64,000 nt of DNA, from the IMG/VR virus record IMGVR_UViG_3300025892_000008; one strand, written 5' to 3'. Each line of letters starts with the position of its first letter. Within the stretch, counting starts at the first letter, position 1. The notes beneath the pieces are model-generated. The model was not told where the DNA came from. It made no database searches and saw only the letters and a list, made by a program, of their open reading frames with translations. The translations under genes and the position numbers were made by a program. Below are positions 1-64,000 of this stretch, one piece after another. The DNA is from a virus. Lineage: Duplodnaviria; Caudoviricetes.

Positions 1-207
1 TACACTAGAGTCTACTATACTAATATAGGCCCCGCTGCAAGGGTTGTGCGTGTGTGCGTGTATACATGTGTACTATACGTATGAGTCTAGGTTACTGTCA
101 ATATCAACACACAATCAACACAATACCAAGAGTATCAAGAGTGGGGATCAATGGTTCAATAAACGGTTATCAAGGGTGGGATCAATGCCATCAAAGAGTG
201 CATTTAA

Positions 208-240
208 TGGTTGACACAGGCTGTCAAAGGTGCTATTATA
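208..240 (+). promoter_or_regulatory. sigma70-type promoter for the tRNA pair
   Basis: TTGACA followed by TGCTATTAT just upstream of tRNA-Arg. Confidence 0.6.
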
Positions 241-256
241 CGTGTACATTAATTAA

Positions 257-333
257 CTGCCCTTAGCTCAGCAGGATAGAGCAACGGTCTTCTAAACCGT
301 AGGTCAGAGGTTCGAATCCTCTAGGGCAGGCCA
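257..333 (+). tRNA. tRNA-Arg(UCU)
   Basis: Cloverleaf: CTGCCCT/AGGGCAG acceptor, anticodon loop CTTCTAA, GGTTCGAATCC T-arm, encoded CCA. Confidence 0.97.
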
Positions 334-337
334 ATGA

Positions 338-422
338 GCCCGCGTGATGGAATTGGTAGACATAACGGACTTAAAATCCGTGGCCATACGGCGTGCCGGT
401 TCGAGTCCGGCCGTGGGTACCA
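338..422 (+). tRNA. tRNA-Leu(UAA)
   Basis: Anticodon loop CTTAAAA, long variable arm, GGTTCGAGTCC, encoded CCA. Confidence 0.97.
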
Positions 423-485
423 TAAACACTCACTGTGCGCAGCAATGCAGCACGGTGGGTGGGCATAAACAAGAGAGGAATACTG

Positions 486-665
486 ATGGCACGTAAAGCA
501 AAAGTCGTAGAAGAACCAAGAGAGACCCGCACCGAAACCATAGAACAATACCTAGCAAGAGGGGGCAAGGTTACTGTATGCCCACCAGGCCAGCGCAGTG
601 AAGATGTAGCGTACAAAACAGGTCCGAAAAGCAGAGGGCGCAAGAAGAAAACTGAAAAGGATTAA
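486..665 (+). CDS. SutA-like small protein (putative RNA polymerase-binding regulator)
   Basis: GAGGA RBS before ATG 486; TIEQYLARGGKVTVCPPG resembles the SutA-family FLxRGGK(I/V) motif. Confidence 0.5.
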   Translation: MARKAKVVEEPRETRTETIEQYLARGGKVTVCPPGQRSEDVAYKTGPKSRGRKKKTEKD

Positions 666-693
666 CTAACACGTGTAGCAGCAATTGCTGTGG

Positions 694-727
694 GCGCATG
701 CGGCTAGGGTTGCATGCGCTTTTTTTA
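694..727 (+). terminator. intrinsic terminator
   Basis: GCGCATGC/GCATGCGC stem followed by T8. Confidence 0.7.
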
Positions 728-842
728 TGGCACATTGCGTGCTGCGCATGCTGCTACAATTGTTAACAAGTTATGTAGATTTTGGTTGCATTTTGGACAA
801 AACTGTTGTATACTTAGTATAACAATTAAGGAGCGAAAACAC

Positions 843-995
843 ATGTACATAAACTTACAAGACTTATACGCAGCGTTTGCTGCTACTCCGCTACAGCAGC
901 GTTATGCATTCTGCATGCAGCACAGCACTTACAACTTAGCGTACAACATAAATTGGCACAACTGTGCTGCACATTGGAAACAGTACGCAGCATAA
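843..995 (+). CDS. early hypothetical protein
   Basis: Promoter and GGAGCG RBS (830-835) before ATG 843. Confidence 0.7.
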   Translation: MYINLQDLYAAFAATPLQQRYAFCMQHSTYNLAYNINWHNCAAHWKQYAA

Positions 996-1121
996 GCACA
1001 ACGTTGCGCAGCACTGTAGTACTGTGTGCTGCGCACAACTGTTAACATGTTATGTTTATTTTGCTTGCATTTTGGACAAACATGTGCTATATTAAGTATA
1101 CAATAACAACACGGAGCGAAC

Positions 1122-1514
1122 ATGAAGAACACGATAAACATTACTACACGTGAACTAAAACACTTGTGCAACTTTTTAACAAACACTATGAACTACAAAG
1201 TAAACTTAGTAAGTGATGAAGACTTTGCATACGATGAAGACGGCGGCTACAACTGTTACGATTGGGTAGCAGCAACGGACGAACTGTGCGCACAAACTGC
1301 TGCTGTACTAGATAGTTACTTTAATAAAAAGGACACAAGTGCTGCTACAGCACTAGCACATGCTATTGATTACAGATACGATGATGATTGTATTAATGAA
1401 GGTATAAGCGAACACTTTTACGATTACTGCAAGCAGCACAACTGTATGCAGTTGTACTACAAGCAGGCAGACGCACACGATTACGACGGAGAGGATGCTG
1501 CGCTGCGTATGTAA
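1122..1514 (+). CDS. early hypothetical acidic protein (proline-free)
   Basis: Own promoter and GGAGCG RBS; no TC/CC on the coding strand. Confidence 0.8.
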   Translation: MKNTINITTRELKHLCNFLTNTMNYKVNLVSDEDFAYDEDGGYNCYDWVAATDELCAQTAAVLDSYFNKKDTSAATALAHAIDYRYDDDCINEGISEHFYDYCKQHNCMQLYYKQADAHDYDGEDAALRM

Positions 1515-1578
1515 AAAACACTTGACAGTTTGGAAAAACTGTGCTACTATGCAAATATAATAACATTATGGAGCGTAC

Positions 1579-1863
1579 ATGTTAAACACAACACAAGTTA
1601 AAGATTTAGTTAAGCAACGTTTTGGCGGAAGTTTAAAACAAGTATACTTAAACAAATGCTATAGTAATAAACAAGAGATAGCAGACAAACGCAACATGGC
1701 TTTTGCTGTAGATGGAGACGTGTACACAAATGTGGACTTAACAGCACTAGCAAAAGAAATAGGATGCAAGCGTATAAAACTACACGCTGCATTTTTAAGA
1801 GGAATGCAAAGTGGAGCATGGTTACGTTTAATACATGTGCATTATGCATGTAAAAATAATTAA
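1579..1863 (+). CDS. early hypothetical protein (proline-free)
   Basis: TTGACA promoter and GGAGCG RBS. Confidence 0.75.
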   Translation: MLNTTQVKDLVKQRFGGSLKQVYLNKCYSNKQEIADKRNMAFAVDGDVYTNVDLTALAKEIGCKRIKLHAAFLRGMQSGAWLRLIHVHYACKNN

Positions 1864-1931
1864 AATAATGCTTGCATTTTGGATAAAATGAAAGTATAAT
1901 GTATATAACAATTAAGCATAAGGAGCGCAAC

Positions 1932-2069
1932 ATGCAAAAACTACTAAACAAAATTACATTTTATTTTTTAAACAGGGCGTTTACACAAATGGAGCAAAGC
2001 AACGATTTGCAAAATGATGATAAAGTTGCGGAGCACATTGAAGATTATTATACGTATTTTGTAAAATAA
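1932..2069 (+). CDS. early 45-aa hypothetical protein (not in ORF track)
   Basis: Promoter and AAGGAGCG RBS; MQKLLNKITFYFLNRAF...YFVK*. Confidence 0.7.
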   Translation: MQKLLNKITFYFLNRAFTQMEQSNDLQNDDKVAEHIEDYYTYFVK

Positions 2070-2136
2070 CGCTTTACATACTAGCACGCATGTGCTAGTA
2101 TGCATTATAAACTAAAACAACAGCGAGGAGCGCAAC

Positions 2137-2337
2137 ATGGGAATGTACAATTTAATTGAAGACAATGTAGAACAGTTTTACAAACTGGCAACAGCAGCAT
2201 GCGAACAGTGTGAGACACGTGAACAACTGTTAAACACTATGCGCAAGCACACTGGGCTGCTGTGCGGAAGCAGCGAAGCGGATGAGGATGCATGGCACGA
2301 AGGACTAAGCGAGCTGTGGCGTGAGCAGTACGTGTAA
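2137..2337 (+). CDS. early hypothetical protein (proline-free)
   Basis: GGAGCG RBS at 2127-2132. Confidence 0.75.
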   Translation: MGMYNLIEDNVEQFYKLATAACEQCETREQLLNTMRKHTGLLCGSSEADEDAWHEGLSELWREQYV

Positions 2338-2428
2338 ATTAATTTAAAAAAAGTGCATTTAGTACTTGACATTTTGGACAAACTGTAGTACTATGTATAT
2401 ATTAACTTAAACAAACGGAGCGTAACAC

Positions 2429-2893
2429 ATGTTAAACACACAAGCAAACAACACTAAAATTAAAACAGTAACTACACGTGATGGGGACATTGCTGTGCAA
2501 TTGGAAATTGATTTAGCACAGCACAACTTGCAAGTTAACGGACGTAAAGTGGAAAGCATTACTATGTATGCGGATGCGGAATGTAGTGGGGACTTAGCAG
2601 TTAACTGGGAAGAGGAAGACGACAGTAACTACGTACACAACAGCAGCATGCTAATGCGTGACACTAGTGACAGTAACAACAACACGGACACAATGGGACA
2701 GTTTTATTGGGACAGTTGTTTTGATGACACACTTGTGCAACTGTTACAAGAAAATGGATTTAGCAAAAGTGCTAGTGAGGACGTATGCGGAAGTGAATGG
2801 GGCATGCAGGATGTGGGACGTGCAAGTTACGACGCTTTTGCAATAGCAACGGAAATACTTGCAGCACACAACATTGCATATGAGGACGCATAA
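2429..2893 (+). CDS. early hypothetical acidic protein (proline-free)
   Basis: TTGACA promoter and GGAGCG RBS at 2417-2422. Confidence 0.8.
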   Translation: MLNTQANNTKIKTVTTRDGDIAVQLEIDLAQHNLQVNGRKVESITMYADAECSGDLAVNWEEEDDSNYVHNSSMLMRDTSDSNNNTDTMGQFYWDSCFDDTLVQLLQENGFSKSASEDVCGSEWGMQDVGRASYDAFAIATEILAAHNIAYEDA

Positions 2894-3106
2894 CAATATA
2901 CGCTGCGTGTGCAGCACATAGTACTACAACTGTGTGCTGCACAACATGCTGCTGCTGCGCAGCGTGTGCATGCAGACCCCGCTGCACGTATTTGTAAAAG
3001 TTGTTCTTTGTGTTCGCAGTAAGCACATTAGTTAAAAAGTACTTGACAAACACATTTAAATGTAGTATACTACAATCAACAATTAAGTATTAACGGAGCG
3101 TTCAAC

Positions 3107-3418
3107 ATGTATTACATATACGATAAGCAGTCAACACGTATTATCAATAAGCCGTCAAAGCCCTATCTACAATGCTGCTACAAGACGATGGCAGCAGCAC
3201 AGGCACAACTAACACGTATGCATAACAAGCACGTGAAGACTAAGGACAGTGCAACTAGCCCACTGTACACTGCTGCAATTGCAGAAGCAGCGTACTACGC
3301 TAGTAACATTGAGAAGCAGGTGACACGTAAGAACATGATGACGGGTAAACAGTATACAGAGAGTGTTAACACTCCAAGTTACATGTCGCCCAGCAGCGAG
3401 AGCTACTGGAGCATGTAG
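3107..3418 (+). CDS. early phage hypothetical protein
   Basis: Promoter and GGAGCG RBS; C-terminal NMMTGK...NTPSYMSPSSESYWSM recalled as a recurrent phage motif. Confidence 0.8.
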   Translation: MYYIYDKQSTRIINKPSKPYLQCCYKTMAAAQAQLTRMHNKHVKTKDSATSPLYTAAIAEAAYYASNIEKQVTRKNMMTGKQYTESVNTPSYMSPSSESYWSM

Positions 3419-3567
3419 ATAACCCAGACCCCGCTGCAGGGGTCAGGTAGGCAGGCTGCGCAGCATGTGCTGTGGCCGAGTTGAGGTAGAATAGGATTCA
3501 ATCAACAGCAGCGTAACATGAAAGGAGAACACTTTTAACGAAGGCAGACTAGTTAAAGGTGGGGAAG

Positions 3568-3600
3568 CAGCAGCATTGTTCAACAGTGCTGCTGTTTTTT
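3568..3600 (+). terminator. intrinsic terminator
   Basis: CAGCAGCATTGT/ACAGTGCTGCTG stem followed by a T-run. Confidence 0.75.
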
Positions 3601-3693
3601 TATCAACACCCCTTCAACAACTGCATGTGCTGCGTGCGGAGGTGGGGAAGCAGCACACAGTTGTAGTACTGCGTGCTGCTAGTGCTGCGTTAA

Positions 3694-4032
3694 TTAACTA
3701 ACGCAATTGTTATTTTCAATTGTTGCTAACAATGCATTATCTTTATGCACGTGTTGCAAGTAACTGTTAAACATATTTTCAACATATACGTTTTTAGTTT
3801 GTGCGCTTATGCGCAAATCATGCTGTAAACGCATTACGCTTTTTGCTAGTTGCTGCATTGTAGTTTGCTGTTGCTTATAATACGGCGGCTTTTTTGCTGC
3901 TTGCTTTGCTGCATTAATAGCACTGTTAACAGCATTGTACTGCTGCATTTGCTGCTGTGTTAATTTTACATTGCTGTTGCGGAATTGCAAGTAGTTAGCA
4001 TGTGTTACTGTAGTGTTTTTTGTTATTTGCAT
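3694..4032 (-). CDS. early hypothetical Gln/Ala/Asn-rich protein
   Basis: Minus-strand copy of the early promoter and GGAGCG RBS (4036-4041). Confidence 0.75.
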   Translation of the reverse strand: MQITKNTTVTHANYLQFRNSNVKLTQQQMQQYNAVNSAINAAKQAAKKPPYYKQQQTTMQQLAKSVMRLQHDLRISAQTKNVYVENMFNSYLQHVHKDNALLATIENNNCVS

Positions 4033-4280
4033 GTACGCTCCTTATGCTTAATTGTTATATGTATAGTAACATAAAAATTTCCAAAATGCAAGCAAATAAA
4101 ACATAACATGTTAACTAATTTTTCAATGCTGCGCTGCTAGTGCTGCACGCTGAGGCCGTCTCGGCCACATGCACGGGGAGGCGCCTTTTTGTTCTTTTGT
4201 TCTCTTTTTGGTAAATGAGGGGTTGACAAATAATTTTAGTGACTGTATACTGTATATAACAATTAGGAAAAGGAGCGAAA

Positions 4281-4568
4281 ATGATACAAGCACTAGAAGA
4301 GTACGTAGCCCAGCAGAACAGTTGGAACAAGATATTCGACAAGACCCACGTGGACATAGACGTGAATAACATGTCGAAACTACAAGCAGACGATCTAATA
4401 CGTAAACTAGATTCAGAAATGAGCCCAGAAAACTTACACTGTGATGGCGAGATAACCCACAGCCAGGCCCAAGACAAGTATGATTACTTCATGGCAGTGT
4501 GGCAGGACTTGCGAAGTGTATACTATAAAAAGCAATGGACTCTTCCACCAGTTTGGGAATTGGCCTAA
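4281..4568 (+). CDS. early hypothetical protein
   Basis: Promoter and GGAGCG RBS; LSPENLxCDGE-like motif. Confidence 0.8.
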   Translation: MIQALEEYVAQQNSWNKIFDKTHVDIDVNNMSKLQADDLIRKLDSEMSPENLHCDGEITHSQAQDKYDYFMAVWQDLRSVYYKKQWTLPPVWELA

Positions 4569-4646
4569 ATTAATTTGCAATTAGGGGTTGACATTGTTAA
4601 CCACTGACTGTATACTGTAAGAACAATGAAACATAAGGAGCGAAAT

Positions 4647-5675
4647 ATGTCAAAGAAACTAGTTAAGTTTAAAGAGAGCGGCTTTTATAATATACGTGGT
4701 AAGGCCACAGATGTAAAAGGTTTAGAGTTTCCGCTTATTGAAGATTGGAAGAAAGGCGCAGACATGGTCGGCTATGTAACAGTAGACGGATCATACCAAG
4801 CAGGCTTTCCTACAAGAAACATCCGAGTCAAATGTGATCAGAATGCTTTTTCGCTGATTGATCCATCCAAGGCGGCAGCCAAGGCAGAAGAAACAGATGA
4901 GCAGATCATCGAGCGTCTTCGTAAGAGATTTGACATCCTTGAAGACATGACACAGGCTACCAAAGAAGGTACAGTGCGAGCAATGATCGTTACAGGCCCT
5001 CCAGGTGTTGGTAAGTCCTTTGGCGTTGAGAAGACCTTGAACAAGGAAGACTTGTTTAATGTAATGGGTCAGCGAAAGCCAAAGTATGAAGTTGTCAAGG
5101 GTGCAATGTCCGCCATAGGCCTCTACTGTAAATTGTATGAGTTTGCCGACAAGGGTAACGTTGTCGTATTTGATGACTGTGACTCGGTACTACTAGATGA
5201 CCTGTCGCTGAACATTTTGAAAGCGGCATTGGACTCTAGCACAAAGAGAACTATCCATTGGAACACAGACAGCTCGAAGTTGAGAGCAGAAGGCGTACCA
5301 GGATCGTTCGAATTCAAAGCAGGTGCGATCTTTATTACGAACATCAAGTTCGAGAACGTACGAAGCAAGAAGTTGCAGGATCACTTAGCGGCACTAGAAA
5401 GCAGATGCCACTATATTGATCTGCAAATGGATACAGAGCGAGAGAAAGTGCTCCGTATCGAACAGATCGTCAAAGATGGAATGTTAGATACTTACGACTT
5501 CCAAAACGGCGAGGCTGAAGAGGTTGTTGGTTTTATCAATGATCAGAAGAAGAAGTTGAGAGAACTATCTCTCAGAACAGTGTTGAAGATTGCTGATCTT
5601 CGTAAGTCATTCCCAGGCAACTGGAAAGAGATGGCTGAAGTCACTGTAATGAAGACAGGACGATATGCCGCTTAG
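4647..5675 (+). CDS. AAA+ family P-loop ATPase
   Basis: Walker A GPPGVGKS, Walker B VVFDDCD, sensor ITN, SRC arginine finger; start after GGAGCG. Confidence 0.85.
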   Translation: MSKKLVKFKESGFYNIRGKATDVKGLEFPLIEDWKKGADMVGYVTVDGSYQAGFPTRNIRVKCDQNAFSLIDPSKAAAKAEETDEQIIERLRKRFDILEDMTQATKEGTVRAMIVTGPPGVGKSFGVEKTLNKEDLFNVMGQRKPKYEVVKGAMSAIGLYCKLYEFADKGNVVVFDDCDSVLLDDLSLNILKAALDSSTKRTIHWNTDSSKLRAEGVPGSFEFKAGAIFITNIKFENVRSKKLQDHLAALESRCHYIDLQMDTEREKVLRIEQIVKDGMLDTYDFQNGEAEEVVGFINDQKKKLRELSLRTVLKIADLRKSFPGNWKEMAEVTVMKTGRYAA

Positions 5676-5778
5676 GTATATTTTGGACATATTGGGGGTT
5701 GACTTTCGAGTCAACTCTCAGTATAATATAAAGACGCTGGGGACACAAATGGACTCCGGCAATATCAAAGGAGATAAT

Positions 5779-6066
5779 ATGAAACGTTTTAATCCAAAAA
5801 CAAAAACTTTTAAGGTGTTTTCTGCACTTTATAACGGCGATGCTCTAACTTCAGCGAAAGCGAAGAAAATGGGTGTTGGTAACCTTGGTGCGGAAGTATC
5901 AAGAATCAAGCAGAATGGTTATGCTGTATATACAAGTTCACGTAAGGCTGGCAACGGCGTAAGAGTGACTGAGTATGTAATGGGAAAACCATCACGTGAG
6001 ATCGTTGCATTAGGTTATGCGGCTAAATCAAAAGGTTTGACACTAGATACTATTACTAGCATCTAA
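5779..6066 (+). CDS. small basic protein, possibly winged-HTH DNA-binding
   Basis: AAGGAG RBS; LTSAKAKKMGVGNLGAEVSRIKQNGYAV pattern. Confidence 0.55.
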   Translation: MKRFNPKTKTFKVFSALYNGDALTSAKAKKMGVGNLGAEVSRIKQNGYAVYTSSRKAGNGVRVTEYVMGKPSREIVALGYAAKSKGLTLDTITSI

Positions 6067-6084
6067 GTAGTCACAAAAGATACA

Positions 6085-6126
6085 AAAACTGGCGTCATCC
6101 GATTCGCTCCCGGAGCCAGACTTTTT
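6085..6126 (+). ncRNA. 3'-UTR hairpin with anti-GGAGCG loop (copy 1)
   Basis: CTGGC..TCCG-ATTCGCTCC-CGGA-GCCAG; apical 18 nt identical to copy 2. Confidence 0.6.
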
Positions 6127-6129
6127 GGG

Positions 6130-6158
6130 TAGGCACTCTTTGTAGTGCCTATTTTTTT
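6130..6158 (+). terminator. intrinsic terminator
   Basis: TAGGCACT/AGTGCCTA stem followed by T7. Confidence 0.85.
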
Positions 6159-6251
6159 GACTAAAATAATCCAAAATAAATTGCATTTAGGGGTTGACTT
6201 CTTGAACAATAGAAGGTATAATGTATATAACAATTAGGAAAAGGAGCGAAT

Positions 6252-6413
6252 ATGTACCAAGATATAGATGTAAGAGACCAAGCAATTGAAATGGTAGAAG
6301 ACGGTCAAGTCGATGCTAAGGCAATGCTAATTATGGCTCTGAAGTATATGAGCACAGACGACGTGGCTGATATGCTAGATACGAACGAATTATCAGAAAG
6401 ATTTGGTAATTAG
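6252..6413 (+). CDS. early 53-aa hypothetical protein (not in ORF track)
   Basis: Promoter and AAGGAGCGAAT RBS; MYQDIDVRDQAIEMVEDG... Confidence 0.75.
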   Translation: MYQDIDVRDQAIEMVEDGQVDAKAMLIMALKYMSTDDVADMLDTNELSERFGN

Positions 6414-6485
6414 GGGTTGACATATGATGCAGATGATTGTATTATATAATAACAAACTTAGACAATTAACAGAAAGAGGTCAATT

Positions 6486-7565
6486 ATGAGCGACATGAGT
6501 ATAAGGCAGGTTGGGCCTAAATCAGCCAAGACATCGATTGCATTCGCAATTAAAATGAAACGCCCTACATTTTTATGGGGCCCTCCAGGCATTGGTAAAT
6601 CAGATCTAGTTCAGCAGATTGGTGCTGATACTGATCGTGAGGTTATTGATGTTAGGTTGGCACTATGGGAGCCGACAGACATTAAAGGTATTCCATACTT
6701 CGATTCCAATGCAGGAACGATGACATGGGCACCGCCGGCAGAACTTCCTACAGACCCTGATAGCAAGGCTATCTTGTTCTTAGACGAATTAAACTCTGCT
6801 CCACCAGCCGTGCAAGCCGCGGCCTATCAGTTAATCCTTAACCGTAAGGTAGGAACTTATGTATTGCCTAAAGGCGTTGACATTGTCGCCGCAGGTAATA
6901 GAGATGGTGATAAGGGTGTCACATACAGGATGCCGGCTCCTTTGGCGAACAGATTTGTTCACTTGGAGATGAAGGTAGACTTTGATGATTGGCAGGACTG
7001 GGCTACCTTGCACGGTATCAATCCTGAGGTAGTTGGTTATATTGGTTATGCCAAGCAGGACTTATATGACTATGATCCAAAGAGTCCTTCGAAGTCATTT
7101 GCAACTCCTCGTTCTTGGAGTTTCGTGAGTGACTTGGTTAGCGATACTGAGATTGATACAGAGTCGTTGACTAATTTGGTATCAGGCGCAATTGGCGATG
7201 GGTTGGCTGTGAAGTTTATGGCCCATAGAAAGATTGCTTCTAAACTTCCTAAGCCAGATGATATCCTTGACGGTAAGGTTAAGGATCTTGAAATTAAGGA
7301 AGTATCAGCGATGTATTCCTTAACCGTTGGACTCTGCTACGAGTTGAAAGACAGAGCAGACAAGAAGGTTAGCGATTGGGATAAGATGGCTGACAGGTTC
7401 TTTGAGTATATGATGAAGAACTTTCCTACAGAACTTGTCGTGATGGGAGCCAAGACAGCTCTTACAAATTACGACTTGCCCTTAGACGCTTCTAAAATGA
7501 AATCCTTTGATGAGTTTCATAAGAGGTTTGGCAAATATGTTATGAATGCTATGGAGACAGATTAA
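6486..7565 (+). CDS. MoxR-family AAA+ ATPase
   Basis: GPPGIGKS, LFLDELN, AAGN, LANRF motifs. Confidence 0.9.
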   Translation: MSDMSIRQVGPKSAKTSIAFAIKMKRPTFLWGPPGIGKSDLVQQIGADTDREVIDVRLALWEPTDIKGIPYFDSNAGTMTWAPPAELPTDPDSKAILFLDELNSAPPAVQAAAYQLILNRKVGTYVLPKGVDIVAAGNRDGDKGVTYRMPAPLANRFVHLEMKVDFDDWQDWATLHGINPEVVGYIGYAKQDLYDYDPKSPSKSFATPRSWSFVSDLVSDTEIDTESLTNLVSGAIGDGLAVKFMAHRKIASKLPKPDDILDGKVKDLEIKEVSAMYSLTVGLCYELKDRADKKVSDWDKMADRFFEYMMKNFPTELVVMGAKTALTNYDLPLDASKMKSFDEFHKRFGKYVMNAMETD

Positions 7566-7640
7566 TTGACCTACTCCATAGGTATCATAGGGTGCAAGGG
7601 GTCTAAGCCTTGCACCCACCCTAATTTAATTCAAAATAGT

Positions 7641-7698
7641 GGTTGACACTTTGGATAAAAGAAGGTATAATGTATATAACAATTAGGAAATGGAGCGA
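7641..7698 (+). repeat. representative early promoter-RBS repeat (near-identical at 10662-10719; related copies at about 20 sites from 785 to 13982)
   Basis: GGTTGACAnTTTGGATAAAAGAAGGTATAATGTATATAACAATTAGGAAAnGGAGCGA. Confidence 0.9.
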
Positions 7699-7703
7699 AA
7701 CAT

Positions 7704-8939
7704 ATGAATGCAATTGAAGAAAAACTTACAACCGCAAGGGTTGGATTACTTCTAAAAACTCCGTTCTTTGGCAATATGGCTACAAGAATGAAGATCATCA
7801 ATGCTGACGATTGGTGTCAGACTGCCGCAACTGACGGTAGAAACTTCTATTACAATACAGAATTCGTTAAGAAGTTATCCACAAAGAAATTAGAGTTCCT
7901 CTTTGCACACGAAATAGGTCATTGTGTATTTGATCATTTTGGTAGAGCAGGTAGCAGGAACAGACAACTCTGCAATATCTCACAGGACTATGCAATCAAC
8001 CAGATCCTCGCAGATGAGAAGATCGGTGAAGTGATTGACGAAGTTCCTATTTGCTTGGACTCACAATACAGAGGCTTGGCTTGGGAAGAGATCTACGACA
8101 AGTTATATGAGAAGGCAGACATCCAAGAGATTACATTAGATCAACTAATGGAGGGACTGGGTGAAACACTTGATGAGCATATTAACGGTGACGGTGCTCA
8201 AGGTCAGAAAGGACAAGACAAGGAGCAAGATAGCGATACAAGAGGTAAGGCTCCTGTTCTAACTAAAGAAGAAAAGCAGAAGATCAAAGATGAGATTAAA
8301 GAGGCTATGATCCAGAGTGCGGCGGCGGCTGGTGCAGGTAAGACTCCAGGTGCTATCCAGAGACTGATCAAAGACTTGACAGAAGCAAAGATGAACTGGA
8401 GAGAGATTCTTAGAATGAATATCCAGAGCATTATTAAGAATGATTATTCATTTACTATTCCAAGTCGTAAGGGTTGGCACACAGGAGCAATCCTCCCAGG
8501 TGTTAAGAACGATGAGACAATTGATATTGCTATTGCGGTAGACATGAGTGGTAGTATTGGGATGGACGATGCCAAAGTGTTCTTTTCAGAGATCAAAGGT
8601 ATTATGGACCAGTATGAAGACTTCAGCATTAAGGTATGGTGCTTTGATACAGAGGTCTACAATTATGCAGAGTTCAGTCAGGACAATGTAGAAGAATTGT
8701 TAGACTACGAGCCCAAAGGTGGCGGTGGTACAGAGTTCGTTGTGAACTGGGACTTTATGAAAGAGAATGCAATTGAGCCTAAGAAATTTGTGATGTTCAC
8801 TGATGGTTATCCTTGGGGTAGTTGGGGTGATGAGAACTATTGCGATACCCTGTTCATAGTGAAGGGTAATGAACGAGCAGAAGCGCCGTTCGGACAGACG
8901 GTAATCTATGAGAAAGACGCGGCCCTACATGGAGAATAA
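7704..8939 (+). CDS. metallopeptidase-like plus VWA domain protein (DUF2201 type), MoxR partner
   Basis: HEIGH zinc motif, DMSGS MIDAS motif, GGGT, FTDG. Confidence 0.88.
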   Translation: MNAIEEKLTTARVGLLLKTPFFGNMATRMKIINADDWCQTAATDGRNFYYNTEFVKKLSTKKLEFLFAHEIGHCVFDHFGRAGSRNRQLCNISQDYAINQILADEKIGEVIDEVPICLDSQYRGLAWEEIYDKLYEKADIQEITLDQLMEGLGETLDEHINGDGAQGQKGQDKEQDSDTRGKAPVLTKEEKQKIKDEIKEAMIQSAAAAGAGKTPGAIQRLIKDLTEAKMNWREILRMNIQSIIKNDYSFTIPSRKGWHTGAILPGVKNDETIDIAIAVDMSGSIGMDDAKVFFSEIKGIMDQYEDFSIKVWCFDTEVYNYAEFSQDNVEELLDYEPKGGGGTEFVVNWDFMKENAIEPKKFVMFTDGYPWGSWGDENYCDTLFIVKGNERAEAPFGQTVIYEKDAALHGE

Positions 8940-9177
8940 TGAACTGAGAGATATGATAGGATCCCCATTCAAGGTGGGGTCACCCTGTGTATGGACCACC
9001 CACAACTTCCAGTGGATAGGGACCGTGGTTAAGGTATGCAAGAGCAGGGTAAGGGTTAAGCCTCTACCGGGCTCAACGAGATACACCCGTTATGAAGGAT
9101 TGCCATTCCCGGAGAAGGTAATACAACTAGATTCGATGCCAAAATCAGCACTATTCATGGCAATAAAAAGTGGTTGA
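8929..9177 (+). CDS. hypothetical protein (SH3-like beta fold possible)
   Basis: ORF overlapping the stop of the VWA gene. Confidence 0.6.
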   Translation: MENNELRDMIGSPFKVGSPCVWTTHNFQWIGTVVKVCKSRVRVKPLPGSTRYTRYEGLPFPEKVIQLDSMPKSALFMAIKSG

Positions 9178-9230
9178 CATTTTGGATAAAAGAAGGTATA
9201 ATAATAACATAATAACAATAAGGAGCGAGT

Positions 9231-9923
9231 ATGACAATAGAATATAGCATAGCACACCGAGATCCTGTGACCCTTATAGGATACAATGGCGAAGGTGCAA
9301 TCAAATACAATGTGACAGGCTACAAGAGAGAGTTCTTGGAAGTCAAGGTAAGACGAAATAGATCTTACAATGATGACTCTTGGTCTTGGGAAATTGAATT
9401 AGATGTTCCTAGGTATGGTAGAGATAAAGATCAGGAGCCTTGCAATATCAAGGTAGCCAAGTATATGACATCAGCAATGGCTGAGGCTATCAAAGAGATG
9501 GAGAGCATCCAGGATCAGATCCCTACTATGGATAAAGAGTATGAGAGAGGCCAGAAGGAAAGGGAAGAGAAGCGAGTAAGAGAAGCGGCCGAGAGACAGG
9601 CTAAGATTGACGCTGACAAACCCGTAGGGCATAAACTAGCAAAGACTATCTGTGATGAGATGGTTAAGCAGGCTAGAGAGACTGAGCAGGATAGCAAGGA
9701 GATCGTGTTCCAGACTAGAGGCGATCATAGAGAAGAGAAGATGCGATGCGTCTACACTATGAGTGGGTTGACTCTGTTTAACATGGGTTGGAATAGAGTA
9801 AGTCGTAAGGATGCGGTAAGGAAACTTGCAGACGCTTGGTTGGCTAGTGTTGATACAGGCGATGTGAAGGATAGCATACCTGACGCTAGATTGGCAGGAT
9901 TTATGATGGGCGGTAAGAACTAG
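9231..9923 (+). CDS. early hypothetical protein
   Basis: Promoter and GGAGCG RBS at 9222-9227. Confidence 0.8.
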   Translation: MTIEYSIAHRDPVTLIGYNGEGAIKYNVTGYKREFLEVKVRRNRSYNDDSWSWEIELDVPRYGRDKDQEPCNIKVAKYMTSAMAEAIKEMESIQDQIPTMDKEYERGQKEREEKRVREAAERQAKIDADKPVGHKLAKTICDEMVKQARETEQDSKEIVFQTRGDHREEKMRCVYTMSGLTLFNMGWNRVSRKDAVRKLADAWLASVDTGDVKDSIPDARLAGFMMGGKN

Positions 9924-10030
9924 GGGCAAATACCCCGCTGCAAAGAGCCCCTAATTTGGATATTAGGGGTTGACAGATTGGATTTATGATAGTATTATAT
10001 ACATATAATGAAAATTAAGGAGCGAACAAT

Positions 10031-10309
10031 ATGAAAGCATTTGAACAGGCAATTGAAGCAATTAATAAGATCGACACCACAGAAGAGATAAGAGACCTCT
10101 TTGATGCGATCAGGCTTCGTCAAACATTCCTAGGTAACAAGACCATTAGGGCTCTTGCAACTGGTGACAATGTATCCTTTAATGGTAAGAATGGTTACAC
10201 CAAGGGAACAGTCAAAAAAATCAACAGAAAATATGTATTGGTAGACACTGCTCGAGGACAGTGGAGAGTGCCTGCTACAATGCTAACCAAGGAGGACTCA
10301 TATGCTTAA
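10031..10309 (+). CDS. early hypothetical protein (SH3-like C-terminus)
   Basis: Promoter and GGAGCG RBS; GTVKKINRKYVLV..WRVPATML. Confidence 0.8.
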   Translation: MKAFEQAIEAINKIDTTEEIRDLFDAIRLRQTFLGNKTIRALATGDNVSFNGKNGYTKGTVKKINRKYVLVDTARGQWRVPATMLTKEDSYA

Positions 10310-10445
10310 GGCTATCGTATTTGGTATCCTGGGTGCAGGTGCGATGTATCTGTATTTAGGACACGGCGACATCCCTGCATTCATTGACATGCTCAAAGGT
10401 ATTGTCAATCAAGGTGCAGGCATAGTAGAAGAAGCGACCCAGTAG
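10302..10445 (+). CDS. 47-aa membrane peptide
   Basis: GGAGG RBS; hydrophobic N-terminus. Confidence 0.6.
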   Translation: MLKAIVFGILGAGAMYLYLGHGDIPAFIDMLKGIVNQGAGIVEEATQ

Positions 10446-10667
10446 ATGATCTACAAGGGCTTCCGATACGAGCAGGATATCCAAGAGGAAGAGGATAACC
10501 GCAAGATATTCCACGAAGTAATTGACCCGCAAGGCAATAATGTAAGGTGGGGATTGCTTCCGGCAAGTTGGCACGATATAAGTCCGTATCGTTCCGCAAC
10601 TGTAGAGGAATTTGAGGCGGCTGTTAATGAGGTTATTTTTTATAATTTTGTTGCAGAAAATGGTTGA
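10446..10667 (+). CDS. hypothetical protein
   Basis: ORF abutting the upstream stop codon. Confidence 0.65.
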   Translation: MIYKGFRYEQDIQEEEDNRKIFHEVIDPQGNNVRWGLLPASWHDISPYRSATVEEFEAAVNEVIFYNFVAENG

Positions 10668-10721
10668 CAGTTTGGATAAAAGAAGGTATAATGTATATAA
10701 CAATTAGGAAAAGGAGCGATT

Positions 10722-11054
10722 ATGTATAAACTAGATAGCAATGATGCAATGATAAACGGCACTAGCCTGCAAGGACACATTGAGGCAAGTTATGATGACT
10801 TGGTTAAGGCGTTTGGTGCTCCGGCTTTTGACAGCGTGGTAGACGGCGACAGCGACAAGGTGCACACTGAGTGGGCACTTGAATTCCAAAATGAAGAAGG
10901 CGATTACATTACCGCTACAATTTATGACTGGAAAGAATATAACGCCTACACTAGCAGGACGGGCAAGTATAGGTGGCACATAGGTGGCAATAGTTATGAA
11001 GCGGTTGAGGCCGTGTATGACTATGCTAATCTAAAGGAGGTTGCTGATGCCTAA
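10722..11054 (+). CDS. early phage hypothetical protein
   Basis: Promoter and GGAGCG RBS; GTSLQG..DKV.TEW..ATIYDWK motif. Confidence 0.8.
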   Translation: MYKLDSNDAMINGTSLQGHIEASYDDLVKAFGAPAFDSVVDGDSDKVHTEWALEFQNEEGDYITATIYDWKEYNAYTSRTGKYRWHIGGNSYEAVEAVYDYANLKEVADA

Positions 11055-11643
11055 TTGGTGCGATAATACAATTTCAATTACGGGGCCAGCAGAGAAGTTG
11101 AGCCCCATGTATACCAAGTTGGTAGCAGAAGAGGAAGAAGGTTTGTTAAGCATCCTCTATCCTCAACCAGCAGACATCTTTAAGGGTGATCTGGGAGACA
11201 AGGAACGAAAGCAATGCGCCAAGGACGGTGTTCCTAACTGGTACGATTGGAACAGTTCTAACTGGGGTACCAAGTGGGATGTATCAGAAGGTAACTGGCA
11301 ATATGAAGATGCTGGTGACGGTCAAGCAATCCTAACAGGCAACTTTGAAAGTGCTTGGGCTCCGCCAACAGGTGTATATGAACACTGCCAGACAGCACAC
11401 GACGATCTATACATTGAAGCAATGTATTATGAACCCGGCTGTGCATTTGCAGGCATGTGGACAAGTGATGGTGGTGATGATCATTACAGCCTAGAAGGCG
11501 ACAAGGCCGCATTGGAGAACGAACTTCCAGAAGAACTGAATGATGCTTTTGGAATTACGGAAAACATTGAAGAGGAACCAGAAGAGTTGACTGAATGGTT
11601 GAAAGAAGGTTCCGAAGCAAAGAAGGAGTTGGTCGGTGGATAA
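11047..11643 (+). CDS. DUF1281/YubB-like ferredoxin-like domain protein
   Basis: MPNWCDN start, NWGTKWD, F.SAWAPP, YEPGCAFAG. Confidence 0.75.
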   Translation: MPNWCDNTISITGPAEKLSPMYTKLVAEEEEGLLSILYPQPADIFKGDLGDKERKQCAKDGVPNWYDWNSSNWGTKWDVSEGNWQYEDAGDGQAILTGNFESAWAPPTGVYEHCQTAHDDLYIEAMYYEPGCAFAGMWTSDGGDDHYSLEGDKAALENELPEELNDAFGITENIEEEPEELTEWLKEGSEAKKELVGG

Positions 11644-11842
11644 TACTGTTCCAGCAAAGAGAAGATTCACTTACACACTTTCAGTAGAGTGTGCGAGCGA
11701 AGGGAATGCTGATTTGGATGCAGTTGAAAACATCCTAGATCTACATTTTCAGGATTTGGTAATGGACGATACATTCGTGAACGAATTAGACGAAAGTCAA
11801 TCCGTTACCATTCAAGTAGTACCCAATTTTGGAAAGAAATAA
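11636..11842 (+). CDS. hypothetical protein
   Basis: ORF overlapping the upstream stop codon. Confidence 0.65.
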   Translation: MDNTVPAKRRFTYTLSVECASEGNADLDAVENILDLHFQDLVMDDTFVNELDESQSVTIQVVPNFGKK

Positions 11843-11937
11843 TGGTTGACATCCAATCCAAAATATGGTATAATAACATTGAGCCTGTAGGAACAGGTTC
11901 ATTAATTAACTAAGAAAGGCTAATAGAGGTAAACATT

Positions 11938-12255
11938 ATGGCAACAGAAAAAAAGTTCTCAGTAGTAGGTGTATCAACCCTGAACGGGAAAACAAAGATT
12001 AGATTCGCAAACGATAGTATGAGGATCAAGATCTTACTTAAGAATGGTCATGAAGACGTAGATATGATCAATCTTGATAGGGAGATGTATAAGTGGGAAA
12101 TCGCTGAACATCTAAAGGCAGTTAATTTTGCGAAAGACAATAGCGCCACAAAGAATGCTATTGACTATATCGCTAAAAAGAATCCAGCGCCGGAAGGCAT
12201 GGATGCTCCTGCAGAAACTAACAAAGAAGAAGCAGTTGAGCCAGTGGTAGCATAA
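11938..12255 (+). CDS. phage hypothetical protein
   Basis: Own sigma70-type promoter, AGAGG RBS (not GGAGCG). Confidence 0.8.
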   Translation: MATEKKFSVVGVSTLNGKTKIRFANDSMRIKILLKNGHEDVDMINLDREMYKWEIAEHLKAVNFAKDNSATKNAIDYIAKKNPAPEGMDAPAETNKEEAVEPVVA

Positions 12256-12284
12256 TCCGATTCGCTCCCGGAAGCGACCACTAG
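12242..12284 (+). ncRNA. 3'-UTR hairpin with anti-GGAGCG loop (copy 2)
   Basis: AGTGGTAGC..TCCG-ATTCGCTCC-CGGA..GCGACCACT. Confidence 0.6.
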
Positions 12285-12289
12285 TACCT

Positions 12290-12339
12290 GAGGAAGGCTA
12301 GCATGCCCTCAAATATTATGCTAGTCTTCCTCTTTTTTT
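12290..12339 (+). terminator. intrinsic terminator
   Basis: GAGGAAGGCTAGCAT/ATGCTAGTCTTCCTC stem followed by T7. Confidence 0.85.
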
Positions 12340-12402
12340 GGTTGACATTTGGATAAAAGGGTGCTATATTAAGAGTATAATAAGAAACAGAAAGAGAGCG
12401 TT

Positions 12403-12567
12403 ATGTTAGAATTAATTGGTTTTTGTGCAGTTGCTTACTTGGTGTTCAAGTTTGCGCCTGCGATATTAGAAGTTGGATTTAAGTTTGCGGTTATATGCTT
12501 AGGTCTAGTTGCATTTTTCTTCATACTGAGTTTTGTATGGGGTACAATTTTAATCGCGATTAACTAG
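12403..12567 (+). CDS. 54-aa two-helix membrane peptide
   Basis: Promoter and GAGAGCG RBS variant; hydrophobic throughout. Confidence 0.65.
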   Translation: MLELIGFCAVAYLVFKFAPAILEVGFKFAVICLGLVAFFFILSFVWGTILIAIN

Positions 12568-12576
12568 GAGGACTAT

Positions 12577-12756
12577 ATGGGAGAGCTATTAGAAATCATT
12601 GAAGACCTTAAGAGCCTGGATGCAAACGACGACCCAATCGAAAGAAAGATTGAATTGGGCGAGTTGATTACGAAATACCAGGATCGTTTTGACACAGCCG
12701 AGCGTGATATATCGCGTCAAATGGAGCTCGATTTAGTTCAAACAATCTGCAAATAA
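12577..12756 (+). CDS. 59-aa acidic hypothetical protein
   Basis: GGAGG RBS. Confidence 0.65.
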   Translation: MGELLEIIEDLKSLDANDDPIERKIELGELITKYQDRFDTAERDISRQMELDLVQTICK

Positions 12757-12817
12757 TGGTTGACAAATTGGATAAAATCCTGTATACTGTAAGTATAAAC
12801 AATAAAGGAGCGAGCAT

Positions 12818-13231
12818 ATGAAATTAGTAATCCACACACAGTTCAAAGAAAACTACGGCGCCCACACATGGGACGGCGAAGGCGAGTGTCCACAGTATTG
12901 GAAGTTCAAAGGCGGAGAGACCTTCGTGCTCCCAGGAGTAGACACGGAACTGTTGGTGCCCGCTCTGCGAGACCTAATCGAGTACAAGGACGACGGGTCC
13001 GAAGAATACATTCTCAACGCAGAGGTTGTAGAGGATGACGCTGTGATATGCGAAGAGTGGGAAACTCCGTGGACCATATATGCAGAGGACATGGGCTTCT
13101 ATGCCAGCCGTTATGTGAAGGCAGAAGACTATTGGCAACCTGGCTACAAGGGCAAGGCCCAGAGCTACAAGATGCTGCCTAAGGGTGAGCGTGAAGCGTG
13201 GAGCGAGGAATACATCAAGGAGGCAGCGTAA
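12818..13231 (+). CDS. early phage hypothetical protein
   Basis: Promoter and GGAGCG RBS; TQFKENYGAH..YWKFKGG motif. Confidence 0.8.
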   Translation: MKLVIHTQFKENYGAHTWDGEGECPQYWKFKGGETFVLPGVDTELLVPALRDLIEYKDDGSEEYILNAEVVEDDAVICEEWETPWTIYAEDMGFYASRYVKAEDYWQPGYKGKAQSYKMLPKGEREAWSEEYIKEAA

Positions 13232-13473
13232 TGAAGTTCCTGCTTCTGAGTGTTATGCTAGCCGGGCAACCCCTATACGACACAGAGGCCACCTGCACCA
13301 AGGCAGCAACGGTAATCAACGACAGTTATCCAGAGCAGAAGAGCATATGCATACCTGCGCCCACTGTGTATTTCGAGCAAAACCAGGAAGATAAAGCGTT
13401 CAATAACTTCTATGATTTGATCATAAAACTGAGAAATTTACCTCCTAAAGAGGTTGACATTTTGGAAGAATGA
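13231..13473 (+). CDS. secreted or lipoprotein-like hypothetical protein
   Basis: Signal-like MKFLLLSVMLAG start; TAATG overlap with upstream stop. Confidence 0.6.
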   Translation: MKFLLLSVMLAGQPLYDTEATCTKAATVINDSYPEQKSICIPAPTVYFEQNQEDKAFNNFYDLIIKLRNLPPKEVDILEE

Positions 13474-13513
13474 TAGTATTATATACTTACTAACTTAAAC
13501 AAAAGGAGCGAAT

Positions 13514-13903
13514 ATGTTTGTAGAAAAAACCGTAACAGCGACACCAACATTTGACACAGTAAAGGTCCAAATGATCCACACAGAAGCAACCAGTGCTGCT
13601 AAGGCTGCTGTTGCTAAGATGCTGGACGAATGGACAGAAAGCACAGGCGGCAACCAGTATGGTGAGCCTATGTATTGTGGATTTGCTTGGGTAGATGTTA
13701 AAGAGCGAAGCAATAGTAAACTGGGCAAGGCTCTACAGAGCATAGGTTTCCGTAAGAGCTACCAAAGTGGTGTTCTTCAGTTATGGGATCCTGCACAGCA
13801 TAGAGGGCAGAGCATGGATTGCAAAGAAGTGGGTGCCAGTGCTTATGCTGCTGTATGGCGTGAATATGGCGTAAAAATGCACATGGGTTCGCGTGCAGAC
13901 TAA
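13514..13903 (+). CDS. early hypothetical protein
   Basis: Promoter and GGAGCGAAT RBS; CGFAWV motif. Confidence 0.8.
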   Translation: MFVEKTVTATPTFDTVKVQMIHTEATSAAKAAVAKMLDEWTESTGGNQYGEPMYCGFAWVDVKERSNSKLGKALQSIGFRKSYQSGVLQLWDPAQHRGQSMDCKEVGASAYAAVWREYGVKMHMGSRAD

Positions 13904-13985
13904 GGCTACATTTTGGATATTAGGGGTTGACAAACAGCCCCTAATGTCATATATTAGTAGTATGAAACAAACAAAAGGAGCGATT

Positions 13986-14189
13986 ATGAAAACGATTATA
14001 AACACAATAGCAATGGTATTGATAGCAGTAGGCATTATGGCTATGGCTGGTAGTGCTAATGACTGTGATGGTGCATGTATGGAGACTGCTAACACATTTG
14101 GTGAGATGCTGTTAATAGCATTTGTAGGTTTAATTATGACACTGTTTGGTGGAATGATACTTGCAGTAAATGGAGAAGAGGATGCGTAA
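13986..14189 (+). CDS. early membrane protein (proline-free, TC/CC-free)
   Basis: Promoter and GGAGCG RBS; two hydrophobic segments. Confidence 0.75.
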   Translation: MKTIINTIAMVLIAVGIMAMAGSANDCDGACMETANTFGEMLLIAFVGLIMTLFGGMILAVNGEEDA

Positions 14190-14306
14190 GGCATTCTTGT
14201 TAGTGTGTGCTGTGATGTTGTGTAGTGCGTGTAGCCTACGTGATGTACAGCACTCTACTAATGCATACAACCTATATGGCAATGCAGACATTAAGGAAGA
14301 AGTAAT

Positions 14307-14534
14307 ATGGAAAATACGATCAGCCGTTGGGCAGTAATACTGTTAATAGGATGCACGCTAGGAGGCTGTGTGTATCCATACGACAAGGATCGTCCATATG
14401 ATCCTAACTTCACCAGCAACCAATTGATAGATCAGATCCCTAACTGGGAAGGTGAAGCACTGCGCAAGCGAGCATGCGGCATGCCCAAGGCAGAGCGTTA
14501 CAGTTGGATGCGCAATCAGGACTGTGGGGACTAG
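14307..14534 (+). CDS. putative lipoprotein
   Basis: LGGC lipobox-like motif after a hydrophobic segment. Confidence 0.55.
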   Translation: MENTISRWAVILLIGCTLGGCVYPYDKDRPYDPNFTSNQLIDQIPNWEGEALRKRACGMPKAERYSWMRNQDCGD

Positions 14535-14535
14535 C

Positions 14536-14718
14536 ATGTACAGAGTCTACTACACACAGGACACAGTAGAGCAATACGAGGGCTTCTACGAAACACAAGA
14601 AGAAGCCGAAGAGGTTGCCCTTCACTGCTCAGATGATTACGACGCTGAAAGAGTAGAAGTTCGTGACCGTTTCGATAATATTATTTTTGTCATCGATGAT
14701 GAGGTGGTGGTCACATAG
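14536..14718 (+). CDS. hypothetical protein
   Basis: Acidic ORF following GGGGA. Confidence 0.55.
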   Translation: MYRVYYTQDTVEQYEGFYETQEEAEEVALHCSDDYDAERVEVRDRFDNIIFVIDDEVVVT

Positions 14719-14870
14719 ACACCGACCGGTATAGTACGTATGCGCATATAGTGTATTTTGATTGGCTAGTGGTCTAGAATCACCACCCAGAAATGAAAAG
14801 TACTCCACCACAATTTTTTGCGCAGCAATTTTTTTATCCCTGTAGACCCATTTGGGCAATAAATATACAC

Positions 14871-14993
14871 ATGCGCAAGTTAGTAACACATCGACGCAAT
14901 CGCAAACCAGACCAGTATGTGGTATATGAAAATGGTTGGGTAGTTGTAGTAACTTGCAATCTCTTAATAGCAAGGAAATTCATGAATGATTAA
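14871..14993 (+). CDS. hypothetical protein, leaderless start
   Basis: TAAATA-N5-ATG. Confidence 0.55.
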   Translation: MRKLVTHRRNRKPDQYVVYENGWVVVVTCNLLIARKFMND

Positions 14994-15201
14994 ACAATAC
15001 TGTGTATACACCCGAGACTTTGTGAACACGCCACTGCTGTTCAACCGTATACAAGAACACAACGTAAAGTTTGAAGCACACATCAATAGAACACGTTTTT
15101 GGTTGGATACCAGTCTTAAACAGCATAGAACATTCTATCTACACTATAGAGACTACATGCACTGTGTAGATGCAGAAACGGATCACTCTAGCGGCACATA
15201 A
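14986..15201 (+). CDS. hypothetical protein
   Basis: Coupled ORF; FEAHINRTRFWL motif. Confidence 0.6.
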   Translation: MIKQYCVYTRDFVNTPLLFNRIQEHNVKFEAHINRTRFWLDTSLKQHRTFYLHYRDYMHCVDAETDHSSGT

Positions 15202-15416
15202 TGTACACACTGCACCTAGCCTACCCAGACAACAAACTGCACGACTACTGTGATAACATTACGCACAGTGCAGTAATAGAACTGTTTGTAAAGGGCATAG
15301 ACAGCAGTCAAAACAGTCATAATTCAATTATACTACACAGTGCTAAAGACTGTACACTAGCATGTGCTATACTAGGTTCAAGTGAGTTGTACACTGTTAA
15401 AATAGCGTCTAAATAG
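15201..15416 (+). CDS. hypothetical protein
   Basis: TAATG translational coupling. Confidence 0.55.
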   Translation: MYTLHLAYPDNKLHDYCDNITHSAVIELFVKGIDSSQNSHNSIILHSAKDCTLACAILGSSELYTVKIASK

Positions 15417-15585
15417 CCTATTACAAGCAGTATACTGTGTTACTAGTTAAATATTATTAAGAACTTGTTGTTATAATACACACTTCAAGTCAGATAGATA
15501 CGCACTGTTATGTGCTAGATACAAACAGCGTGTGTTAAATTAGACAAACAAGTTCTACTCTTTTGCGCAAAGGATAAATACAATC

Positions 15586-15795
15586 ATGCAAACAAGACTC
15601 ATAGCAAAAGCTCGCAACGAAACTACCAAACTAACTGTACAGAATCGCAATCAGTACAGCAACAACTTCACTATGTCACAAAAGAAACTGGCACAAGACT
15701 TTGCTGATCAATATGCAGCAAAACTAAGCAGACGCACTGGTGACACATGGACAGGATTTGTTGAAGAGTATACACCTGGCACTAACGTAGCCTAA
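15586..15795 (+). CDS. hypothetical protein, leaderless start
   Basis: TAAATA-N5-ATG. Confidence 0.65.
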   Translation: MQTRLIAKARNETTKLTVQNRNQYSNNFTMSQKKLAQDFADQYAAKLSRRTGDTWTGFVEEYTPGTNVA

Positions 15796-15986
15796 ACATT
15801 CCCACTAACACACTAGCAGCACCGTGACGACAGTCTCCGGGGCCACGAGAAAAACCGTTACAAATTTGCTGCGCTACCGCTTGCTGCTTCGCAGCTCTAA
15901 TCTCGCTTACCGCTACGCGGCAAAATCTGCGCTTACGGCTTCGCCGCTTTTATGCCTGCACCTGCACTTCATCGTTAAATATAGTC

Positions 15987-16601
15987 ATGCAGATGATACA
16001 GATATTTGGCACATGGATTGGGGTAGCCCCTATAGTTAATTTGGACACAGGTGCTGCACTAGAGTACTTGCAGAGCATACCAGAAACTGACAAGCAGTCT
16101 GGCACTAATGGTGCAGTCACACAGTCGCAACGCTTGCTGGATGCACCGGTATTTGCACAGACTAAATCAGAACTTGAACTGCTTGCATTGGAGTATGTAC
16201 ACACTCAAGGACATACAGTCACAGGTGTACAGATAGGCAACAGTTGGGGTAACACACTGAGAAAGTCGGAACCAATACACACGCATACACATCCAAACAG
16301 TTATGTAAGTGGTGTGTTTTATCTTACAGATGGTGCTCCATTAAACTTTCACAATCCACTGCTTACAGAAGATCTATTCATGGTTAGGCCTACAGTACTA
16401 TGGCAAGAAAACAATCCGCACACTTGGCAGGTACTCAAAGTGCCCATCAAGCAAGGATACGTAATACTGTTTCCCAGTAGACTGAAACACCATGTAGACC
16501 CTAGCGACACAGACTATAGATACAGCATAGCATTTAACACCATGCCCATTGGAGCAATAGGTGACGATACCAAAGAACTTGACATAACCGGAATACAATA
16601 A
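15987..16601 (+). CDS. 2OG-Fe(II) oxygenase (TIGR02466-like)
   Basis: HTHPNSYVSGVFYL, FPSRLKHHV, RYSIAFN. Confidence 0.85.
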   Translation: MQMIQIFGTWIGVAPIVNLDTGAALEYLQSIPETDKQSGTNGAVTQSQRLLDAPVFAQTKSELELLALEYVHTQGHTVTGVQIGNSWGNTLRKSEPIHTHTHPNSYVSGVFYLTDGAPLNFHNPLLTEDLFMVRPTVLWQENNPHTWQVLKVPIKQGYVILFPSRLKHHVDPSDTDYRYSIAFNTMPIGAIGDDTKELDITGIQ

Positions 16602-16602
16602 C

Positions 16603-17463
16603 ATGAGTACACTACACACATTTGGTTGCAGTATAACACAAGGCTTTGCACTACCTGATGTAGTTGCACCTCCACTAACAAGTGAACAACAACAAGAACT
16701 AGACAGAGACAATCATTGGTCGGACGAAATGTTAAGCACACCCAGCAAGCATGCTTGGCCTCAAGTGCTTGGAGATGCTCTTGACATGACTGTGGTAAAT
16801 CATGCTCGACGTGGCAGTTGCTTTCAGCAGATTGCTAGACAGTGTGCAGTTGCACAACAACAAGTACAACCTGATGATACAGTGGTTGTTATGTGGACCT
16901 ATCTAGGCAGAGTCAGCATGCAGTGGCCTGCTAGAACATCAGTGCCATTACATCATTATGTAGATGCTAAAAAAAGTCTAAGCACAGTGCTGTGGCCCGG
17001 ATTCAACAAACTGTTTGGATTGAGTGCAAGTACTGCTAGTGCTAGAGGCAGCAATATTGTAAGTGCAGTTGATGACGAACTATACAAGTTTATACACGAT
17101 AGCACAAACACCACGTTTAATCCACTAGGAGTATACGACAGATATCATAACAGTCTATTGCTACAAATTATGACTGATGGCTTTTTGCGTTCACGTACTA
17201 AAAATGTTATACATCTAAGTGTTGAAACAGATCCATATATAGAGCAACTTGAACGTGCAGCACTAGACCTTGATCCTACACTGCAAGAGCCATGGGAAAT
17301 ACCCGATCCTAGAACATGGTATACGATACCTGTGGATCATACCAGTTGTGAAGCAATACTAGATCCTAGTATACCAACAGCAGAAAATGACATGCATCCA
17401 AGTGTAACACATCACAAAAACTTCGCAAACTGCGTATATAAAAAGTATTTTAACAACCGCTAA
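16603..17463 (+). CDS. SGNH/GDSL hydrolase-like protein
   Basis: TFGCSITQG block I, N.ARRGS block II, C-terminal D.HPS..HH. Confidence 0.7.
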   Translation: MSTLHTFGCSITQGFALPDVVAPPLTSEQQQELDRDNHWSDEMLSTPSKHAWPQVLGDALDMTVVNHARRGSCFQQIARQCAVAQQQVQPDDTVVVMWTYLGRVSMQWPARTSVPLHHYVDAKKSLSTVLWPGFNKLFGLSASTASARGSNIVSAVDDELYKFIHDSTNTTFNPLGVYDRYHNSLLLQIMTDGFLRSRTKNVIHLSVETDPYIEQLERAALDLDPTLQEPWEIPDPRTWYTIPVDHTSCEAILDPSIPTAENDMHPSVTHHKNFANCVYKKYFNNR

Positions 17464-17472
17464 ATACCCTGT

Positions 17473-17697
17473 ATGAATTGGGAGATTAGATTAGCAATAG
17501 CATTGATGTTAGTTCTGGTCCTTCTCAGTGTACAAGCCTGTGGTCAACGACCCATACTAGATAAAATAGAAGAAGCTCATCAGCAAGAACACGCTGTTGA
17601 AGATAGCACACTACAAACAAGTCCTCCAAACTTCCAAGGTATAGCAAACGCATTAGGCTGCGTATTTGCACCAAATACCTGTAATAATCCCCAATAA
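17473..17697 (+). CDS. secreted or lipoprotein-like hypothetical protein
   Basis: Hydrophobic N-terminus ending in QAC. Confidence 0.6.
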   Translation: MNWEIRLAIALMLVLVLLSVQACGQRPILDKIEEAHQQEHAVEDSTLQTSPPNFQGIANALGCVFAPNTCNNPQ

Positions 17698-17744
17698 GAG
17701 ATAACTACTCACATAACTAAAATCAACCTAACCCAAGGATAGTT

Positions 17745-17888
17745 ATGAAAATACACAAGCACTTTGTGGCACATGAAAGCACGCCTAAAAAATCTAGCAC
17801 TGCTGGTACTAAAGGAAGATGCAAAATGAGCAGTATGAACAAACACAAAAAGCGAAGTCACAAATTTTATAAAGGACAAGGAAGATAA
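17745..17888 (+). CDS. 47-aa basic protein (not in ORF track)
   Basis: ...KMSSMNKHKKRSHKFYKGQGR*; TAATG coupling to the next gene. Confidence 0.6.
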   Translation: MKIHKHFVAHESTPKKSSTAGTKGRCKMSSMNKHKKRSHKFYKGQGR

Positions 17889-18139
17889 TGGCAAAAATGA
17901 GAAAGTTCCATTTTTGGAACGAAGCAGGTGATGAAAAAGATACAGAGCAATTAAGTTTAACGAGAGCAGTCAAAGCAGTACAAAGCGACTTTAAAGATAT
18001 GTTTATAGGCGTTGAGTATATCAATAAAAAAGGTAAAGAAATTGTAGATAGAATAAAATTACCTTGGGGTAGAAAAATAAGACAAGCAATCGAAACTGAA
18101 AAGAAAAGAGCTGCGTTAAAGGCCAAATTACAAAGATAG
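17888..18139 (+). CDS. hypothetical basic protein
   Basis: GGA RBS; coupled ORF. Confidence 0.7.
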   Translation: MAKMRKFHFWNEAGDEKDTEQLSLTRAVKAVQSDFKDMFIGVEYINKKGKEIVDRIKLPWGRKIRQAIETEKKRAALKAKLQR

Positions 18140-18158
18140 TATTTAAATAAATATATAC

Positions 18159-18380
18159 ATGATAAGAAAAATCAATGTATTTTTTAGCCTTGCTCCAGCA
18201 CCAGCATTCCTATTAGGGTTTATATACAGTGTGATGAGTCAAGGACACTTGCATCATGCAAATTGGGAAATGCCTGCTATGTGGCTGATAATGTGCTTTG
18301 CACACATTTCACCGTGGCTGATGTGGTATCAACAAAAGAAGTATCAAAAAGTAAAAGTCTTTCCAGACAAGCAACAGTGA
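18159..18380 (+). CDS. small membrane protein, leaderless start
   Basis: TAAATA-N5-ATG; two hydrophobic segments. Confidence 0.65.
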   Translation: MIRKINVFFSLAPAPAFLLGFIYSVMSQGHLHHANWEMPAMWLIMCFAHISPWLMWYQQKKYQKVKVFPDKQQ

Positions 18381-18589
18381 TAGTGTCCATCTAGTACTGC
18401 TATCATTTCCCAGTAGTAGGTGCTCAAAATATCTTCACGCCCTACACACCAAAGTATGTCATCGGCACAAACATTTCCAGCAGCACCTTTTATAAACACA
18501 CGCCAAAGTGGACGTGGAGGAGAAACTGAATCGTCCTCGCTACATACTTCTTGGCGCCATTCAAAATCGCCTATTGTTTCCCAATCCAT
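18344..18589 (-). CDS. hypothetical protein
   Basis: TAAATA 4 nt upstream of the ATG on the minus strand. Confidence 0.5.
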   Translation of the reverse strand: MDWETIGDFEWRQEVCSEDDSVSPPRPLWRVFIKGAAGNVCADDILWCVGREDILSTYYWEMIAVLDGHYHCCLSGKTFTF

Positions 18590-18746
18590 ACTGTATTTAA
18601 CTGTTTTGATATTCTATAAGCCTAACGTAAAACGTCTGTTTTAGTGCTTGTAGTGTTTGTGGTGCAGTGTATAGTAAACACCGCTGTATGACGCTTAAAA
18701 TGCGTCTTAGACGGTGTTTAGCATAGGTTATATAGTGCTATTAACT

Positions 18747-19049
18747 TTACTTTTTAAGTTTTTTAATTAGTAAAGGTAAGTAGACAAATACTGCAACTAT
18801 TCCCCAAAAGATTGCTAACACAGTTGCGTAAAACTTCCAGTTAGTATAGTCTACTGCTATACCTATTGTTACACCACCTATCCATACGTAGTCTAGTGTA
18901 GCATGAAACTTCTTCCACGCTGCGCCGTGTTTAGCAATCAGTGCATCACGTTTGTTTGCAAACCAAGGATGTACATGACGCATTATAACGAACCCTTCGT
19001 TTAACGTCATTACAGTAAATCCTATAAAAAATATAATTGATCCGATCAT
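18747..19049 (-). CDS. membrane protein, leaderless start
   Basis: TAAATA-N5-ATG at 19049; three hydrophobic segments. Confidence 0.7.
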   Translation of the reverse strand: MIGSIIFFIGFTVMTLNEGFVIMRHVHPWFANKRDALIAKHGAAWKKFHATLDYVWIGGVTIGIAVDYTNWKFYATVLAIFWGIVAVFVYLPLLIKKLKK

Positions 19050-19057
19050 ATGCTTAT

Positions 19058-19321
19058 TTATTGAGCAGTAGTATAGAGTCTTACTAATCTCCATGCCTTT
19101 ATCCAAAAATCAGAAATTTGTTTTTTATTTTGTGCAATTTGTTCTTTACCCTTTTGCCAATTTTCTTTTTGGTACTCAACTATTTCGTTCTTTTCTTCTA
19201 CGATAAATTGATTTACTTTGTTGTTGATTGTTTTTGTTTCATTTGCACTAGTTGAAGTTACTAATATTACAAATGCAATTGTTATTGTTGCTACTATTGT
19301 CCACATTGTTTTTGATGTCAT
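19058..19321 (-). CDS. membrane-anchored hypothetical protein
   Basis: AAAGGA RBS; N-terminal transmembrane helix. Confidence 0.65.
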   Translation of the reverse strand: MTSKTMWTIVATITIAFVILVTSTSANETKTINNKVNQFIVEEKNEIVEYQKENWQKGKEQIAQNKKQISDFWIKAWRLVRLYTTAQ

Positions 19322-19341
19322 ACATTCCTTTTGTTAGTTTT

Positions 19342-19418
19342 TGGCCTGCTCGGGTGGATTCGAACCACCGGCCTCTAGTTCCGCAAACTAGTGCTCTATC
19401 CGGCTGAGCTACGAGCAG
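19342..19418 (-). tRNA. tRNA-Arg(GCG)
   Basis: CTGCTCG/CGAGCAG acceptor, D-loop with A20, CTAGT-TTGCGGA-ACTAG anticodon arm, TTCGAAT T-loop, CCA. Confidence 0.93.
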
Positions 19419-19455
19419 ATAGTTATACTATATAATATAAGTTATTGAAAGTCAA

Positions 19456-19662
19456 CTAAAAAGTACAGGCGACTTCACCTTTTGGCGATACTTGTACAGG
19501 TAAGTTTTTGGATAAAGATTCATCGTCTTTATTTTCGGAAGGCGTTTTGGATTCTATTTTTACGCCAGGATTAAAGTCACAGTTCTTAATTCCATTAGAA
19601 CAACTAACGACAAGGCTTAACAATAATATTGCTACTACCTTAAAGGGTATGTATTCTTTCAT
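19456..19662 (-). CDS. putative lipoprotein
   Basis: LVVSC lipobox-like motif. Confidence 0.6.
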   Translation of the reverse strand: MKEYIPFKVVAILLLSLVVSCSNGIKNCDFNPGVKIESKTPSENKDDESLSKNLPVQVSPKGEVACTF

Positions 19663-20101
19663 CTAGTTTGTATGCGTAATTTATTGTGTCGGAGTTTTCT
19701 CTAAAATACCATGCACCGTTTCTAATATGAAACTTTTCAGCCATTTCTGTTTTGGGACTAAGTGTTACAATATTTTTAATTGTAGGATGTTCTTTTAGAA
19801 TATGTTTTGATGCATTGATAATTAATTCACGTCCAGAGCCTTTTGTGTAACTCCAAATTGTATAGAATACAACCGTATCCATAAAAGGACTTGATAGACT
19901 GTACATTTCTTCTACACTTCCAGGTATGCCTTCAGTATATGATACACAGGTTATAGCACCTAGTTCTGTATCATTCCATAATGCGTAAATTTCAGCGTCT
20001 TCATTGATTCGATGATCGATAGGTATCTCAGCCCTTACCGGATCGTCTTTTATAATCTCTTGTATCCAAGGATCTATAACATTAATCTTTTGCAATCTCA
20101 T
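19640..20101 (-). CDS. GNAT-fold-like hypothetical protein
   Basis: DDPVR.., FYTIWSYTKGSGRELI, TLSPKTEMA.KFH.RNGA. Confidence 0.5.
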   Translation of the reverse strand: MRLQKINVIDPWIQEIIKDDPVRAEIPIDHRINEDAEIYALWNDTELGAITCVSYTEGIPGSVEEMYSLSSPFMDTVVFYTIWSYTKGSGRELIINASKHILKEHPTIKNIVTLSPKTEMAEKFHIRNGAWYFRENSDTINYAYKLDERIHTL

Positions 20102-20152
20102 GCGTTCGAATATTCCTTCTATTATATTATATTTAATAGTTTTTTGGAAAAA

Positions 20153-20866
20153 TTATTGTAAGATTGGTGCAGTTTCTAGGCTTAATTCTTGGTCTTCAAG
20201 ATCTCTAATTTCTTGTGTAAGTTTGTCTATCATTCCTAAATTTCTAAGAATTTTAAACACAAGATTCTCAACAGACCATTCACCTGCTTTTGCAAGCCCT
20301 GCTTTACGCATCTGTGTAATCTTTGTTTTAACTTGTCTAAGTTTAGTAATATCTTTACTTAGAAGTGCAGTTTCTATATCATGATGAATACTGTTCTTCT
20401 TAGCCTTTACTGCCGCGTCATCAACTTCTGGTTTTACTTTTTTAGGTTTTTCTAACCACTGATCAGTAACTATACTATAAACACCTGTTGAATGGTGTTC
20501 TTCTTTTGATCCTTGTACATAACATTCTACAGGTAAACCTTTGATAGTGATGTTGTGTTCTTCTGCCCATAATGCTTTTTTAGCATTGAACAATTCACGT
20601 TCTTTTTCATCAGGCAGTCCTTTTACAATAATATGTAAATCTAAATCACTGTATTCAGTCCACATATAGTTTGCATTTGATCCTGTAATTGTATAGTTGA
20701 TTACTTCTATGTCAATACCAATAAACTCTTCAAATACTTTTGCAATTTTAATTAATTGCTCTTTTATCTCAGGTTTAAGAGTGTCATTTTTCCATAGTTT
20801 AGGATTCAGTCTTCTATTGACTGTAACGAAATCTGCTTGCTCGAATAGTAGGTCCTGTATGCGCAT
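20153..20866 (-). CDS. Pol-beta superfamily nucleotidyltransferase
   Basis: ITGSNANY.WTEYSDLDLH (GS..DxD) plus VECYVQ third acidic residue. Confidence 0.75.
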   Translation of the reverse strand: MRIQDLLFEQADFVTVNRRLNPKLWKNDTLKPEIKEQLIKIAKVFEEFIGIDIEVINYTITGSNANYMWTEYSDLDLHIIVKGLPDEKERELFNAKKALWAEEHNITIKGLPVECYVQGSKEEHHSTGVYSIVTDQWLEKPKKVKPEVDDAAVKAKKNSIHHDIETALLSKDITKLRQVKTKITQMRKAGLAKAGEWSVENLVFKILRNLGMIDKLTQEIRDLEDQELSLETAPILQ

Positions 20867-20870
20867 ACTA

Positions 20871-21122
20871 CTATTTAGCCCACATTAAGTAATATCTATT
20901 TGCTGTCTCTTTGTTGAAAAATTCTACTATTAATCTTTTGCCGCCACGGAAAAATTCTAAACTTAATTGACATTTATCATGGGGTTGTCTGTTTAGCCAG
21001 TTTATATGATCTACACCACATTCTTTGTGTACAGCCGGCCAATCTATATCAAAGTATTCGTCTGGATGATTATTTCCGGTCCATTGGTACAATGTAACTT
21101 TAGTGTTCCTCATCATCATCAC
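20871..21122 (-). CDS. hypothetical protein
   Basis: ORF coupled to the helicase stop. Confidence 0.6.
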   Translation of the reverse strand: MMMMRNTKVTLYQWTGNNHPDEYFDIDWPAVHKECGVDHINWLNRQPHDKCQLSLEFFRGGKRLIVEFFNKETANRYYLMWAK

Positions 21123-22542
21123 CCATATTATTCAAAATCTCACGCAATTTTGTTGACTCTACTTTGCCTCTGATTTTACCTACTGATACTCCTTGTGTTG
21201 GATCATCATTTGTAGGATCTTGGGTGTTTTGTACTTCTGTTTTTCTTTTAATGCTATCTATTATACTACTGCTGCCTCTATTGTTACCGTTCGTTGCTTC
21301 TTGTTCATCCTCATCAAGATCAGTAATCCTTAGTGTCTCAATGTTAAATTCTAAATCTACTTTTTGTCCCACACCACTACTAGAACGTGTTTTCATAAGT
21401 TGTAATTGATAACGTCCACGTTCACGCATTGCTCTACTTGTAAAGATACCTATTACATTATCTGCTGTTTGAATCTTACTAAGTCCGCCACTTATGTGCG
21501 AGTGATCAAACTCTACTTCTTCTACTGCACCTCTATTCAACTGTGCCGCAGTTACAAACACACACTGTAATTCCATTGCTAGGTTACGAAGTTCTTCTGA
21601 TACATACTTGTCTTTAACAAACAAGTTCTCTGCACTAATTTTTTTACCTACAGGCATCAACAAGTCTAAGTAGTCTACTAATAATACATCTACTTTCTTG
21701 CCTACTTTAATTTCATACTCTTTTAAATACGCTCTAATATCGTTTGTAGTTTTACCACTAGGCATATACTTAACTTGTAATGCACCCGACTTCTTACCAA
21801 TCATCTTAACTTTCATTTCAACATCGTCAATGTTCTTGAAAATGTCTCTTGTAGTAATACCTGTTACCATACTATCCACACGCATACTTACAAGTTGCTC
21901 ACTAAGTTCAAGTGTTAAGTAAACAACATTCAATCCTTGTAGTGCCCAGTTAACACCTAAGTTTGCTAAGAATAAACTTTTACCTGCACCCGATCCACCT
22001 GCAAAAATATTCAGTTCGCCTCTGTTAAAACCACCAAACAGTTTTCTGTCCATGGTATCCCAACCAGTACTAACCTGTCCGTTCTTATCTTTAAGTCCCA
22101 TAAGTCTTGCTCTTGGATCTAAAAAGTAATCTGTACCCATGTCACGTGCCAGTCCAATTTGAACTGCATCTTTAACCATGGCTTCTACTGATCCATAGTC
22201 ATTCTTTTCTAATAAATCTGCTGAATTAATAATTGCACGTTCTAGTGCTTTGTGCCTTGTAAAACTTTCAAAGTCATCCATTAACCATTCTAGATGTCCT
22301 TCTTTAAGTTCTCTTGGTGCTTTCAAATCAGTTCTGCAACTTGCATTAACTGTTTCAAAGTCAGGCATTACACTATACTGCTTTGTGTATTCATTTACAA
22401 ACTCTGCAGCATCTTGCAATTTTCTGTCAAATAGTGTATGATCAAAGATACCTTGACAACGCACAAATGTTTCTGCGTCAGCCAGCATCATTTCCAAATA
22501 AACTTTTTGGACTTCGTAATCGTAATTTTTAGTATCAGCCAT
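21100..22542 (-). CDS. replicative DnaB-like helicase (T4 gp41-like)
   Basis: GGSGAGKS, LLVDYLDL, TAAQLNR, QLMKTR motifs. Confidence 0.92.
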   Translation of the reverse strand: MADTKNYDYEVQKVYLEMMLADAETFVRCQGIFDHTLFDRKLQDAAEFVNEYTKQYSVMPDFETVNASCRTDLKAPRELKEGHLEWLMDDFESFTRHKALERAIINSADLLEKNDYGSVEAMVKDAVQIGLARDMGTDYFLDPRARLMGLKDKNGQVSTGWDTMDRKLFGGFNRGELNIFAGGSGAGKSLFLANLGVNWALQGLNVVYLTLELSEQLVSMRVDSMVTGITTRDIFKNIDDVEMKVKMIGKKSGALQVKYMPSGKTTNDIRAYLKEYEIKVGKKVDVLLVDYLDLLMPVGKKISAENLFVKDKYVSEELRNLAMELQCVFVTAAQLNRGAVEEVEFDHSHISGGLSKIQTADNVIGIFTSRAMRERGRYQLQLMKTRSSSGVGQKVDLEFNIETLRITDLDEDEQEATNGNNRGSSSIIDSIKRKTEVQNTQDPTNDDPTQGVSVGKIRGKVESTKLREILNNMGDDDEEH

Positions 22543-22575
22543 TAATTTTCTTTACCTTCATACATAATTATTCTA

Positions 22576-24048
22576 TTAGTATACACTCACACCGTACTTA
22601 TGAGCAAACTTTTTTGCATCCTTTTCGTTATTAACCATCGGCTTTCCTTTGATATTTAGACTAGTGTTAAGTAACATTGGGCATCCAGTCTTGCCATACC
22701 ATCTTTCCAAAAGTTCTCGTAAACCTGTATTATCATCTTTACCAACAGTTTGCACTCTACTTGTTCCGTCTACATGTACAATTGCAGGAAAGTCTTTTGC
22801 TTTTCTACATTTAGATGTAAATTGCATGTATGGTCCTACATCACCATAAAAATATTGTTCAGCATGTTCTGCCAAAATTACCGGAGCAAATGGTCTATAT
22901 TTTTGTCTTTTCTTTATTGAGTTTACTTTGTCCTTCATGTCCTGCCCTCTCGGATCTGCAAGTAAACTTCTATTGCCTAATGCTCTAGGCCCAAACTCTG
23001 CTTTTCCATTTGCAACACCTACCATACCTGTACTTTTAAGTTTTTTAAATAGATTATCTACAGGATATTCACCTTTTATGTCGTATCCTAAATAAGGACT
23101 TTGCCATTTAATATGTTTGCCTTTGTGTGCTAATACAGCACCAACACTACTACCTGCATCGCCTGGATTAGGCATTATCCATACATTTTTATAATATGCA
23201 GATGCTTTGCTATTTGCCTTACAGTTTAATGCACACCCGCCCATTACAACTAAATTTTTACTTTTATATTTGTTAAAGCAATGTTCAACTATCCCTATGA
23301 ATATATCTTCGTATATGCTTTGCGTTGCTGCTGCAATATTAAGTTTGTCAGTCCATTTATTGTATCCTTCTCTATACCATTTACATCCTCTATGTAAATT
23401 GTGTTTAAATTTTACATCAGGAAAGGTCCAGTGATCGTGCGGCCCAAGTTCAAAGAATGTTTCTCGCATATGATGATAGTGTTCTCTTTGATCTCCGTAT
23501 GCAGCCATTCCCATTAGAATATATTCATCTTCATTAGGCTTTAATCCTACTCGCTGTGTCATTGCACTATACCACAATCCTACACTGTGTGGATATTCTT
23601 GTGAGTATACTTTCTTAAGTTTGTCTCCGTTACCTTCCCAGATAGTATAAGTTTCCCATTCACCTATACTGTCAAGAACTATAACAGTTGCATCTTTAAA
23701 TCCGCTAGTGTAATATCCTGCGGCTGCATGACTTTCATGGTGGTTACTGTAACCTAAGGGTGCATTAATGTTAAATTGTTTTAGATAACTTTTAACATTG
23801 TTTTCGTTCCAGTTCCAGCCTTGCCCAGCATACAGTTGTCTTACAGTTTTCTTAAATGGCTTCTCATACCATATCACTTCGTTAGGTTCTCCCCACTGTC
23901 TTGCATAATCAAGCAATGGTTTATTAAGGTGCGGATCATTTTTTAACCCGCTAAATCTTTCTGTATGGCTAGCAAATACTAATTCGTTATTATCAAATAC
24001 TGCTAATGAACCATCGTGACTATTGGCACTTATGCCCCAACTTATCAT
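22576..24048 (-). CDS. carbamoyltransferase (NodU/CmcH/TobZ family)
   Basis: HDGS, HHESHAA, DSIGE, EYILMGMAAYG, GGCALN, EFGPRALGNRS, LNTSLN. Confidence 0.92.
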   Translation of the reverse strand: MISWGISANSHDGSLAVFDNNELVFASHTERFSGLKNDPHLNKPLLDYARQWGEPNEVIWYEKPFKKTVRQLYAGQGWNWNENNVKSYLKQFNINAPLGYSNHHESHAAAGYYTSGFKDATVIVLDSIGEWETYTIWEGNGDKLKKVYSQEYPHSVGLWYSAMTQRVGLKPNEDEYILMGMAAYGDQREHYHHMRETFFELGPHDHWTFPDVKFKHNLHRGCKWYREGYNKWTDKLNIAAATQSIYEDIFIGIVEHCFNKYKSKNLVVMGGCALNCKANSKASAYYKNVWIMPNPGDAGSSVGAVLAHKGKHIKWQSPYLGYDIKGEYPVDNLFKKLKSTGMVGVANGKAEFGPRALGNRSLLADPRGQDMKDKVNSIKKRQKYRPFAPVILAEHAEQYFYGDVGPYMQFTSKCRKAKDFPAIVHVDGTSRVQTVGKDDNTGLRELLERWYGKTGCPMLLNTSLNIKGKPMVNNEKDAKKFAHKYGVSVY

Positions 24049-24299
24049 GTGTTATATTTTTTCCATAGTTTATGTAAAATGTAAAACCAAACGCCGTTGA
24101 TACTTGGCTCAACCAAAGCAACTAATCCTGCTTCGAAAAGACTTGCGCCTGTCATCCAATACACAACATTCATTGCTATTATAACATGTCCTGCTGTATA
24201 TATTAGTGCTAAGGTTATACTATTTCCTTTTAGTAAATTCTTGAATACTTCAAATATTCCTACTTGAAACTCATTCTTCATTCGATGTATCCTTTCCAT
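24045..24299 (-). CDS. small membrane protein (DUF2061-like)
   Basis: ALIYTAGH..ALVEP.INGVWFYILHKLW. Confidence 0.6.
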   Translation of the reverse strand: MERIHRMKNEFQVGIFEVFKNLLKGNSITLALIYTAGHVIIAMNVVYWMTGASLFEAGLVALVEPSINGVWFYILHKLWKKYNT

Positions 24300-24410
24300 T
24301 CTTGTTATTTGTAGATAAACGGATCTTTCCTTTTCATTTCCTTTATCTTTTTTCTCATCTTAAATTTAAAATATATATCTGTAAAGTATTTTTTTACTTT
24401 ATTCCATATA

Positions 24411-25442
24411 TTACATAGTTGCTTTTTCATTTATTTTCTCCAACTTATTCTTAAACTTCTGCTTTGCCATGTTAAGTTTTATTGATCCTGCTTGTGCAGT
24501 TTTAATAGCATCCATCATAACAAATAGTTTACCATACTTTATTACAGCGTCTGCTATATCTTTAACATCATCTTCCCAATTAGGAAAAGCAACACTCCAA
24601 CCATATTCAATTGACTTATTAATTAAGTTTATTCCTGCTTCATCTTGATCTGGAATAACAATTACTTCATGTCCTAGTCCTTGGATAATTCTATATTGTT
24701 GCTCGCTTACATTGTTTGTAAGTAATGCTACACCATCGACAGATAATGCATCGAAAGGACCTTCTGTAACAAATATATATTTCTGATCTTCTTCTTGTGC
24801 ATCAATGTTATATACAAAACTATTGTGATGATCACTTAGATATTTAGGCCTTCCGCTTCTTACCTTTCTTGCTGTGTTACCAACTGTTTTACCTTTGTAA
24901 TAGAAAGGAACTATTACTCTGTCTTGGTATCCTTCTTGAGGGCTCCAATAAAAGTCTTTACTTGTTGGATCAAATCCTCTGTCATAGATATATGCAACAA
25001 CTTTTGCAAACATTTCTTCAAGTTTTTTATTGCCAGCAAAGTCGGAGTCGAGCCATTCAGCAATTGGCAAACTGTTATCAGGAAGTTTCTTTTCTGCAAA
25101 TGATATCCTGACTTGTGATTCTCTTGGCGTGTATTCAGGAGATTCTGTTTTCAATGCTTCGAATATCATAACATTGATAGTATCTTCTGATGCGCCTAGC
25201 CATCTACATAAAGATTTAAACTTTTCAGATAACGGTCTGCCAGGTTGCCAACTAGCAGTATACTTACAATTGAAACAGTTAAAAACTACACCTGAATCAA
25301 ATCTAAGTCCACCACGCTTACGCTTGTCAGTACTATGTCCGCGATGATGGCAACACGGAGCATTAAAACTAGTCCAACCGCTTGGATTACTTTTTGCCCG
25401 AGGCGGAATAAGTGTCTGAAATGTATCTAGAACCAAAGTCAT
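24411..25442 (-). CDS. DNA primase (Zn-finger plus TOPRIM)
   Basis: CCHH..CFNC zinc finger, EGPFDALS, PDQDEAG. Confidence 0.9.
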   Translation of the reverse strand: MTLVLDTFQTLIPPRAKSNPSGWTSFNAPCCHHRGHSTDKRKRGGLRFDSGVVFNCFNCKYTASWQPGRPLSEKFKSLCRWLGASEDTINVMIFEALKTESPEYTPRESQVRISFAEKKLPDNSLPIAEWLDSDFAGNKKLEEMFAKVVAYIYDRGFDPTSKDFYWSPQEGYQDRVIVPFYYKGKTVGNTARKVRSGRPKYLSDHHNSFVYNIDAQEEDQKYIFVTEGPFDALSVDGVALLTNNVSEQQYRIIQGLGHEVIVIPDQDEAGINLINKSIEYGWSVAFPNWEDDVKDIADAVIKYGKLFVMMDAIKTAQAGSIKLNMAKQKFKNKLEKINEKATM

Positions 25443-25454
25443 ACATGTATTATA

Positions 25455-26351
25455 CTATCTATATAATACTTTGTCAACTGTTCCTGTGTTATTTTCGTCC
25501 GGAGTATGCTTAATTCTAAACCAATTATACTTTCCTGTAACATTATGGAATTCATTTAAATTGGCTGCTGTGATTGTAAATGTATTAATATTTGTCCATG
25601 ATCCTTCAATTGGATTACCACCTTCTCCCAAACTTCCTTGAAGTATTACATCTCCAATATAGTTGTTGTAGTAAAATTGGAATGTGTGTAAACTTTGTGG
25701 TGTAGACATTCTTGGATTTGCTTCTATTGTGCTACTAATAAAATATTCTTCGTATCCTGATGTATTATAATTTTGTGCAAAGTTTGGACGTGGACTATCT
25801 AATGGATCTCCAGATGATTTCTCTGATGGTACATCAAAATTAGTAATTTTTCTGAATGTGTCAACAGTTTTAGTATCATAAGGTTTACCTTCCATACCAC
25901 CTATTATTTCTATAGTGCCAATAGCACCGTATTGACTATCCATGTATAGCGGTGTCTTTGACTCAACTTTGTAATCAGTACTATCTACGTTAGTTCTAGT
26001 TTCTTTGTGGAAACTATATGAGTAATATCCTGCTTCTATGTCTAATAATTCTTCTTCTGTAATAGTAGCGTATACTCTGCCTACACTGATGTCATCTACA
26101 CTACAATCTTTTCTTACAACTAAATCTTGCGTCTCGTTGTTCACTAGATTAAAAATAATAGTGCTGCCTGTAGCATTATACGCTTTTTGATCGCCGTTTC
26201 GTAGTTGCAGATCAATGCGATTGTCTGATCCTCTATAGACCTTTAGATTACGATTGTATACCATTCTGTTTCTCTCCGCAGTCCAAGTTGCTGTGTCACT
26301 TGTGTAAACATCCAACTTGTTTGGATATAAATATATTGAGTTAATTTGCAT
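25455..26351 (-). CDS. putative virion structural protein (beta-rich)
   Basis: Long beta-rich ORF with late TAAATA upstream; no catalytic motif seen. Confidence 0.5.
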   Translation of the reverse strand: MQINSIYLYPNKLDVYTSDTATWTAERNRMVYNRNLKVYRGSDNRIDLQLRNGDQKAYNATGSTIIFNLVNNETQDLVVRKDCSVDDISVGRVYATITEEELLDIEAGYYSYSFHKETRTNVDSTDYKVESKTPLYMDSQYGAIGTIEIIGGMEGKPYDTKTVDTFRKITNFDVPSEKSSGDPLDSPRPNFAQNYNTSGYEEYFISSTIEANPRMSTPQSLHTFQFYYNNYIGDVILQGSLGEGGNPIEGSWTNINTFTITAANLNEFHNVTGKYNWFRIKHTPDENNTGTVDKVLYR

Positions 26352-26405
26352 ATGTTTAACATGAACCTTTATACTATTTATCGATGAGAGCTATCTAAAA
26401 AAAGA

Positions 26406-26777
26406 ATGAGAATAACAAAAAATTTACAAGAGAACTTCCCGTTTATTAGCGTATTAACACACTCTGACAAGGAATATGTGGGAATAATAATAAACCAAGA
26501 CAGCAATGTTACGAGCTTCTATGACTATGAATTGTGTAGTACTGATGAAGAGAAAAGTAAGATGCTTGAGCTAGGAGAAGCATGGTGGTGGGAGTCAAAC
26601 AGGCAAGTTCCTATCAATATATTTTTACGCAATGAAATACAACAGTTTGCATACACAATACGCAATTTTACTTCAAAAGATGTAAGAGTTTTGCATGGTC
26701 CGGTTACAAGTTTAAACAATATTATTATTAAAAGAATAAAACGTAAGTCAATTACTCTAGTCCGAAAGCCGTCTTAA
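26406..26777 (+). CDS. hypothetical protein
   Basis: Divergent plus-strand ORF; YVGIIINQD, WWWESNR motifs. Confidence 0.7.
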   Translation: MRITKNLQENFPFISVLTHSDKEYVGIIINQDSNVTSFYDYELCSTDEEKSKMLELGEAWWWESNRQVPINIFLRNEIQQFAYTIRNFTSKDVRVLHGPVTSLNNIIIKRIKRKSITLVRKPS

Positions 26778-26991
26778 GTGAGCGGTAAGTCACATAATCA
26801 TACACTATAAACATTAAGAATATACCACCGGGTGTTAGTGCCATGCCGAACAAGAATGGCAGGACAAACAATACCAATGCAAGTCTTGTTACGTATTGTA
26901 ATGCCCAGAATTCAGGAACAACCCAAAAAGGCCATTTACCTAACTTAGGTTTTTTAGGGGGTTTTCTATAATCGTTCATTTCATAGTTCAT
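26752..26991 (-). CDS. small membrane protein
   Basis: Hydrophobic ORF coupled to the DnaE-like gene. Confidence 0.55.
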   Translation of the reverse strand: MNYEMNDYRKPPKKPKLGKWPFWVVPEFWALQYVTRLALVLFVLPFLFGMALTPGGIFLMFIVYDYVTYRSLKTAFGLE

Positions 26992-27553
26992 ATAATTGCT
27001 CGCAGATTAAGTTCATTTGTACAACAACTGCTACCGCATATGCTGTTGCATGAGATTTTTTAAAGAAGTATTCATTACCTTTAGGCTTCGTCCACACCTC
27101 GTTCATAATGTCCGTCCACGTCTTTTCTATCAGATGTCTCTTCGCCGGACGTATCATCGCTAGTACCGCTGCCAACTGTGGTATGTTTGTTGGTTTCAGT
27201 TTTCTTAATATGATACCATGTCCGTTGACGTGAAAGAGCAAGTTTGAGAAATCGTCCTGTTCTAGTAGTTCCCATAGTGGTTCCTTATCCATTAATTTTG
27301 TTAGGTGCTCTTCGTTCTTGATCCCTTTGTATAACGATACATTTAAGAAATCAAGTTTAAACAAACCGTTATCTTCGGCTTTGTCATACTCTATACTACA
27401 CAAGTTATTTTTAGGATCAAAAGGAACCTCGTGCATGTAAACTCCTGTGTTGTGTTTAAGTACCTTACCATCATCTTCACGTCTTGCACGAACATGTTTA
27501 AAATGAGATAATGCTTTTTCTCTATCTAAAAAATCTATATCTATATCAGGCAT
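26981..27553 (-). CDS. minimal DNA polymerase III alpha-like (family C) catalytic core
   Basis: PDIDIDF, HNTGVY, KLDFL, MIRP, FKKSHATAYA within 190 aa. Confidence 0.85.
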   Translation of the reverse strand: MPDIDIDFLDREKALSHFKHVRARREDDGKVLKHNTGVYMHEVPFDPKNNLCSIEYDKAEDNGLFKLDFLNVSLYKGIKNEEHLTKLMDKEPLWELLEQDDFSNLLFHVNGHGIILRKLKPTNIPQLAAVLAMIRPAKRHLIEKTWTDIMNEVWTKPKGNEYFFKKSHATAYAVAVVVQMNLICEQLYEL

Positions 27554-28145
27554 CTTGATACTCCCTTGTACTAGAAAAATTAAATGAAATACTTACTCTT
27601 TCTTCATCTATCTGATTCTGTTCTACATGGTGACGTAACCAACTTGGAAATATAAGTAATTTTCCAGTCTCACTTGGATAATGCCAATTTCCTACATTAA
27701 ATGGAGTAGGTTCTGGAACTGTTGGTAGATAGTGTTCTGCTCCGTCTGTTCTTTCAAATGCAAATGCACCCATACCTGGAATAGCATATGGATAATACAC
27801 TCCGCTTAGAATTGATCCAGGATGTGTATGTGGAATATTGTAGGCTCCTTTGCCATTAATCATGAACCATATGTTTGCCAATTTTACATCACCTAATCGC
27901 ACACTTTTTGCACATTCATTTACACAACTGTTTATTCTTTCTAGTAGTTTAATATAAGCATTGTTGTTACTGTTTTCTATGTAAGTACTATGATATCCTG
28001 TTCTGTTACTATGATGTTGCCCTTCACTATCTTGGCTTCTTAATTGATTGGCATACTCAACTAGTGCTTTATTATCTATGTCTTCAAGCATTGTACTCCA
28101 CAAGATACTAGGAAACCACATGTCTGCATGTAATTTATTATCCAT
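27546..28145 (-). CDS. 2OG-Fe(II) oxygenase (TIGR02466-like)
   Basis: HTHPGSILSGVYY, FPSWLRHHV, RVSISFN. Confidence 0.85.
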   Translation of the reverse strand: MDNKLHADMWFPSILWSTMLEDIDNKALVEYANQLRSQDSEGQHHSNRTGYHSTYIENSNNNAYIKLLERINSCVNECAKSVRLGDVKLANIWFMINGKGAYNIPHTHPGSILSGVYYPYAIPGMGAFAFERTDGAEHYLPTVPEPTPFNVGNWHYPSETGKLLIFPSWLRHHVEQNQIDEERVSISFNFSSTREYQDA

Positions 28146-28821
28146 CTATTTTTGCCTCCGCTATTACTTCTTTGACTAGTTCAACGTCAGCAGGAAGTTT
28201 TTTAAATCTGCCTATCCAGTGTTGGGGACTAATAATATCTCCTATTATTGATAGTTGTTCATCATTCATAGTTTTCAACATCTTTTTTCCTGTCTTACTT
28301 TGTAAAAGTAACCATGGAGATATTTTGCCTTCTTTAATATCGTGTGTTGCTCTGTTTAGATTGCAGTAACTAAAATAATGATTCCATGTTGCTTCATTAT
28401 CGTCTGCCCAATCCATCATAGTTTTTATTGTTCTTTGTATTGCACCATCAGCAGGTTCAATTTTTAATAATTCTTTTAGATATGTATCATATAATTCATC
28501 ACGGCACCAATGATCTAGTTTCACTCCGCTCTTTATAACAAAGTCTATAAATTTTTCTGGGTATATAGGGTTAGCGTTAGACATAAAACTTCCAAACTTT
28601 ACAAACGCATTATAGTATGGACTCTTCACAAACTCGTCAAATGTCTTACCTTGCTGTTGTTGACTAATTTCATAAAATCGTTGGTATGTCAAAAGCGCCA
28701 GTTGAACATGCTTTTCGTTTTTAGATAAATGACGTCTTTTCGGTTCACACACATGTACTGCCAGAGTCTTCTCTTTTGAAAATGACTTACCACAGTATGG
28801 ACATTTATAATTTGATTGCAT
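28138..28821 (-). CDS. C2H2 zinc-finger-containing protein
   Basis: YKCPYCGKSFSKEKTLAVHVC. Confidence 0.75.
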   Translation of the reverse strand: MQSNYKCPYCGKSFSKEKTLAVHVCEPKRRHLSKNEKHVQLALLTYQRFYEISQQQQGKTFDEFVKSPYYNAFVKFGSFMSNANPIYPEKFIDFVIKSGVKLDHWCRDELYDTYLKELLKIEPADGAIQRTIKTMMDWADDNEATWNHYFSYCNLNRATHDIKEGKISPWLLLQSKTGKKMLKTMNDEQLSIIGDIISPQHWIGRFKKLPADVELVKEVIAEAKIDG

Positions 28822-29278
28822 TGATTTCTTTCTTATCCCAGCCTAATTCTTTGCAGTATTCTTTGATCTCTTTATCTGTTGTAATTTCACTCATTGCATC
28901 CAAATCTACCTGTTTCATATTAGGATACAGTTTGCCTAAAAACTCTGCCTTTTTGTTTTTGCTTTTTGTTAGTTTCATCCATTTATGGAAAAACACCTTT
29001 TTTGACTCATGACCACAACTACATGCTAGTTGCCATAGTAATTTATTATGCTTGTTTAACAGCAGGAAAAGGTTCTTATTAAAGCGTTCGTTGCCTAGCA
29101 GTACAAAGTGCTCCTTATCTTCTCTAGACCCTTGTACGTTGCTTATATAGCGGTTAAGCGTGAAGAAAACAATACTTTTACGTTGCTCTTCTGACAAATC
29201 ATCCCATACTTCTTTTGCGTTGAGATCAATAGCACCAAGTATTTCATTTAGTTTTAATTTTGCGTCTTTACTCATCAC
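28805..29278 (-). CDS. putative clamp-loader small subunit (gp62-like)
   Basis: LNRYIS and KKVFFHKWMK resemble T4-like gp62 motifs. Confidence 0.45.
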   Translation of the reverse strand: MMSKDAKLKLNEILGAIDLNAKEVWDDLSEEQRKSIVFFTLNRYISNVQGSREDKEHFVLLGNERFNKNLFLLLNKHNKLLWQLACSCGHESKKVFFHKWMKLTKSKNKKAEFLGKLYPNMKQVDLDAMSEITTDKEIKEYCKELGWDKKEINAIKL

Positions 29279-29534
29279 TATCCTTCGACAATTTGTATAT
29301 TAGTTTAAGTTCTTTTAGCATTTTTTGCAAGGCCTTATTTCCCCTATTTGCAAGATGCTGTATTTCAGAAAAATCATGATCGTCCAAATACCAATCAGGA
29401 TATTTTTTCTTTTCAATACAGATTCTAACTCCAGTTTCTGTATCACGTTCAAATATTGTTTCTCCGTTATCTGGAGATTCGTATATCTTAGTCATCCAAC
29501 TTTGTATATGGCGACTGGTCATTTGCAATATCAC
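29268..29534 (-). CDS. hypothetical protein
   Basis: KIYESPD.GETIFER motif. Confidence 0.65.
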   Translation of the reverse strand: MILQMTSRHIQSWMTKIYESPDNGETIFERDTETGVRICIEKKKYPDWYLDDHDFSEIQHLANRGNKALQKMLKELKLIYKLSKDSDE

Positions 29535-29685
29535 GTGCTAGTGCTTGTATGTCTTGAACCAACATATCTATTTGATCGTTGTCTCTTTGATCTTTTGGAG
29601 TGTCGTATTTCAGACGTCTAAGTACCATGGACTTATCGTACATAACATTAACTTTATCACACATTTGACTAATTTTATGAAGCAT
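29488..29685 (-). CDS. hypothetical protein
   Basis: AGGAG RBS. Confidence 0.55.
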   Translation of the reverse strand: MLHKISQMCDKVNVMYDKSMVLRRLKYDTPKDQRDNDQIDMLVQDIQALARDIANDQSPYTKLDD

Positions 29686-29746
29686 TACCTTCTCCTTTTA
29701 GTTAAATTTACTCTTTTATTTTAACATGACAAAGAGTGTTTGTCAA

Positions 29747-30568
29747 TTAAATTTTTAGATAATCTTCCAATGTGTAAAGTTCTTCCATATAAATTGAAAC
29801 TGAGTCCAAAACGTTTTTTGGAGGATCTCCTTCACGTCTATCTTCAATAATTACGTCAAATTCCACTTTGTTTACTTCTTTGAAAGTGTCTACTATCTCT
29901 TTTACTGTATAACCTTTACCATGTCCTAAATTTTCTATAGAATTGGAAGGTGCAGTAATTGCTTTTTCTAATGCATTGCAAATTTCGTTGACATGTACAT
30001 AATCACGTATTGCTGTACCGTCTCTAGTTTCATAATCTCCACCATAAATTGAAAATTCACCAGTTTCAATGGCTTCATTTAGTTTGAAGAACAAACCATC
30101 TGGATTGGTTGCAGCAAATCCATCGGTACCAGTTACATTATAAAATCTAAACATAGTGTACGGCTTGTTATTATTGGTACACACTTCTTCTATTTCGCCT
30201 TCTGCCATTAATTTTGTTAGAGCATAAGGAGATGTAGGTGTTGCAGCAGCACCAGTTGATCCAAATACAAAATTTTTGTAATTTGCTCCGTTTAAAACGT
30301 TGCGTGTTCCAACTATATTTGTTTTTTCGTATCTTGACCTGTGGCTAACACTTTCTCCAACTCTTACTAAGGCTGCTAGGTGTATTACACAGTCGTATTC
30401 ATCTGTCAATTGAAATTTTTCATCAATATTAATTGGAAAATACTTAGTAAGATACGCTGTATGGCTTTCATCGTCTAGATCAATTCCATGTAATTCATAC
30501 TTTCCATGTAACATTTTACATAAATGTTTTCCTATGTATCCGTTACTACCTGTTACTAATATTTTCAT
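29747..30568 (-). CDS. NAD-dependent epimerase (GalE-like)
   Basis: VTGSNGYIG, HLAA, YALTK, RDYVHV. Confidence 0.9.
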   Translation of the reverse strand: MKILVTGSNGYIGKHLCKMLHGKYELHGIDLDDESHTAYLTKYFPINIDEKFQLTDEYDCVIHLAALVRVGESVSHRSRYEKTNIVGTRNVLNGANYKNFVFGSTGAAATPTSPYALTKLMAEGEIEEVCTNNNKPYTMFRFYNVTGTDGFAATNPDGLFFKLNEAIETGEFSIYGGDYETRDGTAIRDYVHVNEICNALEKAITAPSNSIENLGHGKGYTVKEIVDTFKEVNKVEFDVIIEDRREGDPPKNVLDSVSIYMEELYTLEDYLKI

Positions 30569-30570
30569 GT

Positions 30571-31200
30571 TTACTCCGGCCAAAGATGTCTTAGTTTACT
30601 TTTATAATGTTTTATTTTTGCATGCGGTACTTTCTTTTTTGCAAAATAAAAATTATTATAGATTTTACAAGGAAACACACGTATTCTTACGTATCCTCTA
30701 ATTACTGTGGTGTCTGTATGTTCAGTTGTTACTTTGCACAACTTGTTTAGTTCTTGTTGGTCGCTTATACCTGTCTCACACAGTGTCATCCATCGTTCTA
30801 CGAAGTCTAAAGCAGCCTTTGTTTTTCTTACAAACACTATTCCTGCATTTATAGGCAAACTATTTTCAATTTGTTTAGGTTGTCTTACTGTAACACCTAT
30901 ATCATAGTCAAACATTATTTCATCTATAGGTTGTTCTATAAGTGCGTCAGCATCTAGCCACACAACGTAATCGCCGTCGTTGACAGTCTTCAAAGTTTCC
31001 ATAATTAGGCCTGGTTTCGACGGTATTTTTGCTCCGACTTTAGGACTTACCCTTGCATTGAAAGGAGTTCCGTAACCTAGTCCGCCTAAATCATAAACTA
31101 CAGGATCATATCCAACATTTTTAGAATATGCAACTGCTTTGTCTACATATTTTTTAAAATTTGCATCGCCTGCTATAACTGTGGTAATTTTATTAATCAT
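30571..31200 (-). CDS. GT-A fold nucleotide-diphospho-sugar transferase
   Basis: WLDADA DxD motif, INAG, DQQELN. Confidence 0.75.
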   Translation of the reverse strand: MINKITTVIAGDANFKKYVDKAVAYSKNVGYDPVVYDLGGLGYGTPFNARVSPKVGAKIPSKPGLIMETLKTVNDGDYVVWLDADALIEQPIDEIMFDYDIGVTVRQPKQIENSLPINAGIVFVRKTKAALDFVERWMTLCETGISDQQELNKLCKVTTEHTDTTVIRGYVRIRVFPCKIYNNFYFAKKKVPHAKIKHYKSKLRHLWPE

Positions 31201-31206
31201 TTCTGA

Positions 31207-31968
31207 TTAATCTTTGCCGAGCAAAAACTGATTGTATTCTAGTAAAGATTTTGTTGCTTTAGGATCAACACCAACGCTTTCTGCCCATGCACACCATCCG
31301 TAAATGTCTTTAGGAATGCATTTACTGTTGGCTCCTCTATTTTTAGGAAACACAAAACTGAACCATAAGTTTTGTCTTGGGTCGTCACCGTAAACTGCAT
31401 CACGTATTGTGTAGTAATCTACTCCTGCTGCTTCACATGCATCATACAGTTCTTGACACTGCATAACCTTGTAAAATATTGCACGATTTTCTGTAAATTT
31501 AATAATTTCTGCTTCGTATCTTGTTACTTGTCTAATAGTGACGTTTGCATTGTAGGCTTGTTGATAGCATTCAATAACTTTTCTTCTATCTTCTGCTTCA
31601 CCGCCTATAATCATAAACTGTCTTGAATCCATCTGTAAGAAAGGATGATTAGGTGTTTCGCCTAGGTATTCTGGTTGTACAACTATTTTCTTTTTGTATT
31701 TCTTAACCATTTCGTCTGCAAATCCTGGCTGTGTTGCACTTCTAATTACAATAAAGTCAGCACCACATGTTGCTATTGCATCTTCTACAGCAGAACAATC
31801 TAGTCCGTCTCCTTGATTCCATGGAGTAGGTACAGCAAGAAATGCAATGTCACAATTTTCTAAAGGTTTCGTATACCCTTCTATATATTTGTCATATACT
31901 TGTGCATCTGGAAAGAGTTTTTGTGTTGCCTTTCCTATCCAACCGTAACCTATTATTCCTACTTTCAT
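31207..31968 (-). CDS. UDP-glucose/GDP-mannose dehydrogenase-like (short form)
   Basis: GYGWIG, AVPTP, PEYL, EAEIIK, KCIPKD. Confidence 0.8.
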   Translation of the reverse strand: MKVGIIGYGWIGKATQKLFPDAQVYDKYIEGYTKPLENCDIAFLAVPTPWNQGDGLDCSAVEDAIATCGADFIVIRSATQPGFADEMVKKYKKKIVVQPEYLGETPNHPFLQMDSRQFMIIGGEAEDRRKVIECYQQAYNANVTIRQVTRYEAEIIKFTENRAIFYKVMQCQELYDACEAAGVDYYTIRDAVYGDDPRQNLWFSFVFPKNRGANSKCIPKDIYGWCAWAESVGVDPKATKSLLEYNQFLLGKD

Positions 31969-32333
31969 TTGTTACCTTTAATTTTAGTTCCGACAGTGCG
32001 TCTAACAATATCGTCATGATTAAATTCAGCCCAGTACAATTCAAAAGCAACTCCATCTTCTAGTCCTTCAAACTGATGTATCTTTCCTGGCTTTACCTGT
32101 GTGAATTCACCTGCTTCGAGAATAGTTTCATCTACTAGTCCTTCTTGATCAGCATCTTGCCAAACACGTACAATCATCTTGCCCGATTCAACAAAGAATC
32201 CGTTCCATTTATATTGATGTTCGTGTTCTGAACATTTATAACCTGCTTTATATTCAATACGATGAAACTCTAGTACACCGTTCGCATGAATGAGTTCTGT
32301 TTGTCCCCATATTTTACCTGCTTTCATAGTCAT
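31965..32333 (-). CDS. cupin-domain protein (sugar isomerase-like)
   Basis: KIWG, CSEHEH, VKPGKIHQF. Confidence 0.75.
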   Translation of the reverse strand: MTMKAGKIWGQTELIHANGVLEFHRIEYKAGYKCSEHEHQYKWNGFFVESGKMIVRVWQDADQEGLVDETILEAGEFTQVKPGKIHQFEGLEDGVAFELYWAEFNHDDIVRRTVGTKIKGNK

Positions 32334-32369
32334 ATACCTTCCTTTTCTTTTCGGCGTTATCAATACTTA

Positions 32370-32876
32370 TCACATCAAATCTCCCACAGAAACTATTTCT
32401 GATTGTCTGCTTATTTCTTTTACAAAAAATGCACATGGTGGGTTGTACTCGTTGTGTAGTGGTACTGATAGTAATTGTCCGTTTTTCATTTTAGGAAAAT
32501 ACCATCTAACATCTTGATAGATGTTAATTATTTCTATATCAGTATAATCTAATTTATATCCTTTAATTGGATTAAAAACAAATGCTTCAAATCCTCTTTC
32601 GTTGATAGATGTAAGCGGCAATATTTCTGGGTCAGACCCGCTTTCACTATCTCCAACTAGTATTGACCAATCTAAAGGCATCTTAACTTCATGCCCACCA
32701 ATTTTCATCAGTATGGCTGGGCTGTTAAATGATTCTAAAAATATAAGTGGTTGGAAAAAGAAGTCCGGATTCTTAGGATCCGAATTATCCAACACACTAA
32801 ATCTAGCATCTGCTTCAACTTCTTCTGGCAATTCATTCAAGTCAAATGCTTTGTTCTCTAAGGTTAATATTCTCAT
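32370..32876 (-). CDS. hypothetical protein
   Basis: GGAG RBS before MRILTLEN. Confidence 0.65.
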   Translation of the reverse strand: MRILTLENKAFDLNELPEEVEADARFSVLDNSDPKNPDFFFQPLIFLESFNSPAILMKIGGHEVKMPLDWSILVGDSESGSDPEILPLTSINERGFEAFVFNPIKGYKLDYTDIEIINIYQDVRWYFPKMKNGQLLSVPLHNEYNPPCAFFVKEISRQSEIVSVGDLM

Positions 32877-33412
32877 TAGTTCTCCTGTATTCCTGTGTAT
32901 ACCTTGTCTTGTTTGGCAAACCAAACATTATCAGGACCAACTTCGTAGTATCCTATAACATCTTTTACTGCTGCTTCTACAGATGGATAATCGATATCAT
33001 GACCCATCATCCAACCTGTAGGTTTAAGTTTAGGTAACCAGGCTTGTAAATCTTTTTTAACGTTTTTGTATGTGTGCGAAGCATCGATAAAGAAAAAGTC
33101 TAAAGAATAATCTTCGACAAAATCTGGAGATACTCTGCTATCTGTTTCGTATGTTTTTAAACGGTAACCGTATTTTTCTTTTACATTATTATTAAAGAAT
33201 TGGTTTATATCTTTGTCTATTGCATACATTTCACACTGTACATTATTATTTAAAATGTGAAAAGTTGTTTTGCCTGTTCGTACGCCTATTTCTGCACCTA
33301 ATTTTAAGTTATTATTCTTTACAATATCTGAAACAAAGTGCTCTCTTGTTCCGCTAGTAACTGATGTAAATTTTACATCATGTTTTATCTTTATGTCGTT
33401 GCTTACTTTCAT
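32876..33412 (-). CDS. class I SAM-dependent methyltransferase (Methyltransf_24-like)
   Basis: AEIGVRTG, FIDASH.Y, GHD. Confidence 0.85.
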   Translation of the reverse strand: MKVSNDIKIKHDVKFTSVTSGTREHFVSDIVKNNNLKLGAEIGVRTGKTTFHILNNNVQCEMYAIDKDINQFFNNNVKEKYGYRLKTYETDSRVSPDFVEDYSLDFFFIDASHTYKNVKKDLQAWLPKLKPTGWMMGHDIDYPSVEAAVKDVIGYYEVGPDNVWFAKQDKVYTGIQEN

Positions 33413-34860
33413 GTATCTACCTTTGTTACTGAGTGTGGATATTTTGCTTCTCTGTAAAATCTTTTTCTTTCTGTAAGATGTCTTTTTGCATATTTACAAG
33501 TAGAAGTTATATCCCAAATCTGGACAAAATCTTTGTCCTCTGCTTTCCGTATACCGCGGCCAATTGACTGAATAACACGAACAAAAGACTTACCAGGCTC
33601 AATAAGAACAAGGTTAAAAATCCTAGGAATGTTAATACCCACAGCGGCAACTCCGTAAGTAGCAACAATGATTTTGCCATCACTTGTTTTAATTTCGTCA
33701 TATTGTTCTTTACGGTCATCAAGTTTTACATCCCCTTTGATAAATGTAGCATCTGGTATATTTTTTATTAACTTATTACCTGTGTCTATTCTGTTTACAA
33801 GTACAAGTGTATTACCGTTGTTTGCAACTTTCTTAATATGATTGCTAATATATGTTAATCGCTTTTCATCTGTAACTAACCATGTATATTCTTCTTGATA
33901 ATTTCTAAATTCTTCAATGTCTTTTGTTTGTACAATTTGTATATCAAGTTTTGCCAACACACCTCGTTCCTGCAAGTCGTGTGCCGATACGTTATTAATT
34001 ACAGGACCAATTCCTGCAAGTATGCCTTGAAACTCCCACTTTTCCTTAGGCACTGTACCAGTTAGTCCCCAACGTATAGGAGCATTACGAAAGTTTACGG
34101 TAAGTAGTTTTTTCAGTACGTCTGCTTTTGCTTGATGCACTTCATCTATGATTACTGCACTTACTCCTTCAGTAAATTCAGCAAGTGTTAGGCTATCAGT
34201 ATCATGTTTTTTCTTATCTAACACATTAAGACTTTGCCATGTACAAATAGTATGTGTATGATTTAATTCTTTTCTATCACCAAAATATACACCTACATCT
34301 AATCCACAGTTTTTATAATCTTCTTCAGTTTGCACAACAAGACTTTTATTTGGCACAATAACCATTGTACGACCATAAGGCTCGCATAGATGCGAAAGGG
34401 TAGCAGTTGTAATTGTTTTACCTGCGCCAGTTGCTACTTCTTGTAAACTTTGTGGATTTTCTAAAAACTTGTTAACTACATCATATTGATAATCACGAAG
34501 AATAACAGGCTTGCCTGCTTCAGCATGTCCTTCTGGCCAACATATACCTTGGTCGGCCCAATAATTTTCTGTAATTTTCTCAAAGTCTAATTTAGTAGGA
34601 TTGCGCTGATCTATTACTTCTATATCATATCCTGACTCTTCAACTATAGGCAATGCAATGTCAAGATGTGCTACAAATCCATTACCACCAATACCAAAGA
34701 AACTGACAGTGCCGTCCCATCTGCCTAGTTTAAAGGCAGGCATATGACGTGCATAAGGTAAATCAAATTTAAGTTTGTTTACAATCTTTCTGCGTGTTTC
34801 AACAGCAAGTCCTTCAAACTTTACGTTTACTTCGTCTTTTATAATTAACTTACAGTTCAA
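33409..34860 (-). CDS. uvsW: UvsW-like SF2 DNA helicase
   Basis: ATGAGKT, DEVH, TGT, QSIGRGIR. Confidence 0.88.
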   Translation of the reverse strand: MNCKLIIKDEVNVKFEGLAVETRRKIVNKLKFDLPYARHMPAFKLGRWDGTVSFFGIGGNGFVAHLDIALPIVEESGYDIEVIDQRNPTKLDFEKITENYWADQGICWPEGHAEAGKPVILRDYQYDVVNKFLENPQSLQEVATGAGKTITTATLSHLCEPYGRTMVIVPNKSLVVQTEEDYKNCGLDVGVYFGDRKELNHTHTICTWQSLNVLDKKKHDTDSLTLAEFTEGVSAVIIDEVHQAKADVLKKLLTVNFRNAPIRWGLTGTVPKEKWEFQGILAGIGPVINNVSAHDLQERGVLAKLDIQIVQTKDIEEFRNYQEEYTWLVTDEKRLTYISNHIKKVANNGNTLVLVNRIDTGNKLIKNIPDATFIKGDVKLDDRKEQYDEIKTSDGKIIVATYGVAAVGINIPRIFNLVLIEPGKSFVRVIQSIGRGIRKAEDKDFVQIWDITSTCKYAKRHLTERKRFYREAKYPHSVTKVDT

Positions 34861-36052
34861 CTATTGTTTCTCCATATTGTTTAACAGGCTTATAATCACC
34901 GATGTATATTACACAAGGATGTGATTTAAGCATTGCTTTACCACTTGAATTTAGTCCAGGTAGAAGTTCGTTACTTGCAACTATTATAACATCTTTTTCG
35001 TCTTTGAACAACCACTTTGCAGGCTTTTCTCTGAATATTAAAAATTTAGCAGTATCAATCTTGCCGCCGAAGCCATTTTCGCTTACCCAATTGTTAAAAT
35101 CTTTATCCGTTTTGTTACTAGGTCTGAAGCAAACTCTAAAATCTATTTTATTATAACCGCCTGCATCAATGTTATCTGCTAATTGTTTAATCCATTCAAT
35201 TGCATGATCAGGAGCATTTTGTAAAGGTTTGTCTAGCAAAATAACAATTTTTCCTGTAACTCCATAACATATTTTTAGAAATTTTTGTATATCACTACAA
35301 TGAAATATATTTGTTTTATTACTTGCTATTTTTTTCCAAACTGTACTTTTCTTTCCGTAATAAAGATGTCCTAAATTTTTAGCAAGCATCAAATCATTAT
35401 TTGTCCTATTATTTTTATGCTTATTAAAGTACCTTTGTGTTTCATCAACAGCATTATGCAATCTAATTTCGCCATTTATATCTGACATTGTTTTTAAATA
35501 TTGATCTTGATTGTTCCAAATTTCTTCAACTTGTGATAGTGCTTCAATTGCACTGTCCATTATTTCAAAGTCTTTATTTTTTAAAAACTCAATTAGATTT
35601 ACTAGATTAAAATCATACAACGATAATTTTCTAACCTTTCTTTCTTGATCCCAAAGACTCTTAGCAATCATGTATTCATCAGATTTTCCAATGCTTTCAT
35701 CAAACTCTGCCTTAAACGCAAAAGGAAACTTTAAGCAAATCCAATGCGTTTTATCTTCGTCTTGTTCAACCCATACTAGTTTTCTGTTATCAACTGTTCT
35801 AAAAGGTTTAGCCCATACAGGATTTTCTAATAAGTCTCTATAATCGTAAAACTGAGCGCAAGTATTTCTATACTTTGTAAGTATTTTTAAAATGTATGCA
35901 CCTTGCTTTTCTGTAATATCTTTACCTTCTGCTAATGTTAAATTAAAACTAGATGCTGCTCTTAAATCATGAGGTTGCATACCAAGACGGTTTGCTTGCA
36001 TAGTGGAATAAAATTCCAAGAATATTTCTTCAATAAAAAACTTGTTTAACAT
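34850..36052 (-). CDS. hypothetical protein
   Basis: 400-aa ORF coupled to the helicase, with its own sigma70-type promoter. Confidence 0.75.
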   Translation of the reverse strand: MLNKFFIEEIFLEFYSTMQANRLGMQPHDLRAASSFNLTLAEGKDITEKQGAYILKILTKYRNTCAQFYDYRDLLENPVWAKPFRTVDNRKLVWVEQDEDKTHWICLKFPFAFKAEFDESIGKSDEYMIAKSLWDQERKVRKLSLYDFNLVNLIEFLKNKDFEIMDSAIEALSQVEEIWNNQDQYLKTMSDINGEIRLHNAVDETQRYFNKHKNNRTNNDLMLAKNLGHLYYGKKSTVWKKIASNKTNIFHCSDIQKFLKICYGVTGKIVILLDKPLQNAPDHAIEWIKQLADNIDAGGYNKIDFRVCFRPSNKTDKDFNNWVSENGFGGKIDTAKFLIFREKPAKWLFKDEKDVIIVASNELLPGLNSSGKAMLKSHPCVIYIGDYKPVKQYGETIVEL

Positions 36053-36083
36053 ATTGTTATTATAACGTAGTTGAGCTAAGAAG

Positions 36084-36944
36084 TCAATGACTTACTTGCG
36101 TTTTAATAAACTTTTCTAATCGTTTGATAGGAATACCTTGTTGAATTTCTTCAACTGTCCACTCACAATGTGTAAGTTTAGTAAACCATAAAAGTCTATC
36201 ATCAGGCAGTTTAGGGTCTTCAATATTATCTATAGTATCACTTACAGGATATGCTAGGCTGCTCTTGTCTGTAATTACCGGCGTGCCTGCAATTGCAGCA
36301 AGTATCGGAGGTCCACTGTTATGATTTATAACTACATGATAATTATATACAATATCAAAGTTATCATATGTGCCACTTACTTGTATAGGTTGCTGTCTTG
36401 TTACATTTGTAAATTCATGTTCAATACCAGGCATCGGCGACCTTGGATGCGGCCTAATAACAATAGGGCGATTTGTAATTTTTCTAATCTTATCTATTGT
36501 TTGCATAGTCCAATCAGTCATAGAAGTCATACCTTTCCACTGCAAACTTTTTTCGTGCTGTGTAGCAATTAATATCTTGTTGCTTCTATTGACGTTAGGT
36601 AAAGACATTTGTAATCCTAACTTCTTAGGTCTGTCTACATCGATATCCTCGTTAGCACCAAATTCTCCTAAGCCATTGATATGGTTAAGACATATACGCC
36701 AAGTTTCATTTCTTTTTAAATTACCTACTTCTATAATTATAATAGGTTTATTTTGTGCAATACATGCTTCGTAAATTTGTTGATTAGGACTCATTCTTCC
36801 ATGCCACAACACACTCCAAATAACAGTAACATCTTCGTTATTATCTACTATTTGGTGTCCTTGTGCTTTAAGTCCTTGTTCAAATGCATCAAATATGCTA
36901 GGACTGTTTAGTGCTCCGTGCTGTCGGAAAAGTTTGAAACGCAT
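36084..36944 (-). CDS. KpsS/KpsC-like (Capsule_synth) GT-B protein, paralogue 1
   Basis: RPHP, NHNSGPPILAAIAGTP, C-terminal W..EEI..G. Confidence 0.65.
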   Translation of the reverse strand: MRFKLFRQHGALNSPSIFDAFEQGLKAQGHQIVDNNEDVTVIWSVLWHGRMSPNQQIYEACIAQNKPIIIIEVGNLKRNETWRICLNHINGLGEFGANEDIDVDRPKKLGLQMSLPNVNRSNKILIATQHEKSLQWKGMTSMTDWTMQTIDKIRKITNRPIVIRPHPRSPMPGIEHEFTNVTRQQPIQVSGTYDNFDIVYNYHVVINHNSGPPILAAIAGTPVITDKSSLAYPVSDTIDNIEDPKLPDDRLLWFTKLTHCEWTVEEIQQGIPIKRLEKFIKTQVSH

Positions 36945-36983
36945 GATGTCTCCAATAAATATAGTAGTATTTAATGGTTTAGA

Positions 36984-37382
36984 ATGAATAAATTTCAAAA
37001 AAGATTATCAAAAAACATAAGAAATCATCCAAACGACTGCCTTGTGATCGGAGACGGCTTTGGACATATTCAAGACTTTTTAGGTATGTTTAATACAGTG
37101 TTTGTACTAGAAAGTACATTAGAACTTAAAGTAAAAAATCTTATACAACGAAAAGATTTTCAAAGTGTATTTCAGTTAGCCAACGTAAGTGGAGTTTTTA
37201 TTGATTTGGATAAAGTAGAATTTATAGATAATATATCTCCTTTACTAACTAAAGGCCCTGATGTGTTTGTTGAAGGTAACGATGTACTTGAAAGGAAATA
37301 TACTAAAGTCTTATATCAATTAGGATATGTAGCAGTTGCACAGTTAGGATATATGCATCAGTGGAGTTCAAGAGGAGTTTAA
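36984..37382 (+). CDS. hypothetical protein
   Basis: Divergent plus-strand ORF. Confidence 0.65.
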   Translation: MNKFQKRLSKNIRNHPNDCLVIGDGFGHIQDFLGMFNTVFVLESTLELKVKNLIQRKDFQSVFQLANVSGVFIDLDKVEFIDNISPLLTKGPDVFVEGNDVLERKYTKVLYQLGYVAVAQLGYMHQWSSRGV

Positions 37383-37383
37383 A

Positions 37384-38232
37384 ATGAATGTAACAGTTAT
37401 TACTACTTTTCATAAGCAGGGTTACGATACCTATGGAAAACGTATGATAGAATCGTTCTTAAAAAATTGGCCTAGTAGTATTAAGTTGTACGTGTACGCA
37501 GAAGATTGCACAGTAACTGAATCTGCACCAAACTTAATTGTTAAAGACTTACATCAATCTAGTCCTGAGCTTGTAGCATTTAAAAATAAATGGAAAGGCG
37601 TACCTAAAGCAAATGGTGATGTTAGTGCTGATCCAATTAGAAGTAAAAGAAAAGACAGCGGCAAGGGATTTAAATGGCATGCTGTTCGTTTTGCACACAA
37701 GGTTTATAGTATTTTTTCTTGTGCAAAAGAATGCAATACGGAATGGTTAATGTGGATGGATGCAGATACTATTTGTCACAGTCCTATATCAGAAAAACAA
37801 ATATCAAGGTTACTACCAGATAAGCAAGAACTTTGTTACTTAGGAAGAAAAGGAAAATATAGTGAATGCGGATTATACGCTATGCGTTTAACTTCTGAAA
37901 ACACTATAAACTTTTTAAAAGAATTTCAACGTGTATATGATGATGCAGAAGGTAATGGCGGCATCTTTTCAATGGCAGAATGGCATGATAGTTTTGTATT
38001 TGACGGTGTAAGAACACGCTTCTCTAATTTTAAACAAACTGATTGGGCAGCATCATTAAATGATATTAGACCACGACCGGGTATGAGTACAGGTGAAGGT
38101 CATCCACTAATAAACTGCGAGTGGGGTGCATATCTAGATCATCTTAAAGGTGGTAGAAAACAACTTGGACAAAGTAAAAGAGACGATTTAAAAGTTCCAA
38201 GAACAGAACCTTATTGGCAACAGTTTAAATAA
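37384..38232 (+). CDS. GT-A fold glycosyltransferase-like protein
   Basis: WMDAD DxD motif, ECG, WHDS, DHLKG. Confidence 0.7.
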   Translation: MNVTVITTFHKQGYDTYGKRMIESFLKNWPSSIKLYVYAEDCTVTESAPNLIVKDLHQSSPELVAFKNKWKGVPKANGDVSADPIRSKRKDSGKGFKWHAVRFAHKVYSIFSCAKECNTEWLMWMDADTICHSPISEKQISRLLPDKQELCYLGRKGKYSECGLYAMRLTSENTINFLKEFQRVYDDAEGNGGIFSMAEWHDSFVFDGVRTRFSNFKQTDWAASLNDIRPRPGMSTGEGHPLINCEWGAYLDHLKGGRKQLGQSKRDDLKVPRTEPYWQQFK

Positions 38233-39154
38233 ATTTTCTAAAAAACTGCCAGGCTTCACCGGATCTTAATTCATCAAAATTCCAATGACACATAGAAAGT
38301 TTTTCAATCCATGCTTGTCTATCAAACATTTTTGGATCTTCTAAACTTTTTAGATTAGTATTACAAACATCTGCTGCTTGGCTTTCTTGAGCATTAGTTA
38401 AAAATACAGGTACACCTTCAATTGAACTTGCAACTGCTGGACTACTATTGTGCAATACTGTTGCCCAAGCATTTTGTAAATCCTGTAGTACATGTTGTGT
38501 GCTTAATGTAACATTTTTATACTTGTTAAGTAAAAGATAGTTACGCCATTTCTTATCACCAGGATGAGGCCTTACAACAATAGGTCTATCAGTGAACGTT
38601 TGTATTTGTTTGATAGTTTGATCTAACCAGTTTTGTACAGGAATACCTTTCATGCTCCACCCACCGTTGCGTTGACAACATACTAGTATATGATTACCAG
38701 TTTTTCTATATGGTTTTAAACTAAGTCCGAGATTAGCACTAATCTTTTGCCAACGTGTCGGATCAACTTCTTCAGTAAAATAATAACCCGTAGTAGGAAA
38801 TACTCCGTCAAAACTATATCTTAGGTAGTGTTTAGTATTGCCAGGATCAGCATAAAGAAATAAATTACTATCAACTATCAAACTTCTTTTACCTGTTTGT
38901 TTCTGTTGTTCTACTGCACGCTGTCGCAACTGCAAGTGCGGTGCTGTCTTACCGTGTTCATGAACAAATCCTTGTATAAGTGCAACATCACAATCAATAG
39001 TATTGAAACCCTGATGTGCAATTGCACGATCACCAGTTACTTGTACTCCTTGTAGGAAGTTATTAAGTATTAACGGTTTTTCTGGATTATTGTTATTAGG
39101 AGGAATACCTCCAAAATATGCCACTGCTGTAAAATTAGCCATGATACTTATCAA
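38225..39154 (-). CDS. KpsS/KpsC-like GT-B protein, paralogue 2
   Basis: RPHPGD, HNSSPAVASSIEGVP, W..DEL.SG.AW. Confidence 0.65.
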   Translation of the reverse strand: MISIMANFTAVAYFGGIPPNNNNPEKPLILNNFLQGVQVTGDRAIAHQGFNTIDCDVALIQGFVHEHGKTAPHLQLRQRAVEQQKQTGKRSLIVDSNLFLYADPGNTKHYLRYSFDGVFPTTGYYFTEEVDPTRWQKISANLGLSLKPYRKTGNHILVCCQRNGGWSMKGIPVQNWLDQTIKQIQTFTDRPIVVRPHPGDKKWRNYLLLNKYKNVTLSTQHVLQDLQNAWATVLHNSSPAVASSIEGVPVFLTNAQESQAADVCNTNLKSLEDPKMFDRQAWIEKLSMCHWNFDELRSGEAWQFFRKFI

Positions 39155-40277
39155 CTATCCTTTTTGCTGTTCCATTTATTAGTTCTTCTTTGGTAAACTG
39201 GCTATAACTTAGCATGCACAACCATTTAGATATATCTCCATAATATAGGTCGTTTATATCACTAAGTTTGTTTCTAGTTACAGGATTAGTTATATGTGTT
39301 CCTAATGTTATTGCAGGTATACCAGCCCATATTGCTTCTGTAGCAGCATTACTATTAATACTTACTACACAACAATAATCCTCGTCTAATAACTGCTTAA
39401 TCAACTTAGGACGCTGTCTAAGAGGTGCTTTCTTTCTAAATACAATACGTTTGTCTGTGTATTTTCTTAATTCTTTAGCAACATCATACTTCCATGTTTT
39501 TAAATTTATATGAAAAACATTTGCTGCAAATGGTCCAGGTTCTATCACATAAATTATCTCACCATTCTTGCGCCACGGCACAGGAAAAATAGGAAAGTTC
39601 TTCAATCTACTTGTAGGTGCATCAAATGATTTACCAAAGTGCATATGATTACGAACTAGTCTATGCCATTTTTTATTTGGTTCTAGAAAATTTGTATAAC
39701 CACTATCTATAAACCACATAGGATATTGTTTATCAATTTTCGTTACTAATAGTTCTTCATTACCTACAGTATTCCTAATTAAGCAATCTTCTTTGTAGTT
39801 TTTAAACTCTTTTCTTCTTATTAGTTGAGGGTTCTTTGTTAACGTATTACCTGTACCTTTTACAAAATCTTTATAAGGGCTTTTTTGATACTTTTGTAAA
39901 ATATATTCTTTACCTAATCTTTCTATAAATGTTTCTATATTGCTGTGAACTCCGTGAAATATATCTTGTTTAGTTTTTCCTCTTTCTTCTTTTATAGTTC
40001 TAACATATAACTCTAGATCTCTACTTACACCTTTAAATATTTTTTCGTAGAGTTTGTTCTTGCCAGCATCATCTATATGATCTTTTGGTGGAATAAAATC
40101 TTGTCCTTTTAACATAGCACGACGTTTACGTTCTGACTCTCTTTCTGCAAATGCGTTAGTAACTTCGTTCAAATTAAAATCTGTTACTTCATCAATTCTT
40201 TTTGCTACTTGCTTTTCCAAATTTATTAAACTTATTAAAAAATTTGCAATTTCTTTATTGTTTAATAAAAGTTTCAT
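39135..40277 (-). CDS. KpsS/KpsC-like GT-B protein, paralogue 3
   Basis: SINSNAATEAIWAGIP, LSYSQFT.EEL.NG.A. Confidence 0.65.
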   Translation of the reverse strand: MKLLLNNKEIANFLISLINLEKQVAKRIDEVTDFNLNEVTNAFAERESERKRRAMLKGQDFIPPKDHIDDAGKNKLYEKIFKGVSRDLELYVRTIKEERGKTKQDIFHGVHSNIETFIERLGKEYILQKYQKSPYKDFVKGTGNTLTKNPQLIRRKEFKNYKEDCLIRNTVGNEELLVTKIDKQYPMWFIDSGYTNFLEPNKKWHRLVRNHMHFGKSFDAPTSRLKNFPIFPVPWRKNGEIIYVIEPGPFAANVFHINLKTWKYDVAKELRKYTDKRIVFRKKAPLRQRPKLIKQLLDEDYCCVVSINSNAATEAIWAGIPAITLGTHITNPVTRNKLSDINDLYYGDISKWLCMLSYSQFTKEELINGTAKRIVDKYHG

Positions 40278-41053
40278 GAATATTCTTCCGTTAGTTCGTA
40301 TGCTGTACCGTTTTCTATTTCTTCAATAGTAAACTGCCCGTAGGCTAGACTTGCACATTGTTGTTCAATTATTTGTTGGGTTGGCTTAAATGGGTTTGAT
40401 AAATCTTCAATGTTATGCGATGCTAAAGGACTTGCGGCACACGGAACACTTACAAATGCAGGAACACCATGTACTACAGATTCCATTGCAGCCATACTAT
40501 TCATAGTTACTGTTGCATATGTTCCGCTGTCTAAAGCATCGTATATTGTGTATTCTTTTACTCTTGCGGATCTTGATCCTTTTACTCTTACTTCAATTGG
40601 TAAGTTGCTATACTTTTCAATATTTGAAGTAGTTTCTTTTACCCACGTATCATAATCTATTCCATAATATCTACATGCTTTGGGGTTAGGTAAAACTAAT
40701 AAAATTTTCTTGTTATTATTTTTCCATCCAGACCAACTAAGACTAGGATCTTGTTCTAGTAGTTTCTGCCATCTGTCAGTTGGAACATTTCTTATTTTAG
40801 AATGCTGGTTTTCGTTTTTAACTACTCTGTGCCAAAGTTTTTTACCGCTTGGATTTCCTTTACTAACAAAGTTACCAAGATAGCCTGTATCAATATAGTA
40901 AAAATCTCTGCCTGCTTTGATGCATGCATTTACATGATCTTTTTTTATTACGCCTCTAACAACAAGAGGTTTAGAAGTATCTTTAGGGTCTGTAGTTAAC
41001 TTACCGCCAGAACCTATAACTAGTGATTCTTCTAAACTAAGTTTGTTTGCCAT
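40274..41053 (-). CDS. KpsS/KpsC-like GT-B protein, paralogue 4
   Basis: DTGY, TMNSMAAMESVVHGVP, LAYGQFT.EEI.NG.A. Confidence 0.65.
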   Translation of the reverse strand: MANKLSLEESLVIGSGGKLTTDPKDTSKPLVVRGVIKKDHVNACIKAGRDFYYIDTGYLGNFVSKGNPSGKKLWHRVVKNENQHSKIRNVPTDRWQKLLEQDPSLSWSGWKNNNKKILLVLPNPKACRYYGIDYDTWVKETTSNIEKYSNLPIEVRVKGSRSARVKEYTIYDALDSGTYATVTMNSMAAMESVVHGVPAFVSVPCAASPLASHNIEDLSNPFKPTQQIIEQQCASLAYGQFTIEEIENGTAYELTEEYS

Positions 41054-41733
41054 TAAACCTCGTCTTCCATCATATTAAATAATTCATTTTTCCATTCAGC
41101 ATGAAATTCACAGTCTCTATAATTTTCAAACCACGGTCCACCTTCTGTGTAATGAATTAGTTTTGGTTTTTTAATATCATCATATACACCTACTAGATAG
41201 TTCCATGTGTGATCAATGCTACCAATTTCTTCATCTTTTAACCAACTAAAGCGATGCATATATGCTCCGTTGAGTTCAGTTTCGTTTACAAAGTCTTGAT
41301 TAACAACTTTGTTACTAGGGTGTCCACAGTTCCATAATACCATCGAGCTCCAATTCTTACGTGGATAGATTGTTTGTTTTTGACCATCCATCTTTGTAGT
41401 TTCAGTTACTTTATAATCATGTTGTACACACATAACAGCATACTTGTCATCTGCTTGTTCAAACAGTTCTGCAATATCTGTTGTTAATATCATGTCACTG
41501 TCCATGAACACTGCCCAACCTTTAAAGTTAGTTAGTTCTGGTATCAAAAATCTTGTAAACGTAAATTCTGTTGATGCTAATTTATCAATGGGTCTTTTGT
41601 ACCATCCTGCATCTCTTAGTTCTTGTTGTTTAAGAGGAATTACTTCAGCCTCTTTACTTCTTGCAATAATGCTGTGCTTACATACTTGATATGCAATATC
41701 TTCTCTTGTATCGTATCCTACAAATACTTTCAT
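41053..41733 (-). CDS. GT8-like glycosyltransferase
   Basis: VFVGYD.RE, TEFTFTRF, FMDSDM, RKNWSS, HYTEGGPW. Confidence 0.8.
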   Translation of the reverse strand: MKVFVGYDTREDIAYQVCKHSIIARSKEAEVIPLKQQELRDAGWYKRPIDKLASTEFTFTRFLIPELTNFKGWAVFMDSDMILTTDIAELFEQADDKYAVMCVQHDYKVTETTKMDGQKQTIYPRKNWSSMVLWNCGHPSNKVVNQDFVNETELNGAYMHRFSWLKDEEIGSIDHTWNYLVGVYDDIKKPKLIHYTEGGPWFENYRDCEFHAEWKNELFNMMEDEV

Positions 41734-42533
41734 TGTTCTAATATCCTTCTAGCCTTACCTGTTTTTAACTCACTCATATGAAATTGTCCGTAAGCCAAAT
41801 GACAACCCCATTCGTATAATTTATCTTTGTCCGGGTAGTACGGATTTTCTATTTGAGATAAATCTTTTGAACCGACAGGAGAAGCAGCACTTGTAGGTGC
41901 TAACGGAAATACTGGTATTCCATGAAATACTGATTCTACAGCAGCATTACTATTAAATGTAACTAGTGCGTATACATCATCATCTAGTGCTTGTTGTAGA
42001 GTATCGGTTACAACTCTATCTATCCTATTTTTACTTCTTGATCTTATTTCTATAGGTCTATCGGTATGCTTTTTTAATTCAGCAGTTGTATCTTCTATCC
42101 ACTGTTCTAAATCTTTTTCATAAAACTTCATTGGTTTTTCGTCGGGTGCTGCAATTAAAATTTTTCTTCCGTCTTTCTTCCACGGGTTAAACTTTTTTTT
42201 AAACGAATCAAATCTGTTAGAAGGGCGTTTTATTATATCGTTGTGTTGTAAATCGTTTTTAACAATTCTGTGCCAATACTTCCAACCATTAGGATTACTT
42301 ATTGTTTGTTCATTACCAAAGTATCCTGTATCCATATAATAAAAATCTCTACCATCTTTCCAGCATTTACGTATCCATTTCTTTTTTAGAATACCTCGTA
42401 ATACAATTGGATCTTCAGAAGCGTCATAATCAAAGTTGTTAGAGTCTACAGTCATTACACCACAACCTCTTGCAAAGTCATTTATATAAGGGTCTTGATT
42501 ACCTTTGCTTATAAAAATCCAATTACGTTTCAC
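41730..42533 (-). CDS. KpsS/KpsC-like GT-B protein, paralogue 5
   Basis: DTGY, TFNSNAAVESVFHGIP, LAYGQF..EL..G.A. Confidence 0.65.
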   Translation of the reverse strand: MKRNWIFISKGNQDPYINDFARGCGVMTVDSNNFDYDASEDPIVLRGILKKKWIRKCWKDGRDFYYMDTGYFGNEQTISNPNGWKYWHRIVKNDLQHNDIIKRPSNRFDSFKKKFNPWKKDGRKILIAAPDEKPMKFYEKDLEQWIEDTTAELKKHTDRPIEIRSRSKNRIDRVVTDTLQQALDDDVYALVTFNSNAAVESVFHGIPVFPLAPTSAASPVGSKDLSQIENPYYPDKDKLYEWGCHLAYGQFHMSELKTGKARRILEQ

Positions 42534-43299
42534 GTCTTTCTATATCCTCTTCTATACATTCGCTGCCCCATTGTATCTCTAACACATGTGCATTCACACC
42601 GCCAGGGTTACTTGCTTGATGCCAAACTTCTTTATCTATTTCATATGATCTTGTATGTGGTAATAAATGCACATCATCTACTCTATTATCCCATTCTGTT
42701 TTAATTTTTACAACACCTTGAAGTATTGACCAAACTTCTGATCTCTTAAAATGTTTTTGGTCGCTTAAACTTTTACCTGGATATATTACAAGCTCTTTTA
42801 CTTTGTATCCTGCTTCTGGATTGTGATCTAACACTCTCCAATATCCCCAATCTCTTTCTGTCTTTTGTGTCTTCCATTCGTCTAGAATCCAACTACTTGA
42901 ATTCATTTTGTTTGTACCACCAACACCAAATGCAAATTCTATATTAGGATGATCGCCGTAAATTTTGCTCTCAGGTGTCGTTAAATCTGTCCTGTCACCA
43001 CCATTAGCAAAAACATAATTACAATCTGCTGTTGTCGCCATTAGTTTATATATTGCACCACATGCACTATCGTCATCGTCATTAAATGACAATACTCTAT
43101 CAACAACTTCTAAACTGTTGATAATAGCACACCTGTCTTTGAATGTCATAAATGGTCTGCCTTTTTTACGAGTCAGCCATTCATCAGAATTTAATCCAAT
43201 AACTAGTTCGTCTCCTAGTTCTTTTGCTGCTTTGAAATATTCAATGTGTCCACTATGCAGTGGGTCGAACCCACCTGTTACTAATACTATGGTTTTCAT
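42523..43299 (-). CDS. cytidylyltransferase-like (HIGH) plus cupin fusion
   Basis: TGGFDPLHSGH, NGGDR; C-terminal ERDWGYW..SDQKH cupin. Confidence 0.85.
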   Translation of the reverse strand: MKTIVLVTGGFDPLHSGHIEYFKAAKELGDELVIGLNSDEWLTRKKGRPFMTFKDRCAIINSLEVVDRVLSFNDDDDSACGAIYKLMATTADCNYVFANGGDRTDLTTPESKIYGDHPNIEFAFGVGGTNKMNSSSWILDEWKTQKTERDWGYWRVLDHNPEAGYKVKELVIYPGKSLSDQKHFKRSEVWSILQGVVKIKTEWDNRVDDVHLLPHTRSYEIDKEVWHQASNPGGVNAHVLEIQWGSECIEEDIERRET

Positions 43300-43335
43300 A
43301 GTAGTATTTATGTGCGTAGTTAATGGGAGATAAAA

Positions 43336-44664
43336 TTAAAGAGTTTTGTGCTTTTTCTTTTTTTGTCCAACATTAAACCCTTTCTTTTCAGAAGGTTTAA
43401 AAGGAAAATTGTTTCTAGTAAGGTATTCGTGTAAACAACTTTTATATACACTATTTTTTAATGCAGGAGATAACCAAAGGAATTCTTGTACTAAGTCATT
43501 ATCAAGGAATGGATATCTAGTTTCAACTCCAAAATGTCCTGCTACATATTCTTCTTTATTAAGATATTTTATTTGTGTTCCGTCATAAAAACTTTGCCAA
43601 GGAAAGAATCCATCTAAACTTTCAGGGAAAAGTCCACCGAAGCCGCTGTGTTTATATTTCTTAACCCCACCAAATCCGTAATCACTTATAATTTCATCTG
43701 CACCCTGTCCTGAGAAATAAATTTTTCTTTTCTCTTTATTAGCCCTATGACAAATTGCTGCTAGGCCTTTTGATGCTTGATCTTCTTTTATGTTATATTT
43801 CTTTTTGCCAGTGCCGTAAATAAAATCTTCGCAGTTATTATCTAGCTCTTGTTGCCAATGATTGTATTCGTCTGTAGTAAGATTAAATGCTTCTGCATTA
43901 GTAACTAGTTTTAATCTTCTTTCCATAATTTTAGGATTTTCTGTATTAAGTATGGAATATGTTTTAAAGGAAACATTTTGTTTTTCTAGCTCACAGGTTA
44001 TAGCACCACTGTCATAACCTGAACTTAAACCTACAAACATACCTTGTTTTGTATTTGCAGTTCGTTTACGAATACTATTACTAAATGCTGTTAACCAATC
44101 GTCAAATGTTGTTTTGTGCTGTTTTATATCAAATGTTCTGTTTTCATAACTAGTAAGTTGTGTTAGTGTAGATAAATTAAAAACAAGTGTTGTATTTGAT
44201 TTAAGTTTTTTGCCATTCTTAAATCCTAATCCATCTAGTTGACTATTGTATGATGCAATACAAAATTTATCGTCTCTCATTTCATACCAAAGTGGTTTGC
44301 AACTAAAAGTATCTACAGAAATAATTAGTTTTTGTTTCTTGTAATCAATTAAACATAATGCAAATTCTCCGTCTAAATCTTTTACAAAATGTTCGCCTTT
44401 AGTATTATATAGATCTATAATACATTCACTGTCACTATTATAATTTCCAAATGATGTATAATTATAAATTTCTCCGTTAAAGACACATACTACATCATCT
44501 TTTATTAACGGTTGAGGAGTCAACTCACCTGTAATATGTAACAAATTATGTAGATAATATACTCCACGGATTTTTTCAGCAGTAGTCATGTCAGGACCTC
44601 GGTTCTGACAATGTTTATTTGAGGTTATCGGATCACTATAATTTGTGGCTGCAAATCCGCACAT
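43336..44664 (-). CDS. asparagine synthetase-like glutamine amidotransferase
   Basis: N-terminal MCG, RGPD, NGEIYN, LSSGYDS, SGQGADE, RYPFLD. Confidence 0.85.
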   Translation of the reverse strand: MCGFAATNYSDPITSNKHCQNRGPDMTTAEKIRGVYYLHNLLHITGELTPQPLIKDDVVCVFNGEIYNYTSFGNYNSDSECIIDLYNTKGEHFVKDLDGEFALCLIDYKKQKLIISVDTFSCKPLWYEMRDDKFCIASYNSQLDGLGFKNGKKLKSNTTLVFNLSTLTQLTSYENRTFDIKQHKTTFDDWLTAFSNSIRKRTANTKQGMFVGLSSGYDSGAITCELEKQNVSFKTYSILNTENPKIMERRLKLVTNAEAFNLTTDEYNHWQQELDNNCEDFIYGTGKKKYNIKEDQASKGLAAICHRANKEKRKIYFSGQGADEIISDYGFGGVKKYKHSGFGGLFPESLDGFFPWQSFYDGTQIKYLNKEEYVAGHFGVETRYPFLDNDLVQEFLWLSPALKNSVYKSCLHEYLTRNNFPFKPSEKKGFNVGQKKKKHKTL

Positions 44665-44665
44665 A

Positions 44666-45304
44666 TTAAGTCTTTAATTTACTTCTTGCTTTTTTATCTT
44701 TGCCGTCTATATACATGCCGCCTTTTGGGCCTTCCATTCTATGAATCTTAGAATGTAATTGATCAGCATCGATAAATTTATCGCCTGTTTTTCTTACAGC
44801 GTATAAGCGCCAGCGAGATAGTAAAGCAGTTCCTAAAAAAGTATAATCAGAATAATTAGTTATATTATCCCAAAAAGGAATATCGTAATAATATTGACAA
44901 TGTCCAGGCTTTGTTACTCCAAGTTCAGGACCAATGTGTATTGCTATGCCGCCAATTTTTAAACTATTATGAACGTTTAAAAATGCAGTATGTTGAGACT
45001 CGTATGGTTCAACATGTTCTATTGTTCCGGCATTTGTAATTACATCAAAATAATTTTTGAATTCAGTAAAGTCTTCAAGTTTAGACAAATCTTTTACTAG
45101 CGCACCGTCTAATCCATTAAGATCAACTGACGTATGCTCGTAACCTAGTCTTGTAAAATATGCCTTGCCCGTAGTTTCGTGTATTTGTTTGTCTGGACGA
45201 ATAACTTGATTACCAAGTTCTAGCATCTTTAATCCGTATGTGTTTGGATAAATTGGAGTAATATGATCATTCATCCAATTAAGATAAGAGGGTTTGTATC
45301 CCAT
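44666..45304 (-). CDS. SAM-dependent methyltransferase-like protein
   Basis: LELGNQ, SVDLNG, FDVITNAGTIEHV. Confidence 0.75.
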   Translation of the reverse strand: MGYKPSYLNWMNDHITPIYPNTYGLKMLELGNQVIRPDKQIHETTGKAYFTRLGYEHTSVDLNGLDGALVKDLSKLEDFTEFKNYFDVITNAGTIEHVEPYESQHTAFLNVHNSLKIGGIAIHIGPELGVTKPGHCQYYYDIPFWDNITNYSDYTFLGTALLSRWRLYAVRKTGDKFIDADQLHSKIHRMEGPKGGMYIDGKDKKARSKLKT

Positions 45305-45892
45305 CTATTTTTCCTTTCTTATGAAAAACAGTCCGCTTTCATTAATATGCTTACCGTTTTCATTATTTTGTTTTGTGCCGGTACATAGTTTTCTTATTTC
45401 TTTTGAATCTGCCTCTGCATAGTTAAACCCTCGGGCTTCCATATGTTCTATCCAATATTCTTGCCATTGACAGTTTACATGATGATGTCCACGTTGTCCG
45501 GGAATACCGTGAGTCATAAAGATATATTTGCCACACGTTAATGTTGTTAATAAGTTATCAATATATTTCTCTTCGACATGCTCTACTACTTCAATACAAT
45601 TTACCATTTCAACTTCCGTAGTGTAACTACCTTCTGTTAAGTCAACTCTTCTTGTCGGGTATACTGCATTGTCTACATTTTGTTGTAAACCTTCAATAGC
45701 ATAAGACCTTAATCCTTGTTGTGCAAACCATTTTGAATGATGGCCGTATCCGCTTCCTACATCAAGTACTGATCTAATATTATATTTTTCTATAATATAT
45801 GTCCATGCTTCTGGAGCAAATGTATGTCTGTTTAATGAAACGTTATTACCACCTAAGTGTGGTTGTGTATTATCTATTATTACTTCTGCCAT
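45305..45892 (-). CDS. class I SAM-dependent methyltransferase
   Basis: VLDVGSGYG, CIEVVEHV, HHVNCQ. Confidence 0.85.
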   Translation of the reverse strand: MAEVIIDNTQPHLGGNNVSLNRHTFAPEAWTYIIEKYNIRSVLDVGSGYGHHSKWFAQQGLRSYAIEGLQQNVDNAVYPTRRVDLTEGSYTTEVEMVNCIEVVEHVEEKYIDNLLTTLTCGKYIFMTHGIPGQRGHHHVNCQWQEYWIEHMEARGFNYAEADSKEIRKLCTGTKQNNENGKHINESGLFFIRKEK

Positions 45893-45939
45893 TTAGTCTC
45901 CTTATACAGTTACTTATCTGTATGCCATTTATTATATAC

Positions 45940-46398
45940 TTATAGTGATGCATCATCTAGTCCAGCAGTTCTAAGTTTAACAATATTAGATAACTGCCAT
46001 TGTTTAATGTCTAGTCCTTTAATTATTCCTAGCCATTTGTTACGTAGTAGTGCGAATTCATTTATAATTTTTTCGAAGTCAACAACATCGGCTTCGCCAT
46101 CTACAAATTTTTCAGCGTCTCTTGAGCTTAATTGACGTTGATAATTTTCAACATATTTTCTAAAATGTGTTGCACGTAAACGGCGAAGTTCGATGTTTAA
46201 GTATTCGAGTATTGCTTCAATTTCTTGAAGTTGCCCAAATCGAGTTTCAACAAGTGCTGGCATAACCGACGATGCTTTTTCAATACGACCTGTAATATTT
46301 GTTTCCTTTTTTGCTTGCAATAATTCTGCTTCGTAATATTGTACTGCCGCAGGGATATTGTTTACATCTTTAGAAACTTTATCATACCAATTTGTCAT
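45940..46398 (-). CDS. uvsY: UvsY-like recombination mediator
   Basis: Y.RQLSSRDAEKFVDGE, IKGLDIKQWQLSN; lies next to recA/uvsX. Confidence 0.7.
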   Translation of the reverse strand: MTNWYDKVSKDVNNIPAAVQYYEAELLQAKKETNITGRIEKASSVMPALVETRFGQLQEIEAILEYLNIELRRLRATHFRKYVENYQRQLSSRDAEKFVDGEADVVDFEKIINEFALLRNKWLGIIKGLDIKQWQLSNIVKLRTAGLDDASL

Positions 46399-46399
46399 A

Positions 46400-46621
46400 T
46401 TAATTCCAATCTTCTTCTTCGTCAGTTGGTTCGTCTTCGAGAACATATTCAAGTGCAGCATCAAGATATGTATCTATACCCATCATACCTTCTAATGTTG
46501 ACTCAGGAATATCGTAATCAAGTAATGTATTAACGTATTCTTGAGCAGCCTCTGCTTTATCTTTCTCTGCAATCTTCTCGCTTAAGACACCCCATATGTC
46601 TGCTATCATGTTTGCTTCCAT
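46400..46621 (-). CDS. acidic hypothetical protein
   Basis: ORF between recA and uvsY. Confidence 0.7.
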   Translation of the reverse strand: MEANMIADIWGVLSEKIAEKDKAEAAQEYVNTLLDYDIPESTLEGMMGIDTYLDAALEYVLEDEPTDEEEDWN

Positions 46622-46624
46622 ATC

Positions 46625-47695
46625 TTACTCCGCTACAGGTTCAGTTATCTCCTCTAACTCGACTTCGACTGGTTCTACAGTCTCAGGCTCCTTACCAAGT
46701 TCTTCCATAATTATGTTTAGTTTGTCGCCAGTCCAGTTTTTACGATACTCTAAATGGACTTCTCCATTCAAGTCTGTATATTTAAGTCTATTACCATCTT
46801 TCTTAAGCAAACCTTTTGCTTCAAACAAGTCAACACATCCACTGTATGGATCCATTCCTGTTTCATATGGAATCTGTACTTGTACTGCTTCAAACGGCTT
46901 TGCATAACGTGTTTTCATTACCTTACACGCAGCACGAATACCTTGTACTGTAGTAGTCTTATTACCATCTGCGTCTACTTTTAGTTTAAGTTTACGCATA
47001 GCAACAACAATACTTGATGCATATATAAAGCCTTGTCCACCACTAATCTTGTCATCTGGATCAAACATATCTTGTGATGCATATGTGTGGTTAGTACATA
47101 CCATACCTACGTTATAACTACCAATCATATTAACAGTATTACGTACAAGTGATGTTAGTGCTTTAGGCTTACGACCCATATCACCTTTCATATCACCTTT
47201 GTTAAACTGATCAACATCTGTAGGTGTTAGTAACATACCAAGTGAGTCAATTACAAACAATACTTTAGGGCGTTCTTCTTCTGCCATATCTCTGTATTCT
47301 TTCATAAACTCTGATATTGTTTTAGCAACATCATCAATCATGCTCATGTTAAGTTTAAGAATCTTTTCTGGAGATGTGTCTACATCTAATGCGTGTAGCC
47401 ATTTCTCATCTAAGGCATTCTCTGTGTCAATTAGTACTACAAAGATACCTTGTTCTTGTGCCGATTTTACAATATTACCGGCAGCAATATATGATTTACC
47501 TGCACCCGATTCTCCTGCTAATACAGTTACCTTGCCTAGTGGAACACCTTTGTGGAAGTCGCCACTTACAAGATAGTTAAGTGCATAGTTGCCTGTGCTG
47601 ATCCAATCTGTAGGATCATTAAAGCCAATACCAAGTCCGTCAATAGACTTTGTAAGACTTTTTCTAAATTTAGTTACGTCAAACGCTTTTGCCAT
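46625..47695 (-). CDS. uvsX: RecA/UvsX recombinase
   Basis: GESGAGKS, IDTENAL, VIDSLG, SGGQG..YAS. Confidence 0.93.
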   Translation of the reverse strand: MAKAFDVTKFRKSLTKSIDGLGIGFNDPTDWISTGNYALNYLVSGDFHKGVPLGKVTVLAGESGAGKSYIAAGNIVKSAQEQGIFVVLIDTENALDEKWLHALDVDTSPEKILKLNMSMIDDVAKTISEFMKEYRDMAEEERPKVLFVIDSLGMLLTPTDVDQFNKGDMKGDMGRKPKALTSLVRNTVNMIGSYNVGMVCTNHTYASQDMFDPDDKISGGQGFIYASSIVVAMRKLKLKVDADGNKTTTVQGIRAACKVMKTRYAKPFEAVQVQIPYETGMDPYSGCVDLFEAKGLLKKDGNRLKYTDLNGEVHLEYRKNWTGDKLNIIMEELGKEPETVEPVEVELEEITEPVAE

Positions 47696-47775
47696 AATTA
47701 CCTTTCCTTTGTTAAAGTATGAGAGACCTCGCTGGTTACCGTAAGGAGGTTTTTGCCGGAACTCTCATAAACTCT

Positions 47776-48774
47776 TTATTGTTGTCTATTACGGATCATT
47801 GCTAAAATGTCCTGTGCTCTGTTAGCACTGTCGCCACCTTCTGCTGGAGCCGCTTCAGCCACTGGTGCTGTAGTTGCTGCAGGAGCCGGAGCAGTTTCTG
47901 CTACTGGAGCAGGTGCCGCCGCTGGCGCTGGTGTTGCCGCTGGAGTACTTTGAGCTTTGTTTGGATCACCTGTACGTTGTGACACACCCGCTGGACGGAA
48001 GTATTGTCCCCATCTGTCCATATCGTATGCTTCACCATCTACTGATGCTTCGAACATTTCTTTCATTACTTTAAGTTCAACTTCGCCTGGCTTCTTAGGA
48101 AGGAAGTCTGACAAGTTAAACACACCGTTTGAGTCAACTGCTGCTTTTTCTTCATCGCTCAATGCACGCTCTCTACGTGACCACTGTGATGTTGAATAAT
48201 CAGCATAACCACCTTTAGAAGTTTTCTTGATTCTAAAGTCTACACCCTTCATAAAATCAGTTGGCAATTCTTCCAATTCAGGATCCATTAATGCACCCTT
48301 AATAATTTGGAAAATTTGTGGACCAATAATAAAACGTCTAATTGGATTTTCTGGAGTTGAATCCTCACCAATCGGATCTTCGTTTACAAAGCCTTGGAAA
48401 ATGTAAGAACGCTTTTTCCAATACTTACGACCCATATCTTCAAGACTCTTATCTTTAAACCATGGACGTACTTCTGTTAGAATCGGACAAGTAGTACCAT
48501 CGTTGTACATTTCCACACATGGAACCTGCACAATTAAGTTACGGTTATCTGATTCGCCTTTAATACCTGCGAAAGGTAATTTAATCATCGCACGTTCTAC
48601 CCAAAAGAATGTGTTGTCAGTGTTACCGTCTGGTAAGAATCTTACCACGGCTTCCTTGCCTTCTTGCATATTCCAATGTGGGTAAATTGCGTTGTCTCCG
48701 CCTCCAGTAGAATTACCAGATGAGCGATTTTGTTGTTCCGCTAGTTTTGCGCGGATCTCTGCTAATGATGCCAT
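47776..48774 (-). CDS. ssDNA-binding protein (T4 gp32-like)
   Basis: VRFLPD, CPIL, GPQIF..I, G.DF.IKK..KGGYADYSTS.W; Ala/Pro-rich tail. Confidence 0.88.
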   Translation of the reverse strand: MASLAEIRAKLAEQQNRSSGNSTGGGDNAIYPHWNMQEGKEAVVRFLPDGNTDNTFFWVERAMIKLPFAGIKGESDNRNLIVQVPCVEMYNDGTTCPILTEVRPWFKDKSLEDMGRKYWKKRSYIFQGFVNEDPIGEDSTPENPIRRFIIGPQIFQIIKGALMDPELEELPTDFMKGVDFRIKKTSKGGYADYSTSQWSRRERALSDEEKAAVDSNGVFNLSDFLPKKPGEVELKVMKEMFEASVDGEAYDMDRWGQYFRPAGVSQRTGDPNKAQSTPAATPAPAAAPAPVAETAPAPAATTAPVAEAAPAEGGDSANRAQDILAMIRNRQQ

Positions 48775-48896
48775 TTTGTAGCCTCCTTTGTTTGCCTAAT
48801 TTAAATGTCATTTATGCCTTATGCATACGTACTATTATATGCAACTTTATTTATCTTGTCAAGTGTATTTTTAACTAAATGTGATTTTGTTTAGCC

Positions 48897-48923
48897 AAAA
48901 GGAAAGGATCCGAAGATCCTTTC
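48897..48923 (-). terminator. intrinsic terminator with UUCG loop downstream of pqqA
   Basis: GAAAGGATC-TTCG-GATCCTTTC-CTTTT on the minus strand. Confidence 0.8.
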
Positions 48924-48963
48924 TTTATTCGCAGTCTAATGTTTCTATTAGTCTGCTCATATC

Positions 48964-48988
48964 TACTTCTACTTCTACTTCTACTTCT
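48964..48988. repeat. (TACTTC)x4 short tandem repeat
   Basis: Direct read of the sequence. Confidence 0.8.
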
Positions 48989-48992
48989 TTGT

Positions 48993-49064
48993 CTATCGGT
49001 TGGCTATGTACATCGTTACTTCGAAGCCGAATCTCATCTCTATTGCTTGAGGTTTTGTCCACAT
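48993..49064 (-). CDS. pqqA: PQQ precursor peptide PqqA (23 aa, not in ORF track)
   Basis: [23 protein letters not shown] with the ExxxY motif and GFEV context; AAAGGA RBS. Confidence 0.92.
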
Positions 49065-49157
49065 ATTGATTTCCTTTATATAAAAAAAATAGTGTAGCAG
49101 TTTCCTACTACACTATTATTTAAACATCTTTACGTATAAAATCAATACGTAAAATCA

Positions 49158-52106
49158 TTAAAATTTAATAAGATCTTTAATTCTACCTAGTTCTTCTAGT
49201 TCGTCTGCGCCTTGTTCTTGTGCAGGAGCCATTCTCTCTACCATCTTACGTGCAACCTGCTCAGCCTGTTCACCAAACTTCTTGCCTACCATTGTTGCTA
49301 CACCTTCTGGGCCTTTTGGAAAAGTGCCTGTAGTACTATCATAAAAAGATTTAATAAATTCTGCTAAACCTTCTAATGTGTGTTCTTCACCATCTGATGT
49401 TTTAAACTTAGTGCCTTTCTTAGCACCTTGTGCTTTAAGAGACGAAACTTTATCGCCGTATTCGTTTCCTTCAGTTTCTTGTCCTTCTAAATCAACAGGC
49501 TCACCCATTACATCTTCAGCGTCTACATCACGTTTTACTTTTTCAAGTCCGTGCTTTTTAATTTTTTCGATATAGTCTTTGGTAATCATATCAGCATATG
49601 CATCATCAGCATCTTTGCCGCCTGTTATTTCTGCTTCTAGTTGCTTAATGCATTCTTCTTCACTATCACAGTTTGAAATAATTTCCATTCCACCTGTAAG
49701 TGCCATATCCCAAGCATTACCACCTTCTGAAACTGATCCTTCTTGTGGTGCTTGATTGTCCATATAATCTTGCATAACCCACATATGAAATTCTTCCATT
49801 CCTTCTAATTCTTCCATATCTCCGGAGTCAACTTCTGTACCGTCTGTGTAATACACAGGAGCATTTACATTAAACATCTCATCACTAACATCTTGCATGT
49901 CGTAATCTAGTTTGTCCATATCAACTTCTTTGCCTTTAAACATTATTGGATCATTCATTTGTCCATAATATCCACCGGCTTCTTGTGTTTTGCTATAAGA
50001 TTCGCCTGACAGTTTCATAATATCATTTAGTTCATCTGCTTCAGGATCTTTGCCTTTGAAACCTTTGAATGCACTACCGCCACCTTTTAACTCTGGTTGC
50101 GTATCTTTGTAGTCATCATCGGAGTCTTTGTTCATTAATTCTTCTTGATGCTTTTTAAGTTCATCAATAGTGTCAAATGGTCCGCCTGTAATTTTCTTAT
50201 CTTTAATACTAAAGAACATACCGTCCTTTTGAATAGCAGCAAGTCCATACTTGTTCATACCCATTGATGGATCTTTCATAAACTTACTTGTCACACCTTC
50301 TTCTTGTTGTGGTTCAACTTCGGCTGCGCCTGCTGTTGGCTCATCAATCATATCACCAAAATCTAATTCGGATAATACGTCTGGTGCATTTTCTTCAACC
50401 CAAGCCTTAACCATAGGACGAACATCTGCTTCTGGCTCTGCCTTTTTAATATCTTGCTCTAGTTTAGGATCTTCAATAATGCCTTCTAAACTTTGAATAG
50501 CATTAATACCTTCTACGCCTGCTTGGAATTCTGTCTTAAGCATTCCATTTAGTTTTTTAACCATGTCTGACTTTTGTTCTTCGTCTGCCGTTGTTAGTGG
50601 AGATTCTTCGCCTAGTTGATTAACCCAATTTTCAAACTTTGCAAAGCCTTCCATACCACCAGCATAAGCATCTGCGGCTGGACGGCCTTTTGGTCCTTTG
50701 TTACCTTGCTCCTGATCTTGATGTTCTTGAGCACCTAATATTTTAAGACATTTCTTACCTGTCTCATAAACGTCTGCTGGATCTGCATCAATCATATCTC
50801 TCATCGCTGAATAACAACTTAATGTTTTATCGTCGGCTTTAAGATGCATGTTGGCAAAGTGGTCTCCCATTTCATCTGCAATATGATCATTGTCAGTAAA
50901 GTCGTCACTGGCTTTATTCATTAAATGATAGATGTCGCCTTCTAGCTCGTCTTTAAGTTCTTCTGCATTTAGTTGACTATTATTTTCTATGTCTTCTGGA
51001 CCAAATAAATTAAGTTCTTCTGGATCTGTAATTCTATCTGCCTTATCAAATGCATCTTCCATGCCTGTCATTGCGACTATGTCGTCATAGCCTACAGTTT
51101 CTTCTTCCTTCATTAATTTATAAATGATAGGAAATGCGTTAGCAATATCTTCTTTAAAGTTTTTAACTGTAAATTTTTCTGTGTATTCTTTCATTACATC
51201 ATCTGGTATTTCCATTGCCTCTGGCTCTTGGAATTCTGCTACATAGTTTTCGTAATGTGCCTGTTTAGATAATTTTGCAATTCTTTCTCTTAACCCGTTG
51301 AGCTGTGCTTTGCTGCGTTCAACAATTGAATTAGTGTCGGAGTTCATTAAATCGTTACGTACACAGTAATTTGTAAAACTTTTTAGTTGAGCAATTTCTT
51401 CGCTTGTTTTAATAATGCTTTCGCCGATAGCATCATATGGTAACCCGCCGTTAGCCACATGTCGCTGCATAGCTCTTGCACCTGCTAAGTGAACAAAAGG
51501 ATATTTAAATCTTTCACCGTCTTGGTTCTCAACAAATAGTGCAGAAATATTTCTACTTCTATCACCTGGTTTTTGTTCAAAGTCATCAGCAAGTTTCTTG
51601 CTGTGCTTAATAATTAATCTCGTGTCTTCCAACTTTTGGAAACTTTGTGTTTTCGTTCCATAAAGATTACTCTCATTCATTACTGCTTCTCCGACGGGTT
51701 TAGTTATTGTATCGTTATCCGATTGTGGCGTTGAGTGTTGACTAAGGAAAGCATAATCACGTTTGTCTAAATTATCCTTTGCAATGTCTCTAGTATCAAA
51801 TGCCAATAGTCTGCGTTTTGCAAACATTCTAAGTTCTTTTAGGAAAGCGTACCAATTACCTTTTTGATCTTGGTCCATACCTTCGGTAATACCACTCGAA
51901 AAGTATACCTTCATTGAATTAGGTTCTGCTAAACTAATGCTTACATGCCCTATGTTTTTATCGTTTTCCATGTAGTCAAAATCAAAGAAACGAGCATTTT
52001 CAGGGTTAATTGTAATTTGCCCTGTTGATTCGCCTAGTTTTAAACCTGTAAATCTACTTCTAATTTTATAGAACAGATCGGTTGAAATGTTGTTGGTTGC
52101 ATCCAT
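49158..52106 (-). CDS. large acidic head-associated protein (internal or core-like, modular)
   Basis: Coupled to the terminase gene; TAAATA-N5-ATG at 52106; very acidic modular C-terminal two-thirds. Confidence 0.55.
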   Translation of the reverse strand: MDATNNISTDLFYKIRSRFTGLKLGESTGQITINPENARFFDFDYMENDKNIGHVSISLAEPNSMKVYFSSGITEGMDQDQKGNWYAFLKELRMFAKRRLLAFDTRDIAKDNLDKRDYAFLSQHSTPQSDNDTITKPVGEAVMNESNLYGTKTQSFQKLEDTRLIIKHSKKLADDFEQKPGDRSRNISALFVENQDGERFKYPFVHLAGARAMQRHVANGGLPYDAIGESIIKTSEEIAQLKSFTNYCVRNDLMNSDTNSIVERSKAQLNGLRERIAKLSKQAHYENYVAEFQEPEAMEIPDDVMKEYTEKFTVKNFKEDIANAFPIIYKLMKEEETVGYDDIVAMTGMEDAFDKADRITDPEELNLFGPEDIENNSQLNAEELKDELEGDIYHLMNKASDDFTDNDHIADEMGDHFANMHLKADDKTLSCYSAMRDMIDADPADVYETGKKCLKILGAQEHQDQEQGNKGPKGRPAADAYAGGMEGFAKFENWVNQLGEESPLTTADEEQKSDMVKKLNGMLKTEFQAGVEGINAIQSLEGIIEDPKLEQDIKKAEPEADVRPMVKAWVEENAPDVLSELDFGDMIDEPTAGAAEVEPQQEEGVTSKFMKDPSMGMNKYGLAAIQKDGMFFSIKDKKITGGPFDTIDELKKHQEELMNKDSDDDYKDTQPELKGGGSAFKGFKGKDPEADELNDIMKLSGESYSKTQEAGGYYGQMNDPIMFKGKEVDMDKLDYDMQDVSDEMFNVNAPVYYTDGTEVDSGDMEELEGMEEFHMWVMQDYMDNQAPQEGSVSEGGNAWDMALTGGMEIISNCDSEEECIKQLEAEITGGKDADDAYADMITKDYIEKIKKHGLEKVKRDVDAEDVMGEPVDLEGQETEGNEYGDKVSSLKAQGAKKGTKFKTSDGEEHTLEGLAEFIKSFYDSTTGTFPKGPEGVATMVGKKFGEQAEQVARKMVERMAPAQEQGADELEELGRIKDLIKF

Positions 52107-52117
52107 ATTATTATTTA

Positions 52118-53707
52118 TCAAAAACCGCCGCTTATGAATATAGGCATTGGGTACTGGTCTTCGGTCATTCTCTCCGTCATTTTTTCATATATTTTAGGAT
52201 CCCAATCAGCCAATTGACTTGCCATGCGTATGATTAGTAAGCAAGCACTGACTAAATCGTCATGTTCGCCTGTTTTAGCACCGTATCCTACACCGTGTGC
52301 TACAAATGTCTTTAACTCTGATATTAACGGTTTACTATTAATCTTCAACTTGTTTCTTTCTAGTGCATTTTTAAAAGTGCTACAGGCAGTAATCTTTGTT
52401 TTGTGTGTGGTGTTAAATCCTTTTCTAAATTTTCTTACATGTCCTTTTCTCATAGGTTCACTTAGGAATAGCCCGTGGAAGTTTTCTTCACCTATATCTT
52501 TAATAACAACTAATGCTGCTTCGCCTATGGTGTTATTCTCACAACTGTAATATATTGTAGGATTTGCATTGCCGCCGGCAGTTTGTTCATCATAAATGTA
52601 TTTTAAGATGCTCTTTAAATGTCTTATCTGTTGCTGTATAGGTGTAAGATTGTGTCTCCATTCTCCAACCTGTTCCATTGCAGGCATTTCAAATATCTGT
52701 ATGGCTGAGTAGTCGCCACCAGTTCCTAGTGATGGATCAAGTGATAACAAATAAGTTGCTTTAGGATTAATTTTTTTATACCAACGTGTTTGCCCCATAT
52801 TTTGAATTGGTTCTTTGCCTTCAAGTTCAGCAAGTTTCACACTATTAATTAATGTTTCATCAAAGATTAAAAATTCGCAATCAAACTCACGACGGAATCG
52901 TTCGTCTCCAATTTTGGAACGTTCTTCTGCTGCCCATGCATCATCTCTATCTGGATGCTCTGTCCATGGAGCAAAATAAGGATAGAAGCCGTTGGTTCCT
53001 ACAACGTTGTCATTACCAAATTCGTCAAACTTTTTATTTGCTTCTGTCCAAATCATAGCAAACTGATCTTCATCTGAGTTTGGTGTGCTTGTAACAATCG
53101 CTTTACCACCTGTTGACAGTGTAGGAGAAAGTGCAGTCCAAAACTCTTTGGCTTTTTCTGGTGGTTGCACAAACGCAAACTCATCACAGTATATTAATGA
53201 AAGTGATTTACCACGTCCAGTATCTTCTGTTGTGGTTGTTGCTTGTATTCTACTGCCGTTATCAAATTCAATTGTGTTTCTGTTGTATGTATAGATACCA
53301 GCACGAACAAAGTCAGGCAATGTTTCATACCCGTATCTAAATCTGTTCATGATGTCCTGCGCACCTGTATATTTGTGTGCAGCAATTAGCACCTGCGATT
53401 CAGGAGTAAACATTGTATACCATAATAAATATCCAGCAGCACAGGTTGTCTTGCCCATCTGTCTTGGTAGCATAGCAACACAGTATCTGTTTTCTGCATA
53501 TGCTTGAATTAGTTCTCGTTGAAATCCATAAGGTACAAACTTCATTGAACCTTTTACAGGGTGTTGAATGGTTAGAAAGTTTTCACAAAAGTATAATGGA
53601 CCCGTGATAGGATCCATACAAGCCTCTAAGTGCTTGACTTCCTCTAGTGTATATTTTTGCTTTTCATGGGCTTTCTTAATCTGAACGCCATCTAAACTCT
53701 TTGCCAT
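52118..53707 (-). CDS. terminase large subunit (gp17-like)
   Basis: PRQMGKTT, YCDEFAF, STPN, FRREF.CEF, LDPSLG.GGDYS, HDDLV. Confidence 0.95.
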   Translation of the reverse strand: MAKSLDGVQIKKAHEKQKYTLEEVKHLEACMDPITGPLYFCENFLTIQHPVKGSMKFVPYGFQRELIQAYAENRYCVAMLPRQMGKTTCAAGYLLWYTMFTPESQVLIAAHKYTGAQDIMNRFRYGYETLPDFVRAGIYTYNRNTIEFDNGSRIQATTTTEDTGRGKSLSLIYCDEFAFVQPPEKAKEFWTALSPTLSTGGKAIVTSTPNSDEDQFAMIWTEANKKFDEFGNDNVVGTNGFYPYFAPWTEHPDRDDAWAAEERSKIGDERFRREFDCEFLIFDETLINSVKLAELEGKEPIQNMGQTRWYKKINPKATYLLSLDPSLGTGGDYSAIQIFEMPAMEQVGEWRHNLTPIQQQIRHLKSILKYIYDEQTAGGNANPTIYYSCENNTIGEAALVVIKDIGEENFHGLFLSEPMRKGHVRKFRKGFNTTHKTKITACSTFKNALERNKLKINSKPLISELKTFVAHGVGYGAKTGEHDDLVSACLLIIRMASQLADWDPKIYEKMTERMTEDQYPMPIFISGGF

Positions 53708-53721
53708 ACTAGTATTTATAG

Positions 53722-53748
53722 AAGGAAATAGGCTCCGAAGAGCCTATT
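53722..53748 (-). terminator. intrinsic terminator with UUCG loop
   Basis: AATAGGCTC-TTCG-GAGCCTATT-TCC. Confidence 0.7.
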
Positions 53749-53771
53749 TGGATAGTATAAAACGTACTAAC

Positions 53772-54206
53772 TTATGCTAGTTCTAGTGTAGTTTTTACTG
53801 TGCAAGTTACGCCAGTAAAATCAATTTGTGCTGGTGTAGCACCTGATAAATCAGTTAGTGCAATAATCTCATCTTCGATTTGCTCAACAAGTGTTTCAGC
53901 ACCTGCACCATCATAATCTAATGAATCATTTGGTTGCTCAACTACAAGTGCAAACTTTTGGTTTGTACCATATAGTGCGCCACGAATAACAACAGTACAA
54001 TATTTTTCGACAATACGCATAATGCTTTCAATTGCTAAACCGCTTCCTGTTTGAGCATTTACTGCTGCGCCACATGCAACTTCAAAAACTGTTAAAGTTT
54101 TGTTACCGTTGTAATGTATTGCTGTCATATCAGCGTATGGTTTTCTGTTTGCAGCCACTAATACTGCACTACCGCCGCCGATTGTTGCTTGTGTTAAATC
54201 TGCCAT
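53772..54206 (-). CDS. putative virion structural protein
   Basis: AAGGAG RBS; small-residue-rich; in the structural cluster. Confidence 0.6.
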   Translation of the reverse strand: MADLTQATIGGGSAVLVAANRKPYADMTAIHYNGNKTLTVFEVACGAAVNAQTGSGLAIESIMRIVEKYCTVVIRGALYGTNQKFALVVEQPNDSLDYDGAGAETLVEQIEDEIIALTDLSGATPAQIDFTGVTCTVKTTLELA

Positions 54207-54208
54207 CT

Positions 54209-54961
54209 TTATGCTCCTTTATGTTCTTCTAATGCTTTTAGCAATTGGTCTTTGATAGAAGCACGTAAGTCTGATTCCCCAACTTTCTGCATAGGATTAT
54301 CTCCGCCTGCAACTTTTGGATGTGTTCCTTTACGTCTATGCATACCACCTGCTGTTTTTTGAGTAATGTAATCAATATCTTTATACTCTTCGTCAGGCTC
54401 ATTTGCGTATGCTTCTTCTTTATCTTTATCATCTTCCTTATCATCTTTTTCCATATCATGATCGTCCATATCATGATCGCTGTCACCGTCTTTATCAAGT
54501 GACTTAATCATAACGTGATCTTTGTCATGGTCTTTTGGAAGATCCATTGAATCTTTTTCTCCGCCTGGCATATCGTCATTGTCGTCATCAAAGTCCGGAA
54601 TTAATTTATTAATTGGCTTTGGCATTGGCGGCATATCTGGACCTTCTGGTCCGTCCATTGGTCCGTCCATTCCTGGTGACATAATAGACAATGTAGGCAT
54701 TTCAGGTTTTTCTGGTTGGTTGATCATATCAGGATTAACTTTAGTCATTAATCTTAAAATATCATCAATTGCATCGCCTTGTGCATTTATATTAATACTC
54801 ATTGACGCTTTGTCTTTCTGCTCTGCGGGTGGCATATTAGGTGCCATCATTGGCGGCATTTCGTTCATTCCGCATTCATCTGTGCTTTGATCTAAAGGTG
54901 CTGCTTCAGTTTTTGCTGTATCAATTTCCTGCATCTTTGATAGTAGTTCATGAAAGTTCAT
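54209..54961 (-). CDS. acidic low-complexity head-associated protein
   Basis: Asp/Met/Pro-rich; N-terminus MNFHELL. Confidence 0.6.
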   Translation of the reverse strand: MNFHELLSKMQEIDTAKTEAAPLDQSTDECGMNEMPPMMAPNMPPAEQKDKASMSININAQGDAIDDILRLMTKVNPDMINQPEKPEMPTLSIMSPGMDGPMDGPEGPDMPPMPKPINKLIPDFDDDNDDMPGGEKDSMDLPKDHDKDHVMIKSLDKDGDSDHDMDDHDMEKDDKEDDKDKEEAYANEPDEEYKDIDYITQKTAGGMHRRKGTHPKVAGGDNPMQKVGESDLRASIKDQLLKALEEHKGA

Positions 54962-54962
54962 G

Positions 54963-55553
54963 TTAATTACTCCCTACAGGACTCTTGACCCCTGCTTTGT
55001 CTTGTTTTAATTTTGGTGTGTCTTGATAAACATCTGCTTTTAGTTTATCATGCCCTAGTTCTTTTTTTCTTGCTTTTGCTTCTTTAGAAAGTTCTTTTAA
55101 GAAACCTTTATTGAAGTCATCTCCAAAGTAATCCTTTTGCTTTACGTTCATGCCATCTTTATATTCGTTGTCATGTAGTAATGCACCTTCGTAATCTGCT
55201 TTGCTTCCCATAGTAATTTGATCAATTTCTGTTGGGCTTGCACTATTTCTAACTTTGTAATAACCTGCTTCACAACATTCCATTTCAAAAATTTCTTTTT
55301 CAATTTCTGAAGTAGTAATTGGATACTCAGTCATTACATCAAATGTGTGTACCTCCATGTTTTTCAACGTTGGAAAATCATGTGGTACTTCTGTAACCGG
55401 AGTAGTTTTCATTTGTTCAAATTGCATAATACCGCGATTATCAAGTCTTGCTTTTAAATCGTCTGCAAAACTTTCTGGTAAATCACCTGCAACTTTTACC
55501 TTAAAACTATAGGTTTTTTTGGCTTCTGATAGATATTGTGTGTACGTCTTCAT
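54963..55553 (-). CDS. putative internal head protein with capsid-targeting-like N-terminus
   Basis: MKTYTQYLSEA resembles T4 IPIII MKTYQEFIAE. Confidence 0.6.
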   Translation of the reverse strand: MKTYTQYLSEAKKTYSFKVKVAGDLPESFADDLKARLDNRGIMQFEQMKTTPVTEVPHDFPTLKNMEVHTFDVMTEYPITTSEIEKEIFEMECCEAGYYKVRNSASPTEIDQITMGSKADYEGALLHDNEYKDGMNVKQKDYFGDDFNKGFLKELSKEAKARKKELGHDKLKADVYQDTPKLKQDKAGVKSPVGSN

Positions 55554-55561
55554 GTAAGTAT

Positions 55562-56050
55562 TTATTCCTTTTCGCTTAATTTCTTAATTAATTCATTGCG
55601 ATCAAGCATTACATAGCCCTTTCCATCGAGAACATCATTAGAATCTTCGGGTGAATCTTGGTCCAATTTAAATTTTTTCAACTGTAAATCTACTGCTTTT
55701 AGTTTTTTATCTACTTTTGCAGTTTTAGCATCTATAGCATTTTTAAGCATACTACTAGCAACTTCAAATATTCGTCCACTATAACGTACTTCTACGTTCA
55801 TGCCTAAATCCATTAGATCATCATATGCTTTTTCTGCTTTATCTGCAAGACTATCTAAATCTTTTTCTTCTAAAGCATCTAGTTCGTTTATCTTAGGCAA
55901 ATCGCCTGTTATTTTAGTTACTTCTTTGTAACTTTCTTCAATGCTTTTAATTTGTTGAGGTGTTACTTCAACAGGAACTGACTCTTCTGCTTGCTTTTGG
56001 GCAGTTTTTTTATCTTCCATATTAAACAGTTCTTCTAATTTCTTTGTCAT
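55562..56050 (-). CDS. putative terminase small subunit (gp16-like)
   Basis: R..EVASSMLKNAIDA..coiled coil..DRNELIKKL. Confidence 0.55.
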   Translation of the reverse strand: MTKKLEELFNMEDKKTAQKQAEESVPVEVTPQQIKSIEESYKEVTKITGDLPKINELDALEEKDLDSLADKAEKAYDDLMDLGMNVEVRYSGRIFEVASSMLKNAIDAKTAKVDKKLKAVDLQLKKFKLDQDSPEDSNDVLDGKGYVMLDRNELIKKLSEKE

Positions 56051-56058
56051 ACTATTAC

Positions 56059-56499
56059 TTATCGTCTCTTGTTGCCAGTGTGAAAAATATCTTCTTCATT
56101 TACAATACGGAATCTAACACGTTTTTGTTTACACCATGCTCCTGCTGCTTCCCATTTTGCCATATTTTTAATATACTGTTCTTGATTGAATCTGCTTTTT
56201 CCAACATGTTCTCTCATAGTTTGGTTTTTAGGTTTTACTTCTATAACTTCCGCTCTCTTCTTTCCACCTTTTTGCAAATATACAACAAAAAAGTCTGGAA
56301 CATATATTGAATACTTTCCTGTTAATGGATCTCTATATGGTATCTTGATACTTTCACTTGCCCATGTTTCTACACCTGGATGTTCATCCAGCATTCTCAT
56401 AAAAACAAACTCCCAACTACTTCTAGCAAGGGGTTTTTTTGTACCTACATATTTTGCAGGATTCTTCATTTCGAATCTTCCTTGTGCAAACTTAGGCAT
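56059..56499 (-). CDS. head completion nuclease (T4 gp4-like)
   Basis: RSSWE, WASESIKIPY, YVPDF, IEVKP. Confidence 0.88.
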   Translation of the reverse strand: MPKFAQGRFEMKNPAKYVGTKKPLARSSWEFVFMRMLDEHPGVETWASESIKIPYRDPLTGKYSIYVPDFFVVYLQKGGKKRAEVIEVKPKNQTMREHVGKSRFNQEQYIKNMAKWEAAGAWCKQKRVRFRIVNEEDIFHTGNKRR

Positions 56500-56906
56500 T
56501 ATGGTACCACGTTACGTTGTTTTGATATATCTTGAGATGGGTTTCTATAGCCTAGCGTAGATGTAGGCGGTCGGTTGTTGTTAAGTATTTCAGATACTAA
56601 ACCACTTATTTCTAATCCTTCTAATTTTTTCAAATCATCTAGTATAGAAAAAATTGGTGTATTTTCAAGTTTTGCTTGTTTTAGAACACTCATTGAAATA
56701 CTTGATGCTGCTTCTTTTGAAAATCCTCTGCTTTCAAAAAAACCTATAGTCGCATCAACTTCAGTTGCGTTAAATTCTAACGGTGCAGTACCGTATGTGT
56801 CAAAAAACAATTTTGTTTTTGCAGCACTGTCAGTAAGTTTTTTTGCTGGTAAATTTGTTGTAGCCATATTATTGTCCGATGTCCTGTCTTCCTGTGCCGG
56901 ATCCAC
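56499..56906 (-). CDS. hypothetical structural-cluster protein
   Basis: Coupled ORF; start may be MATTN. Confidence 0.6.
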   Translation of the reverse strand: MDPAQEDRTSDNNMATTNLPAKKLTDSAAKTKLFFDTYGTAPLEFNATEVDATIGFFESRGFSKEAASSISMSVLKQAKLENTPIFSILDDLKKLEGLEISGLVSEILNNNRPPTSTLGYRNPSQDISKQRNVVP

Positions 56907-57981
56907 CTAATTTTTTCGGTGTGCCTTTAGTAGTTGAGTTGCTAGGATCATTTTTATTAAACACTGAGCCTGCAATTCCGCTTATTGTATTTGCAACTGC
57001 TTGTGTACCAACTGGGCTAGTAAGTATATTTGTTGCTTCTGATAATAATCCTGCTTTGCTTAATCCTTTAGCACCCTTATAAGTATTTACTGCTTTAATT
57101 GCAGTGCTTAAAAAATTTCCTCCAGAACTAAATGCTGTACCATCTCCAACTGCACCAAACACAGATTCTAATCCATCTAGTACTCCACCTGCTCCTAATA
57201 AATTTCCTGTGCCGCCGCCTCCGACAGTTAAAGGTCCAGGTGTATTATCATAATGTAATGTAGCAAACCCTTTAGGTTCGCCTTCGCTAACTGTTCCTGC
57301 AGAGTAAACAACTGCTTCATACTGTAAAGTCATTGTGCTTTCAGCAGGCTCAGATGTTGCTGCATAATCTCTATTGCCGTGTTGCCAAGTTTTAATTTTA
57401 GGATTGACAAGTGTATATCCTATAAATCTTCGTCTGCCCATTGTATACAAAGTTACACTTTTAAATAGTGGACTACTAACATCGTTATCTAATCCATATC
57501 TAAACTTATCAAATTCTGTACCTGTTGCTCTATAAGGATCTGTTTTATCACTATACGCTGAACTAGGTAAGTTTCTATCTTTAACATAATAACCATAGTA
57601 AATTGCCCATAATGCATTTATAACACCTTGGTTATCATCGTGGAATGTAAAACTTACATCTTCATAATTAATATTTTTGTAAACAATTCTTTTTCGATTA
57701 TACTGATTAAAAGTTTCTGTGTCAAAATTAAACTTTGGTAAGTCAGCAGTCTTTACTAGTAATCCTGTTTCGTCAGCATGCTTTGCTGTAAAATTAGCAG
57801 CCTTGTGTGCAGATGGATCTAATTCAATTTTTAAATAATAATTAAATTTCGTCTTTGGTGCAAGACGCATATTATCATCAATAAACAATCTAGTAGCATG
57901 TGTATAGTTCGCTACTCTACCTTTAGGATTTGTAATACCTGTGAATACGTCTGTCAGAAATCTAGTAAACTTATTTGCCAT
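56869..57981 (-). CDS. tail-tube-fold baseplate/tail tube initiator (gp54/gp48-like)
   Basis: ADLPKFNF..NQYNRKR..Y..VSFTFHDD; adjacent to the tail tube gene. Confidence 0.7.
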   Translation of the reverse strand: MANKFTRFLTDVFTGITNPKGRVANYTHATRLFIDDNMRLAPKTKFNYYLKIELDPSAHKAANFTAKHADETGLLVKTADLPKFNFDTETFNQYNRKRIVYKNINYEDVSFTFHDDNQGVINALWAIYYGYYVKDRNLPSSAYSDKTDPYRATGTEFDKFRYGLDNDVSSPLFKSVTLYTMGRRRFIGYTLVNPKIKTWQHGNRDYAATSEPAESTMTLQYEAVVYSAGTVSEGEPKGFATLHYDNTPGPLTVGGGGTGNLLGAGGVLDGLESVFGAVGDGTAFSSGGNFLSTAIKAVNTYKGAKGLSKAGLLSEATNILTSPVGTQAVANTISGIAGSVFNKNDPSNSTTKGTPKKLGGSGTGRQDIGQ

Positions 57982-57997
57982 ACTAGTATTTAGCCAT

Positions 57998-58029
57998 AAA
58001 AAAAGCCCGGGGTTTTAAGCCCGAGCTTT
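57998..58029 (-). terminator. intrinsic terminator after tail tube gene
   Basis: AAAGCTCGGGC/GGGCTTTTTTT on the minus strand. Confidence 0.7.
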
Positions 58030-58053
58030 CTAATATCAATACTAAAATTAGTA

Positions 58054-58695
58054 TTAGCCTTGTGCTGTACCAGAACCAGTAGTAGATGCGCCAAGCGTTC
58101 TTTCCACTGCTGCACCAATTCCAACGCCAACGCCTTGTTCGCCTGCACCCCATTGTACCATGTTGTCAAAACGTATAGTTAATGCTACACGCATGTCTTC
58201 GTTAGTACCGTAGTTTGCATCGCCATAATCAGCGGACGTTAAGAAACAACCATACATATTTGCTGTTTCTAACACGTTAACTCCGGAAGCATTGTTTCCA
58301 TTGCCACCGTCTAATACTTCAATCTTAGTAGTAAATTTGTAATCAATACCTGATCTAGCAGATGCTTGTTCAACAAAATCGAACTGCTTCTGAACCTGTT
58401 GACCAACAAGTTTTTGAACTTCGCCACTAGCGTCATCACGCAAATTAAGCGTGATAGTCTCAAATGTATACTTACCTGCTAAGAATACTTTTGAGTTGTA
58501 AACGTCTAGCGTCATTTCTTCAAAACCAACTTTTGGTCTTGTAACGTCAACTACTTGTTTTGTTAATTCAGTTGCAGAACTTACTCCAAATCCTAAAAGT
58601 GTCACCCTAAAGCGATACTTTAGTTTAGGCATCAAGAGCACTTGGTTGCCTGCGTCTGTTGGTACTGAAAAGTTATTTAATGATGTAATAGGCAT
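58054..58695 (-). CDS. tail tube protein (gp19-like)
   Basis: PKLKYRFRV, RP..FEE, AGKYTFE.ITL..RDD, GCF. Confidence 0.88.
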   Translation of the reverse strand: MPITSLNNFSVPTDAGNQVLLMPKLKYRFRVTLLGFGVSSATELTKQVVDVTRPKVGFEEMTLDVYNSKVFLAGKYTFETITLNLRDDASGEVQKLVGQQVQKQFDFVEQASARSGIDYKFTTKIEVLDGGNGNNASGVNVLETANMYGCFLTSADYGDANYGTNEDMRVALTIRFDNMVQWGAGEQGVGVGIGAAVERTLGASTTGSGTAQG

Positions 58696-58698
58696 GTC

Positions 58699-61600
58699 TT
58701 ATATCTCCCCTGTGTTCTTGACACGCAACGGAATGTATATAAACTCAATAGCCTTGACTGGTTCAATCGCAATATCAACATATAGTTCGTTGCGGTCGAC
58801 TCTAGCCGGAGTATTGTTTGTTTCATCACATACTACTGCGAAATCGTAAATTGCTCTAAGACCAACTAGTTCAAGAAGTAGACTTTCAACTGCCTGTTTT
58901 ACTTCATCTCTAGTAATCTTGTCATTTGGTTCAAAGATATACGGACGAGCCAATTTGTTAAGTTGACTACGCATGTATACAACTAAACGTGCTACGTTTA
59001 TTCTATCTAGTGCAGAAGCGTTTCTTGCTCTAGTTTTTTGTCCGTAGTTTACTAACCCTACACCATTAAAGAATGTAATTGGATTAACTTTTAGATCATA
59101 CAATGTATCTCTTTGTCCTTCGTTAAGTGCAACTGTTTGGAACTCGCCTGTTGCTGCATCAATAAATCCTACTGCTGTAGCATTTGAAATGCCGCCTCGT
59201 CTTGTTCCTGCAGGTGCAAACCATGGAAACGATACTTGATCACTTAGTGCAATAGTTCTCATCATCATGTGTGATGCTGGAACAACTGCGTTTGAACCAC
59301 CTAAGTCTGTTGTAAATCCATTTGGATAAAACGCACCTAAGTATTCATCGTATGTTACTAAGCCGTCATCGCCATTGTCTGTTACTAAGGAAGCATTTGT
59401 TCCCCAGTTAGTCAATGTAGTTGCATCTGCTGCTAATCTAAGTGGTGTATCACCAATAACAAACGCTGTTAAGCCTCTGTCAATGTTTAGATTAACTAGG
59501 TTGCTCATTAGCTCAGGATAACCAGGAGCAGCAATTATGTTAAAGTTGCGTCTCTCTTCGTCACGTACCTGGCTGCTTGTATCAACTGCACTCTTCATTC
59601 TTTGTACAACAACTTTACGTTGTGCTTTTCTACCGAATGAACCTGATCCGTCTTCGTTGTTACCTGATTCAGTAACCCAACGGTCAGTTGCATATGCACC
59701 CATCGCTTCGTCGTTATTGAAACGTTGGTTATCTGCTGTGATATCAATGTAGTTGTTAGCATAACGTTTAACGTTACCGCCACTTCTACGTAGATTCCAT
59801 AAAAGCATACCTTGTGGGTATAATGCAGGATCTGGAGCATCTGGATCTAAGAAGTCTACTTTTTGTAAATCCTTAATTGTTGCTGCTGTGTTACCAGTAG
59901 CACCAGTTGAACCATAACGTGCATCACCAAACAATACACCATCTTCAGATGTTTGATCAGTTTTATCAACTAAAACCCATCTTTCTGAAACTGGTCCTGA
60001 TTGGTTACCGTCATACTTGTAAATTGTTGGATAGTTTTCAATATCTGCTGTTGAAATCCAAAGGTCGCCTGTAACAGTTGTTCCTGCTACATACGGATTA
60101 GAAGCACTTACAGTTGGAACATAACCAACTCTATCGCTTGCTGCTTCAGTGTATGGACTTGTTGCACTTCTGTAACCTACCCAAGTAGTACCATCGTGTA
60201 TCATCATGTCTACATCTGAAAACTCTGGGTTGTACCAAAGTTGTCCGTCTGCTGGCTCTGCTTCTGGATTGTCTGAACTAGCATAAAAATCACTTGATGA
60301 AAGTGGCTGCCAGTTTGAAGCAAGATATCTATTTTCAGCAGTTGAATCATCAGCACCTGGTGCTAATTGACTTGAACCTGCTGTTAATGATGCGTCTGAC
60401 AAGTTGTAGAAGTTAGCAGTACCTGCTGCTGTATCAATGTTATATGGTGTAAACAATGCACCAAGAGCATCTCTTCCTACATCACGAAGTCTAATTTCAC
60501 CGCCTGTTTTGTGTGAAATTGTAATTTCGTTATTTGCTGTAACAGCCGCTTCAACATTTGTAAAGCCTGCTGCGTTAATAGCCGCTGCCATTGTGTTAGC
60601 ATCTGAACTTGAACCTGAACTTGAAAATGTAACATTTATTGCTGCATTTAATGCTTCTTGTCCTTGAATTGATTCTTGGATTTCAAATGTGTAATCATCT
60701 GCTATCAATTGTGTTGCAACAACTGCTGATGTAACTGTTGTTACTCCAGTGTTAGCTCTACGCCATGTACGGAACACTGCTGTTGCTGGAGATGAATCAT
60801 ACATGCTATGCTCAAATGCATTAGTTTGTACAAACAAACTGTCTGCTGCTAAATTAATGCCTGCTCCGCTTCTGTCTAATGAATAAATTGCTGAATGTCC
60901 GCTTGCATATAATGGAGCATCATATGATACCCAAGTTGCAGTTGCTGAATTCCACTTTGCTGCTCTCCATCTTGAACCGTTGTTTGGTTCTGTAGTTTTG
61001 ATCCAAACTGATCCTGTTGGTCTAGCGCCTGCATCTGTTCCAGGAGTACCTTTCCACTGTGGCACAAGTGTGTGTGGCGCCTGGTAAAGTTCTGGACCTT
61101 TGTATGTTACTGGTGAAATTTCTAATTCAGTTAAGTCAGCATTGTTTGCTCCAATAACAACTGTGTTTGCATTTGTATTAGAAGTTCCATCAGTGTAAAT
61201 GTAAATTCTATCACTTACATTCTTTGCTGTAGTACCTGCAATACTTAGACCGTTAATTGTTGCTACAATATCATCTACTGAATCACTGCCGCCTATTGCA
61301 ACTGTTGTACTATTAATAGTAAAGTTACCTGCTGCTGCTGTAATTTTAGATCCTGTTAATTGTGCTGTAATTACTGTTGGAATACTTGCTCTCCACTCCT
61401 GAGAACCTACTAGTACCCAATTACCTGCTGCAACACCTGCTTGTGTGTTACCTGGTGATTTGTAATACATTCTTGCTGGGTCTTTAGAAAAACTAAATGA
61501 CCCTGTTGCTGCTGTTCCTACAGTTTCAAATACAACTGCATAGTCACCAATTGATCCTACTGATCCTAGTGGAGCGTTATTTGAAATCTTCGCTGCATCT

Positions 61601-62118
61601 GCATCAGTTAAAACAATAGGAGTCTTAGCAGCAAATTTTTGTCCGCCTGTAGTGCTTAATGCTGCACTATTCCATTGTTGGATACCCCATGCTGTAGATC
61701 CAGTGTTAATCCACCAAGTTCCATCAGGTGGGTTCGCTCCCGGAGCCTCTGCTGTTCCTGTTAGTTGCCCTAAATCAACATTTGCTCTCGTTACGAACGC
61801 TGCGTTAGATACACCTAGTAAACTGTATGCTGCCAATAGGCCATATTCATTAAGTTCGCTACCATGAATAGGTGTATTGCTCGCTGTCTTTTCGAAGTTA
61901 GGAACTCCAAAAAGATCTACTAATTCTTTTTGACTTGTCACTTTAAATGCATTCCCTGCATTCGCCGCCGAAGTTGCTGAAGCAACGCCAGTGCCTGCGG
62001 CATTAGTTTTGTCTTGGGCCGTTGCTACTATAATAAGTGGAGTTGTTCCGGGTTCAGCCGGAGTATAAAAACTCTCATCTATTACACTAACTTCTACGCC
62101 GGGTGATGTAAGTGCCAT
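58699..62118 (-). CDS. tail sheath protein (gp18-like, enlarged)
   Basis: LTSPGVEVSVIDES N-terminus; WFAPAGTRRG, VNPI, RINVARL, PVKAIEFI C-terminus. Confidence 0.95.
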   Translation of the reverse strand: MALTSPGVEVSVIDESFYTPAEPGTTPLIIVATAQDKTNAAGTGVASATSAANAGNAFKVTSQKELVDLFGVPNFEKTASNTPIHGSELNEYGLLAAYSLLGVSNAAFVTRANVDLGQLTGTAEAPGANPPDGTWWINTGSTAWGIQQWNSAALSTTGGQKFAAKTPIVLTDADAAKISNNAPLGSVGSIGDYAVVFETVGTAATGSFSFSKDPARMYYKSPGNTQAGVAAGNWVLVGSQEWRASIPTVITAQLTGSKITAAAGNFTINSTTVAIGGSDSVDDIVATINGLSIAGTTAKNVSDRIYIYTDGTSNTNANTVVIGANNADLTELEISPVTYKGPELYQAPHTLVPQWKGTPGTDAGARPTGSVWIKTTEPNNGSRWRAAKWNSATATWVSYDAPLYASGHSAIYSLDRSGAGINLAADSLFVQTNAFEHSMYDSSPATAVFRTWRRANTGVTTVTSAVVATQLIADDYTFEIQESIQGQEALNAAINVTFSSSGSSSDANTMAAAINAAGFTNVEAAVTANNEITISHKTGGEIRLRDVGRDALGALFTPYNIDTAAGTANFYNLSDASLTAGSSQLAPGADDSTAENRYLASNWQPLSSSDFYASSDNPEAEPADGQLWYNPEFSDVDMMIHDGTTWVGYRSATSPYTEAASDRVGYVPTVSASNPYVAGTTVTGDLWISTADIENYPTIYKYDGNQSGPVSERWVLVDKTDQTSEDGVLFGDARYGSTGATGNTAATIKDLQKVDFLDPDAPDPALYPQGMLLWNLRRSGGNVKRYANNYIDITADNQRFNNDEAMGAYATDRWVTESGNNEDGSGSFGRKAQRKVVVQRMKSAVDTSSQVRDEERRNFNIIAAPGYPELMSNLVNLNIDRGLTAFVIGDTPLRLAADATTLTNWGTNASLVTDNGDDGLVTYDEYLGAFYPNGFTTDLGGSNAVVPASHMMMRTIALSDQVSFPWFAPAGTRRGGISNATAVGFIDAATGEFQTVALNEGQRDTLYDLKVNPITFFNGVGLVNYGQKTRARNASALDRINVARLVVYMRSQLNKLARPYIFEPNDKITRDEVKQAVESLLLELVGLRAIYDFAVVCDETNNTPARVDRNELYVDIAIEPVKAIEFIYIPLRVKNTGEI

Positions 62119-62246
62119 TTACTTTTCTCCTGGTAATAATTCAATTCATTACGTAATGTATTGTTATATTGTATTTAGCGGAATGATTAAAAAATGGTGC
62201 GTTAAGGCGCTTTAGACAAAGGGATAGAAAAGGTGTAAATACATGT

Positions 62247-62582
62247 ATGAGACCTTTATGCAAGTGCGGTTTAAGACCCAAAGCAGTAAACTATAAGAAA
62301 TACGGTAAAACGTATTATAGAAGTCTATGTGAAGCATGTTCTAAACATGGATTATATCATGGTATACCTAGATGGTATAGAGCAGGTTACAGAATCAAGA
62401 AACAGTGTGATAAATGCGGCCACAAATCGCCGCACAAAGAAGTATTTAGAGTATATCATGTTGATGAGAATCTAGATAACTGTAAACACAGCAATTTAAA
62501 AAGTGTATGTGCTAATTGCCGTACTGTACTATCTAAAGAAGGTGTTAAATGGAAACAGGGCGATTTAGTTGCTGATTATTGA
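62247..62582 (+). CDS. HNH-like zinc-binding protein
   Basis: CxC, CxxC, CDKCG..YHVDENLDN..NL..VCANC. Confidence 0.7.
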   Translation: MRPLCKCGLRPKAVNYKKYGKTYYRSLCEACSKHGLYHGIPRWYRAGYRIKKQCDKCGHKSPHKEVFRVYHVDENLDNCKHSNLKSVCANCRTVLSKEGVKWKQGDLVADY

Positions 62583-63182
62583 TTTTATATCTGTATACAA
62601 GTCATCAATACTATTATCATTAGCAATTATATGATCAAACTTTGTTCCTACCCATGCCCATTCAGACGAGTGTATTTTACGAATCTTCATTTCATTTATA
62701 TTTAAGTTTGAACCGTTGACTGCTTTTACAGCATGCTCATACCATTCAGGTAAATCACCGCGTGTTACCCAAAGTATTTCACCACCTAAATTCTTAATTG
62801 CTTTGATTTCGTTAGGAAAACGTACATCACTAATAACAATATTATCTTTGCTTTGACGTAATTTGTTTTCAATACTAGCAATCCATATATCATCATGAAA
62901 AGTTTTACGACATACTTCAGTACCCCAATATTGTAATACCCAACGAGGAGTAAGTGTAGGCATATCTAATCTTTCAGCCCACCATTTATCTACCTGCTCA
63001 CGCCATTCTCGAGACTCTTTTGTTCTTCCTTCAAGCATGATTCTATCCCAGCCAAATACTGCTGCTACTGAATCTTTTAGTGAATCTGCGAAACTTTCTC
63101 TACGGTACTCATGGAAATTAACCAGATAGTCTGCTACTGTATCTTTACCACAACCGATAAACCCGCAAACGCCTATAATCAT
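62565..63182 (-). CDS. deoxynucleoside monophosphate kinase (T4 gp1-like)
   Basis: GFIGCGKDT, FADSLKD, LQYWGTEV.R, SDVRFPNE, HSSE. Confidence 0.92.
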   Translation of the reverse strand: MIIGVCGFIGCGKDTVADYLVNFHEYRRESFADSLKDSVAAVFGWDRIMLEGRTKESREWREQVDKWWAERLDMPTLTPRWVLQYWGTEVCRKTFHDDIWIASIENKLRQSKDNIVISDVRFPNEIKAIKNLGGEILWVTRGDLPEWYEHAVKAVNGSNLNINEMKIRKIHSSEWAWVGTKFDHIIANDNSIDDLYTDIKSIISN

Positions 63183-63237
63183 ATAACTCTCTCCTTTAAA
63201 GTTATATTATAGCATCTATTGCGTGTATGTCAAGTGT

Positions 63238-63579
63238 TTAATAAAAAGGTTTTGGTTGTCCTGGCTTACCTGTGTTAAGTTTTCTTGCCAAAACACTTGC
63301 TGTGTTAATTGATTTACTTCTCTTCTGTCTACGTGCTTGTGTTGGTGAAGTTCTAGCACGAGTAGTTTTCATTTTTTGTGCTCTAGCAACATTGTACTGT
63401 TGTACACATTTAGAAGGATGACTAACTTGTCTGCCTTTTCTTGGACCTACTGAGCATCTAAAACGCAGTTTAGTTTTGCCGCCTTTAGCAGTAGGAGCAG
63501 CTCTACCCCACACCATTTTAGCAACCTCATTAAAGATTTCCTGATGCTCTTCTTCTGTTACTAATTCGTGTATTTTCAT
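63238..63579 (-). CDS. basic hypothetical protein with MKIHEL..E N-terminus
   Basis: TAATG coupling to the neck gene. Confidence 0.65.
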   Translation of the reverse strand: MKIHELVTEEEHQEIFNEVAKMVWGRAAPTAKGGKTKLRFRCSVGPRKGRQVSHPSKCVQQYNVARAQKMKTTRARTSPTQARRQKRSKSINTASVLARKLNTGKPGQPKPFY

Positions 63580-63992
63580 TAACCTATAATCCAACTGTAG
63601 CCGTGTCCGCCTGCAACTTGTGTTCCAAGTTCCATGGTCAGTCTTTCAATATCATTAAAGCCTTCTGCTTTAATACTTGCACCGTTAAGTGCTGTACCAC
63701 CTTGTGGACCTGCAATACTTGCAAATTTTTCTCTTGCTTGTCCTACTATTACTTTACAGTTTGCAAGAGTATAATCTTTAACCCATTGTCCTGAATAAAC
63801 ATCTTCGAGTATTACATGATCAGGCTTATCATTGTATGCCCATAATAAAACTTCTTCAGTTCCTCTTGGACGTTGCATAATAATTAGTTTTTTGCTCTGT
63901 GGATTCCAAGTAAAGTTGATAAATGATCCAAACATTTTTCCAACTAGTTCTTGATATTGAGCAAATAATTCGTATGTTGCTAGTCCGCCCAT
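63579..63992 (-). CDS. neck protein (gp13-like), 3' part; gene runs off the window
   Basis: WVKDYTLA..K..GQAREKF..GPQGG..LNG. Confidence 0.85.
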   Translation of the reverse strand: MGGLATYELFAQYQELVGKMFGSFINFTWNPQSKKLIIMQRPRGTEEVLLWAYNDKPDHVILEDVYSGQWVKDYTLANCKVIVGQAREKFASIAGPQGGTALNGASIKAEGFNDIERLTMELGTQVAGGHGYSWIIG

Positions 63993-64000
63993 ATTGGTTG

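Follow-up and report, generated by a model that had tools for sequence, protein, structure and literature searches.

A set of small early genes in the 64-kb window (the whole stretch of phage DNA analysed here) excludes the dinucleotides TC and CC, jointly 5'-YC-3', from its sense strand. In the YC-free zone at 625-2976 (+), 3 TC/CC are found in 2,352 nt, against about 176 (about 74 CC and 102 TC) expected from base composition. The ban is a property of particular early gene families in a marine jumbo-phage clade that is distantly related to PA5oct. It is tied to the sense strand, and it has been kept by selection across deep divergence. We consider it rather probable that the first-expressed genes are in this way made cis-immune to a factor that recognises 5'-YC-3' on the single-stranded sense strand, as RNA or as DNA.

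The YC-free zone and the unit of the ban

The only TC/CC within 626-2976 (+) are TC at 887, CC at 888 and TC at 910. The count is 0 across 911-2976 (2,066 nt) and also across 625-886, and the recount thus bears out the gap described in the earlier note. When the whole window was scanned for all 16 dinucleotides in 500-nt sliding steps, no second comparable zone was flagged. Since GA (128) and GG (87) are plentiful on the same + strand, the exclusion is strand-specific, and its original assignment to the coding strand is upheld.

Six ORFs lie in the zone, all on the + strand. The first, g50 (843-995; 50 aa), follows a putative sigma-70-type promoter (786-814, TTGCAT-17-TATACT, a consensus match only) and holds all three YC of the zone, in a Thr-Pro codon pair and a TTC codon; its homologue in L005 retains the same three. 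A YC-free hairpin of the GCAGCAC...GTGCTGC type at 1003-1032 (+), with more copies at 2911-2940 and 3650-3679, may serve as a terminator or 3' stabiliser. The next product, g130 (1122-1514), is an acidic orphan protein of 130 aa with a pI of 4.4, encoded behind a putative promoter at 1065-1093 (+; TTGCAT-17-TATATT); its homologues at 70-88% identity are as free of YC as the gene itself. It is followed by g94 (1579-1863), a basic 94-aa orphan protein with a putative promoter at 1522-1550 (+; TTGACA-17-TACTAT) and a homologue in L001 that has 0 YC at 30% identity, by g45 (1932-2069; 45 aa), with a putative promoter at 1872-1900 (+; TTGCAT-17-TATAAT), and by g66 (2137-2337), an acidic orphan protein of 66 aa whose homologues at 48-91% identity have 0 YC. 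The last, g154 (2429-2893), is an acidic orphan protein of 154 aa (pI 4.1) behind a putative promoter at 2366-2394 (+; TTGACA-17-TACTAT), and its 440 metagenomic homologues (protein clusters) are practically without proline. From g130 to g154, every ORF contains 0 YC. A terminator-like hairpin, TGCAG-ACCCCG-CTGCA (2971-2986, +), holds the first YC after the zone in its loop, and its motif GGCCCCGCTG recurs at unit boundaries in relatives. Searches of the zone proteins against PHROGs and Pfam gave nothing meaningful, AlphaFold models of g154 (pLDDT 77) and g130 (pLDDT 72) had no PDB fold match at E <= 0.001, and none of the zone products was recognisable as Alc, MotA or a Rho-related protein.

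The effect on the proteins is drastic. Proline accounts for 1 of the 539 codons of the six ORFs, serine is encoded by AGY only, ATC, GCC, GTC, ACC and CTC are absent, and there is one TTC. Both the single proline and the TTC belong to g50, so that the five ORFs inside 912-2976 are indeed proline-free, with AGY-only serine, TTT for phenylalanine and no ATC, in agreement with the earlier reading. Shuffling the codon order of the zone ORFs created 33 junction YC (minimum 21), against 0 observed, and recoding the zone proteins with the codon usage of their neighbours created 68. The 499 non-coding nucleotides of 912-2976 are YC-free as well. The ban therefore acts at the level of nucleotides, not of codons.

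Base composition is otherwise little changed. C makes up 17.6% of the zone and 17.3% of the neighbouring genes, with 4.3% versus 4.4% for CT and 7.0% versus 6.5% for TT, and the C lost from YC turns up as AC and GC. The C/G ratio rises from 0.68 in the neighbours to 0.80 in the zone, and A+G is 58% in both. In four-fold codon families, purine-ending codons reach 75% in the zone and 46% in the neighbours (51% after dropping the banned codons, the shift being partly forced by the ban).

Within each unit the ban sets in near the -10 element, continues through untranslated regions and codon junctions, and ends with the stop codon. There are 0 YC in 963 nt of 5'UTR of YC-free units, and 0.19 per 100 nt in their coding sequences, compared to about 7 per 100 nt in ordinary DNA. 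Between the stop codon and the next -35 element the ban is partially relaxed (1.7 YC per 100 nt). Single-gene islands in L033 and L067 lack a terminator and allow read-through into YC-rich genes. Promoter cores contain 0 YC for YC-free genes and 1.29 per promoter for normal genes. A DNA-level ban starting at the -35 element was nevertheless dropped, as read-through in multi-gene zones explains the YC-free promoter cores, and as YC is found in two -35 hexamers and, in 4 copies, in the promoter spacer of the separate unit at 13986. Dropped as well was TTGCATTTTGGACAAA as a promoter class special to YC-free genes, because the TTTTGGA spacer also drives YC-normal genes family-wide.

The earlier note took the neighbouring early genes to be normal. 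This holds for the g103, g95 and g76 families, but not for two other genes. Read along its own sense strand, the inverted gene g112 (3694-4032, -) is YC-poor, with 4 YC where about 30 would be expected. Its promoter, at 4036-4115, repeats those of the zone in inverted orientation, and the homologue of the gene lies on the + strand inside the L001 zone. GA/GG depletion in this gene was not retained as a top-strand DNA rule, since the family is GA/GG-poor in both orientations. The second exception, g67 (13986-14189, +), is a separate YC-free unit for a 67-aa two-helix membrane protein, within a YC-free run at 13948-14194.

These observations bear on evasion of defences that act on double-stranded DNA, either by restriction-site avoidance in the first-entering DNA or by a single-orientation bias against Type III or BREX-like systems. 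The ban does remove all palindromes with GA, TC, GG or CC (GATC, GAATTC, CCWGG), and it leaves most asymmetric sites in a single orientation. However, double-strand properties are symmetric, in conflict with the many GA and GG on the YC-free strand, and GCATGC-type palindromes abound. The ban tracks gene orientation, both in the inverted g112 and in the native coordinates of G002, and it stops at stop codons. A Type III system would be expected to impose one orientation regardless of gene direction, whereas the ban flips with the inverted gene, and a T5-like first-step-transfer zone should show a symmetric ban, which is not the case. We regard an origin in such defences as very unlikely.

Conservation in the phage family

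In 988 kb of family DNA, 16 comparable dinucleotide-pair sets were compared, and runs of at least 300 nt were found for sense-strand YC only. There are 24 such runs, the longest of 2,066 nt, while the other 15 sets do not exceed 263 nt. All islands of at least 300 nt are on the early-gene strand, and in G001 and G002, which have one island per contig, the island ORFs are on the YC-free strand in native coordinates.

The YC-free state belongs to gene families. The g130, g94, g66 and g154 families have zero YC in every relative, and the neighbouring g103, g95 and g76 families have normal YC in every relative. Across 188 homologous proteins, 17 prolines were counted in 26,971 residues. In five orthologue pairs that differ by 71-132 substitutions each, there are 0 YC, where random placement would create 7-21. 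This argues for selection and not mutational decay. Some families are graded: g103 has 14 YC here and 27-41 in its homologues, and g67 has 0 here, 5 in L001 and about 15 in L002. Such counts fit a dose-dependent cost of YC.

The earlier note had listed extreme C>T erosion of the non-transcribed strand, by UV-type damage or a deaminase and in the absence of selection, among its explanations. The type of damage would match, as UV and APOBEC-type signatures consist of C-to-T changes at YC with a bias toward the non-transcribed strand. Yet there is no loss of C and no corresponding gain of YT, AC and GC rise instead, and dipyrimidines abound on the template strand. The ORFs, with their promoters and Shine-Dalgarno sites, are intact, and adjoining genes with the same promoters are normal. 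Orthologues stay at zero YC down to 30% identity, family by family. With C unchanged, no excess of TT or CT and orthologues at zero, the ban is not mutational decay, and we reject erosion as highly improbable.

The composition would be odd for a metagenomic contig, which could raise the suspicion of a sequencing, base-calling or assembly artefact limited to this one. The stretch, or part of it, is however present in 20 rows from at least 13 marine metagenome studies (2014-2025), and such recurrence of near-identical DNA excludes an artefact for practical purposes. In addition, 16 runs contain 92-97% of its sampled words, the ORFs are intact and have 440 homologous protein clusters, and diverged relatives in IMG/VR, ENA and JGI share the trait.

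The trait is not universal in the clade. G004, a complete relative of 364 kb, has no YC-free run above 127 nt and thus no island. No zone was found in 100 kb of PA5oct including its 39-kb terminal repeat, no DNA relatives were found among GenBank phages, and a peptide-pattern search of IMG/VR for relatives of g154 and g130 confirmed none. In this contig the zone begins 0.6 kb from the start, and L004 begins inside a zone. In L001, L005, G001 and G002 it lies within the contig, in the case of G001 at 33.5 kb from the start. In metatranscriptome contigs the region has even coverage in two runs, probably from DNA carry-over, and patchy coverage in two others. These contigs gave no sign of transcript ends or of C-to-U differences.

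Candidate readers of YC

The earlier note had also proposed escape from a YC-reading host weapon directed against single-stranded DNA or RNA. This class of explanation is the one we favour, and we add the termination factor Rho as a known factor with matching specificity. Selection would purge 5'-YC-3' from the sense strand of the first-expressed transcription units, leaving the reader no target on the mRNA as it is made, or on the non-template DNA strand when displaced. The zone genes encode small, mostly acidic orphan proteins and lie behind putative strong promoters of sigma-70 type. To judge by promoters and position, the zone genes would be immediate-early. If they act ahead of any phage countermeasure, they must be immune in cis. 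One of their products could then disarm the reader in trans, after which the ordinary YC-containing early genes would become expressible. The trans-acting inhibitor among the zone products, like the identity of the reader, is something that we infer.

Rho evasion is the single most likely named mechanism, although we propose it tentatively, at odds equal to those of the undescribed enzyme discussed below. Rho has six primary RNA-binding clefts that take up one 5'-YC dinucleotide apiece, and to our knowledge it is the only factor with exactly this specificity. In T4, Rho limits delayed-early expression. Binding of 5'-YC by the clefts of the primary binding site is described in PMC12360218, where the specificity is credited to Bogden 1999 and to Skordalakes and Berger 2003. 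Avoidance of Rho moulds the composition of coding strands and the choice of codons and amino acids, and it forms a barrier to phage genes (PMC13323073). The sense RNA of the zone is depleted of precisely the ligand of the primary binding site, 3 versus about 176, and YC stands alone in this among the 16 sets. The unit of the ban is also suitable, since it ends at the end of the gene and YC is tolerated in spacers, which agrees with a factor that, like Rho, reads 5' to 3' and is concerned only with the RNA upstream of the gene's end.

Other observations fit Rho poorly. Rho binds many YC cooperatively, so that removing the last few should be near-useless, yet most genes are at exactly zero and all proline has been sacrificed. 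C is undiminished, C/G is higher in the zone than in the neighbours, and the purine content is no higher. Ribosomes should shield translated ORFs. Finally, since the complete relative G004 has no island, the trait is not an obligatory response to a universal host factor.

The other half of the favoured class is an undescribed enzyme for which each YC in single-stranded sense-strand nucleic acid would be a separate target. Candidates are a nuclease, a cytosine deaminase acting together with uracil excision, and an ADP-ribosyltransferase, and the enzyme could belong to a host defence or be the phage's own host-shutoff weapon; the YC-free genes would be invisible to it and would include its inhibitor. 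Independent hits at each site would explain selection down to exact zero, strong enough to outweigh proline. A lineage-specific trait, with one island per contig in G001 and G002 and none in G004, is more easily understood with a sporadic agent than with a universal one. The small acidic early proteins (pI 4.1-4.4) resemble DNA-mimic inhibitors, if by resemblance only. Attack at dinucleotide level has precedents in CmdT, DddA and APOBEC: CmdT reportedly ADP-ribosylates GA in mRNA, and DddA and APOBEC enzymes favour TC or CC. We know of no YC-specific enzyme in bacteria, and none was identified here or in the literature searched.

Not every such enzyme would do. Codons in which an edit would be silent (ATC, GCC, GTC, TTC) are banned too, so that the ban cannot be explained as protection of the coding content against C-to-U editing, and a mutagenic deaminase should leave an excess of YT and a deficit of C, neither of which is present. 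For an endoribonuclease, the tolerated read-through into YC-rich genes is awkward, and a cut in the downstream read-through RNA would still open the gene to 3' exonucleases. It is possible, though we would not bet on it, that marine bacteria or the phage own an enzyme attacking every single-stranded 5'-YC-3', with YC-free genes serving as a "self" mark and providing inhibitors.

A different proposal of the earlier note places the obstacle in the template. A DpdA-like enzyme would insert 7-deazaguanine at G-purine, the modification would block host RNA polymerase, and the template of the first genes would be kept free of GA and GG. The banned words are indeed the complements of GA and GG, and a ban that covers what is transcribed as far as the stop codon is as compatible with a template block as with an RNA reader. 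The relatives G002 and G004 carry a DpdA-like/T-fold/GT/folE cluster adjoining polB (64-91% amino acid identity between the two), and the DpdA-like protein has an Atlas score of 0.94 to a viral TGT-like cluster; PF01702 and CAjan DpdA, used as queries for DpdA, gave no match. DpdA is known to target GA and GGC in CAjan and GA in iggy, and about 97% of sites carry the modification (PMC7544227, PMC10484667). The longest motif-free run (GA/GGC-free) on a template strand of CAjan is nevertheless 133 nt, and that in iggy (GA-free) is 289 nt, at the record end, with no strand-specific zone. G004 shares the cluster of G002, yet it has no run above 127 nt, whereas G002 has cluster and island. CC is banned in all contexts and not as GCC alone. 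The early -35 element TTGACA and the common spacer TTTTGGA put GA/GG on the other strand and evidently work, and YC is plentiful in most early genes that have the same promoters. RNA polymerases, moreover, read 7-deaza and glucosyl-hmC templates. The absence of zones from CAjan and iggy, and the cluster without an island in G004, weaken the proposal, which we now regard as unlikely.

Comparison with known systems and meaning

Among known systems, Rho avoidance ("hidden code" or purine bias; Dierksheide et al. 2026, PMC13323073) is similar in that a sense-strand constraint reaches codon and amino-acid choice, and the word banned from the zone is the exact ligand of the Rho cleft. The published effect, however, is a statistical bias across the genome, in C excess and T-richness over stretches of more than 150 nt, whereas the present one affects a few genes, bans one dinucleotide class from them absolutely and leaves their C content unchanged. 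Avoidance of restriction sites or orientations (EcoP15I in a single orientation, T7) also purges words from early phage DNA to escape a host factor, and it too involves small acidic early proteins behind strong promoters. It concerns sites of 5-6 nt, and not a one-strand dinucleotide class that follows gene orientation and ends at stop codons.

In T4, Alc acts on C-containing DNA while hmC DNA is immune, and Rho sets the split between immediate-early and delayed-early genes. The window resembles T4 in its putative sigma-70 early promoters, which suggest a T4-like programme of the kind where termination separates the first genes from the rest, but T4 marks self by base modification and without dinucleotide-free coding. 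DpdA systems are similar in that the complements of the banned words overlap with known motifs and that relatives here have a DpdA-like/folE cluster; the reference phages CAjan and iggy have no motif-free template strands. APOBEC3-type footprints, with depletion of TC/CC in viruses, affect the same dinucleotide class and are strand-linked. They are mild and come with a matching gain of TT/CT, while the ban described here is absolute, with no gain of YT and no loss of C.

An absolute strand-specific dinucleotide ban is a constraint far beyond codon bias or restriction-site avoidance. It strips proline from several protein families and is held by selection in an abundant and widespread clade of ocean phages. 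On balance it points to a factor that would read YC on the sense strand within minutes of the start of infection. Should this factor be Rho, the zone would be the clearest natural case of genes hidden from the terminator, would provide a sequence rule for Rho-proof expression cassettes, and would open a route to the immediate-early genes of uncultured phages and to possible anti-Rho proteins among their products. Otherwise, the ban would point to an enzyme or defence system not described so far, with the inhibitors adjoining. The YC-free signature can be searched for in any genome, and an enzyme that attacks every single-stranded YC would represent a new kind of nucleic-acid immunity and counter-immunity that is recognisable in the bare sequence.

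Exclusion of TC and CC from early genes

The window covers the first 64 kb of a contig that measures about 266 kb in all. The contig is from a jumbo myophage, a distant relative of Pseudomonas phage PA5oct (TerL 53% identical), with no DNA relatives among GenBank phages. At 200-14,500 (+), about 20 small genes have near-consensus sigma-70 promoters (TTGACA-17-TATAAT) and share the Shine-Dalgarno sequence GGAGCG. An extended promoter form, TTGACATTTTGGA(C/T)AAA...TGnTATAAT, is common among the early promoters of the window (200-14000) and of the family loci, and serves genes without the dinucleotides TC and CC (YC) and ordinary genes alike. The YC-free zone (625-2976, +) lies directly 3' of two tRNA genes and one small basic gene. 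Most of its six ORFs (g50, g130, g94, g45, g66 and g154) have their own promoter, hairpins free of YC are present, and the 3' boundary of the zone is in the loop of a hairpin that resembles a terminator, TGCAG-ACCCCG-CTGCA (2971-2986). The zone proteins are mostly acidic orphans (pI 4.1-4.4), for which no Pfam or PHROG family was found; AlphaFold models of g154 and g130 gave no fold match. The gene at 435-665 (+), just upstream of the zone, has a normal YC content and encodes a basic protein (76 aa, pI 10.4) whose match to the SutA RNA-polymerase-binding domain is below threshold (PF20661, E 2e-5, 24 bits vs a cut-off of 29). Its homologue in L005, a locus of diverged DNA, gives the same faint match.

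The original observation is confirmed and strengthened. The earlier note had described 2 kb without YC, and in a recount of the + strand of 625-2976, TC or CC starts only at 887, 888 and 910, with none in the 2,066 nt of 911-2976. The base composition of the zone (A 833, T 578, G 524, C 416) predicts about 74 CC and 102 TC. Since GA (128) and GG (87) occur on the same strand as the missing dinucleotides, the exclusion is indeed strand-specific, as had been claimed. A sliding scan of all 16 dinucleotides found no comparable zone elsewhere in the 64-kb window. The codon restrictions described before (no proline, AGY serine, TTT phenylalanine, no ATC) hold in the codon count: TCN serine, ATC, GCC, GTC, ACC and CTC are all absent from the six ORFs, and the two exceptions among the 539 codons, a single TTC and a single proline, are in g50, the first small ORF. 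The exclusion acts at the nucleotide level. Shuffling the codon order within five genes creates 33 junction YC (minimum 21 in 2,000 trials) vs none observed, re-encoding the five proteins with the codon usage of the neighbours gives 68, and the non-coding part of 912-2976 (499 bases) contains none. In the codon usage of 912-2976, NAC exceeds NAU (Asn, Tyr, His and Asp summed) 91:49 vs 117:147 in the neighbours, GGA instead of GGT is the main glycine codon, and AGA is nearly absent despite a tRNA-Arg(TCT) gene just upstream.

The transcribed unit as the constrained object

The gene at 3694-4032 (-), family g112, is an inverted member of the set. An inverted copy of the zone promoters serves as its promoter, and in the diverged locus L001 the homologue is within the zone, in + orientation. 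On its own sense strand the gene has 4 YC vs about 30 expected, and in the relatives all islands of at least 300 nt are on the early-gene strand. Therefore, the ban is tied to the direction of transcription, and not to genome strand, injection polarity or replication. The exceptions are driven by amino acids, such as the proline of KPxYYKQQ, which is conserved among g112 proteins.

Counts by region, taken over eight zones, delimit the unit further. YC is absent from 963 nt of 5'UTR and rare in coding sequence (0.19 per 100 nt). From -35 to +1 there are 4 YC in 1,118 nt, all within -35 hexamers. The spacers from a stop codon to the next -35 hexamer have 1.7 per 100 nt, and ordinary DNA about 7. 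Thus, the constrained object is the transcribed unit through the stop codon. The single-gene islands of loci L033 and L067 start 10-32 nt before the -35 hexamer and stop within the spacer of the promoter that follows. No terminator intervenes, and read-through into genes rich in YC is therefore tolerated. A short conserved element, GGCCCCGCTG, which folds into a small hairpin whose loop is C-rich, is found at the ends of transcription units (window 27-44, 2974-2991 and 3426-3443; L001 10741-10752 and 12848-12856; L052 20343-20352) and supplies the first YC 3' of several YC-free zones. The element may act as a terminator or be bound by a protein.

A separate YC-free unit, 11 kb from the main zone (13986-14189, +), encodes a protein of 67 aa with two predicted membrane helices. 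Its promoter spacer has 4 YC, but the stretch from -12 to seven bases beyond the stop codon has none. Its homologues have 5 (L001) and about 15 YC (L002), so membership in the YC-free class changes between lineages. The neighbour family g103 is a graded case, with 14 YC in the window vs 27-41 in homologues.

Conservation in relatives and selection

The trait is widespread. Of the sampled words of 600-3100, 92-97% are present in 16 sequencing runs, and in all, 20 rows have the region whole or in part, drawn from 13 studies of marine metagenomes (2014-2025). The homologous protein clusters number 440 for g154 and 68 for g130, some from Tara. Among the matches listed, 188 homologous proteins contain 17 prolines among 26,971 residues, and almost all of these prolines belong to marginal matches. 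The same YC-free zones are present in the diverged DNA of L001-L005. In tblastn searches of all loci, g130, g94, g66 and g154 have no YC in any homologue, down to 30-48% amino acid identity; in the neighbour families g103, g95 and g76, YC is at a normal level in all relatives. Islands of at least 300 nt occur in about 20 of 80 IMG/VR loci, collected through the neighbouring ATPase. A dinucleotide comparison across 988 kb of family DNA leaves YC as the sole outlier: among sixteen comparable word sets only YC has runs of at least 300 nt (24 runs), and the longest run of any other set is 263 nt. The whole relative contigs G001 and G002 have one island each, and in native orientation the ORFs are on the strand that is free of YC. 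The YC-free gene families are absent from G004, a complete 364-kb relative, in which runs without YC do not exceed 127 nt. In PA5oct, one small gene (gp099, 264906-265148; L006 39906-40148) is covered by a 243-nt run without TC or CC, where about 17 YC are expected. This gene may represent a lone instance of the trait in a phage that is in culture and has RNA-seq data.

The alignments point to selection: orthologue pairs are 71-132 substitutions apart and all five have no YC, and the same number and kind of substitutions placed randomly gives 7-21 YC per gene (minimum 2-9). In other-strain contigs checked by hand, all six new C in the zone follow a purine, which gives weak support to selection. 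The C>T erosion proposed in the earlier note is rejected, as C makes up 17.6% of the zone vs 17.3% of the neighbours, CT and TT are not raised, and C sits after purines (observed/expected 1.61 for AC, 1.88 for GC). The YC-free state is thus kept by selection, and not by mutation. Erosion, restriction-site avoidance and artefact are ruled out by the wide occurrence, the conservation on the sense strand, the signs of selection and the transcription-unit boundaries; the minor explanations (erosion, double-strand defences and artefact) are very improbable even jointly. Codons in which C-to-U change is silent (ATC, GCC, GTC, TTC) are banned too, and therefore guarding the coding message from editing is not the reason.

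Possible readers of the sense strand

A property of double-stranded DNA cannot be asymmetric, and therefore the reader must see one strand. The strand seen could be the mRNA, the non-template strand once displaced, or the template while the polymerase reads it. A block by template-strand modification, suggested before, has been weakened. Here the phage would have its own 7-deazaguanine modification on the template strand, and the overlap between the complements of the banned words and the DpdA motifs (GA and GGC in CAjan, GA in iggy; PMC7544227, PMC10484667) is real. However, CAjan and iggy lack genes with motif-free template strands, and G004 has the DpdA-like/T-fold/GT/folE cluster of G002 (64-91% identity) but no island. 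This conserved cluster (L101 1-12000, corresponding to G004 160-172 kb; G002 37-44 kb) comprises polB, a clamp-like gene, a 510-aa DpdA/TGT-like protein, a T-fold protein, a 368-aa protein and folE. The 510-aa protein was recognised by Atlas features only and has no match with PF01702 or a CAjan DpdA query. We consider such modification improbable as the cause of the ban. In CAjan itself, the + strand of the gp50 region (L088 38900-39500) has TC at about one sixth of expectation; the TC-poor strand is the template of a minus-strand gene, a polarity opposite to the ban studied here.

The proposed escape from a weapon that reads YC in single-stranded DNA or RNA is favoured. A single-strand reader of sense-strand YC, be it Rho or another enzyme, is the probable explanation. 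Each of the six primary binding clefts of Rho takes one 5'-YC dinucleotide, precisely what is banned (PMC12360218). Rho avoidance shapes coding-strand composition and the choice of codons and amino acids where polymerase outruns ribosomes, and is a barrier to phage genes (PMC13323073, 2026). Because Rho travels from 5' to 3', RNA matters only as far as the gene end, which fits a ban that ends at the stop codon. Against Rho, binding is cooperative, so that the last few YC should be irrelevant, C is not lowered in the zone, and G004 lacks any island. Rho as the reader is only a tentative identification. Another YC-specific enzyme, acting site by site, would best account for the exact zero and for the lineage-specific distribution, but there is no known candidate, and we regard it as equally doubtful. 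There is a modest chance that the explanation lies outside those considered.

Full-text searches of the literature turned up no earlier account of a set of phage early genes that lack a dinucleotide class on one strand only. Among published ideas, Rho-driven purine bias and the avoidance of restriction sites come nearest, and the YC ban is an extreme case of such avoidance, restricted to certain genes and to the sense strand. Whichever reader is assumed, the ban would amount to immunity in cis, since the first genes would have to work before any phage protein is made. The product of one of the YC-free genes would then presumably neutralise the reader.

What the first reader, a model, noticed from the sequence alone, without database searches (positions are those of the whole stretch)
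3650..4150. The exclusion flips strand with the gene
Around the minus-strand early gene 3694..4032 the + strand has only about three GG and one GA in 500 bp. So the minus, coding strand now lacks TC/CC. The flanks are built from motifs with neither YC nor GR (TGCA, GCGC, ACGT, GCTGC), and several local promoters use TTGCAT at -35 instead of TTGACA. The bias follows transcription direction, not replication strand.
Basis: seen in the sequence. Interest (0 to 1): 0.62.

Follow-up and report, generated by a model that had tools for sequence, protein, structure and literature searches.

The report
Two-sided dinucleotide ban, inverted early gene
A small early gene that points the opposite way to its neighbours in an uncultured marine giant phage avoids the words TC/CC on both DNA strands, and relatives keep this by selection. 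This shows the phage's odd "no pyrimidine-C" rule is real and belongs to single gene cassettes, but this gene alone cannot prove that the rule follows the direction of reading.

Summary
The counts are exact. Between 3647 and 4152 the + strand has three GG and one GA, against 43 expected from base composition. The minus-strand ORF 3694-4032 is a real, conserved protein gene. It is a complete early cassette in inverted orientation, with its own TTGCAT-17-TACTAT promoter. Its 23-nt leader/RBS is identical to 1905-1927, and its trailing hairpin is an inverted copy of 2912-2939.

Message-strand YC is 4, against 13-14 under synonymous-codon and codon-order nulls. Four diverged relatives, all with the same inverted synteny, show the same.

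But this is not a mirror-image flip. The message strand is equally purged of GR, which is YC on the + strand: avoidable GR is 0 against 16.5 expected. A co-oriented gene in a relative (L056) is two-sided too. So this gene cannot separate "follows transcription" from "strand-fixed". What argues against a replication-strand bias is that the ban is patchy and covers single cassettes.

No C-to-T erosion is seen, so selection is the likely cause. My best guess is that the messages are kept invisible to factors that read dinucleotides on single strands, with Rho for YC. A DNA-modification (DpdA GR-motif) reading stays open. This scan has noted the same ban before in several other giant phages.

The parts
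3648..4151 (.). Zone depleted of YC on both strands: 4 GR and 9 YC on the + strand.
   Evidence: It has the lowest YC+GR sum of any 505-bp window in the 64 kb.
3694..4032 (-). Early gene for a 112-aa helical protein of unknown function. It has no Gly and no Trp, 2 Asp, 2 Glu and 2 Pro.
   Evidence: ORF. Coding is shown by the third-position excess. There are 21 homologues at 52-95% identity. The model has pLDDT 84 with five helices and no fold match.
4063..4091 (-). Sigma-70-type promoter: -35 TTGCAT at 4091..4086, a 17-nt spacer that starts with TTTGGA, and -10 TACTAT at 4068..4063.
   Evidence: Read from the sequence and found by the pattern scan. It has the same design as the + strand promoters at 786, 1065 and 1872.
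4036..4058 (-). Leader plus the RBS GGAGCG, identical over 23 nt to the + strand cassette at 1905-1927.
   Evidence: 0 mismatches, none expected by chance.
4092..4151 (-). Stretch upstream of the promoter that is still YC-free on the message strand (all C preceded by a purine). It is 60-85 bp long in the window, L086 and L090, although its sequence is not conserved.
   Evidence: No current model explains this if transcription starts after the -10.
3649..3680 (-). Hairpin after the stop codon. YC resumes directly behind it (TTCCCCACCTCC on the minus strand).
   Evidence: Inverted repeat I2. 3651-3678 is an inverted copy, with 2 mismatches, of the hairpin 2912-2939 that closes the big zone.
3884..3889 (-). 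Residual YC: CCGCCG, coding Pro-Pro, which is invariant in all 17 aligned homologues.
3981..3983 (-). Residual YC: the TTC|CGC junction (Phe-Arg), which could have been avoided.
3675..3688 (+). 14-nt direct repeat GCTGCTAGTGCTGC, with a second copy at 4133-4146. The two copies flank the cassette.
   Evidence: D2, 100% identity. L086 has a different 12-mer at both ends; L088 and L090 have none.
625..2976 (+). Context: the large zone whose + (message) strand has only 3 YC in 2.35 kb. Its five main genes have YC = 0 and no Pro.
13949..14194 (+). Context: an isolated YC-free cassette (67-aa membrane protein). It is one-sided only, and YC is present in its promoter spacer.

Best explanation
Shown:
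- 3694-4032 is a genuine, conserved early gene built as a complete early cassette in inverted orientation. It has a host-type promoter, the shared leader and GGAGCG ribosome site, and the shared trailing hairpin.
- It belongs to the same small set of cassettes as 625-2976, in which purifying selection removes 5'-YC-3' (TC, CC) from the message strand.
- In this gene all avoidable GR (GA, GG) is removed as well, and Gly, Trp and nearly all Asp, Glu and Pro have been designed out of the protein. The four remaining YC and four remaining GR lie mainly at conserved Pro-Pro, Asp and Glu codons.
- Hairpins and flanks look 'YC- and GR-free' because any Watson-Crick stem within a YC-free strand must also be GR-free.

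Inferred: the target of selection is the single-stranded message. The transcript carries no sites for host factors that read dinucleotides on single strands, so these first messages are made and translated whatever the cell does.
- For YC the best known candidate is termination factor Rho, whose primary binding clefts hold 5'-YC (about 0.25).
- An unidentified YC-specific RNA nuclease, modifier or editor is nearly as likely (about 0.2).
- The extra GR ban in this gene would then answer a second reader of the CmdT kind, which marks GA in single-stranded RNA.
For: Real and beyond chance:
- Counts and expectations.
- Synonymous-codon and codon-order nulls.
- Codon-junction tests, p about 1e-6 and 5e-12.

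Selection rather than history:
- Four relatives that differ at up to half of third positions keep YC at 3-6 and GR at 7-9 per gene.
- The inverted synteny is kept in every contig found.

Same regulon: identical leader, inverted copy of the hairpin, same promoter design.

Tied to cassettes and transcripts:
- Adjacent genes with the same promoter and RBS have normal YC.
- In the island at 13986 and in L027, YC occurs in promoter spacers and stops near the transcription start.
- YC returns right after the trailing hairpin.
- In L043, YC is tolerated inside a terminator stem.

Not mutational erosion: C (16.8%) and T (23.3%) in the YC-free genes are close to those of neighbouring genes (C 19.0%, T 23.1%), where simple YC-to-YT erosion would give about C 12% and T 30%. 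The C's sit in AC/GC contexts instead.

Known readers exist:
- Rho's primary binding clefts bind 5'-YC (PMC12360218).
- Sense-strand composition evolves to avoid Rho (PMC13323073).
- CmdT ADP-ribosylates GA in single-stranded mRNA of T-even phages (PMC11618068).
Against: - A reader of YC on RNA gives no reason to avoid GR on the same RNA. Yet avoidable GR is fully removed here and in L056 gene 1, and partly removed (about 30-45%) in the one-sided genes.
- The message of this gene is C-rich and G-poor (C 21%, G 17%), the opposite of classical Rho avoidance. Its antisense strand is YC-poor too, so Rho could not clear antisense transcripts.
- The message-strand ban reaches 60-85 bp upstream of the -35 here, and 125-160 bp upstream in the big zone, into DNA that should not be transcribed.
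- Zero YC over 2 kb with every proline removed looks like a per-site cost rather than Rho's multi-site, density-dependent binding.
- The host is unknown, so the presence of Rho is unverified.
- No YC-specific RNA enzyme is known.
- Because the gene is two-sided, it does not itself prove that the ban follows the message strand.
Confidence: 0.42

Rival explanations
1. DNA-level reading. The excluded word on the template strand, GR (GA/GG), is the target motif of the phage's own 7-deazaguanine transglycosylase (DpdA). A few 'bootstrap' cassettes are kept free of modifiable G, strictly on the template strand and in some genes on both strands. That lets unaided host RNA polymerase bind and read the fully modified incoming DNA.
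For: - Known DpdA motifs are GA (phage iggy) and GA plus GGC (CAjan), with over 95% of sites modified (PMC10484667, PMC7544227). These are the exact complement of TC/CC.
- Bulky 7-substituents on 7-deazaG block bacterial RNAP, mainly at initiation, and the -35 G matters (PMC4838386).
- TTGCAT has no GR on either strand, whereas TTGACA has GA. All four TTGCAT promoters of the window head YC-free units.
- A DNA-level cause fits the two-sidedness and the reach upstream of promoters.
- Earlier notes of this scan place a dpd cluster with a glycosyltransferase in this genome; I did not check this.
Against: - iggy and CAjan, the two phages with mapped motifs, have no kilobase motif-free zone. Their longest GA-free runs are 289 and 160 bp, no longer than for control dinucleotides.
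- Many YC-free cassettes in relatives start from TTGACA promoters. The island at 13986 has CCCC and TC in its promoter spacer.
- The TTGCAT promoters keep GGA in the spacer.
- All replication and other early genes have GR-rich templates and must also be read from incoming DNA, so a hard block is implausible.
- No TGT-family gene was found in five relatives' contigs, one of them rated complete. That search may miss phage DpdA.
- The motif and the bulk of this phage's modification are unknown.
Confidence: 0.2
2. A reader on single-stranded DNA. A nuclease, deaminase or ADP-ribosyltransferase that attacks YC on exposed single-stranded DNA (the non-template strand of very heavily transcribed cassettes) selects against YC there. 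Two-sided genes would be those in which both strands get exposed.
For: - The message strand and the displaced non-template strand have the same sequence, so all one-sided data fit equally well.
- TC/CC is the APOBEC-type context (my own knowledge).
- DarT-type enzymes mark short motifs on single-stranded DNA (my own knowledge).
- This would allow the ban to reach beyond the transcript.
Against: - No such YC-specific bacterial enzyme is known to act on phage DNA.
- Neighbouring genes with the same strong promoters are not depleted.
- Nothing shows that both strands of 3694-4032 or of L056 gene 1 are exposed.
Confidence: 0.1
3. Mutational footprint. Repeated C-to-U deamination at YC on the exposed strand has simply eroded these sites, without selection for their absence.
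For: YC is the preferred context of APOBEC-like deaminases. The remaining YC sit at conserved residues such as Pro-Pro.
Against: - No gain of T or of CT/TT and only a small loss of C relative to neighbours. AC and GC are raised 1.5-1.7-fold instead.
- GR is purged too, which deamination of one strand cannot do.
- Amino-acid order is arranged so that Met (ATG) is always followed by a codon starting with a pyrimidine (read directly from the gene's sequence).
Confidence: 0.04
4. A strand-fixed cause. The ban belongs to the + strand as such (replication or DNA-entry polarity). The minus-strand depletion of this gene is only a side effect of its odd, Gln/Asn/Lys-rich protein.
For: The + strand stays YC-poor across the inverted gene: 4 in the ORF and 9 in the zone, against 48 expected.
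Against: - Minus-strand YC is depleted beyond the protein sequence (nulls; junction test) in five diverged homologues.
- On the + strand the ban is interrupted by normal genes at 2977-3646 and from 4153 on.
- L056 has a two-sided gene that is co-oriented with its neighbours.
Confidence: 0.05

Closest known systems
Rho avoidance through sense-strand composition (purine bias under runaway transcription; Dierksheide et al. 2026, PMC13323073) and the 5'-YC specificity of Rho's primary binding clefts (review PMC12360218)
   Same: It is a constraint on one strand that rewrites codon choice and hides the nascent RNA from a host factor. The banned word is exactly the dinucleotide that Rho's clefts hold.
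   Different: Here the ban is absolute rather than a bias. It is limited to a few cassettes and removes proline from the proteins. In this gene it is two-sided, with a message that is C-rich and G-poor. No link to Rho has been tested.
[quoted passage not shown]
   Same: It proves that a host enzyme can disable phage messages through a two-letter word on single-stranded RNA. GA is one of the two words that this gene also avoids.
   Different: No phage is known to have purged GA in response. No YC-specific counterpart is known. The RBS GGAGCG still holds GA.
Motif-specific 7-deazaguanine DNA modification by phage DpdA (GA in iggy, GA and GGC in CAjan; PMC10484667, PMC7544227)
   Same: The motif is the complement of the banned word. 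The phage is reported (earlier notes, unchecked) to carry a dpd cluster.
   Different: The two phages with mapped motifs have no motif-free gene islands. This phage's motif is unknown.
Motif-less messages that stay immune to sequence-specific RNA toxins (ACA-less mRNAs in MazF-expressing cells; T4 RegB cutting GGAG only in early messages). Cited from my own knowledge.
   Same: A subset of transcripts stays functional because it lacks the short word that an RNA-directed enzyme needs.
   Different: Those words are 3-4 nt long and the enzymes are known. Here the word is a dinucleotide class and the enzyme is unknown.
Restriction-site and short-word avoidance in phage genomes, including early-injected regions (e.g. 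PMC12455610, seen by title and abstract only)
   Same: Sequence words are selected out of the DNA that acts first in infection.
   Different: Restriction avoidance concerns longer sites and both strands. Here 4-base palindromes such as TGCA, GCGC and ACGT are enriched, so classical restriction is not the driver.

Membership tests
This phage's early-cassette regulon (host-type promoter plus invariant GGAGCG ribosome site) | A TTGNNN-17-TANNNT promoter 20-40 nt upstream of the RBS | tested here: met
   -35 TTGCAT at 4091..4086 and -10 TACTAT at 4068..4063 on the minus strand.
This phage's early-cassette regulon (host-type promoter plus invariant GGAGCG ribosome site) | Shared leader with GGAGCG 5-10 nt before the start codon, and the shared trailing hairpin | tested here: met
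   The 23-nt leader is identical to 1905-1927. The hairpin is an inverted copy of 2912-2939.
Rho avoidance by sense-strand composition | Depletion on the message strand of the Rho ligand (YC), beyond what the protein requires | tested here: met
   4 observed against 13.6 and 14.5 under two nulls. Y|C junctions occur in 1 of 48 cases against 25 of 63.
Rho avoidance by sense-strand composition | Purine-rich message with G above C, and a pyrimidine-rich antisense strand that Rho can act on | tested here: not met
   The class 2 genes (this gene pooled with the 51-aa ORF) have C 21.3% against G 16.9%. The antisense strand is also YC-poor (4 in the ORF). The feature is met in the acidic genes of 625-2976.
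Rho avoidance by sense-strand composition | Expression depends on Rho activity, and the host encodes Rho | not testable with these tools
   The host is unknown and no genome is held for the window.
DpdA-motif-free (unmodified) DNA island | The phage encodes DpdA and a 7-deazaguanine pathway | not tested
   The cluster lies outside this window and is known only from earlier notes. TGT was not detected in five relatives' contigs and QueD was detected in one, which is inconclusive.
DpdA-motif-free (unmodified) DNA island | Phages with a mapped GA or GA/GGC motif keep early genes free of the motif on the template strand | tested here: not met
   In iggy and CAjan the longest GA-free runs are 289 and 160 bp, similar to control dinucleotides.
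DpdA-motif-free (unmodified) DNA island | Promoters of the island avoid the motif on both strands | tested here: inconclusive
   TTGCAT has no GR, but the spacer keeps GGA. Many YC-free cassettes use TTGACA.
APOBEC-type deamination footprint | Loss of C and gain of T (YC to YT) on the affected strand | tested here: not met
   C is 16.8% and T 23.3%, against C 19.0% and T 23.1% in neighbours, far from the about C 12% and T 30% that simple erosion would give. CT and TT are not raised, and AC and GC are raised.
Motif-less mRNA immune to a sequence-specific RNA enzyme | Complete absence of the target word from the transcript | tested here: inconclusive
   The count is 0 in six cassettes. This gene keeps 4 YC, of which 2 are forced by Pro-Pro.
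Motif-less mRNA immune to a sequence-specific RNA enzyme | A cognate enzyme with that specificity in the host or the phage | not testable with these tools
   No YC-specific RNA enzyme is known. A full-text search found no paper on such avoidance.

The most novel reading that the evidence does not exclude
The ban is a property of the DNA and not of the message. A handful of 'bootstrap' genes are written so that the phage's own guanine-modifying enzyme (motif GR) cannot mark their template strand, and in genes such as 3694-4032 cannot mark either strand. Only these genes can then be read by unaided host RNA polymerase from the hypermodified incoming genome. The TTGCAT promoters would be the modification-proof form of TTGACA.
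Probability: 0.18. Interest if true: 0.88.

Novelty: new variant of a known kind. Interest (0 to 1): 0.68.

Why it matters
Selection strong enough to remove a whole class of dinucleotides, and with it proline, glycine, tryptophan and most acidic residues, from working proteins points to a potent cellular activity that reads two-letter words on single strands or on modified DNA. That activity has not been identified.

The inverted gene was expected to show which strand matters. It shows instead that the ban can be two-sided, which a plain 'Rho cannot grip the RNA' account does not predict. The problem therefore becomes sharper.

In either case the cassettes mark the genes the phage needs first, and they give ready-made test pairs (native against YC- or GR-recoded) for experiments.

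Tried and rejected
- Near-identity DNA searches against cultured phages found nothing. Protein searches of the flipped gene and of the YC-free family against phage records also found nothing, so no cultured relative can be used.
- PHROGs, Pfam and PADLOC gave no family for the flipped protein or for the zone's proteins.
- Foldseek against the PDB and BFVD gave no match for a confident five-helix model.
- 'The message is a highly structured RNA, so GR loss is a side effect' was rejected. Folding z-scores are only -1.9 (minus strand) and -2.2 (plus strand) against dinucleotide-preserving shuffles.
- 'An antisense RNA explains the + strand ban': no conserved + strand promoter was found. A CTGCAT-17-TATAAT match at 3853-3881, read from the sequence, loses its -10 in L086 and L090. 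Two + strand terminator-like hairpins (about 3565-3600, and 3686-3705) stand in front of the gene.
- 'The first 300 bp behind an entry promoter are two-sided' was rejected. Solitary cassettes in L027 and L043 are one-sided.
- Public RNA runs: only contigs were available. One run covers the whole stretch evenly, probably as DNA. Three others hold scattered pieces and nothing usable over 3694-4032. This says nothing about expression, strand or transcript ends.
- Flanking direct repeats occur in the window and in L086 but not in L088 or L090, so I do not treat them as part of the mechanism.
- Restriction-site avoidance was rejected, because the short palindromes TGCA, GCGC, ACGT and GCWGC are enriched rather than avoided.

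Full report
WHAT THE WINDOW IS. The window is part of an uncultured marine giant myophage.
- Its large terminase is 53% identical to those of Pseudomonas phage PA5oct and its kin. It has a 1139-aa tail sheath.
- It has no near DNA match among cultured phages, and no whole genome is held for it.
- At least 16 marine DNA runs from nine or more studies hold over 93% of the sampled words of 600-4600.
- Genes run on the + strand up to about 18.5 kb and on the minus strand after that.

THE OBSERVATION.
- Base composition predicts 43 GR. Four is the minimum for any 505-bp window of the 64 kb, where the median is 29.
Four of those nine are the complements of the RBS GGAG and of the promoter-spacer GGA.
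- The zone is therefore depleted on both strands, and its YC+GR sum is the lowest in the window.

WHAT SITS THERE.
- The ORF 3694-4032 (minus strand, 112 aa) is a real gene. Twenty-one homologues at 52-95% identity exist in metagenomes, and 34 residues are invariant among 17 aligned sequences.
- Pairwise DNA differences concentrate at third codon positions, for example 19, 16 and 40 at positions 1, 2 and 3.
- AlphaFold gives a confident five-helix model (pLDDT 84). It has no fold match in the PDB or BFVD and no family in Pfam, PHROGs or PADLOC.
- The gene is a complete early cassette in inverted orientation:
  - The promoter is TTGCAT (4091..4086), a 17-nt spacer, then TACTAT (4068..4063).
  - The 23-nt leader with the RBS GGAGCG is identical to that of the + strand cassette at 1905-1927.
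  - The hairpin after the stop codon (3651-3678) is an inverted copy, with two mismatches, of the hairpin 2912-2939 that closes the big YC-free zone.
- In every related contig the gene lies opposite to all of its neighbours, in the same synteny.

IS THE DEPLETION MORE THAN PROTEIN COMPOSITION? Yes.
- Message-strand YC is 4. Resampling synonymous codons with the phage's own usage gives 13.6 (minimum 6 in 400 trials). Shuffling codon order gives 14.5 (similar).
- At codon junctions, only 1 of 48 codons ending in a pyrimidine is followed by C, against 25 of 63 codons ending in a purine (p about 9e-7).
- Homologues in L086, L088, L090 and L092 differ from the window at up to half of their third positions. 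They keep 3-6 YC against 13-16 expected.
- Two of the four remaining YC are forced by the invariant Pro-Pro (CCGCCG).

THE TWIST: THE BAN IS TWO-SIDED.
- GR on the message strand is also 4. All four lie in the two Asp and two Glu codons.
- The expectations are 13.3 (synonymous null) and 17.7 (codon-order null).
- Under a stricter null that already forbids YC, avoidable GR (codon positions 2-3 and 3-1) is 0 against 16.5. In the relatives it is 2-4 against 14-19.
- No codon ending in G is followed by a purine: 0 of 22, against 69 of 89 for other codons.
- The protein has no Gly and no Trp. Its Arg codons are only CGY. Every Met is followed by Gln, Arg or Phe (read directly from the sequence).
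- The acidic genes of 625-2976 behave differently. They have YC = 0 but normal total GR (80-139 per kb). Their avoidable GR is nevertheless about 30-45% below the YC-constrained null, both here and in L086 and L027.
- The island at 13986 and the YC-normal early genes show no such deficit.
- In relative L056 a co-oriented gene (11695-11958) is two-sided as well: YC 2 against 14.5, and avoidable GR 2 against 13.8.
- Two-sidedness is therefore a property of certain cassettes and not of the inverted orientation.

- A gene depleted equally on both strands cannot show which strand the rule follows. A ban that follows the message strand and a ban fixed to the + strand both fit, once two-sided genes are allowed.
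- What does argue against a replication-strand effect is patchiness. Of 18 GGAGCG cassettes, six have YC = 0, this gene has 12 per kb, the 51-aa ORF at 843-995 has 20 per kb, and the rest have 30-80 per kb. All share the promoter type, RBS and strand.
- In L027 a YC-free gene and a normal gene sit side by side behind the same TTGACA-17-TATAAT promoter.
- The minus strand is depleted beyond the protein's needs, which a pure + strand rule does not predict.

FLANKS AND PROMOTERS.
- The words seen in the flanks (TGCA, GCGC, ACGT, GCWGC) follow from logic. In a YC-free strand, any Watson-Crick stem must also be GR-free, so hairpins can only be built from such words.
- TTGCAT heads 4 of the 8 promoters inside YC-free stretches and none of the 10 outside. 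In relatives it is enriched but not exclusive.
- TTGCAT is not forced by a sense-strand YC ban, since TTGACA contains no YC.
- One point is unexplained. The message-strand ban continues 60-85 bp upstream of the -35 in the window, L086 and L090, although that DNA is not conserved in sequence. In the big zone it continues 125-160 bp upstream, across the terminator of the preceding gene.

SELECTION OR MUTATION?
- In the YC-free genes C (16.8%) and T (23.3%) are close to those of neighbouring early genes (C 19.0%, T 23.1%). Simple YC-to-YT erosion would give about C 12% and T 30%.
- CT and TT are not raised. AC and GC are raised 1.5-1.7-fold.
- This is relocation of C, not C-to-T erosion, so a pure deaminase footprint is unlikely.

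MECHANISM. I rank three readings.
1. A reader at the level of the message (0.42 in all).
   - Rho's primary clefts bind 5'-YC (PMC12360218). Avoidance of Rho is known to shape sense-strand composition (PMC13323073).
   - Host RNAP reads these cassettes first, when ribosome cover is poorest.
   - The ban includes leaders and spacers. YC is tolerated inside a terminator stem in L043.
   - Against Rho specifically: the ban is absolute, the message of this gene is C-rich and G-poor, the antisense strand is YC-poor, and GR is also banned.
   - An unknown single-hit enzyme would suit the absoluteness better. CmdT, which marks GA in single-stranded mRNA of T-even phages (PMC11618068), shows that such enzymes exist, and GA is one of the words that this gene also avoids.
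2. A cause at the level of the DNA (0.2).
   - The template-strand word GR equals the known DpdA motifs, GA and GA/GGC.
   - Bulky 7-deazaG adducts block bacterial RNAP at initiation.
   - Two-sidedness and the reach upstream of promoters fit a DNA-level cause.
   - Against it: iggy and CAjan show no motif-free zones, many YC-free cassettes use TTGACA, and every other early gene must also be read from incoming DNA.
3. A reader on single-stranded DNA, a mutational footprint, or a strand-fixed cause (0.1, 0.04 and 0.05).

COMPARISON AND NOVELTY.
- The nearest known principles are Rho avoidance by sense-strand composition, motif-less messages immune to RNA toxins, and short-word avoidance in early-entering DNA.
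- None of them includes a cassette-limited, near-total ban on a dinucleotide class that reshapes protein composition, let alone a two-sided one.
- A full-text search for such avoidance in phage early genes found nothing.
- This scan has already noted the one-sided ban at 626-2976 of this window and in several other marine and freshwater giant phages, including a reported strand switch at a divergent gene pair. Those are unchecked notes. I tested only the ones that concern this window.

VERDICT.
- The thing itself is a conserved inverted early cassette under a two-sided, selection-maintained dinucleotide ban.
- The mechanism is open. A reader of dinucleotides on the message is my leading guess, and avoidance of a DNA modification is the most novel live alternative.

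Noticed in passing
window 435-665 (+): The small gene just upstream of the big YC-free zone hits the SutA RNA-polymerase-binding domain (PF20661, E 2e-5, below the curated cut-off). It is kept in relatives. SutA-like proteins are, to my knowledge, gammaproteobacterial, which hints at the host and at a phage factor that acts on host RNAP.
   Followed up: partly
window 3675-3688 and 4133-4146: An identical 14-nt direct repeat (GCTGCTAGTGCTGC) flanks the inverted cassette. L086 has a different 12-mer (GCAGCACGTGCA) at both ends, and L088 and L090 have none. It may be a trace of cassette shuffling between trailing hairpins.
   Followed up: partly
window 3555-3570 and 3641-3655; minus strand right after the hairpin: GGTGGGGAAGCAGCA precedes both hairpins in the 3419-3693 spacer. 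On the minus strand the gene's hairpin is followed by TTCCCCACCTCC, and L086, L088 and L090 have a near-identical CCCCACCTC. This resembles the anti-Shine-Dalgarno end of 16S rRNA.
   Followed up: no
window 3415-3637: A 223-nt contig from a cDNA metatranscriptome (run X17, 3 mismatches) covers just the gene-free spacer between the 103-aa gene and the inverted gene. It could be a 3'UTR or a small RNA, but contigs show neither strand nor ends.
   Followed up: no
L056 11695-11958 (+): This basic 87-aa protein gene is the first of a three-cassette YC-free block in a relative. It is depleted of both YC and GR although it is co-oriented with its neighbours. It is a second, unrelated two-sided gene.
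   Followed up: yes
window 843-995 (+): The 50-aa first ORF of the big zone (homologues in L086 and L088) keeps 3 YC, including one Pro, and is also GR-poor. The first 300 bp of the zone (797-1112) are two-sided.
   Followed up: partly
window 21654-21969 (minus-strand DnaB-like helicase gene): A 315-bp stretch has only 3 YC on the message strand of a replication gene, far from the early region. This may be chance.
   Followed up: no
L083/L085 (phage CAjan) about 50,023-50,392; L084 (phage iggy) last 289 bp: In the two phages with mapped deazaguanine motifs, the longest motif-free runs fall in an unannotated gap between two minus-strand genes (CAjan) and at the genome end (iggy). The runs are short, about 115-290 bp, and I did not analyse them further.
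   Followed up: no
window early genes against late genes: Early cassettes, YC-free or not, prefer CGT/CGC and C-ending NAY codons. Late genes prefer AGA, the codon read by the phage's own tRNA-Arg(TCT) at 257-333. This suggests that codon use is matched to the time when phage tRNAs become available.
   Followed up: no

Follow-up and report, generated by a model that had tools for sequence, protein, structure and literature searches.

Hairpins with Loops Complementary to a Shared Ribosome-Binding-Site Tag in a Marine Giant Phage, a Probable RNA Switch on Translation

The DNA analyzed here (the window, a single stretch of 64 kb) comes from an uncultured marine giant myovirus whose genes include those for a 1139-aa sheath protein, a DnaB-like helicase, and the large terminase. 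The nearest cultured relative is Pseudomonas phage PA5oct, with ∼53% amino-acid identity in the terminase and an ATPase; DNA searches for cultured relatives found nothing at near-identity and only short distant matches, in two neighboring genes. Bases 1 to 18,000, the early block, are filled with small plus-strand genes, mostly one per near-consensus TTGACA-17-TATAAT promoter, and have a G+C content of 42%. The GC skew flips sign at ∼18000, where the G+C fraction falls from ∼0.42 to the ∼0.34 of the rest of the window. The late genes, on the minus strand from 18000 to 64000, have no Shine-Dalgarno (SD) site (e.g., those at 43299, 53707, 55553, and 57981); because they start only 5 to 6 nucleotides (nts) past a (T)ATAAATA-like box, they appear to be leaderless. 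Three tRNA genes are present, at 257 to 330 and 338 to 419 on the plus strand and at 19345 to 19418 on the minus strand. The coding strand of the first early genes (1001 to 2976, plus strand) is practically devoid of TC and CC, with 0 in 1001 to 2500 and 3 in 2501 to 3000 versus ∼30 to 45 per 500 nts elsewhere in the window, and GA and GG are at normal levels there; our guess is that this shortage avoids a pyrimidine-C-specific nuclease or deaminase.

Within the early block lies a winged-helix gene (HTH_39, phrog_4973; 5779 to 6066, plus strand) with a sigma-70-type promoter (TTGACT-17-TATAAT; 5699 to 5727, plus strand) and the ribosome-binding site (RBS) AAAGGAGA; its protein had no match in the phage collection. 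Just upstream is a phrog_1250 AAA-type ATPase gene (4647 to 5675, plus strand). Beginning 23 nts past the TAA of the winged-helix gene, a hairpin (copy 1; 6089 to 6119, plus strand) reads CTGGC-GTCA-TCCG-ATTCGCTCC-CGGA-GCCAG. Its outer stem is formed by CTGGC (6089 to 6093) and GCCAG (6115 to 6119), GTCA (6094 to 6097) is a bulge, and the inner stem of TCCG (6098 to 6101) and CGGA (6111 to 6114) closes a 9-nt loop (6102 to 6110, plus strand; AUUCGCUCC as RNA). RNAfold predicted the same structure and left the loop open (z = −3.6). Copy 1 is followed by AC-U5, yet a separate strong intrinsic terminator comes straight after it (6130 to 6158, plus strand; TAGGCACT-CTTTGT-AGTGCCTA-T7, with an 8-bp stem and a 6-nt loop), and then the next promoter. 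There is no terminator between the ATPase gene and copy 1. An initial annotation had placed these stems, loop, and terminator in the 3′ untranslated region (UTR) of the winged-helix gene, and all were located there.

A second hairpin (copy 2; 12244 to 12282, plus strand) has an apex, at 12256 to 12272 with its loop at 12260 to 12268, identical to that of copy 1. Its outer stem is different and takes in the last codons and the TAA of a gene for a 105-aa protein (P0001; 11938 to 12255, plus strand), so that the stop codon abuts the apex. That gene has an extended −10 promoter (11846 to 11874, plus strand; 12/12 consensus positions and TG) and the RBS AGAGG. Copy 2 has no U run; behind it lie an intrinsic terminator (12290 to 12339, plus strand) and then a promoter. 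Each of the two hairpins is thus found after a stop codon, with its own outer stem, and before an intrinsic terminator. No function was predicted for the 105-aa protein. It gave nothing significant against Pfam, PHROGs, and Atlas, where the only match was a subthreshold one to YxiJ, and its AlphaFold model (pLDDT 80) had no significant fold match in the PDB and no hint of an RNA chaperone.

The 17-mer TCCG-AUUCGCUCC-CGGA occurs exactly at 6098 to 6114 and at 12256 to 12272, versus 0.02 occurrences expected in the window, and a covariance-model search of the 64-kb window found no copy beyond these two. That the loop is the exact complement of an RBS, GGAGCGAAU, was confirmed: GGAGCGAAT occurs four times where 0.12 is expected, and the four are two RBSs (6243 and 13505) and, on the opposite strand, the two hairpin loops. 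The loop contains a UUCG of the YUNR type, and it fits the U-turn motif of that name known from the loops of antisense RNAs. We dropped a reading of the apex as a T-loop or a UUCG tetraloop, because the position equivalent to A58 is a C and the tetraloop lacks the C-G closure. Small minus-strand open reading frames (ORFs) were also considered. Both copies in the window give 11-codon ORFs behind GGAGCGAAU, but because the ORFs of the relatives vary from 2 to 45 codons without conserved sequence, a coding role was rejected.

The core of the complementary site, GGAGCG (the tag), occurs 18 times on the plus strand, from 830 to 13,977, and 17 of the 18 lie 3 to 7 nts before an ATG. The distance from GGAG to ATG is 5 to 9 nts, as for an SD site. 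All 17 plus-strand tags are 15 to 25 nts past the −10 box of a strong promoter; the leaders of these messages would therefore be only ∼20 to 30 nts long. The full-length tag GGAGCGAAU, which matches the loop at nine of nine positions, is at 6243 to 6251 (the RBS of the gene at 6252 to 6413) and 13505 to 13513 (the RBS of the gene at 13514 to 13903). The shorter GGAGCGAA is at 830 to 837, 1113 to 1120, 4272 to 4279, 4637 to 4644 (the RBS of the ATPase gene at 4647 to 5675), 7692 to 7699, and 10019 to 10026. GGAGCGA is at 9222 to 9228, 10713 to 10719, 12807 to 12813, and 13977 to 13983, and GGAGCG is at 1570 to 1575, 1922 to 1927, 2127 to 2132 (with a promoter at 2073 to 2101 identified by the promoter scan), 2417 to 2422, and 3095 to 3100, all on the plus strand. 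These positions agree with the pairing lengths given in the initial annotation. A tag on the minus strand, at 4036 to 4041, belongs to the minus-strand gene at 3694 to 4032. Operon-internal genes have AGGAGG sites, not GGAGCG, and an ATPase gene at 6486 is untagged, as are the winged-helix and 105-aa genes. Promoter-leader modules recur nearly verbatim within the window.

To these we added leaders from related loci, giving a set of 266 unique promoter-proximal leaders. GGAGCG was present in 144 and GAGCG in 24 more, which puts the tag on ∼54 to 63% of them. Among the 182 unique leaders with GGAG, the next bases were C (85%), G (91%), A (68%), and A (54%). Promoter-proximal first cistrons behind most of the strong host-type promoters of this lineage are marked by the tag.

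Between the loop and all 17 plus-strand tags there is complementarity of 6 to 9 nts. The duplexes predicted for 14 tagged start regions ranged from −10.2 to −14.3 kcal/mol, and those for 156 untagged start regions had a mean of −3.7 (standard deviation, 1.8) and a best value of −8.8 kcal/mol. The two groups did not overlap. The CG(A) part of the tag cannot pair with the standard 16S tail, and loop-tag duplexes were predicted to be ∼5 kcal/mol stronger than those of the tag with the standard anti-SD tail. With a 9-nt loop on a 3- to 4-bp stem, all nine pairs cannot form unless the stem opens. In addition, loop positions 1 and 2 (AU) are conserved despite the variability of tag positions 8 and 9, so pairing leaves some constraint unexplained.

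Exact scanning of IMG/VR with the 17-mer gave 7 matches, of which 3 were true relatives; the others were in coding sequence (L002) or in the reverse orientation, as a ribosome site (L001/L007 and L006). Because by a rough estimate a few chance matches are to be expected for a 17-mer, the matches were judged by context and not by count. A pattern scan of uncultured phage contigs with the 15-nt core yielded at the least, among the matches listed, well over 100 distinct contexts. In these listed matches the loop is invariant in >100 contexts with diverged flanks, stems, and carriers, the orientation of the hairpin relative to the genes is constant, and in every case the hairpin adjoins, or is the apex of, an intrinsic terminator. 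The closing stems vary around the constant AUUCGCUCC and include CCG/CGG, CG/CG, CUG/CAG, GUG/CAC, CCUAGG, and CCUUGG. When 42 unique instances were aligned, the apex was invariant and pairing in the outer stem was kept through double changes in 10 to 19 sequences at three pairs; the loop is open in the folds of about 35 of 43 unique genuine instances. Conservation of the loop in GGAGCG-bearing relatives, on which the initial annotation had made its reading depend, was therefore borne out.

Anti-tag hairpins were found behind three different genes. The winged-helix gene has >80 relatives in IMG/VR, and in ∼55 of these CCGATTCGCTCCCGG lies 15 to 30 nts past the stop codon, with varied outer stems and then a terminator. 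The remaining relatives have an unrelated palindromic hairpin in the same place, and the first cistrons nearby are leaderless and carry no tags. In such relatives (L046, L052, L058, L059, L061, L083, and others) the early genes begin with TATAAT, 5 to 6 nts, and ATG, and the palindrome after the winged-helix gene and before its terminator, GG(A/T)TAGGCCTA(T/A)CC, covaries. In relatives of the 105-aa gene the hairpin begins 0 to 1 nt past the TAA. One variant there has a stem one base shorter on both sides together with the loop GUUCGCUCC, and another, seen in a single case, has the loop AUUCGCUUC and still pairs with GGAG through G-U; the two variant loops thus keep pairing with GGAGCGAAC or, via G-U, with GGAG. 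A third variant, AAUCGCUCC, retains the 7-nt core alone. Separately, the terminator apex at L259 is AUUCCUCC, a canonical anti-SD-like loop in place of AUUCGCUCC, with a single G missing.

The third carrier is the phrog_1250 ATPase gene, the orthologue of the window gene at 4647 to 5675 that sits just upstream of the winged-helix gene. Its orthologues have the anti-tag hairpins directly in their 3′ UTRs (∼38 contexts among the matches listed). Mostly there are two hairpins and sometimes three, with differing stems, the last being the terminator apex. In these relatives the carrier ATPase gene is itself tagged. The initial annotation had reasoned that a carrier gene would escape its own hairpin through an untagged RBS; this is so for the winged-helix gene of the window and fails in the relatives with the tagged ATPase carrier, so we dropped self-avoidance as general evidence. 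Downstream of the tandem anti-tag terminator, a group of loci (L232, L233, and L248 to L300) has a conserved GGGGTCGGGG followed by (C/T)ATATA and a TTGTTG...CAACA hairpin; this composite motif may serve as a phage-specific promoter for the gene block that follows. In contig G003, the place of the 105-aa gene is taken by a TTGACA-17-TACAAT promoter, ∼70 nts lacking a credible ORF, then the hairpin and last a terminator; there is no coding gene. This unit folds into four hairpins (z = −7.8) and looks like a free-standing small-RNA gene.

We compared the presence of tag and hairpin in 82 distinct loci that were fetched by protein homology and are not phylogenetically independent. Fifty-four had the hairpin and at least two tags, 26 had neither, and 2 were discordant, one of them at a contig end. 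Tandem pairs of hairpins lie on the same strand at the downstream end of a 16-gene tag cluster in G007 and of a 14-gene tag cluster in G008. Two hairpins lie within the main tag cluster of G006 (353 kb, 98% complete), and in G009 the loop, with CUG/CAG stems, is also within a tag cluster. PA5oct has neither tags nor hairpin, and both are absent from the most distant ATPase relatives. No covariation of loop with tag was found, the tag being identical in all relatives reached; only presence and absence can therefore be compared, and these are confounded by phylogeny.

The exact reverse complement of the hairpin, CCG-GGAGCGAA(U/C)-CG(G), occurs in related contigs, including G006 and G009, between the TAAATA late box and the ATG. 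The genes with this leader encode a 93-aa membrane protein (phrog_18771) and a CsgF-like secreted protein (PF10614); the leader is found at L138, L139, L136, L159, and L006, at L234 and L241 in G006, and at L244 in G009. An endonuclease VII gene (L001, L119, L192, and L196) has the same leader hairpin without a late box, directly behind the stop codon of the upstream gene. These leaders have 13 to 15 nts of complementarity to the anti-tag hairpin, and none was found within the 64-kb window. They suggest that the anti-tag could have originated by inversion and that it may have further targets.

Parts of the early region are present in four metatranscriptome RNA libraries, as assembled contigs. 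One contig (X20) ends at 6112, inside copy 1, and another (X17) ends at 12273, one base past the copy 2 apex. These ends, which could be RNA 3′ ends, reverse-transcription stops, or assembly breaks, are suggestive at most.

A role at the RNA level is well supported: the stems covary, the closing stems vary while the loop stays fixed, the hairpins keep one orientation relative to the genes and are linked to terminators, and one unit stands alone. Also supported is the view that the hairpin is a selected RNA structure whose loop belongs together with the GGAGCG tag. Because the complementarity is more specific than chance would allow and follows the tag from genome to genome, loop-tag pairing is the probable function; because the tag contains the SD core, occlusion of the ribosome site, i.e., repression, would be the likely outcome. 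We lean, with slightly better than even confidence, toward the hairpin being an anti-ribosome-site RNA that would pair with tagged leaders and lower their translation. The two hairpins would then be members of a conserved phage RNA family in which a 9-nt loop presents the complement of a private tag (A-GGAGCG-A-A). The winged-helix and 105-aa transcripts would end at the terminators just past the hairpins, and the resulting RNAs, whole or processed, would leave the anti-tag loop exposed to pair with 6 to 9 tag nts within the short leaders on other messages of the phage. Such pairing would cover the SD sequence, and translation would fall as the anti-tag RNA accumulated. The pairing would not affect messages that have canonical AGGAGG sites, nor the late ones that lack leaders, and this would fit a shift of translation away from the tagged early genes. 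RNA stability, processing, action in trans, and the repressive direction are what we infer in this scheme.

The initial annotation had gone further, proposing a regulator of the whole early class that acts through a shared RBS barcode. Its linkage of loop and tag stands, given the complementarity, the constancy of the loop, the co-occurrence, and the free-standing unit. Its "whole early class" does not: the tag goes with promoter-proximal first cistrons, the operon-internal genes and the ATPase gene at 6486 lack it, and in relatives it also precedes a few late-promoter genes. An extension that we regard as tentative, and on balance doubtful, would have an RNA-only private translation code. In it, the first-cistron tag GGAGCGAA would be read by anti-tag RNAs of one to three loops, the leaderless late genes would be immune, and late leaders with the tag in a hairpin would be controlled through kissing hairpins, which might act on late functions in the membrane or in lysis; the anti-tag itself would derive from leader inversion.

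Some observations fit an anti-ribosome-site RNA poorly. The regulator and its targets would be made simultaneously from similar promoters, with two sources for ∼17 targets, and loop positions 1 and 2 are more conserved than pairing needs. Moreover, because the carrier ATPase gene is tagged in relatives, pairing could occur in cis. The 3′ anti-tag would then fold onto the 5′ tag of the same long ATPase-operon message and limit its translation once transcription was complete, the other tagged genes being bystanders. The position of the relatives' hairpins directly in the 3′ UTR of that tagged gene speaks for this arrangement, as does the absence in the window of a terminator between the ATPase gene (tag at 4637) and copy 1. 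We nevertheless think it improbable, because copy 2 and the winged-helix unit are each served by a separate promoter and an untagged leader, coding genes are absent from the G003 unit, and conservation of the tag on 14 to 17 genes per genome would be unaccounted for. About equally improbable, in our judgment, is a site for protein binding or processing (antitermination, 3′-end protection, or nuclease entry) in which the match to the tag would be an accident or a leftover from the hairpin's origin. The constant association with terminators among the matches listed and the conservation of all nine loop bases, two of them unexplained by the variable tag positions, would suit such a site. Its difficulties are that a chance match of the 9-nt loop to the 6- to 7-nt tag core has a likelihood of ∼1e-3 to 1e-4, that it gives no cause for co-occurrence with the tag at the level of locus and genome, and that the closing stem is free to change, unlike that of typical protein-recognized stem-loops.

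Since the stem is palindromic, a single inversion of the leader CCG-GGAGCGAAU-CGG would give the anti-tag hairpin, and the hairpin could be a nonfunctional by-product of shuffling at cassette junctions. Both the reverse-complement leader hairpins of several genes in related contigs and the near-verbatim promoter-leader repeats of the window are what shuffling would leave behind, but a by-product is hard to reconcile with a loop that is invariant, and always in the same orientation, in >100 diverged contexts among the matches listed. Tandem duplication and retention in G003 after loss of the upstream gene also argue for function. Inversion may account for the origin of the hairpin, not for its maintenance, and we consider the by-product explanation very unlikely. 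We give still less credence to GGAGCGAAT as a double-stranded DNA site for a phage regulator, placed downstream of early promoters and, reversed, near terminators. The tag does lie 15 to 23 bp past the −10 box of every tag-bearing early promoter; however, the 5 to 9 nts from GGAG to ATG are SD spacing, and the reverse copies are always part of hairpins whose outer stems covary, a feature for which DNA binding would have no use.

No Rfam family matched in the window or in five related loci, and a literature search on GGAGCG with Shine-Dalgarno and phage returned nothing relevant. The initial annotation did not recognize the hairpin as a described system; its design does have a precedent, being shared with the cuckoo/CcsR small RNAs (sRNAs). 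These RNAs of the alphaproteobacteria (RSs0680 and alpha-r14) consist of 1 to 4 adjacent hairpins with highly variable stems and the same anti-SD-like loop motif, CCUCCUCCC (PMC4615179; RF02791), and are cotranscribed with the upstream gene (PMC4615179). Variable stems around a constant anti-SD-like loop make them the closest design to the phage hairpins. They differ in the loop itself (CCUCCUCCC versus AUUCGCUCC), in facing the general SD sequence instead of a private tag, and in being encoded by bacterial chromosomes instead of lytic giant phages. As for hairpin number, the window has single hairpins at two sites, and those of the relatives come in tandem, as pairs or triplets whose stems differ. 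RF02791 matched the G003 unit weakly, at 20 bits versus a gathering threshold of 65.3 bits, so the unit is not a member, and there was no match in the window.

Among phages the closest precedent is the c4 antisense RNA of P1 and P7; its loops, complementary to sequence around a ribosome site in a message of the phage itself, block translation (PMC12197685; RF01695). The complementarity of the anti-tag loop to the 17 plus-strand tags is of this kind, a shared mode of action and not membership; RF01695 gave nothing at an E value of ≤1 in the window or in five related loci. c4 serves one operon, icd-ant, in a temperate phage and is excised from the leader of that operon, whereas here the targets would be many and dispersed and the source is a 3′ UTR or a free-standing unit. 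The RegB endoribonuclease of T4 inactivates early messages as a class by way of the GGAG at their ribosome sites. Whereas RegB is a protein with nuclease activity, an RNA loop is proposed to do the reading in the present phages, and the sequence to be read has CG(A) added to GGAG. The anti-tag hairpins resemble 3′-UTR-derived sRNAs in being located in a 3′ UTR, sharing the terminator of the upstream gene, and offering a conserved seed, the invariant loop, that is unpaired in most folds. Abundant noncoding RNAs that lack a start site of their own and are matured from the 3′ UTR of the phage gene upstream are described for Pseudomonas phage PAK_P3 (PMC10914365). They have no sequence relation to the hairpins, and the available part of that source gives neither a function nor complementarity to ribosome sites for them (PMC10914365). 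With the lambda-type nut site (boxA/boxB) only the position before terminators is alike. The PeSL cassettes of T4-type phages reportedly are repeated promoter-leader modules before small early genes, with hairpins as junctions of leader recombination; PeSL hairpins are not described as having loops complementary to a ribosome site. As judged from these comparisons, the anti-tag RNA would work like cuckoo/CcsR or P1 c4 and belong to neither family.

We found no such system described for lytic phages in the literature or in Rfam, and the hairpins probably form a translational RNA switch that has yet to be described. The timing of gene expression in lytic phages is usually credited to promoters, to sigma factors, and to RegA, RegB, and similar proteins. 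If the proposed pairing is true, these phages would have a switch at the level of translation in which an RNA reads a private extension of the ribosome site common to a group of the phage's genes. Short and sharply defined, the element is found widely in giant phages of marine and other environments, and the pair of tag and anti-tag could be a compact orthogonal part for translational control.

Follow-up and report, generated by a model that had tools for sequence, protein, structure and literature searches.

A conserved 3'-UTR hairpin of uncultured marine giant phages with a loop complementary to phage ribosome sites: a candidate antisense module

The window, i.e. the whole 64-kb stretch of phage DNA analysed here, has a GC content of 37.5% and carries three tRNA genes. 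A hairpin motif occurs in it twice, downstream of two small early genes. The following features were recognised at the second of these sites:

11846..11874 (+): promoter of the copy-2 unit, sigma-70-type TTGACA-17-TATAAT, 12/12 consensus
11938..12255 (+): copy-2 carrier gene, encoding a 105-aa protein of unassigned function; ribosome site AGAGG, not GGAGCG
12243..12282 (+): hairpin copy 2 as folded by RNAfold, with the exact 18-mer; homologous hairpins have other outer helices
12260..12268 (+): 9-nt loop AUUCGCUCC of copy 2, unpaired in RNAfold and invariant
12290..12339 (+): intrinsic terminator after copy 2 (16-bp stem, 11-nt loop, U7)
12342..12370 (+): next early promoter, TTGACA-17-TATATT

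The copy-2 unit is monocistronic; it starts at the promoter and ends in hairpin copy 2. About 82 N-terminal residues of the carrier protein are conserved, while its tail is variable. This protein belongs to no Pfam or PHROG family, and its AlphaFold model (pLDDT 80) gave no informative fold match among PDB entries and AlphaFold clusters. The 5' arm of the hairpin lies within the last codons of the carrier gene, and the 18-mer opens on the final base of the TAA stop codon (12253-12255). In the RNAfold structure, positions 12243-12251 pair with 12274-12282 (AGUGGU/ACCACU plus GC/GC, with one A.G mismatch); an internal loop follows, and then the inner stem UCCG/CGGA (12256-12259 / 12269-12272). 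The loop AUUCGCUCC is the complement of GGAGCGAAU and includes a YUNR-type UUCG.

Hairpin copy 2 does not qualify as an intrinsic terminator, since it is followed by AGUACCUGA and not by a U-run. The real terminator of the unit is the next hairpin, which the consensus terminator scan overlooked because its loop measures 11 nt. Folding energy of the copy-2 region including this terminator is -39.7 kcal/mol (z = -5.7). The motif hairpin alone is only modestly more stable than its shuffled versions (z = -2.2); it is thus the comparative data, and not the folding energy, that argue for selection. Beyond the promoter at 12342-12370, the gene at 12403-12567 has the ribosome site GAGAGCG.

The first copy of the motif is located about 6 kb upstream and has the following surroundings:

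5779..6066 (+): copy-1 carrier gene, encoding a 95-aa winged-helix protein (Pfam HTH_39, 25 bits versus a cut-off of 21.3)
6083..6127 (+): hairpin copy 1, outer helix CAAAAACUGGC / GCCAG..UUUUUG, inner stem as in copy 2, loop at 6102-6110
6128..6160 (+): intrinsic terminator after copy 1, picked up by the consensus terminator scan

The copy-1 carrier gene has the ribosome site AAGGAGA and its own promoter at 5699-5727; a weak UUUUUG is present after the stem of its hairpin. Both carrier units are predicted to be short monocistronic transcripts. Neither of the two carrier proteins showed an RNA-binding domain, and the winged-helix protein is encoded by no cultured phage. A small reverse-strand open reading frame at copy 1, whose ATG comes right after the motif, was rejected as a gene: it has 11 codons only and is unconserved among homologues.

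The first-pass annotation had described an 18-nt sequence that recurs exactly, sits at the stop codon and 3' UTR of a gene without a GGAGCG ribosome site, and directly precedes a strong terminator. Each of these statements holds. The 18-mer ATCCGATTCGCTCCCGGA is present at 6097-6114 and 12255-12272 (+); its second copy overlaps the TAA of the open reading frame 11938-12255, which uses AGAGG, and the terminator with a 16-bp stem and U7 lies at 12290-12339. The annotation had also suggested folding both copies and searching for further ones. RNAfold placed the shared apex on different helices, AGUGGU/ACCACU plus GC/GC versus CAAAAACUGGC / GCCAG..UUUUUG, and left the copy-2 loop unpaired, so that the outer helix indeed differs between the copies and yet pairs. 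The search of the 64-kb window returned the two exact sites and no further site with up to three mismatches. None is expected by chance, and none of 100 shuffled sequences (0/100) contained a match.

The tail sheath protein of the phage (1139 aa) shares only 38-46% identity with those of Atu_ph07, PA5oct and Rak2-like giant phages, and the cultured-phage collection contained no near DNA match to either locus. Marine metagenomes contain near-identical DNA, as do four RNA-library runs of marine origin. In these four metatranscriptome runs, which belong to one study, 93-97% of the sampled words of window positions 5700-12700 were present as contigs. These contigs are tens of kilobases long, have flat depth, cross the terminators and break at repeated promoter cassettes. 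Their flat coverage probably reflects DNA.

The wider motif family was retrieved by exact 17-mer scans of viral and metagenome contigs. The 15-nt core CCG-AUUCGCUCC-CGG is retained in at least 72 non-identical instances, each with an enclosing helix and a downstream T-run. The design shared by the viral contigs and by dozens of metagenome contigs places the motif within an outer helix of variable sequence, followed by a terminator and, in most cases, a TTGACA promoter. One to three copies of the motif are present, nearly always in a 3' UTR ahead of a terminator, from which they are separated by about 8-15 nt. The carrier genes encode proteins of 93-111 aa belonging to only two or three families. 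In an alignment of 45 diverse instances, there is no variation in the 14 columns CCGATTCGCT.CCGG, against a mean column identity of 62%; MAFFT aligns the core only, because spacer lengths differ among instances. Changes in near-matches to the motif are confined to outer stem positions. Matches to the 17-mer in bacterial genomes were dismissed as chance occurrences in high-GC coding DNA (e.g. mycobacterial lexA).

Outer helices as different as AAAGAC/GTCTTT, GCCATGG/CCATGGC, GGTTGCCG/CGGCAAC, GTCGTC/GACGAC and CACTGAGT/ATTCAGTG enclose the same core. Covariation of these helices was judged by own-versus-cross partner tests and not by a formal covariance model: the outer 5' arms pair far better with their own 3' arm than with arms of other instances (p = 2e-5 to 7e-17). 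The core is invariant across phages of 37-51% GC whose carrier proteins are 59-86% identical, and the flanks diverge freely. This points to long-term purifying selection rather than recent spread of the motif. The earlier proposal of selection on RNA structure and loop, as opposed to a recent duplication, is thus borne out by the invariant core and the own-partner outer helices in related DNA.

Loci that were picked by homology to the two carrier proteins, independent of the motif, provided an unbiased sample. In the copy-2 family, 8/8 distinct loci carry the hairpin, which is placed directly at the stop codon. One of these loci has a C-to-U change in the loop (CUUC), which keeps a G.U pair with GGAGCG. 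Two others read UCGG-UUCGCUC-CCGA, i.e. have the 7-nt loop UUCGCUC, and the constant unpaired core is therefore UUCGCUC. In the copy-1 family, 32 of the 57 distinct loci carry the hairpin, always with CCGATTCGCTCCCGG; the remaining 25 have a terminator only. Apart from the C-to-U change, differences within the two families are limited to the stem. The sampled instances included no loop variant suitable for revealing covariation between the loop and the ribosome sites.

Only the three tRNAs were recovered from the window by Rfam 15 at the gathering threshold. An E-value scan of positions 5600-12600 gave only a chance match to mir-684 (24.8 of 100 bits), which lies off the hairpins. The literature on the loop, on GGAGCG as a phage Shine-Dalgarno (SD) sequence and on phage anti-SD sRNAs yielded nothing relevant. 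Judged by its sequence conservation, the motif is a real, strongly conserved and undescribed phage RNA motif.

Several arrangements within the family deserve mention. Three tandem motif hairpins occupy one 3' UTR in contigs L036 (-), at about 600-720, and L070 (+), at 1305-1400, an arrangement known from multi-seed sRNAs. The third hairpin of L036 doubles as the terminator, and the triple array of L070 comes after a winged-helix gene of the copy-1 family. In the close relative L051 (-), positions 1-120, a csgF-like gene starts, on the reverse strand, next to the terminator and promoter found behind copy 1 of the window; a single motif copy may be read on both strands there.

The potential partners of the loop within the window are ribosome sites of early genes:

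830..13982 (+): 17 GGAGCG sites located 3-9 nt before ATG, candidate weak targets
6243..6251 (+): GGAGCGAAU, ribosome site of the gene 6252-6413, 9/9 complement of the loop

The GGAGCG sites are at positions 830, 1113, 1570, 1922, 2127, 2417, 3095, 4272, 4637, 6243, 7692, 9222, 10019, 10713, 12807, 13505 and 13977. About 3.7 occurrences of GGAGCG are expected on the plus strand from base composition, as compared to 17 tagged sites. Nearly all of the 17 tagged genes are the first gene after a TTGACA/TATAAT promoter. Complementarity between the loop and these sites extends over 6-9 nt, and the complete 9-mer GGAGCGAAU occurs again at 13505-13513 (9/9). Cofolding of the hairpin with early leaders gave net energies of 0 to -9 kcal/mol if the stem opens; loop kissing is outside the cofold model.

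Outside the window, GGAGCG-N3-9-ATG occurs on the hairpin strand at 6.9 per 10 kb versus 0.64 in contigs with chance hits. Among loci selected by protein homology, the tag density is 7.4 per 10 kb where the hairpin is present and 0.47 where it is absent. The carrier genes themselves do not use the tag (0/33 non-redundant carrier genes versus 174/472 other ORFs). Hairpin presence maps to essentially one clade of the carrier-protein tree (2 changes), and the co-occurrence of hairpin and tag is therefore co-inheritance and not independent evidence.

Several early genes are preceded by a repeated cassette. A near-identical stretch from promoter to ribosome site, TATAAT gtatataacaattaggaaaaGGAGCG, is found at window positions 4240-4280, 6216-6254, 7660-7703 and 10685-10721. 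In public assemblies, the repeats cause breaks or false joins (joints 12352 to 6217 and 12352 to 10687).

Stronger complementary leaders are known from relatives and lie outside the 64-kb window. About a dozen of the 17-mer matches represent the motif on the other strand, where it serves as ribosome site, UCCGGGAGCGAAUCGGAUG, for a csgF-like gene with csgG behind it. In window-like phages, an exact 17-nt complement of the motif makes up the csgF-like ribosome site and overlaps the AUG. Contigs with the csgF-like UCCGGGAGCGAAUCGGAUG also encode phage auxiliary genes, namely heme oxygenase and bilin reductase. More distant csgF-like genes of other phages have different ribosome sites. Two relatives, G006 and G001, contain both the hairpins and these leaders:

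G006 (L428) 40291-40784 (+), 49533-49830 (-); G001 (L453, L454): CsgF-/CsgG-like region and 93-aa gene, TAAATA leaders with the 'early' tag

Genome G006 (353 kb, 98% complete) has two hairpins at 316 and 323 kb, on the minus strand of its early region, and the GGAGCG tag is concentrated in this hairpin-bearing region. Two late-type leaders are located about 270 kb from the hairpins; they consist of TAAATA, ~12 nt, CCGGGAGCGAA(U/C)CG and AUG, and precede csgF-like/csgG and the 93-aa gene. The 11-mer CCGGGAGCGAA occurs four times in G006, twice as reverse complement in the hairpins and twice in the late ribosome sites. The same four-site layout was found in G001 (138 kb). Complementarity to the csgF-like and 93-aa leaders comprises 14-15 nt in G006 and 11-12 nt in G001, and cofolding of hairpin and late leader gave net -12 to -17 kcal/mol. 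The 93-aa protein (phrog_18771) is conserved and has an N-terminal membrane segment. In the fragments G009-G011, the hairpin pair is about 6.9 kb apart; the two hairpins are orthologously placed, about 6-7 kb from each other, in the window, G001, G006 and G009-G011.

One further complementary site lies in the window at 61729-61740 (-). It is CCGGGAGCGAAC, a 12-nt complement of the hairpin apex, within the tail-sheath ORF, some 380 nt past the start of that frame. Chance alone would yield about 0.01 sites of this kind; the site is unconserved in G006 and is possibly a chance match.

The reading that we prefer, and to which we give roughly even chances, is that the hairpin is a putative 3'-UTR-borne antisense module that blocks complementary ribosome sites. 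The module would be carried by the 3' UTRs of two short, strongly promoted early transcripts (5779-6066; 11938-12255), in the order gene, motif hairpin, terminator, and would display the apex CCG-AUUCGCUCC-CGG on a variable basal helix. The apex would pair loop-first with initiation regions bearing GGAGCGAA and compete with the 30S subunit. A strong class of targets would be the two late leaders (TAAATA, ~12 nt, CCGGGAGCGAA, 3-4 nt, AUG; 11-17 bp), which in relatives belong to the csgF-like/csgG operon and the gene for the 93-aa membrane protein. In the genome of the present phage, they would be expected about 70-90 kb away from the hairpins, by analogy with G001 and G006. About 17 early mRNAs tagged GGAGCG(AA) would form a weak class (6-9 bp). 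As a result, the envelope genes would be silenced while early transcripts dominate, and early translation would perhaps be damped. RNA accumulation, pairing and the direction of the effect are the parts of this reading that we infer.

Complementarity to initiation regions in the same genome, a hallmark of antisense sRNAs, was found for the motif. The two strand forms of the motif sit where each would be transcribed, which supports an action at the RNA level based on complementarity. The hairpin form has covarying basal helices and the leader form has none, which likewise supports a role as RNA. Against the antisense reading, pairing with the early sites is short, and weak if the stem opens (0 to -9 kcal/mol). 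Recombination between promoter-SD cassettes of the PeSL type could keep GGAGCG uniform without any pairing partner (PMC4122927), and protein-binding sites, too, classically show an invariant apex above a basal stem that varies. A wider version, which we offer only tentatively and regard as doubtful, is that of a private translation code in an uncultured marine giant-phage clade. The tag GGAGCGAA would mark an early regulon and, in addition, two late genes of the envelope, for a csgF/csgG-type outer-membrane channel and for a small membrane protein; the anti-tag hairpins in early 3' UTRs would serve as a trans-acting timer that keeps the envelope genes silent until late and helps to shut off early translation.

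The hairpin could instead be an RNA site for a phage or host protein that stabilises 3' ends, modulates the terminator (nut/put-like) or autoregulates the carrier gene, the likeness to ribosome sites being incidental. Hairpins that bind proteins typically combine an invariant apex, here of 15 nt, with a basal helix of variable sequence. A terminator always follows the motif at a distance of about 8-15 nt, and the linkage of the motif to the carrier genes is conserved. The early 92-aa protein encoded at 10031-10309 (+) has weak similarity, below the threshold, to a phage ProQ C-terminal-like domain (E = 0.006, 17.6 bits versus a cut-off of 27) and is a possible RNA chaperone candidate. We consider a protein site rather unlikely: it leaves unexplained why the complement of the motif, including stem bases, occurs at two late ribosome sites and why the loop matches the early tag, and neither carrier protein has a detected RNA-binding domain.

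A cis-acting lock is improbable. On terminator read-through, the loop would pair with the GGAGCG site of the next gene, and only transcripts from the gene's own promoter would be translated; some T4 genes are silenced on read-through RNA by hairpins. The 9/9 complementary ribosome site at 6243 is 130 nt past copy 1, and several copy-2 homologues precede GGAGCG or GAGAGCGAA sites. However, some downstream genes lack the tag (L253, L010), and with ~37% of neighbouring ORFs tagged such adjacency is unremarkable. Tandem arrays and distant late leaders would also be left unexplained.

It is very unlikely that the motif is a by-product without sequence-specific function, i.e. an inverted ribosome-site cassette that was caught in a stabilising 3' hairpin and spread by early-cassette recombination. 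In its favour, terminator-promoter-SD cassettes resembling PeSLs (PMC4122927) recur in the early intergenic regions and interrupt assemblies, and the motif in exactly inverted form makes up the csgF-like ribosome site. A by-product would hardly keep its 15-nt core invariant at 37-51% GC, with carriers 59-86% identical and flanks free to change, or be retained as two copies at orthologous positions in the window, G001, G006 and G009-G011.

Least probable of all is a DNA operator, in which the duplex CCGGGAGCGAATCGG is bound by the adjacent winged-helix protein and two late genes are repressed at about +10 of their TAAATA promoters: the winged-helix gene directly upstream of copy 1, the same duplex just past late promoters in G001 and G006, and the inverted repeat TCCG...CGGA of the arms agree with it, but it gives no reason for instance-specific complementary flanks or placement in 3'-UTR hairpins, and variation is found in the arms and not in the asymmetric centre, the reverse of what a dimer operator would show. 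Mimicry of tRNA or T-loops was rejected: the three phage tRNAs have no complement of the loop and, by reasoning, the rules for T-loops and anticodon loops are not obeyed.

By analogy, the motif is a putative variant of the anti-SD loop sRNA and 3'-UTR sRNA themes. Enterobacterial 3'-UTR sRNAs such as CpxQ, SroC and DapZ usually have single-stranded, Hfq-dependent seeds. The phage motif resembles them in its location at an mRNA 3' end and the shared terminator, but its candidate seed is within a hairpin loop. The C-rich (UCCC) loop sRNAs of Firmicutes (RNAIII hairpins, RsaE/RoxS, LhrC) are host-encoded, stand-alone RNAs, each pairing with G-rich ribosome sites in more than one mRNA. They share apical loops with a CUCC/UCCC core, often several per RNA, whereas the phage module resides in a 3' UTR, has another loop sequence and would address a phage-specific target tag. 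The c4 antisense RNA of phages P1 and P7 (Rfam C4) is a structured RNA whose exposed segments block phage ribosome-site regions; it is encoded ahead of its target within one operon and released by RNase P cleavage. Like c4, the motif is phage-encoded, structured, part of a longer transcript and complementary to a ribosome-site region, with putative action in our case, although the two are unrelated in sequence and fold.

The closest design is that of the alphaproteobacterial cuckoo/CcsR sRNAs (RSs0680, alpha-r14), i.e. modular hairpins with variable stems and an identical anti-SD-like loop, which are likewise co-transcribed after a small protein gene and followed by a terminator (PMC4615179). 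Their layout of 2-4 adjacent hairpins with variable stems and the same loop, a small ORF and a terminator is found here with 1-3 hairpins. The loops differ, being AUUCGCUCC in all phage instances and CCUCCUCCC in cuckoo/CcsR. Furthermore, the motif is a phage element whose loop fits the private GGAGCG and two late leaders and not a general SD; it has no sequence or Rfam relation to cuckoo/CcsR RNAs, and Hfq binding and stress induction are features of the latter. The resemblance is one of design, not homology.

The surroundings of the motif correspond to the PeSL cassettes of T4-like phages, which comprise a stem-loop terminator, a near-consensus sigma-70 early promoter, an SD and a start codon (PMC2839356, PMC4122927): cassettes of this kind are repeated in the ORFan-rich early region. 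The motif hairpin itself falls outside the PeSL definition. In PeSLs, the stem-loop is itself the terminator and lacks a conserved loop complementary to the SD. The motif hairpin, by contrast, is additional to the terminator and precedes it, and each genome has it at two or three places only. Joint post-transcriptional control of an early-gene class marked by an SD variant is also allowed for in T4, where the protein nuclease RegB acts on GGAG early mRNAs (consensus GGAGRAYARAA; PMC3014915). The candidate reader in the present phage clade is RNA, not protein, and the 98%-complete relative G006 has no match to RegB (PF10715) at E <= 1.

Little is known of regulatory RNAs in lytic phages, and the large uncultured marine myophages are, to our knowledge, without a described example. 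What is added here are the late-leader partners, the near-complete relative G006 and the clade-level caveat on hairpin and tag. The conserved module comes with ready predicted partners, about 17 tagged early genes and the 11-17-nt matches in late leaders, and a post-transcriptional timing circuit is thus open to reporter testing even without the host. A new RNA family would also aid the annotation of phage metagenomes. The anti-tag would offer a reason why CG is fixed after GGAG in this clade; pairing with 16S rRNA offers none.

A minor observation concerns the coding strand of the tagged early region. Positions 910-2977 (+) of the window form a run of 2,067 nt without TC or CC, in which C makes up ~17-18% of the bases. 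This run encloses four to five GGAGCG-tagged early genes, and no CUCC-type internal anti-SD is therefore possible in their mRNAs.
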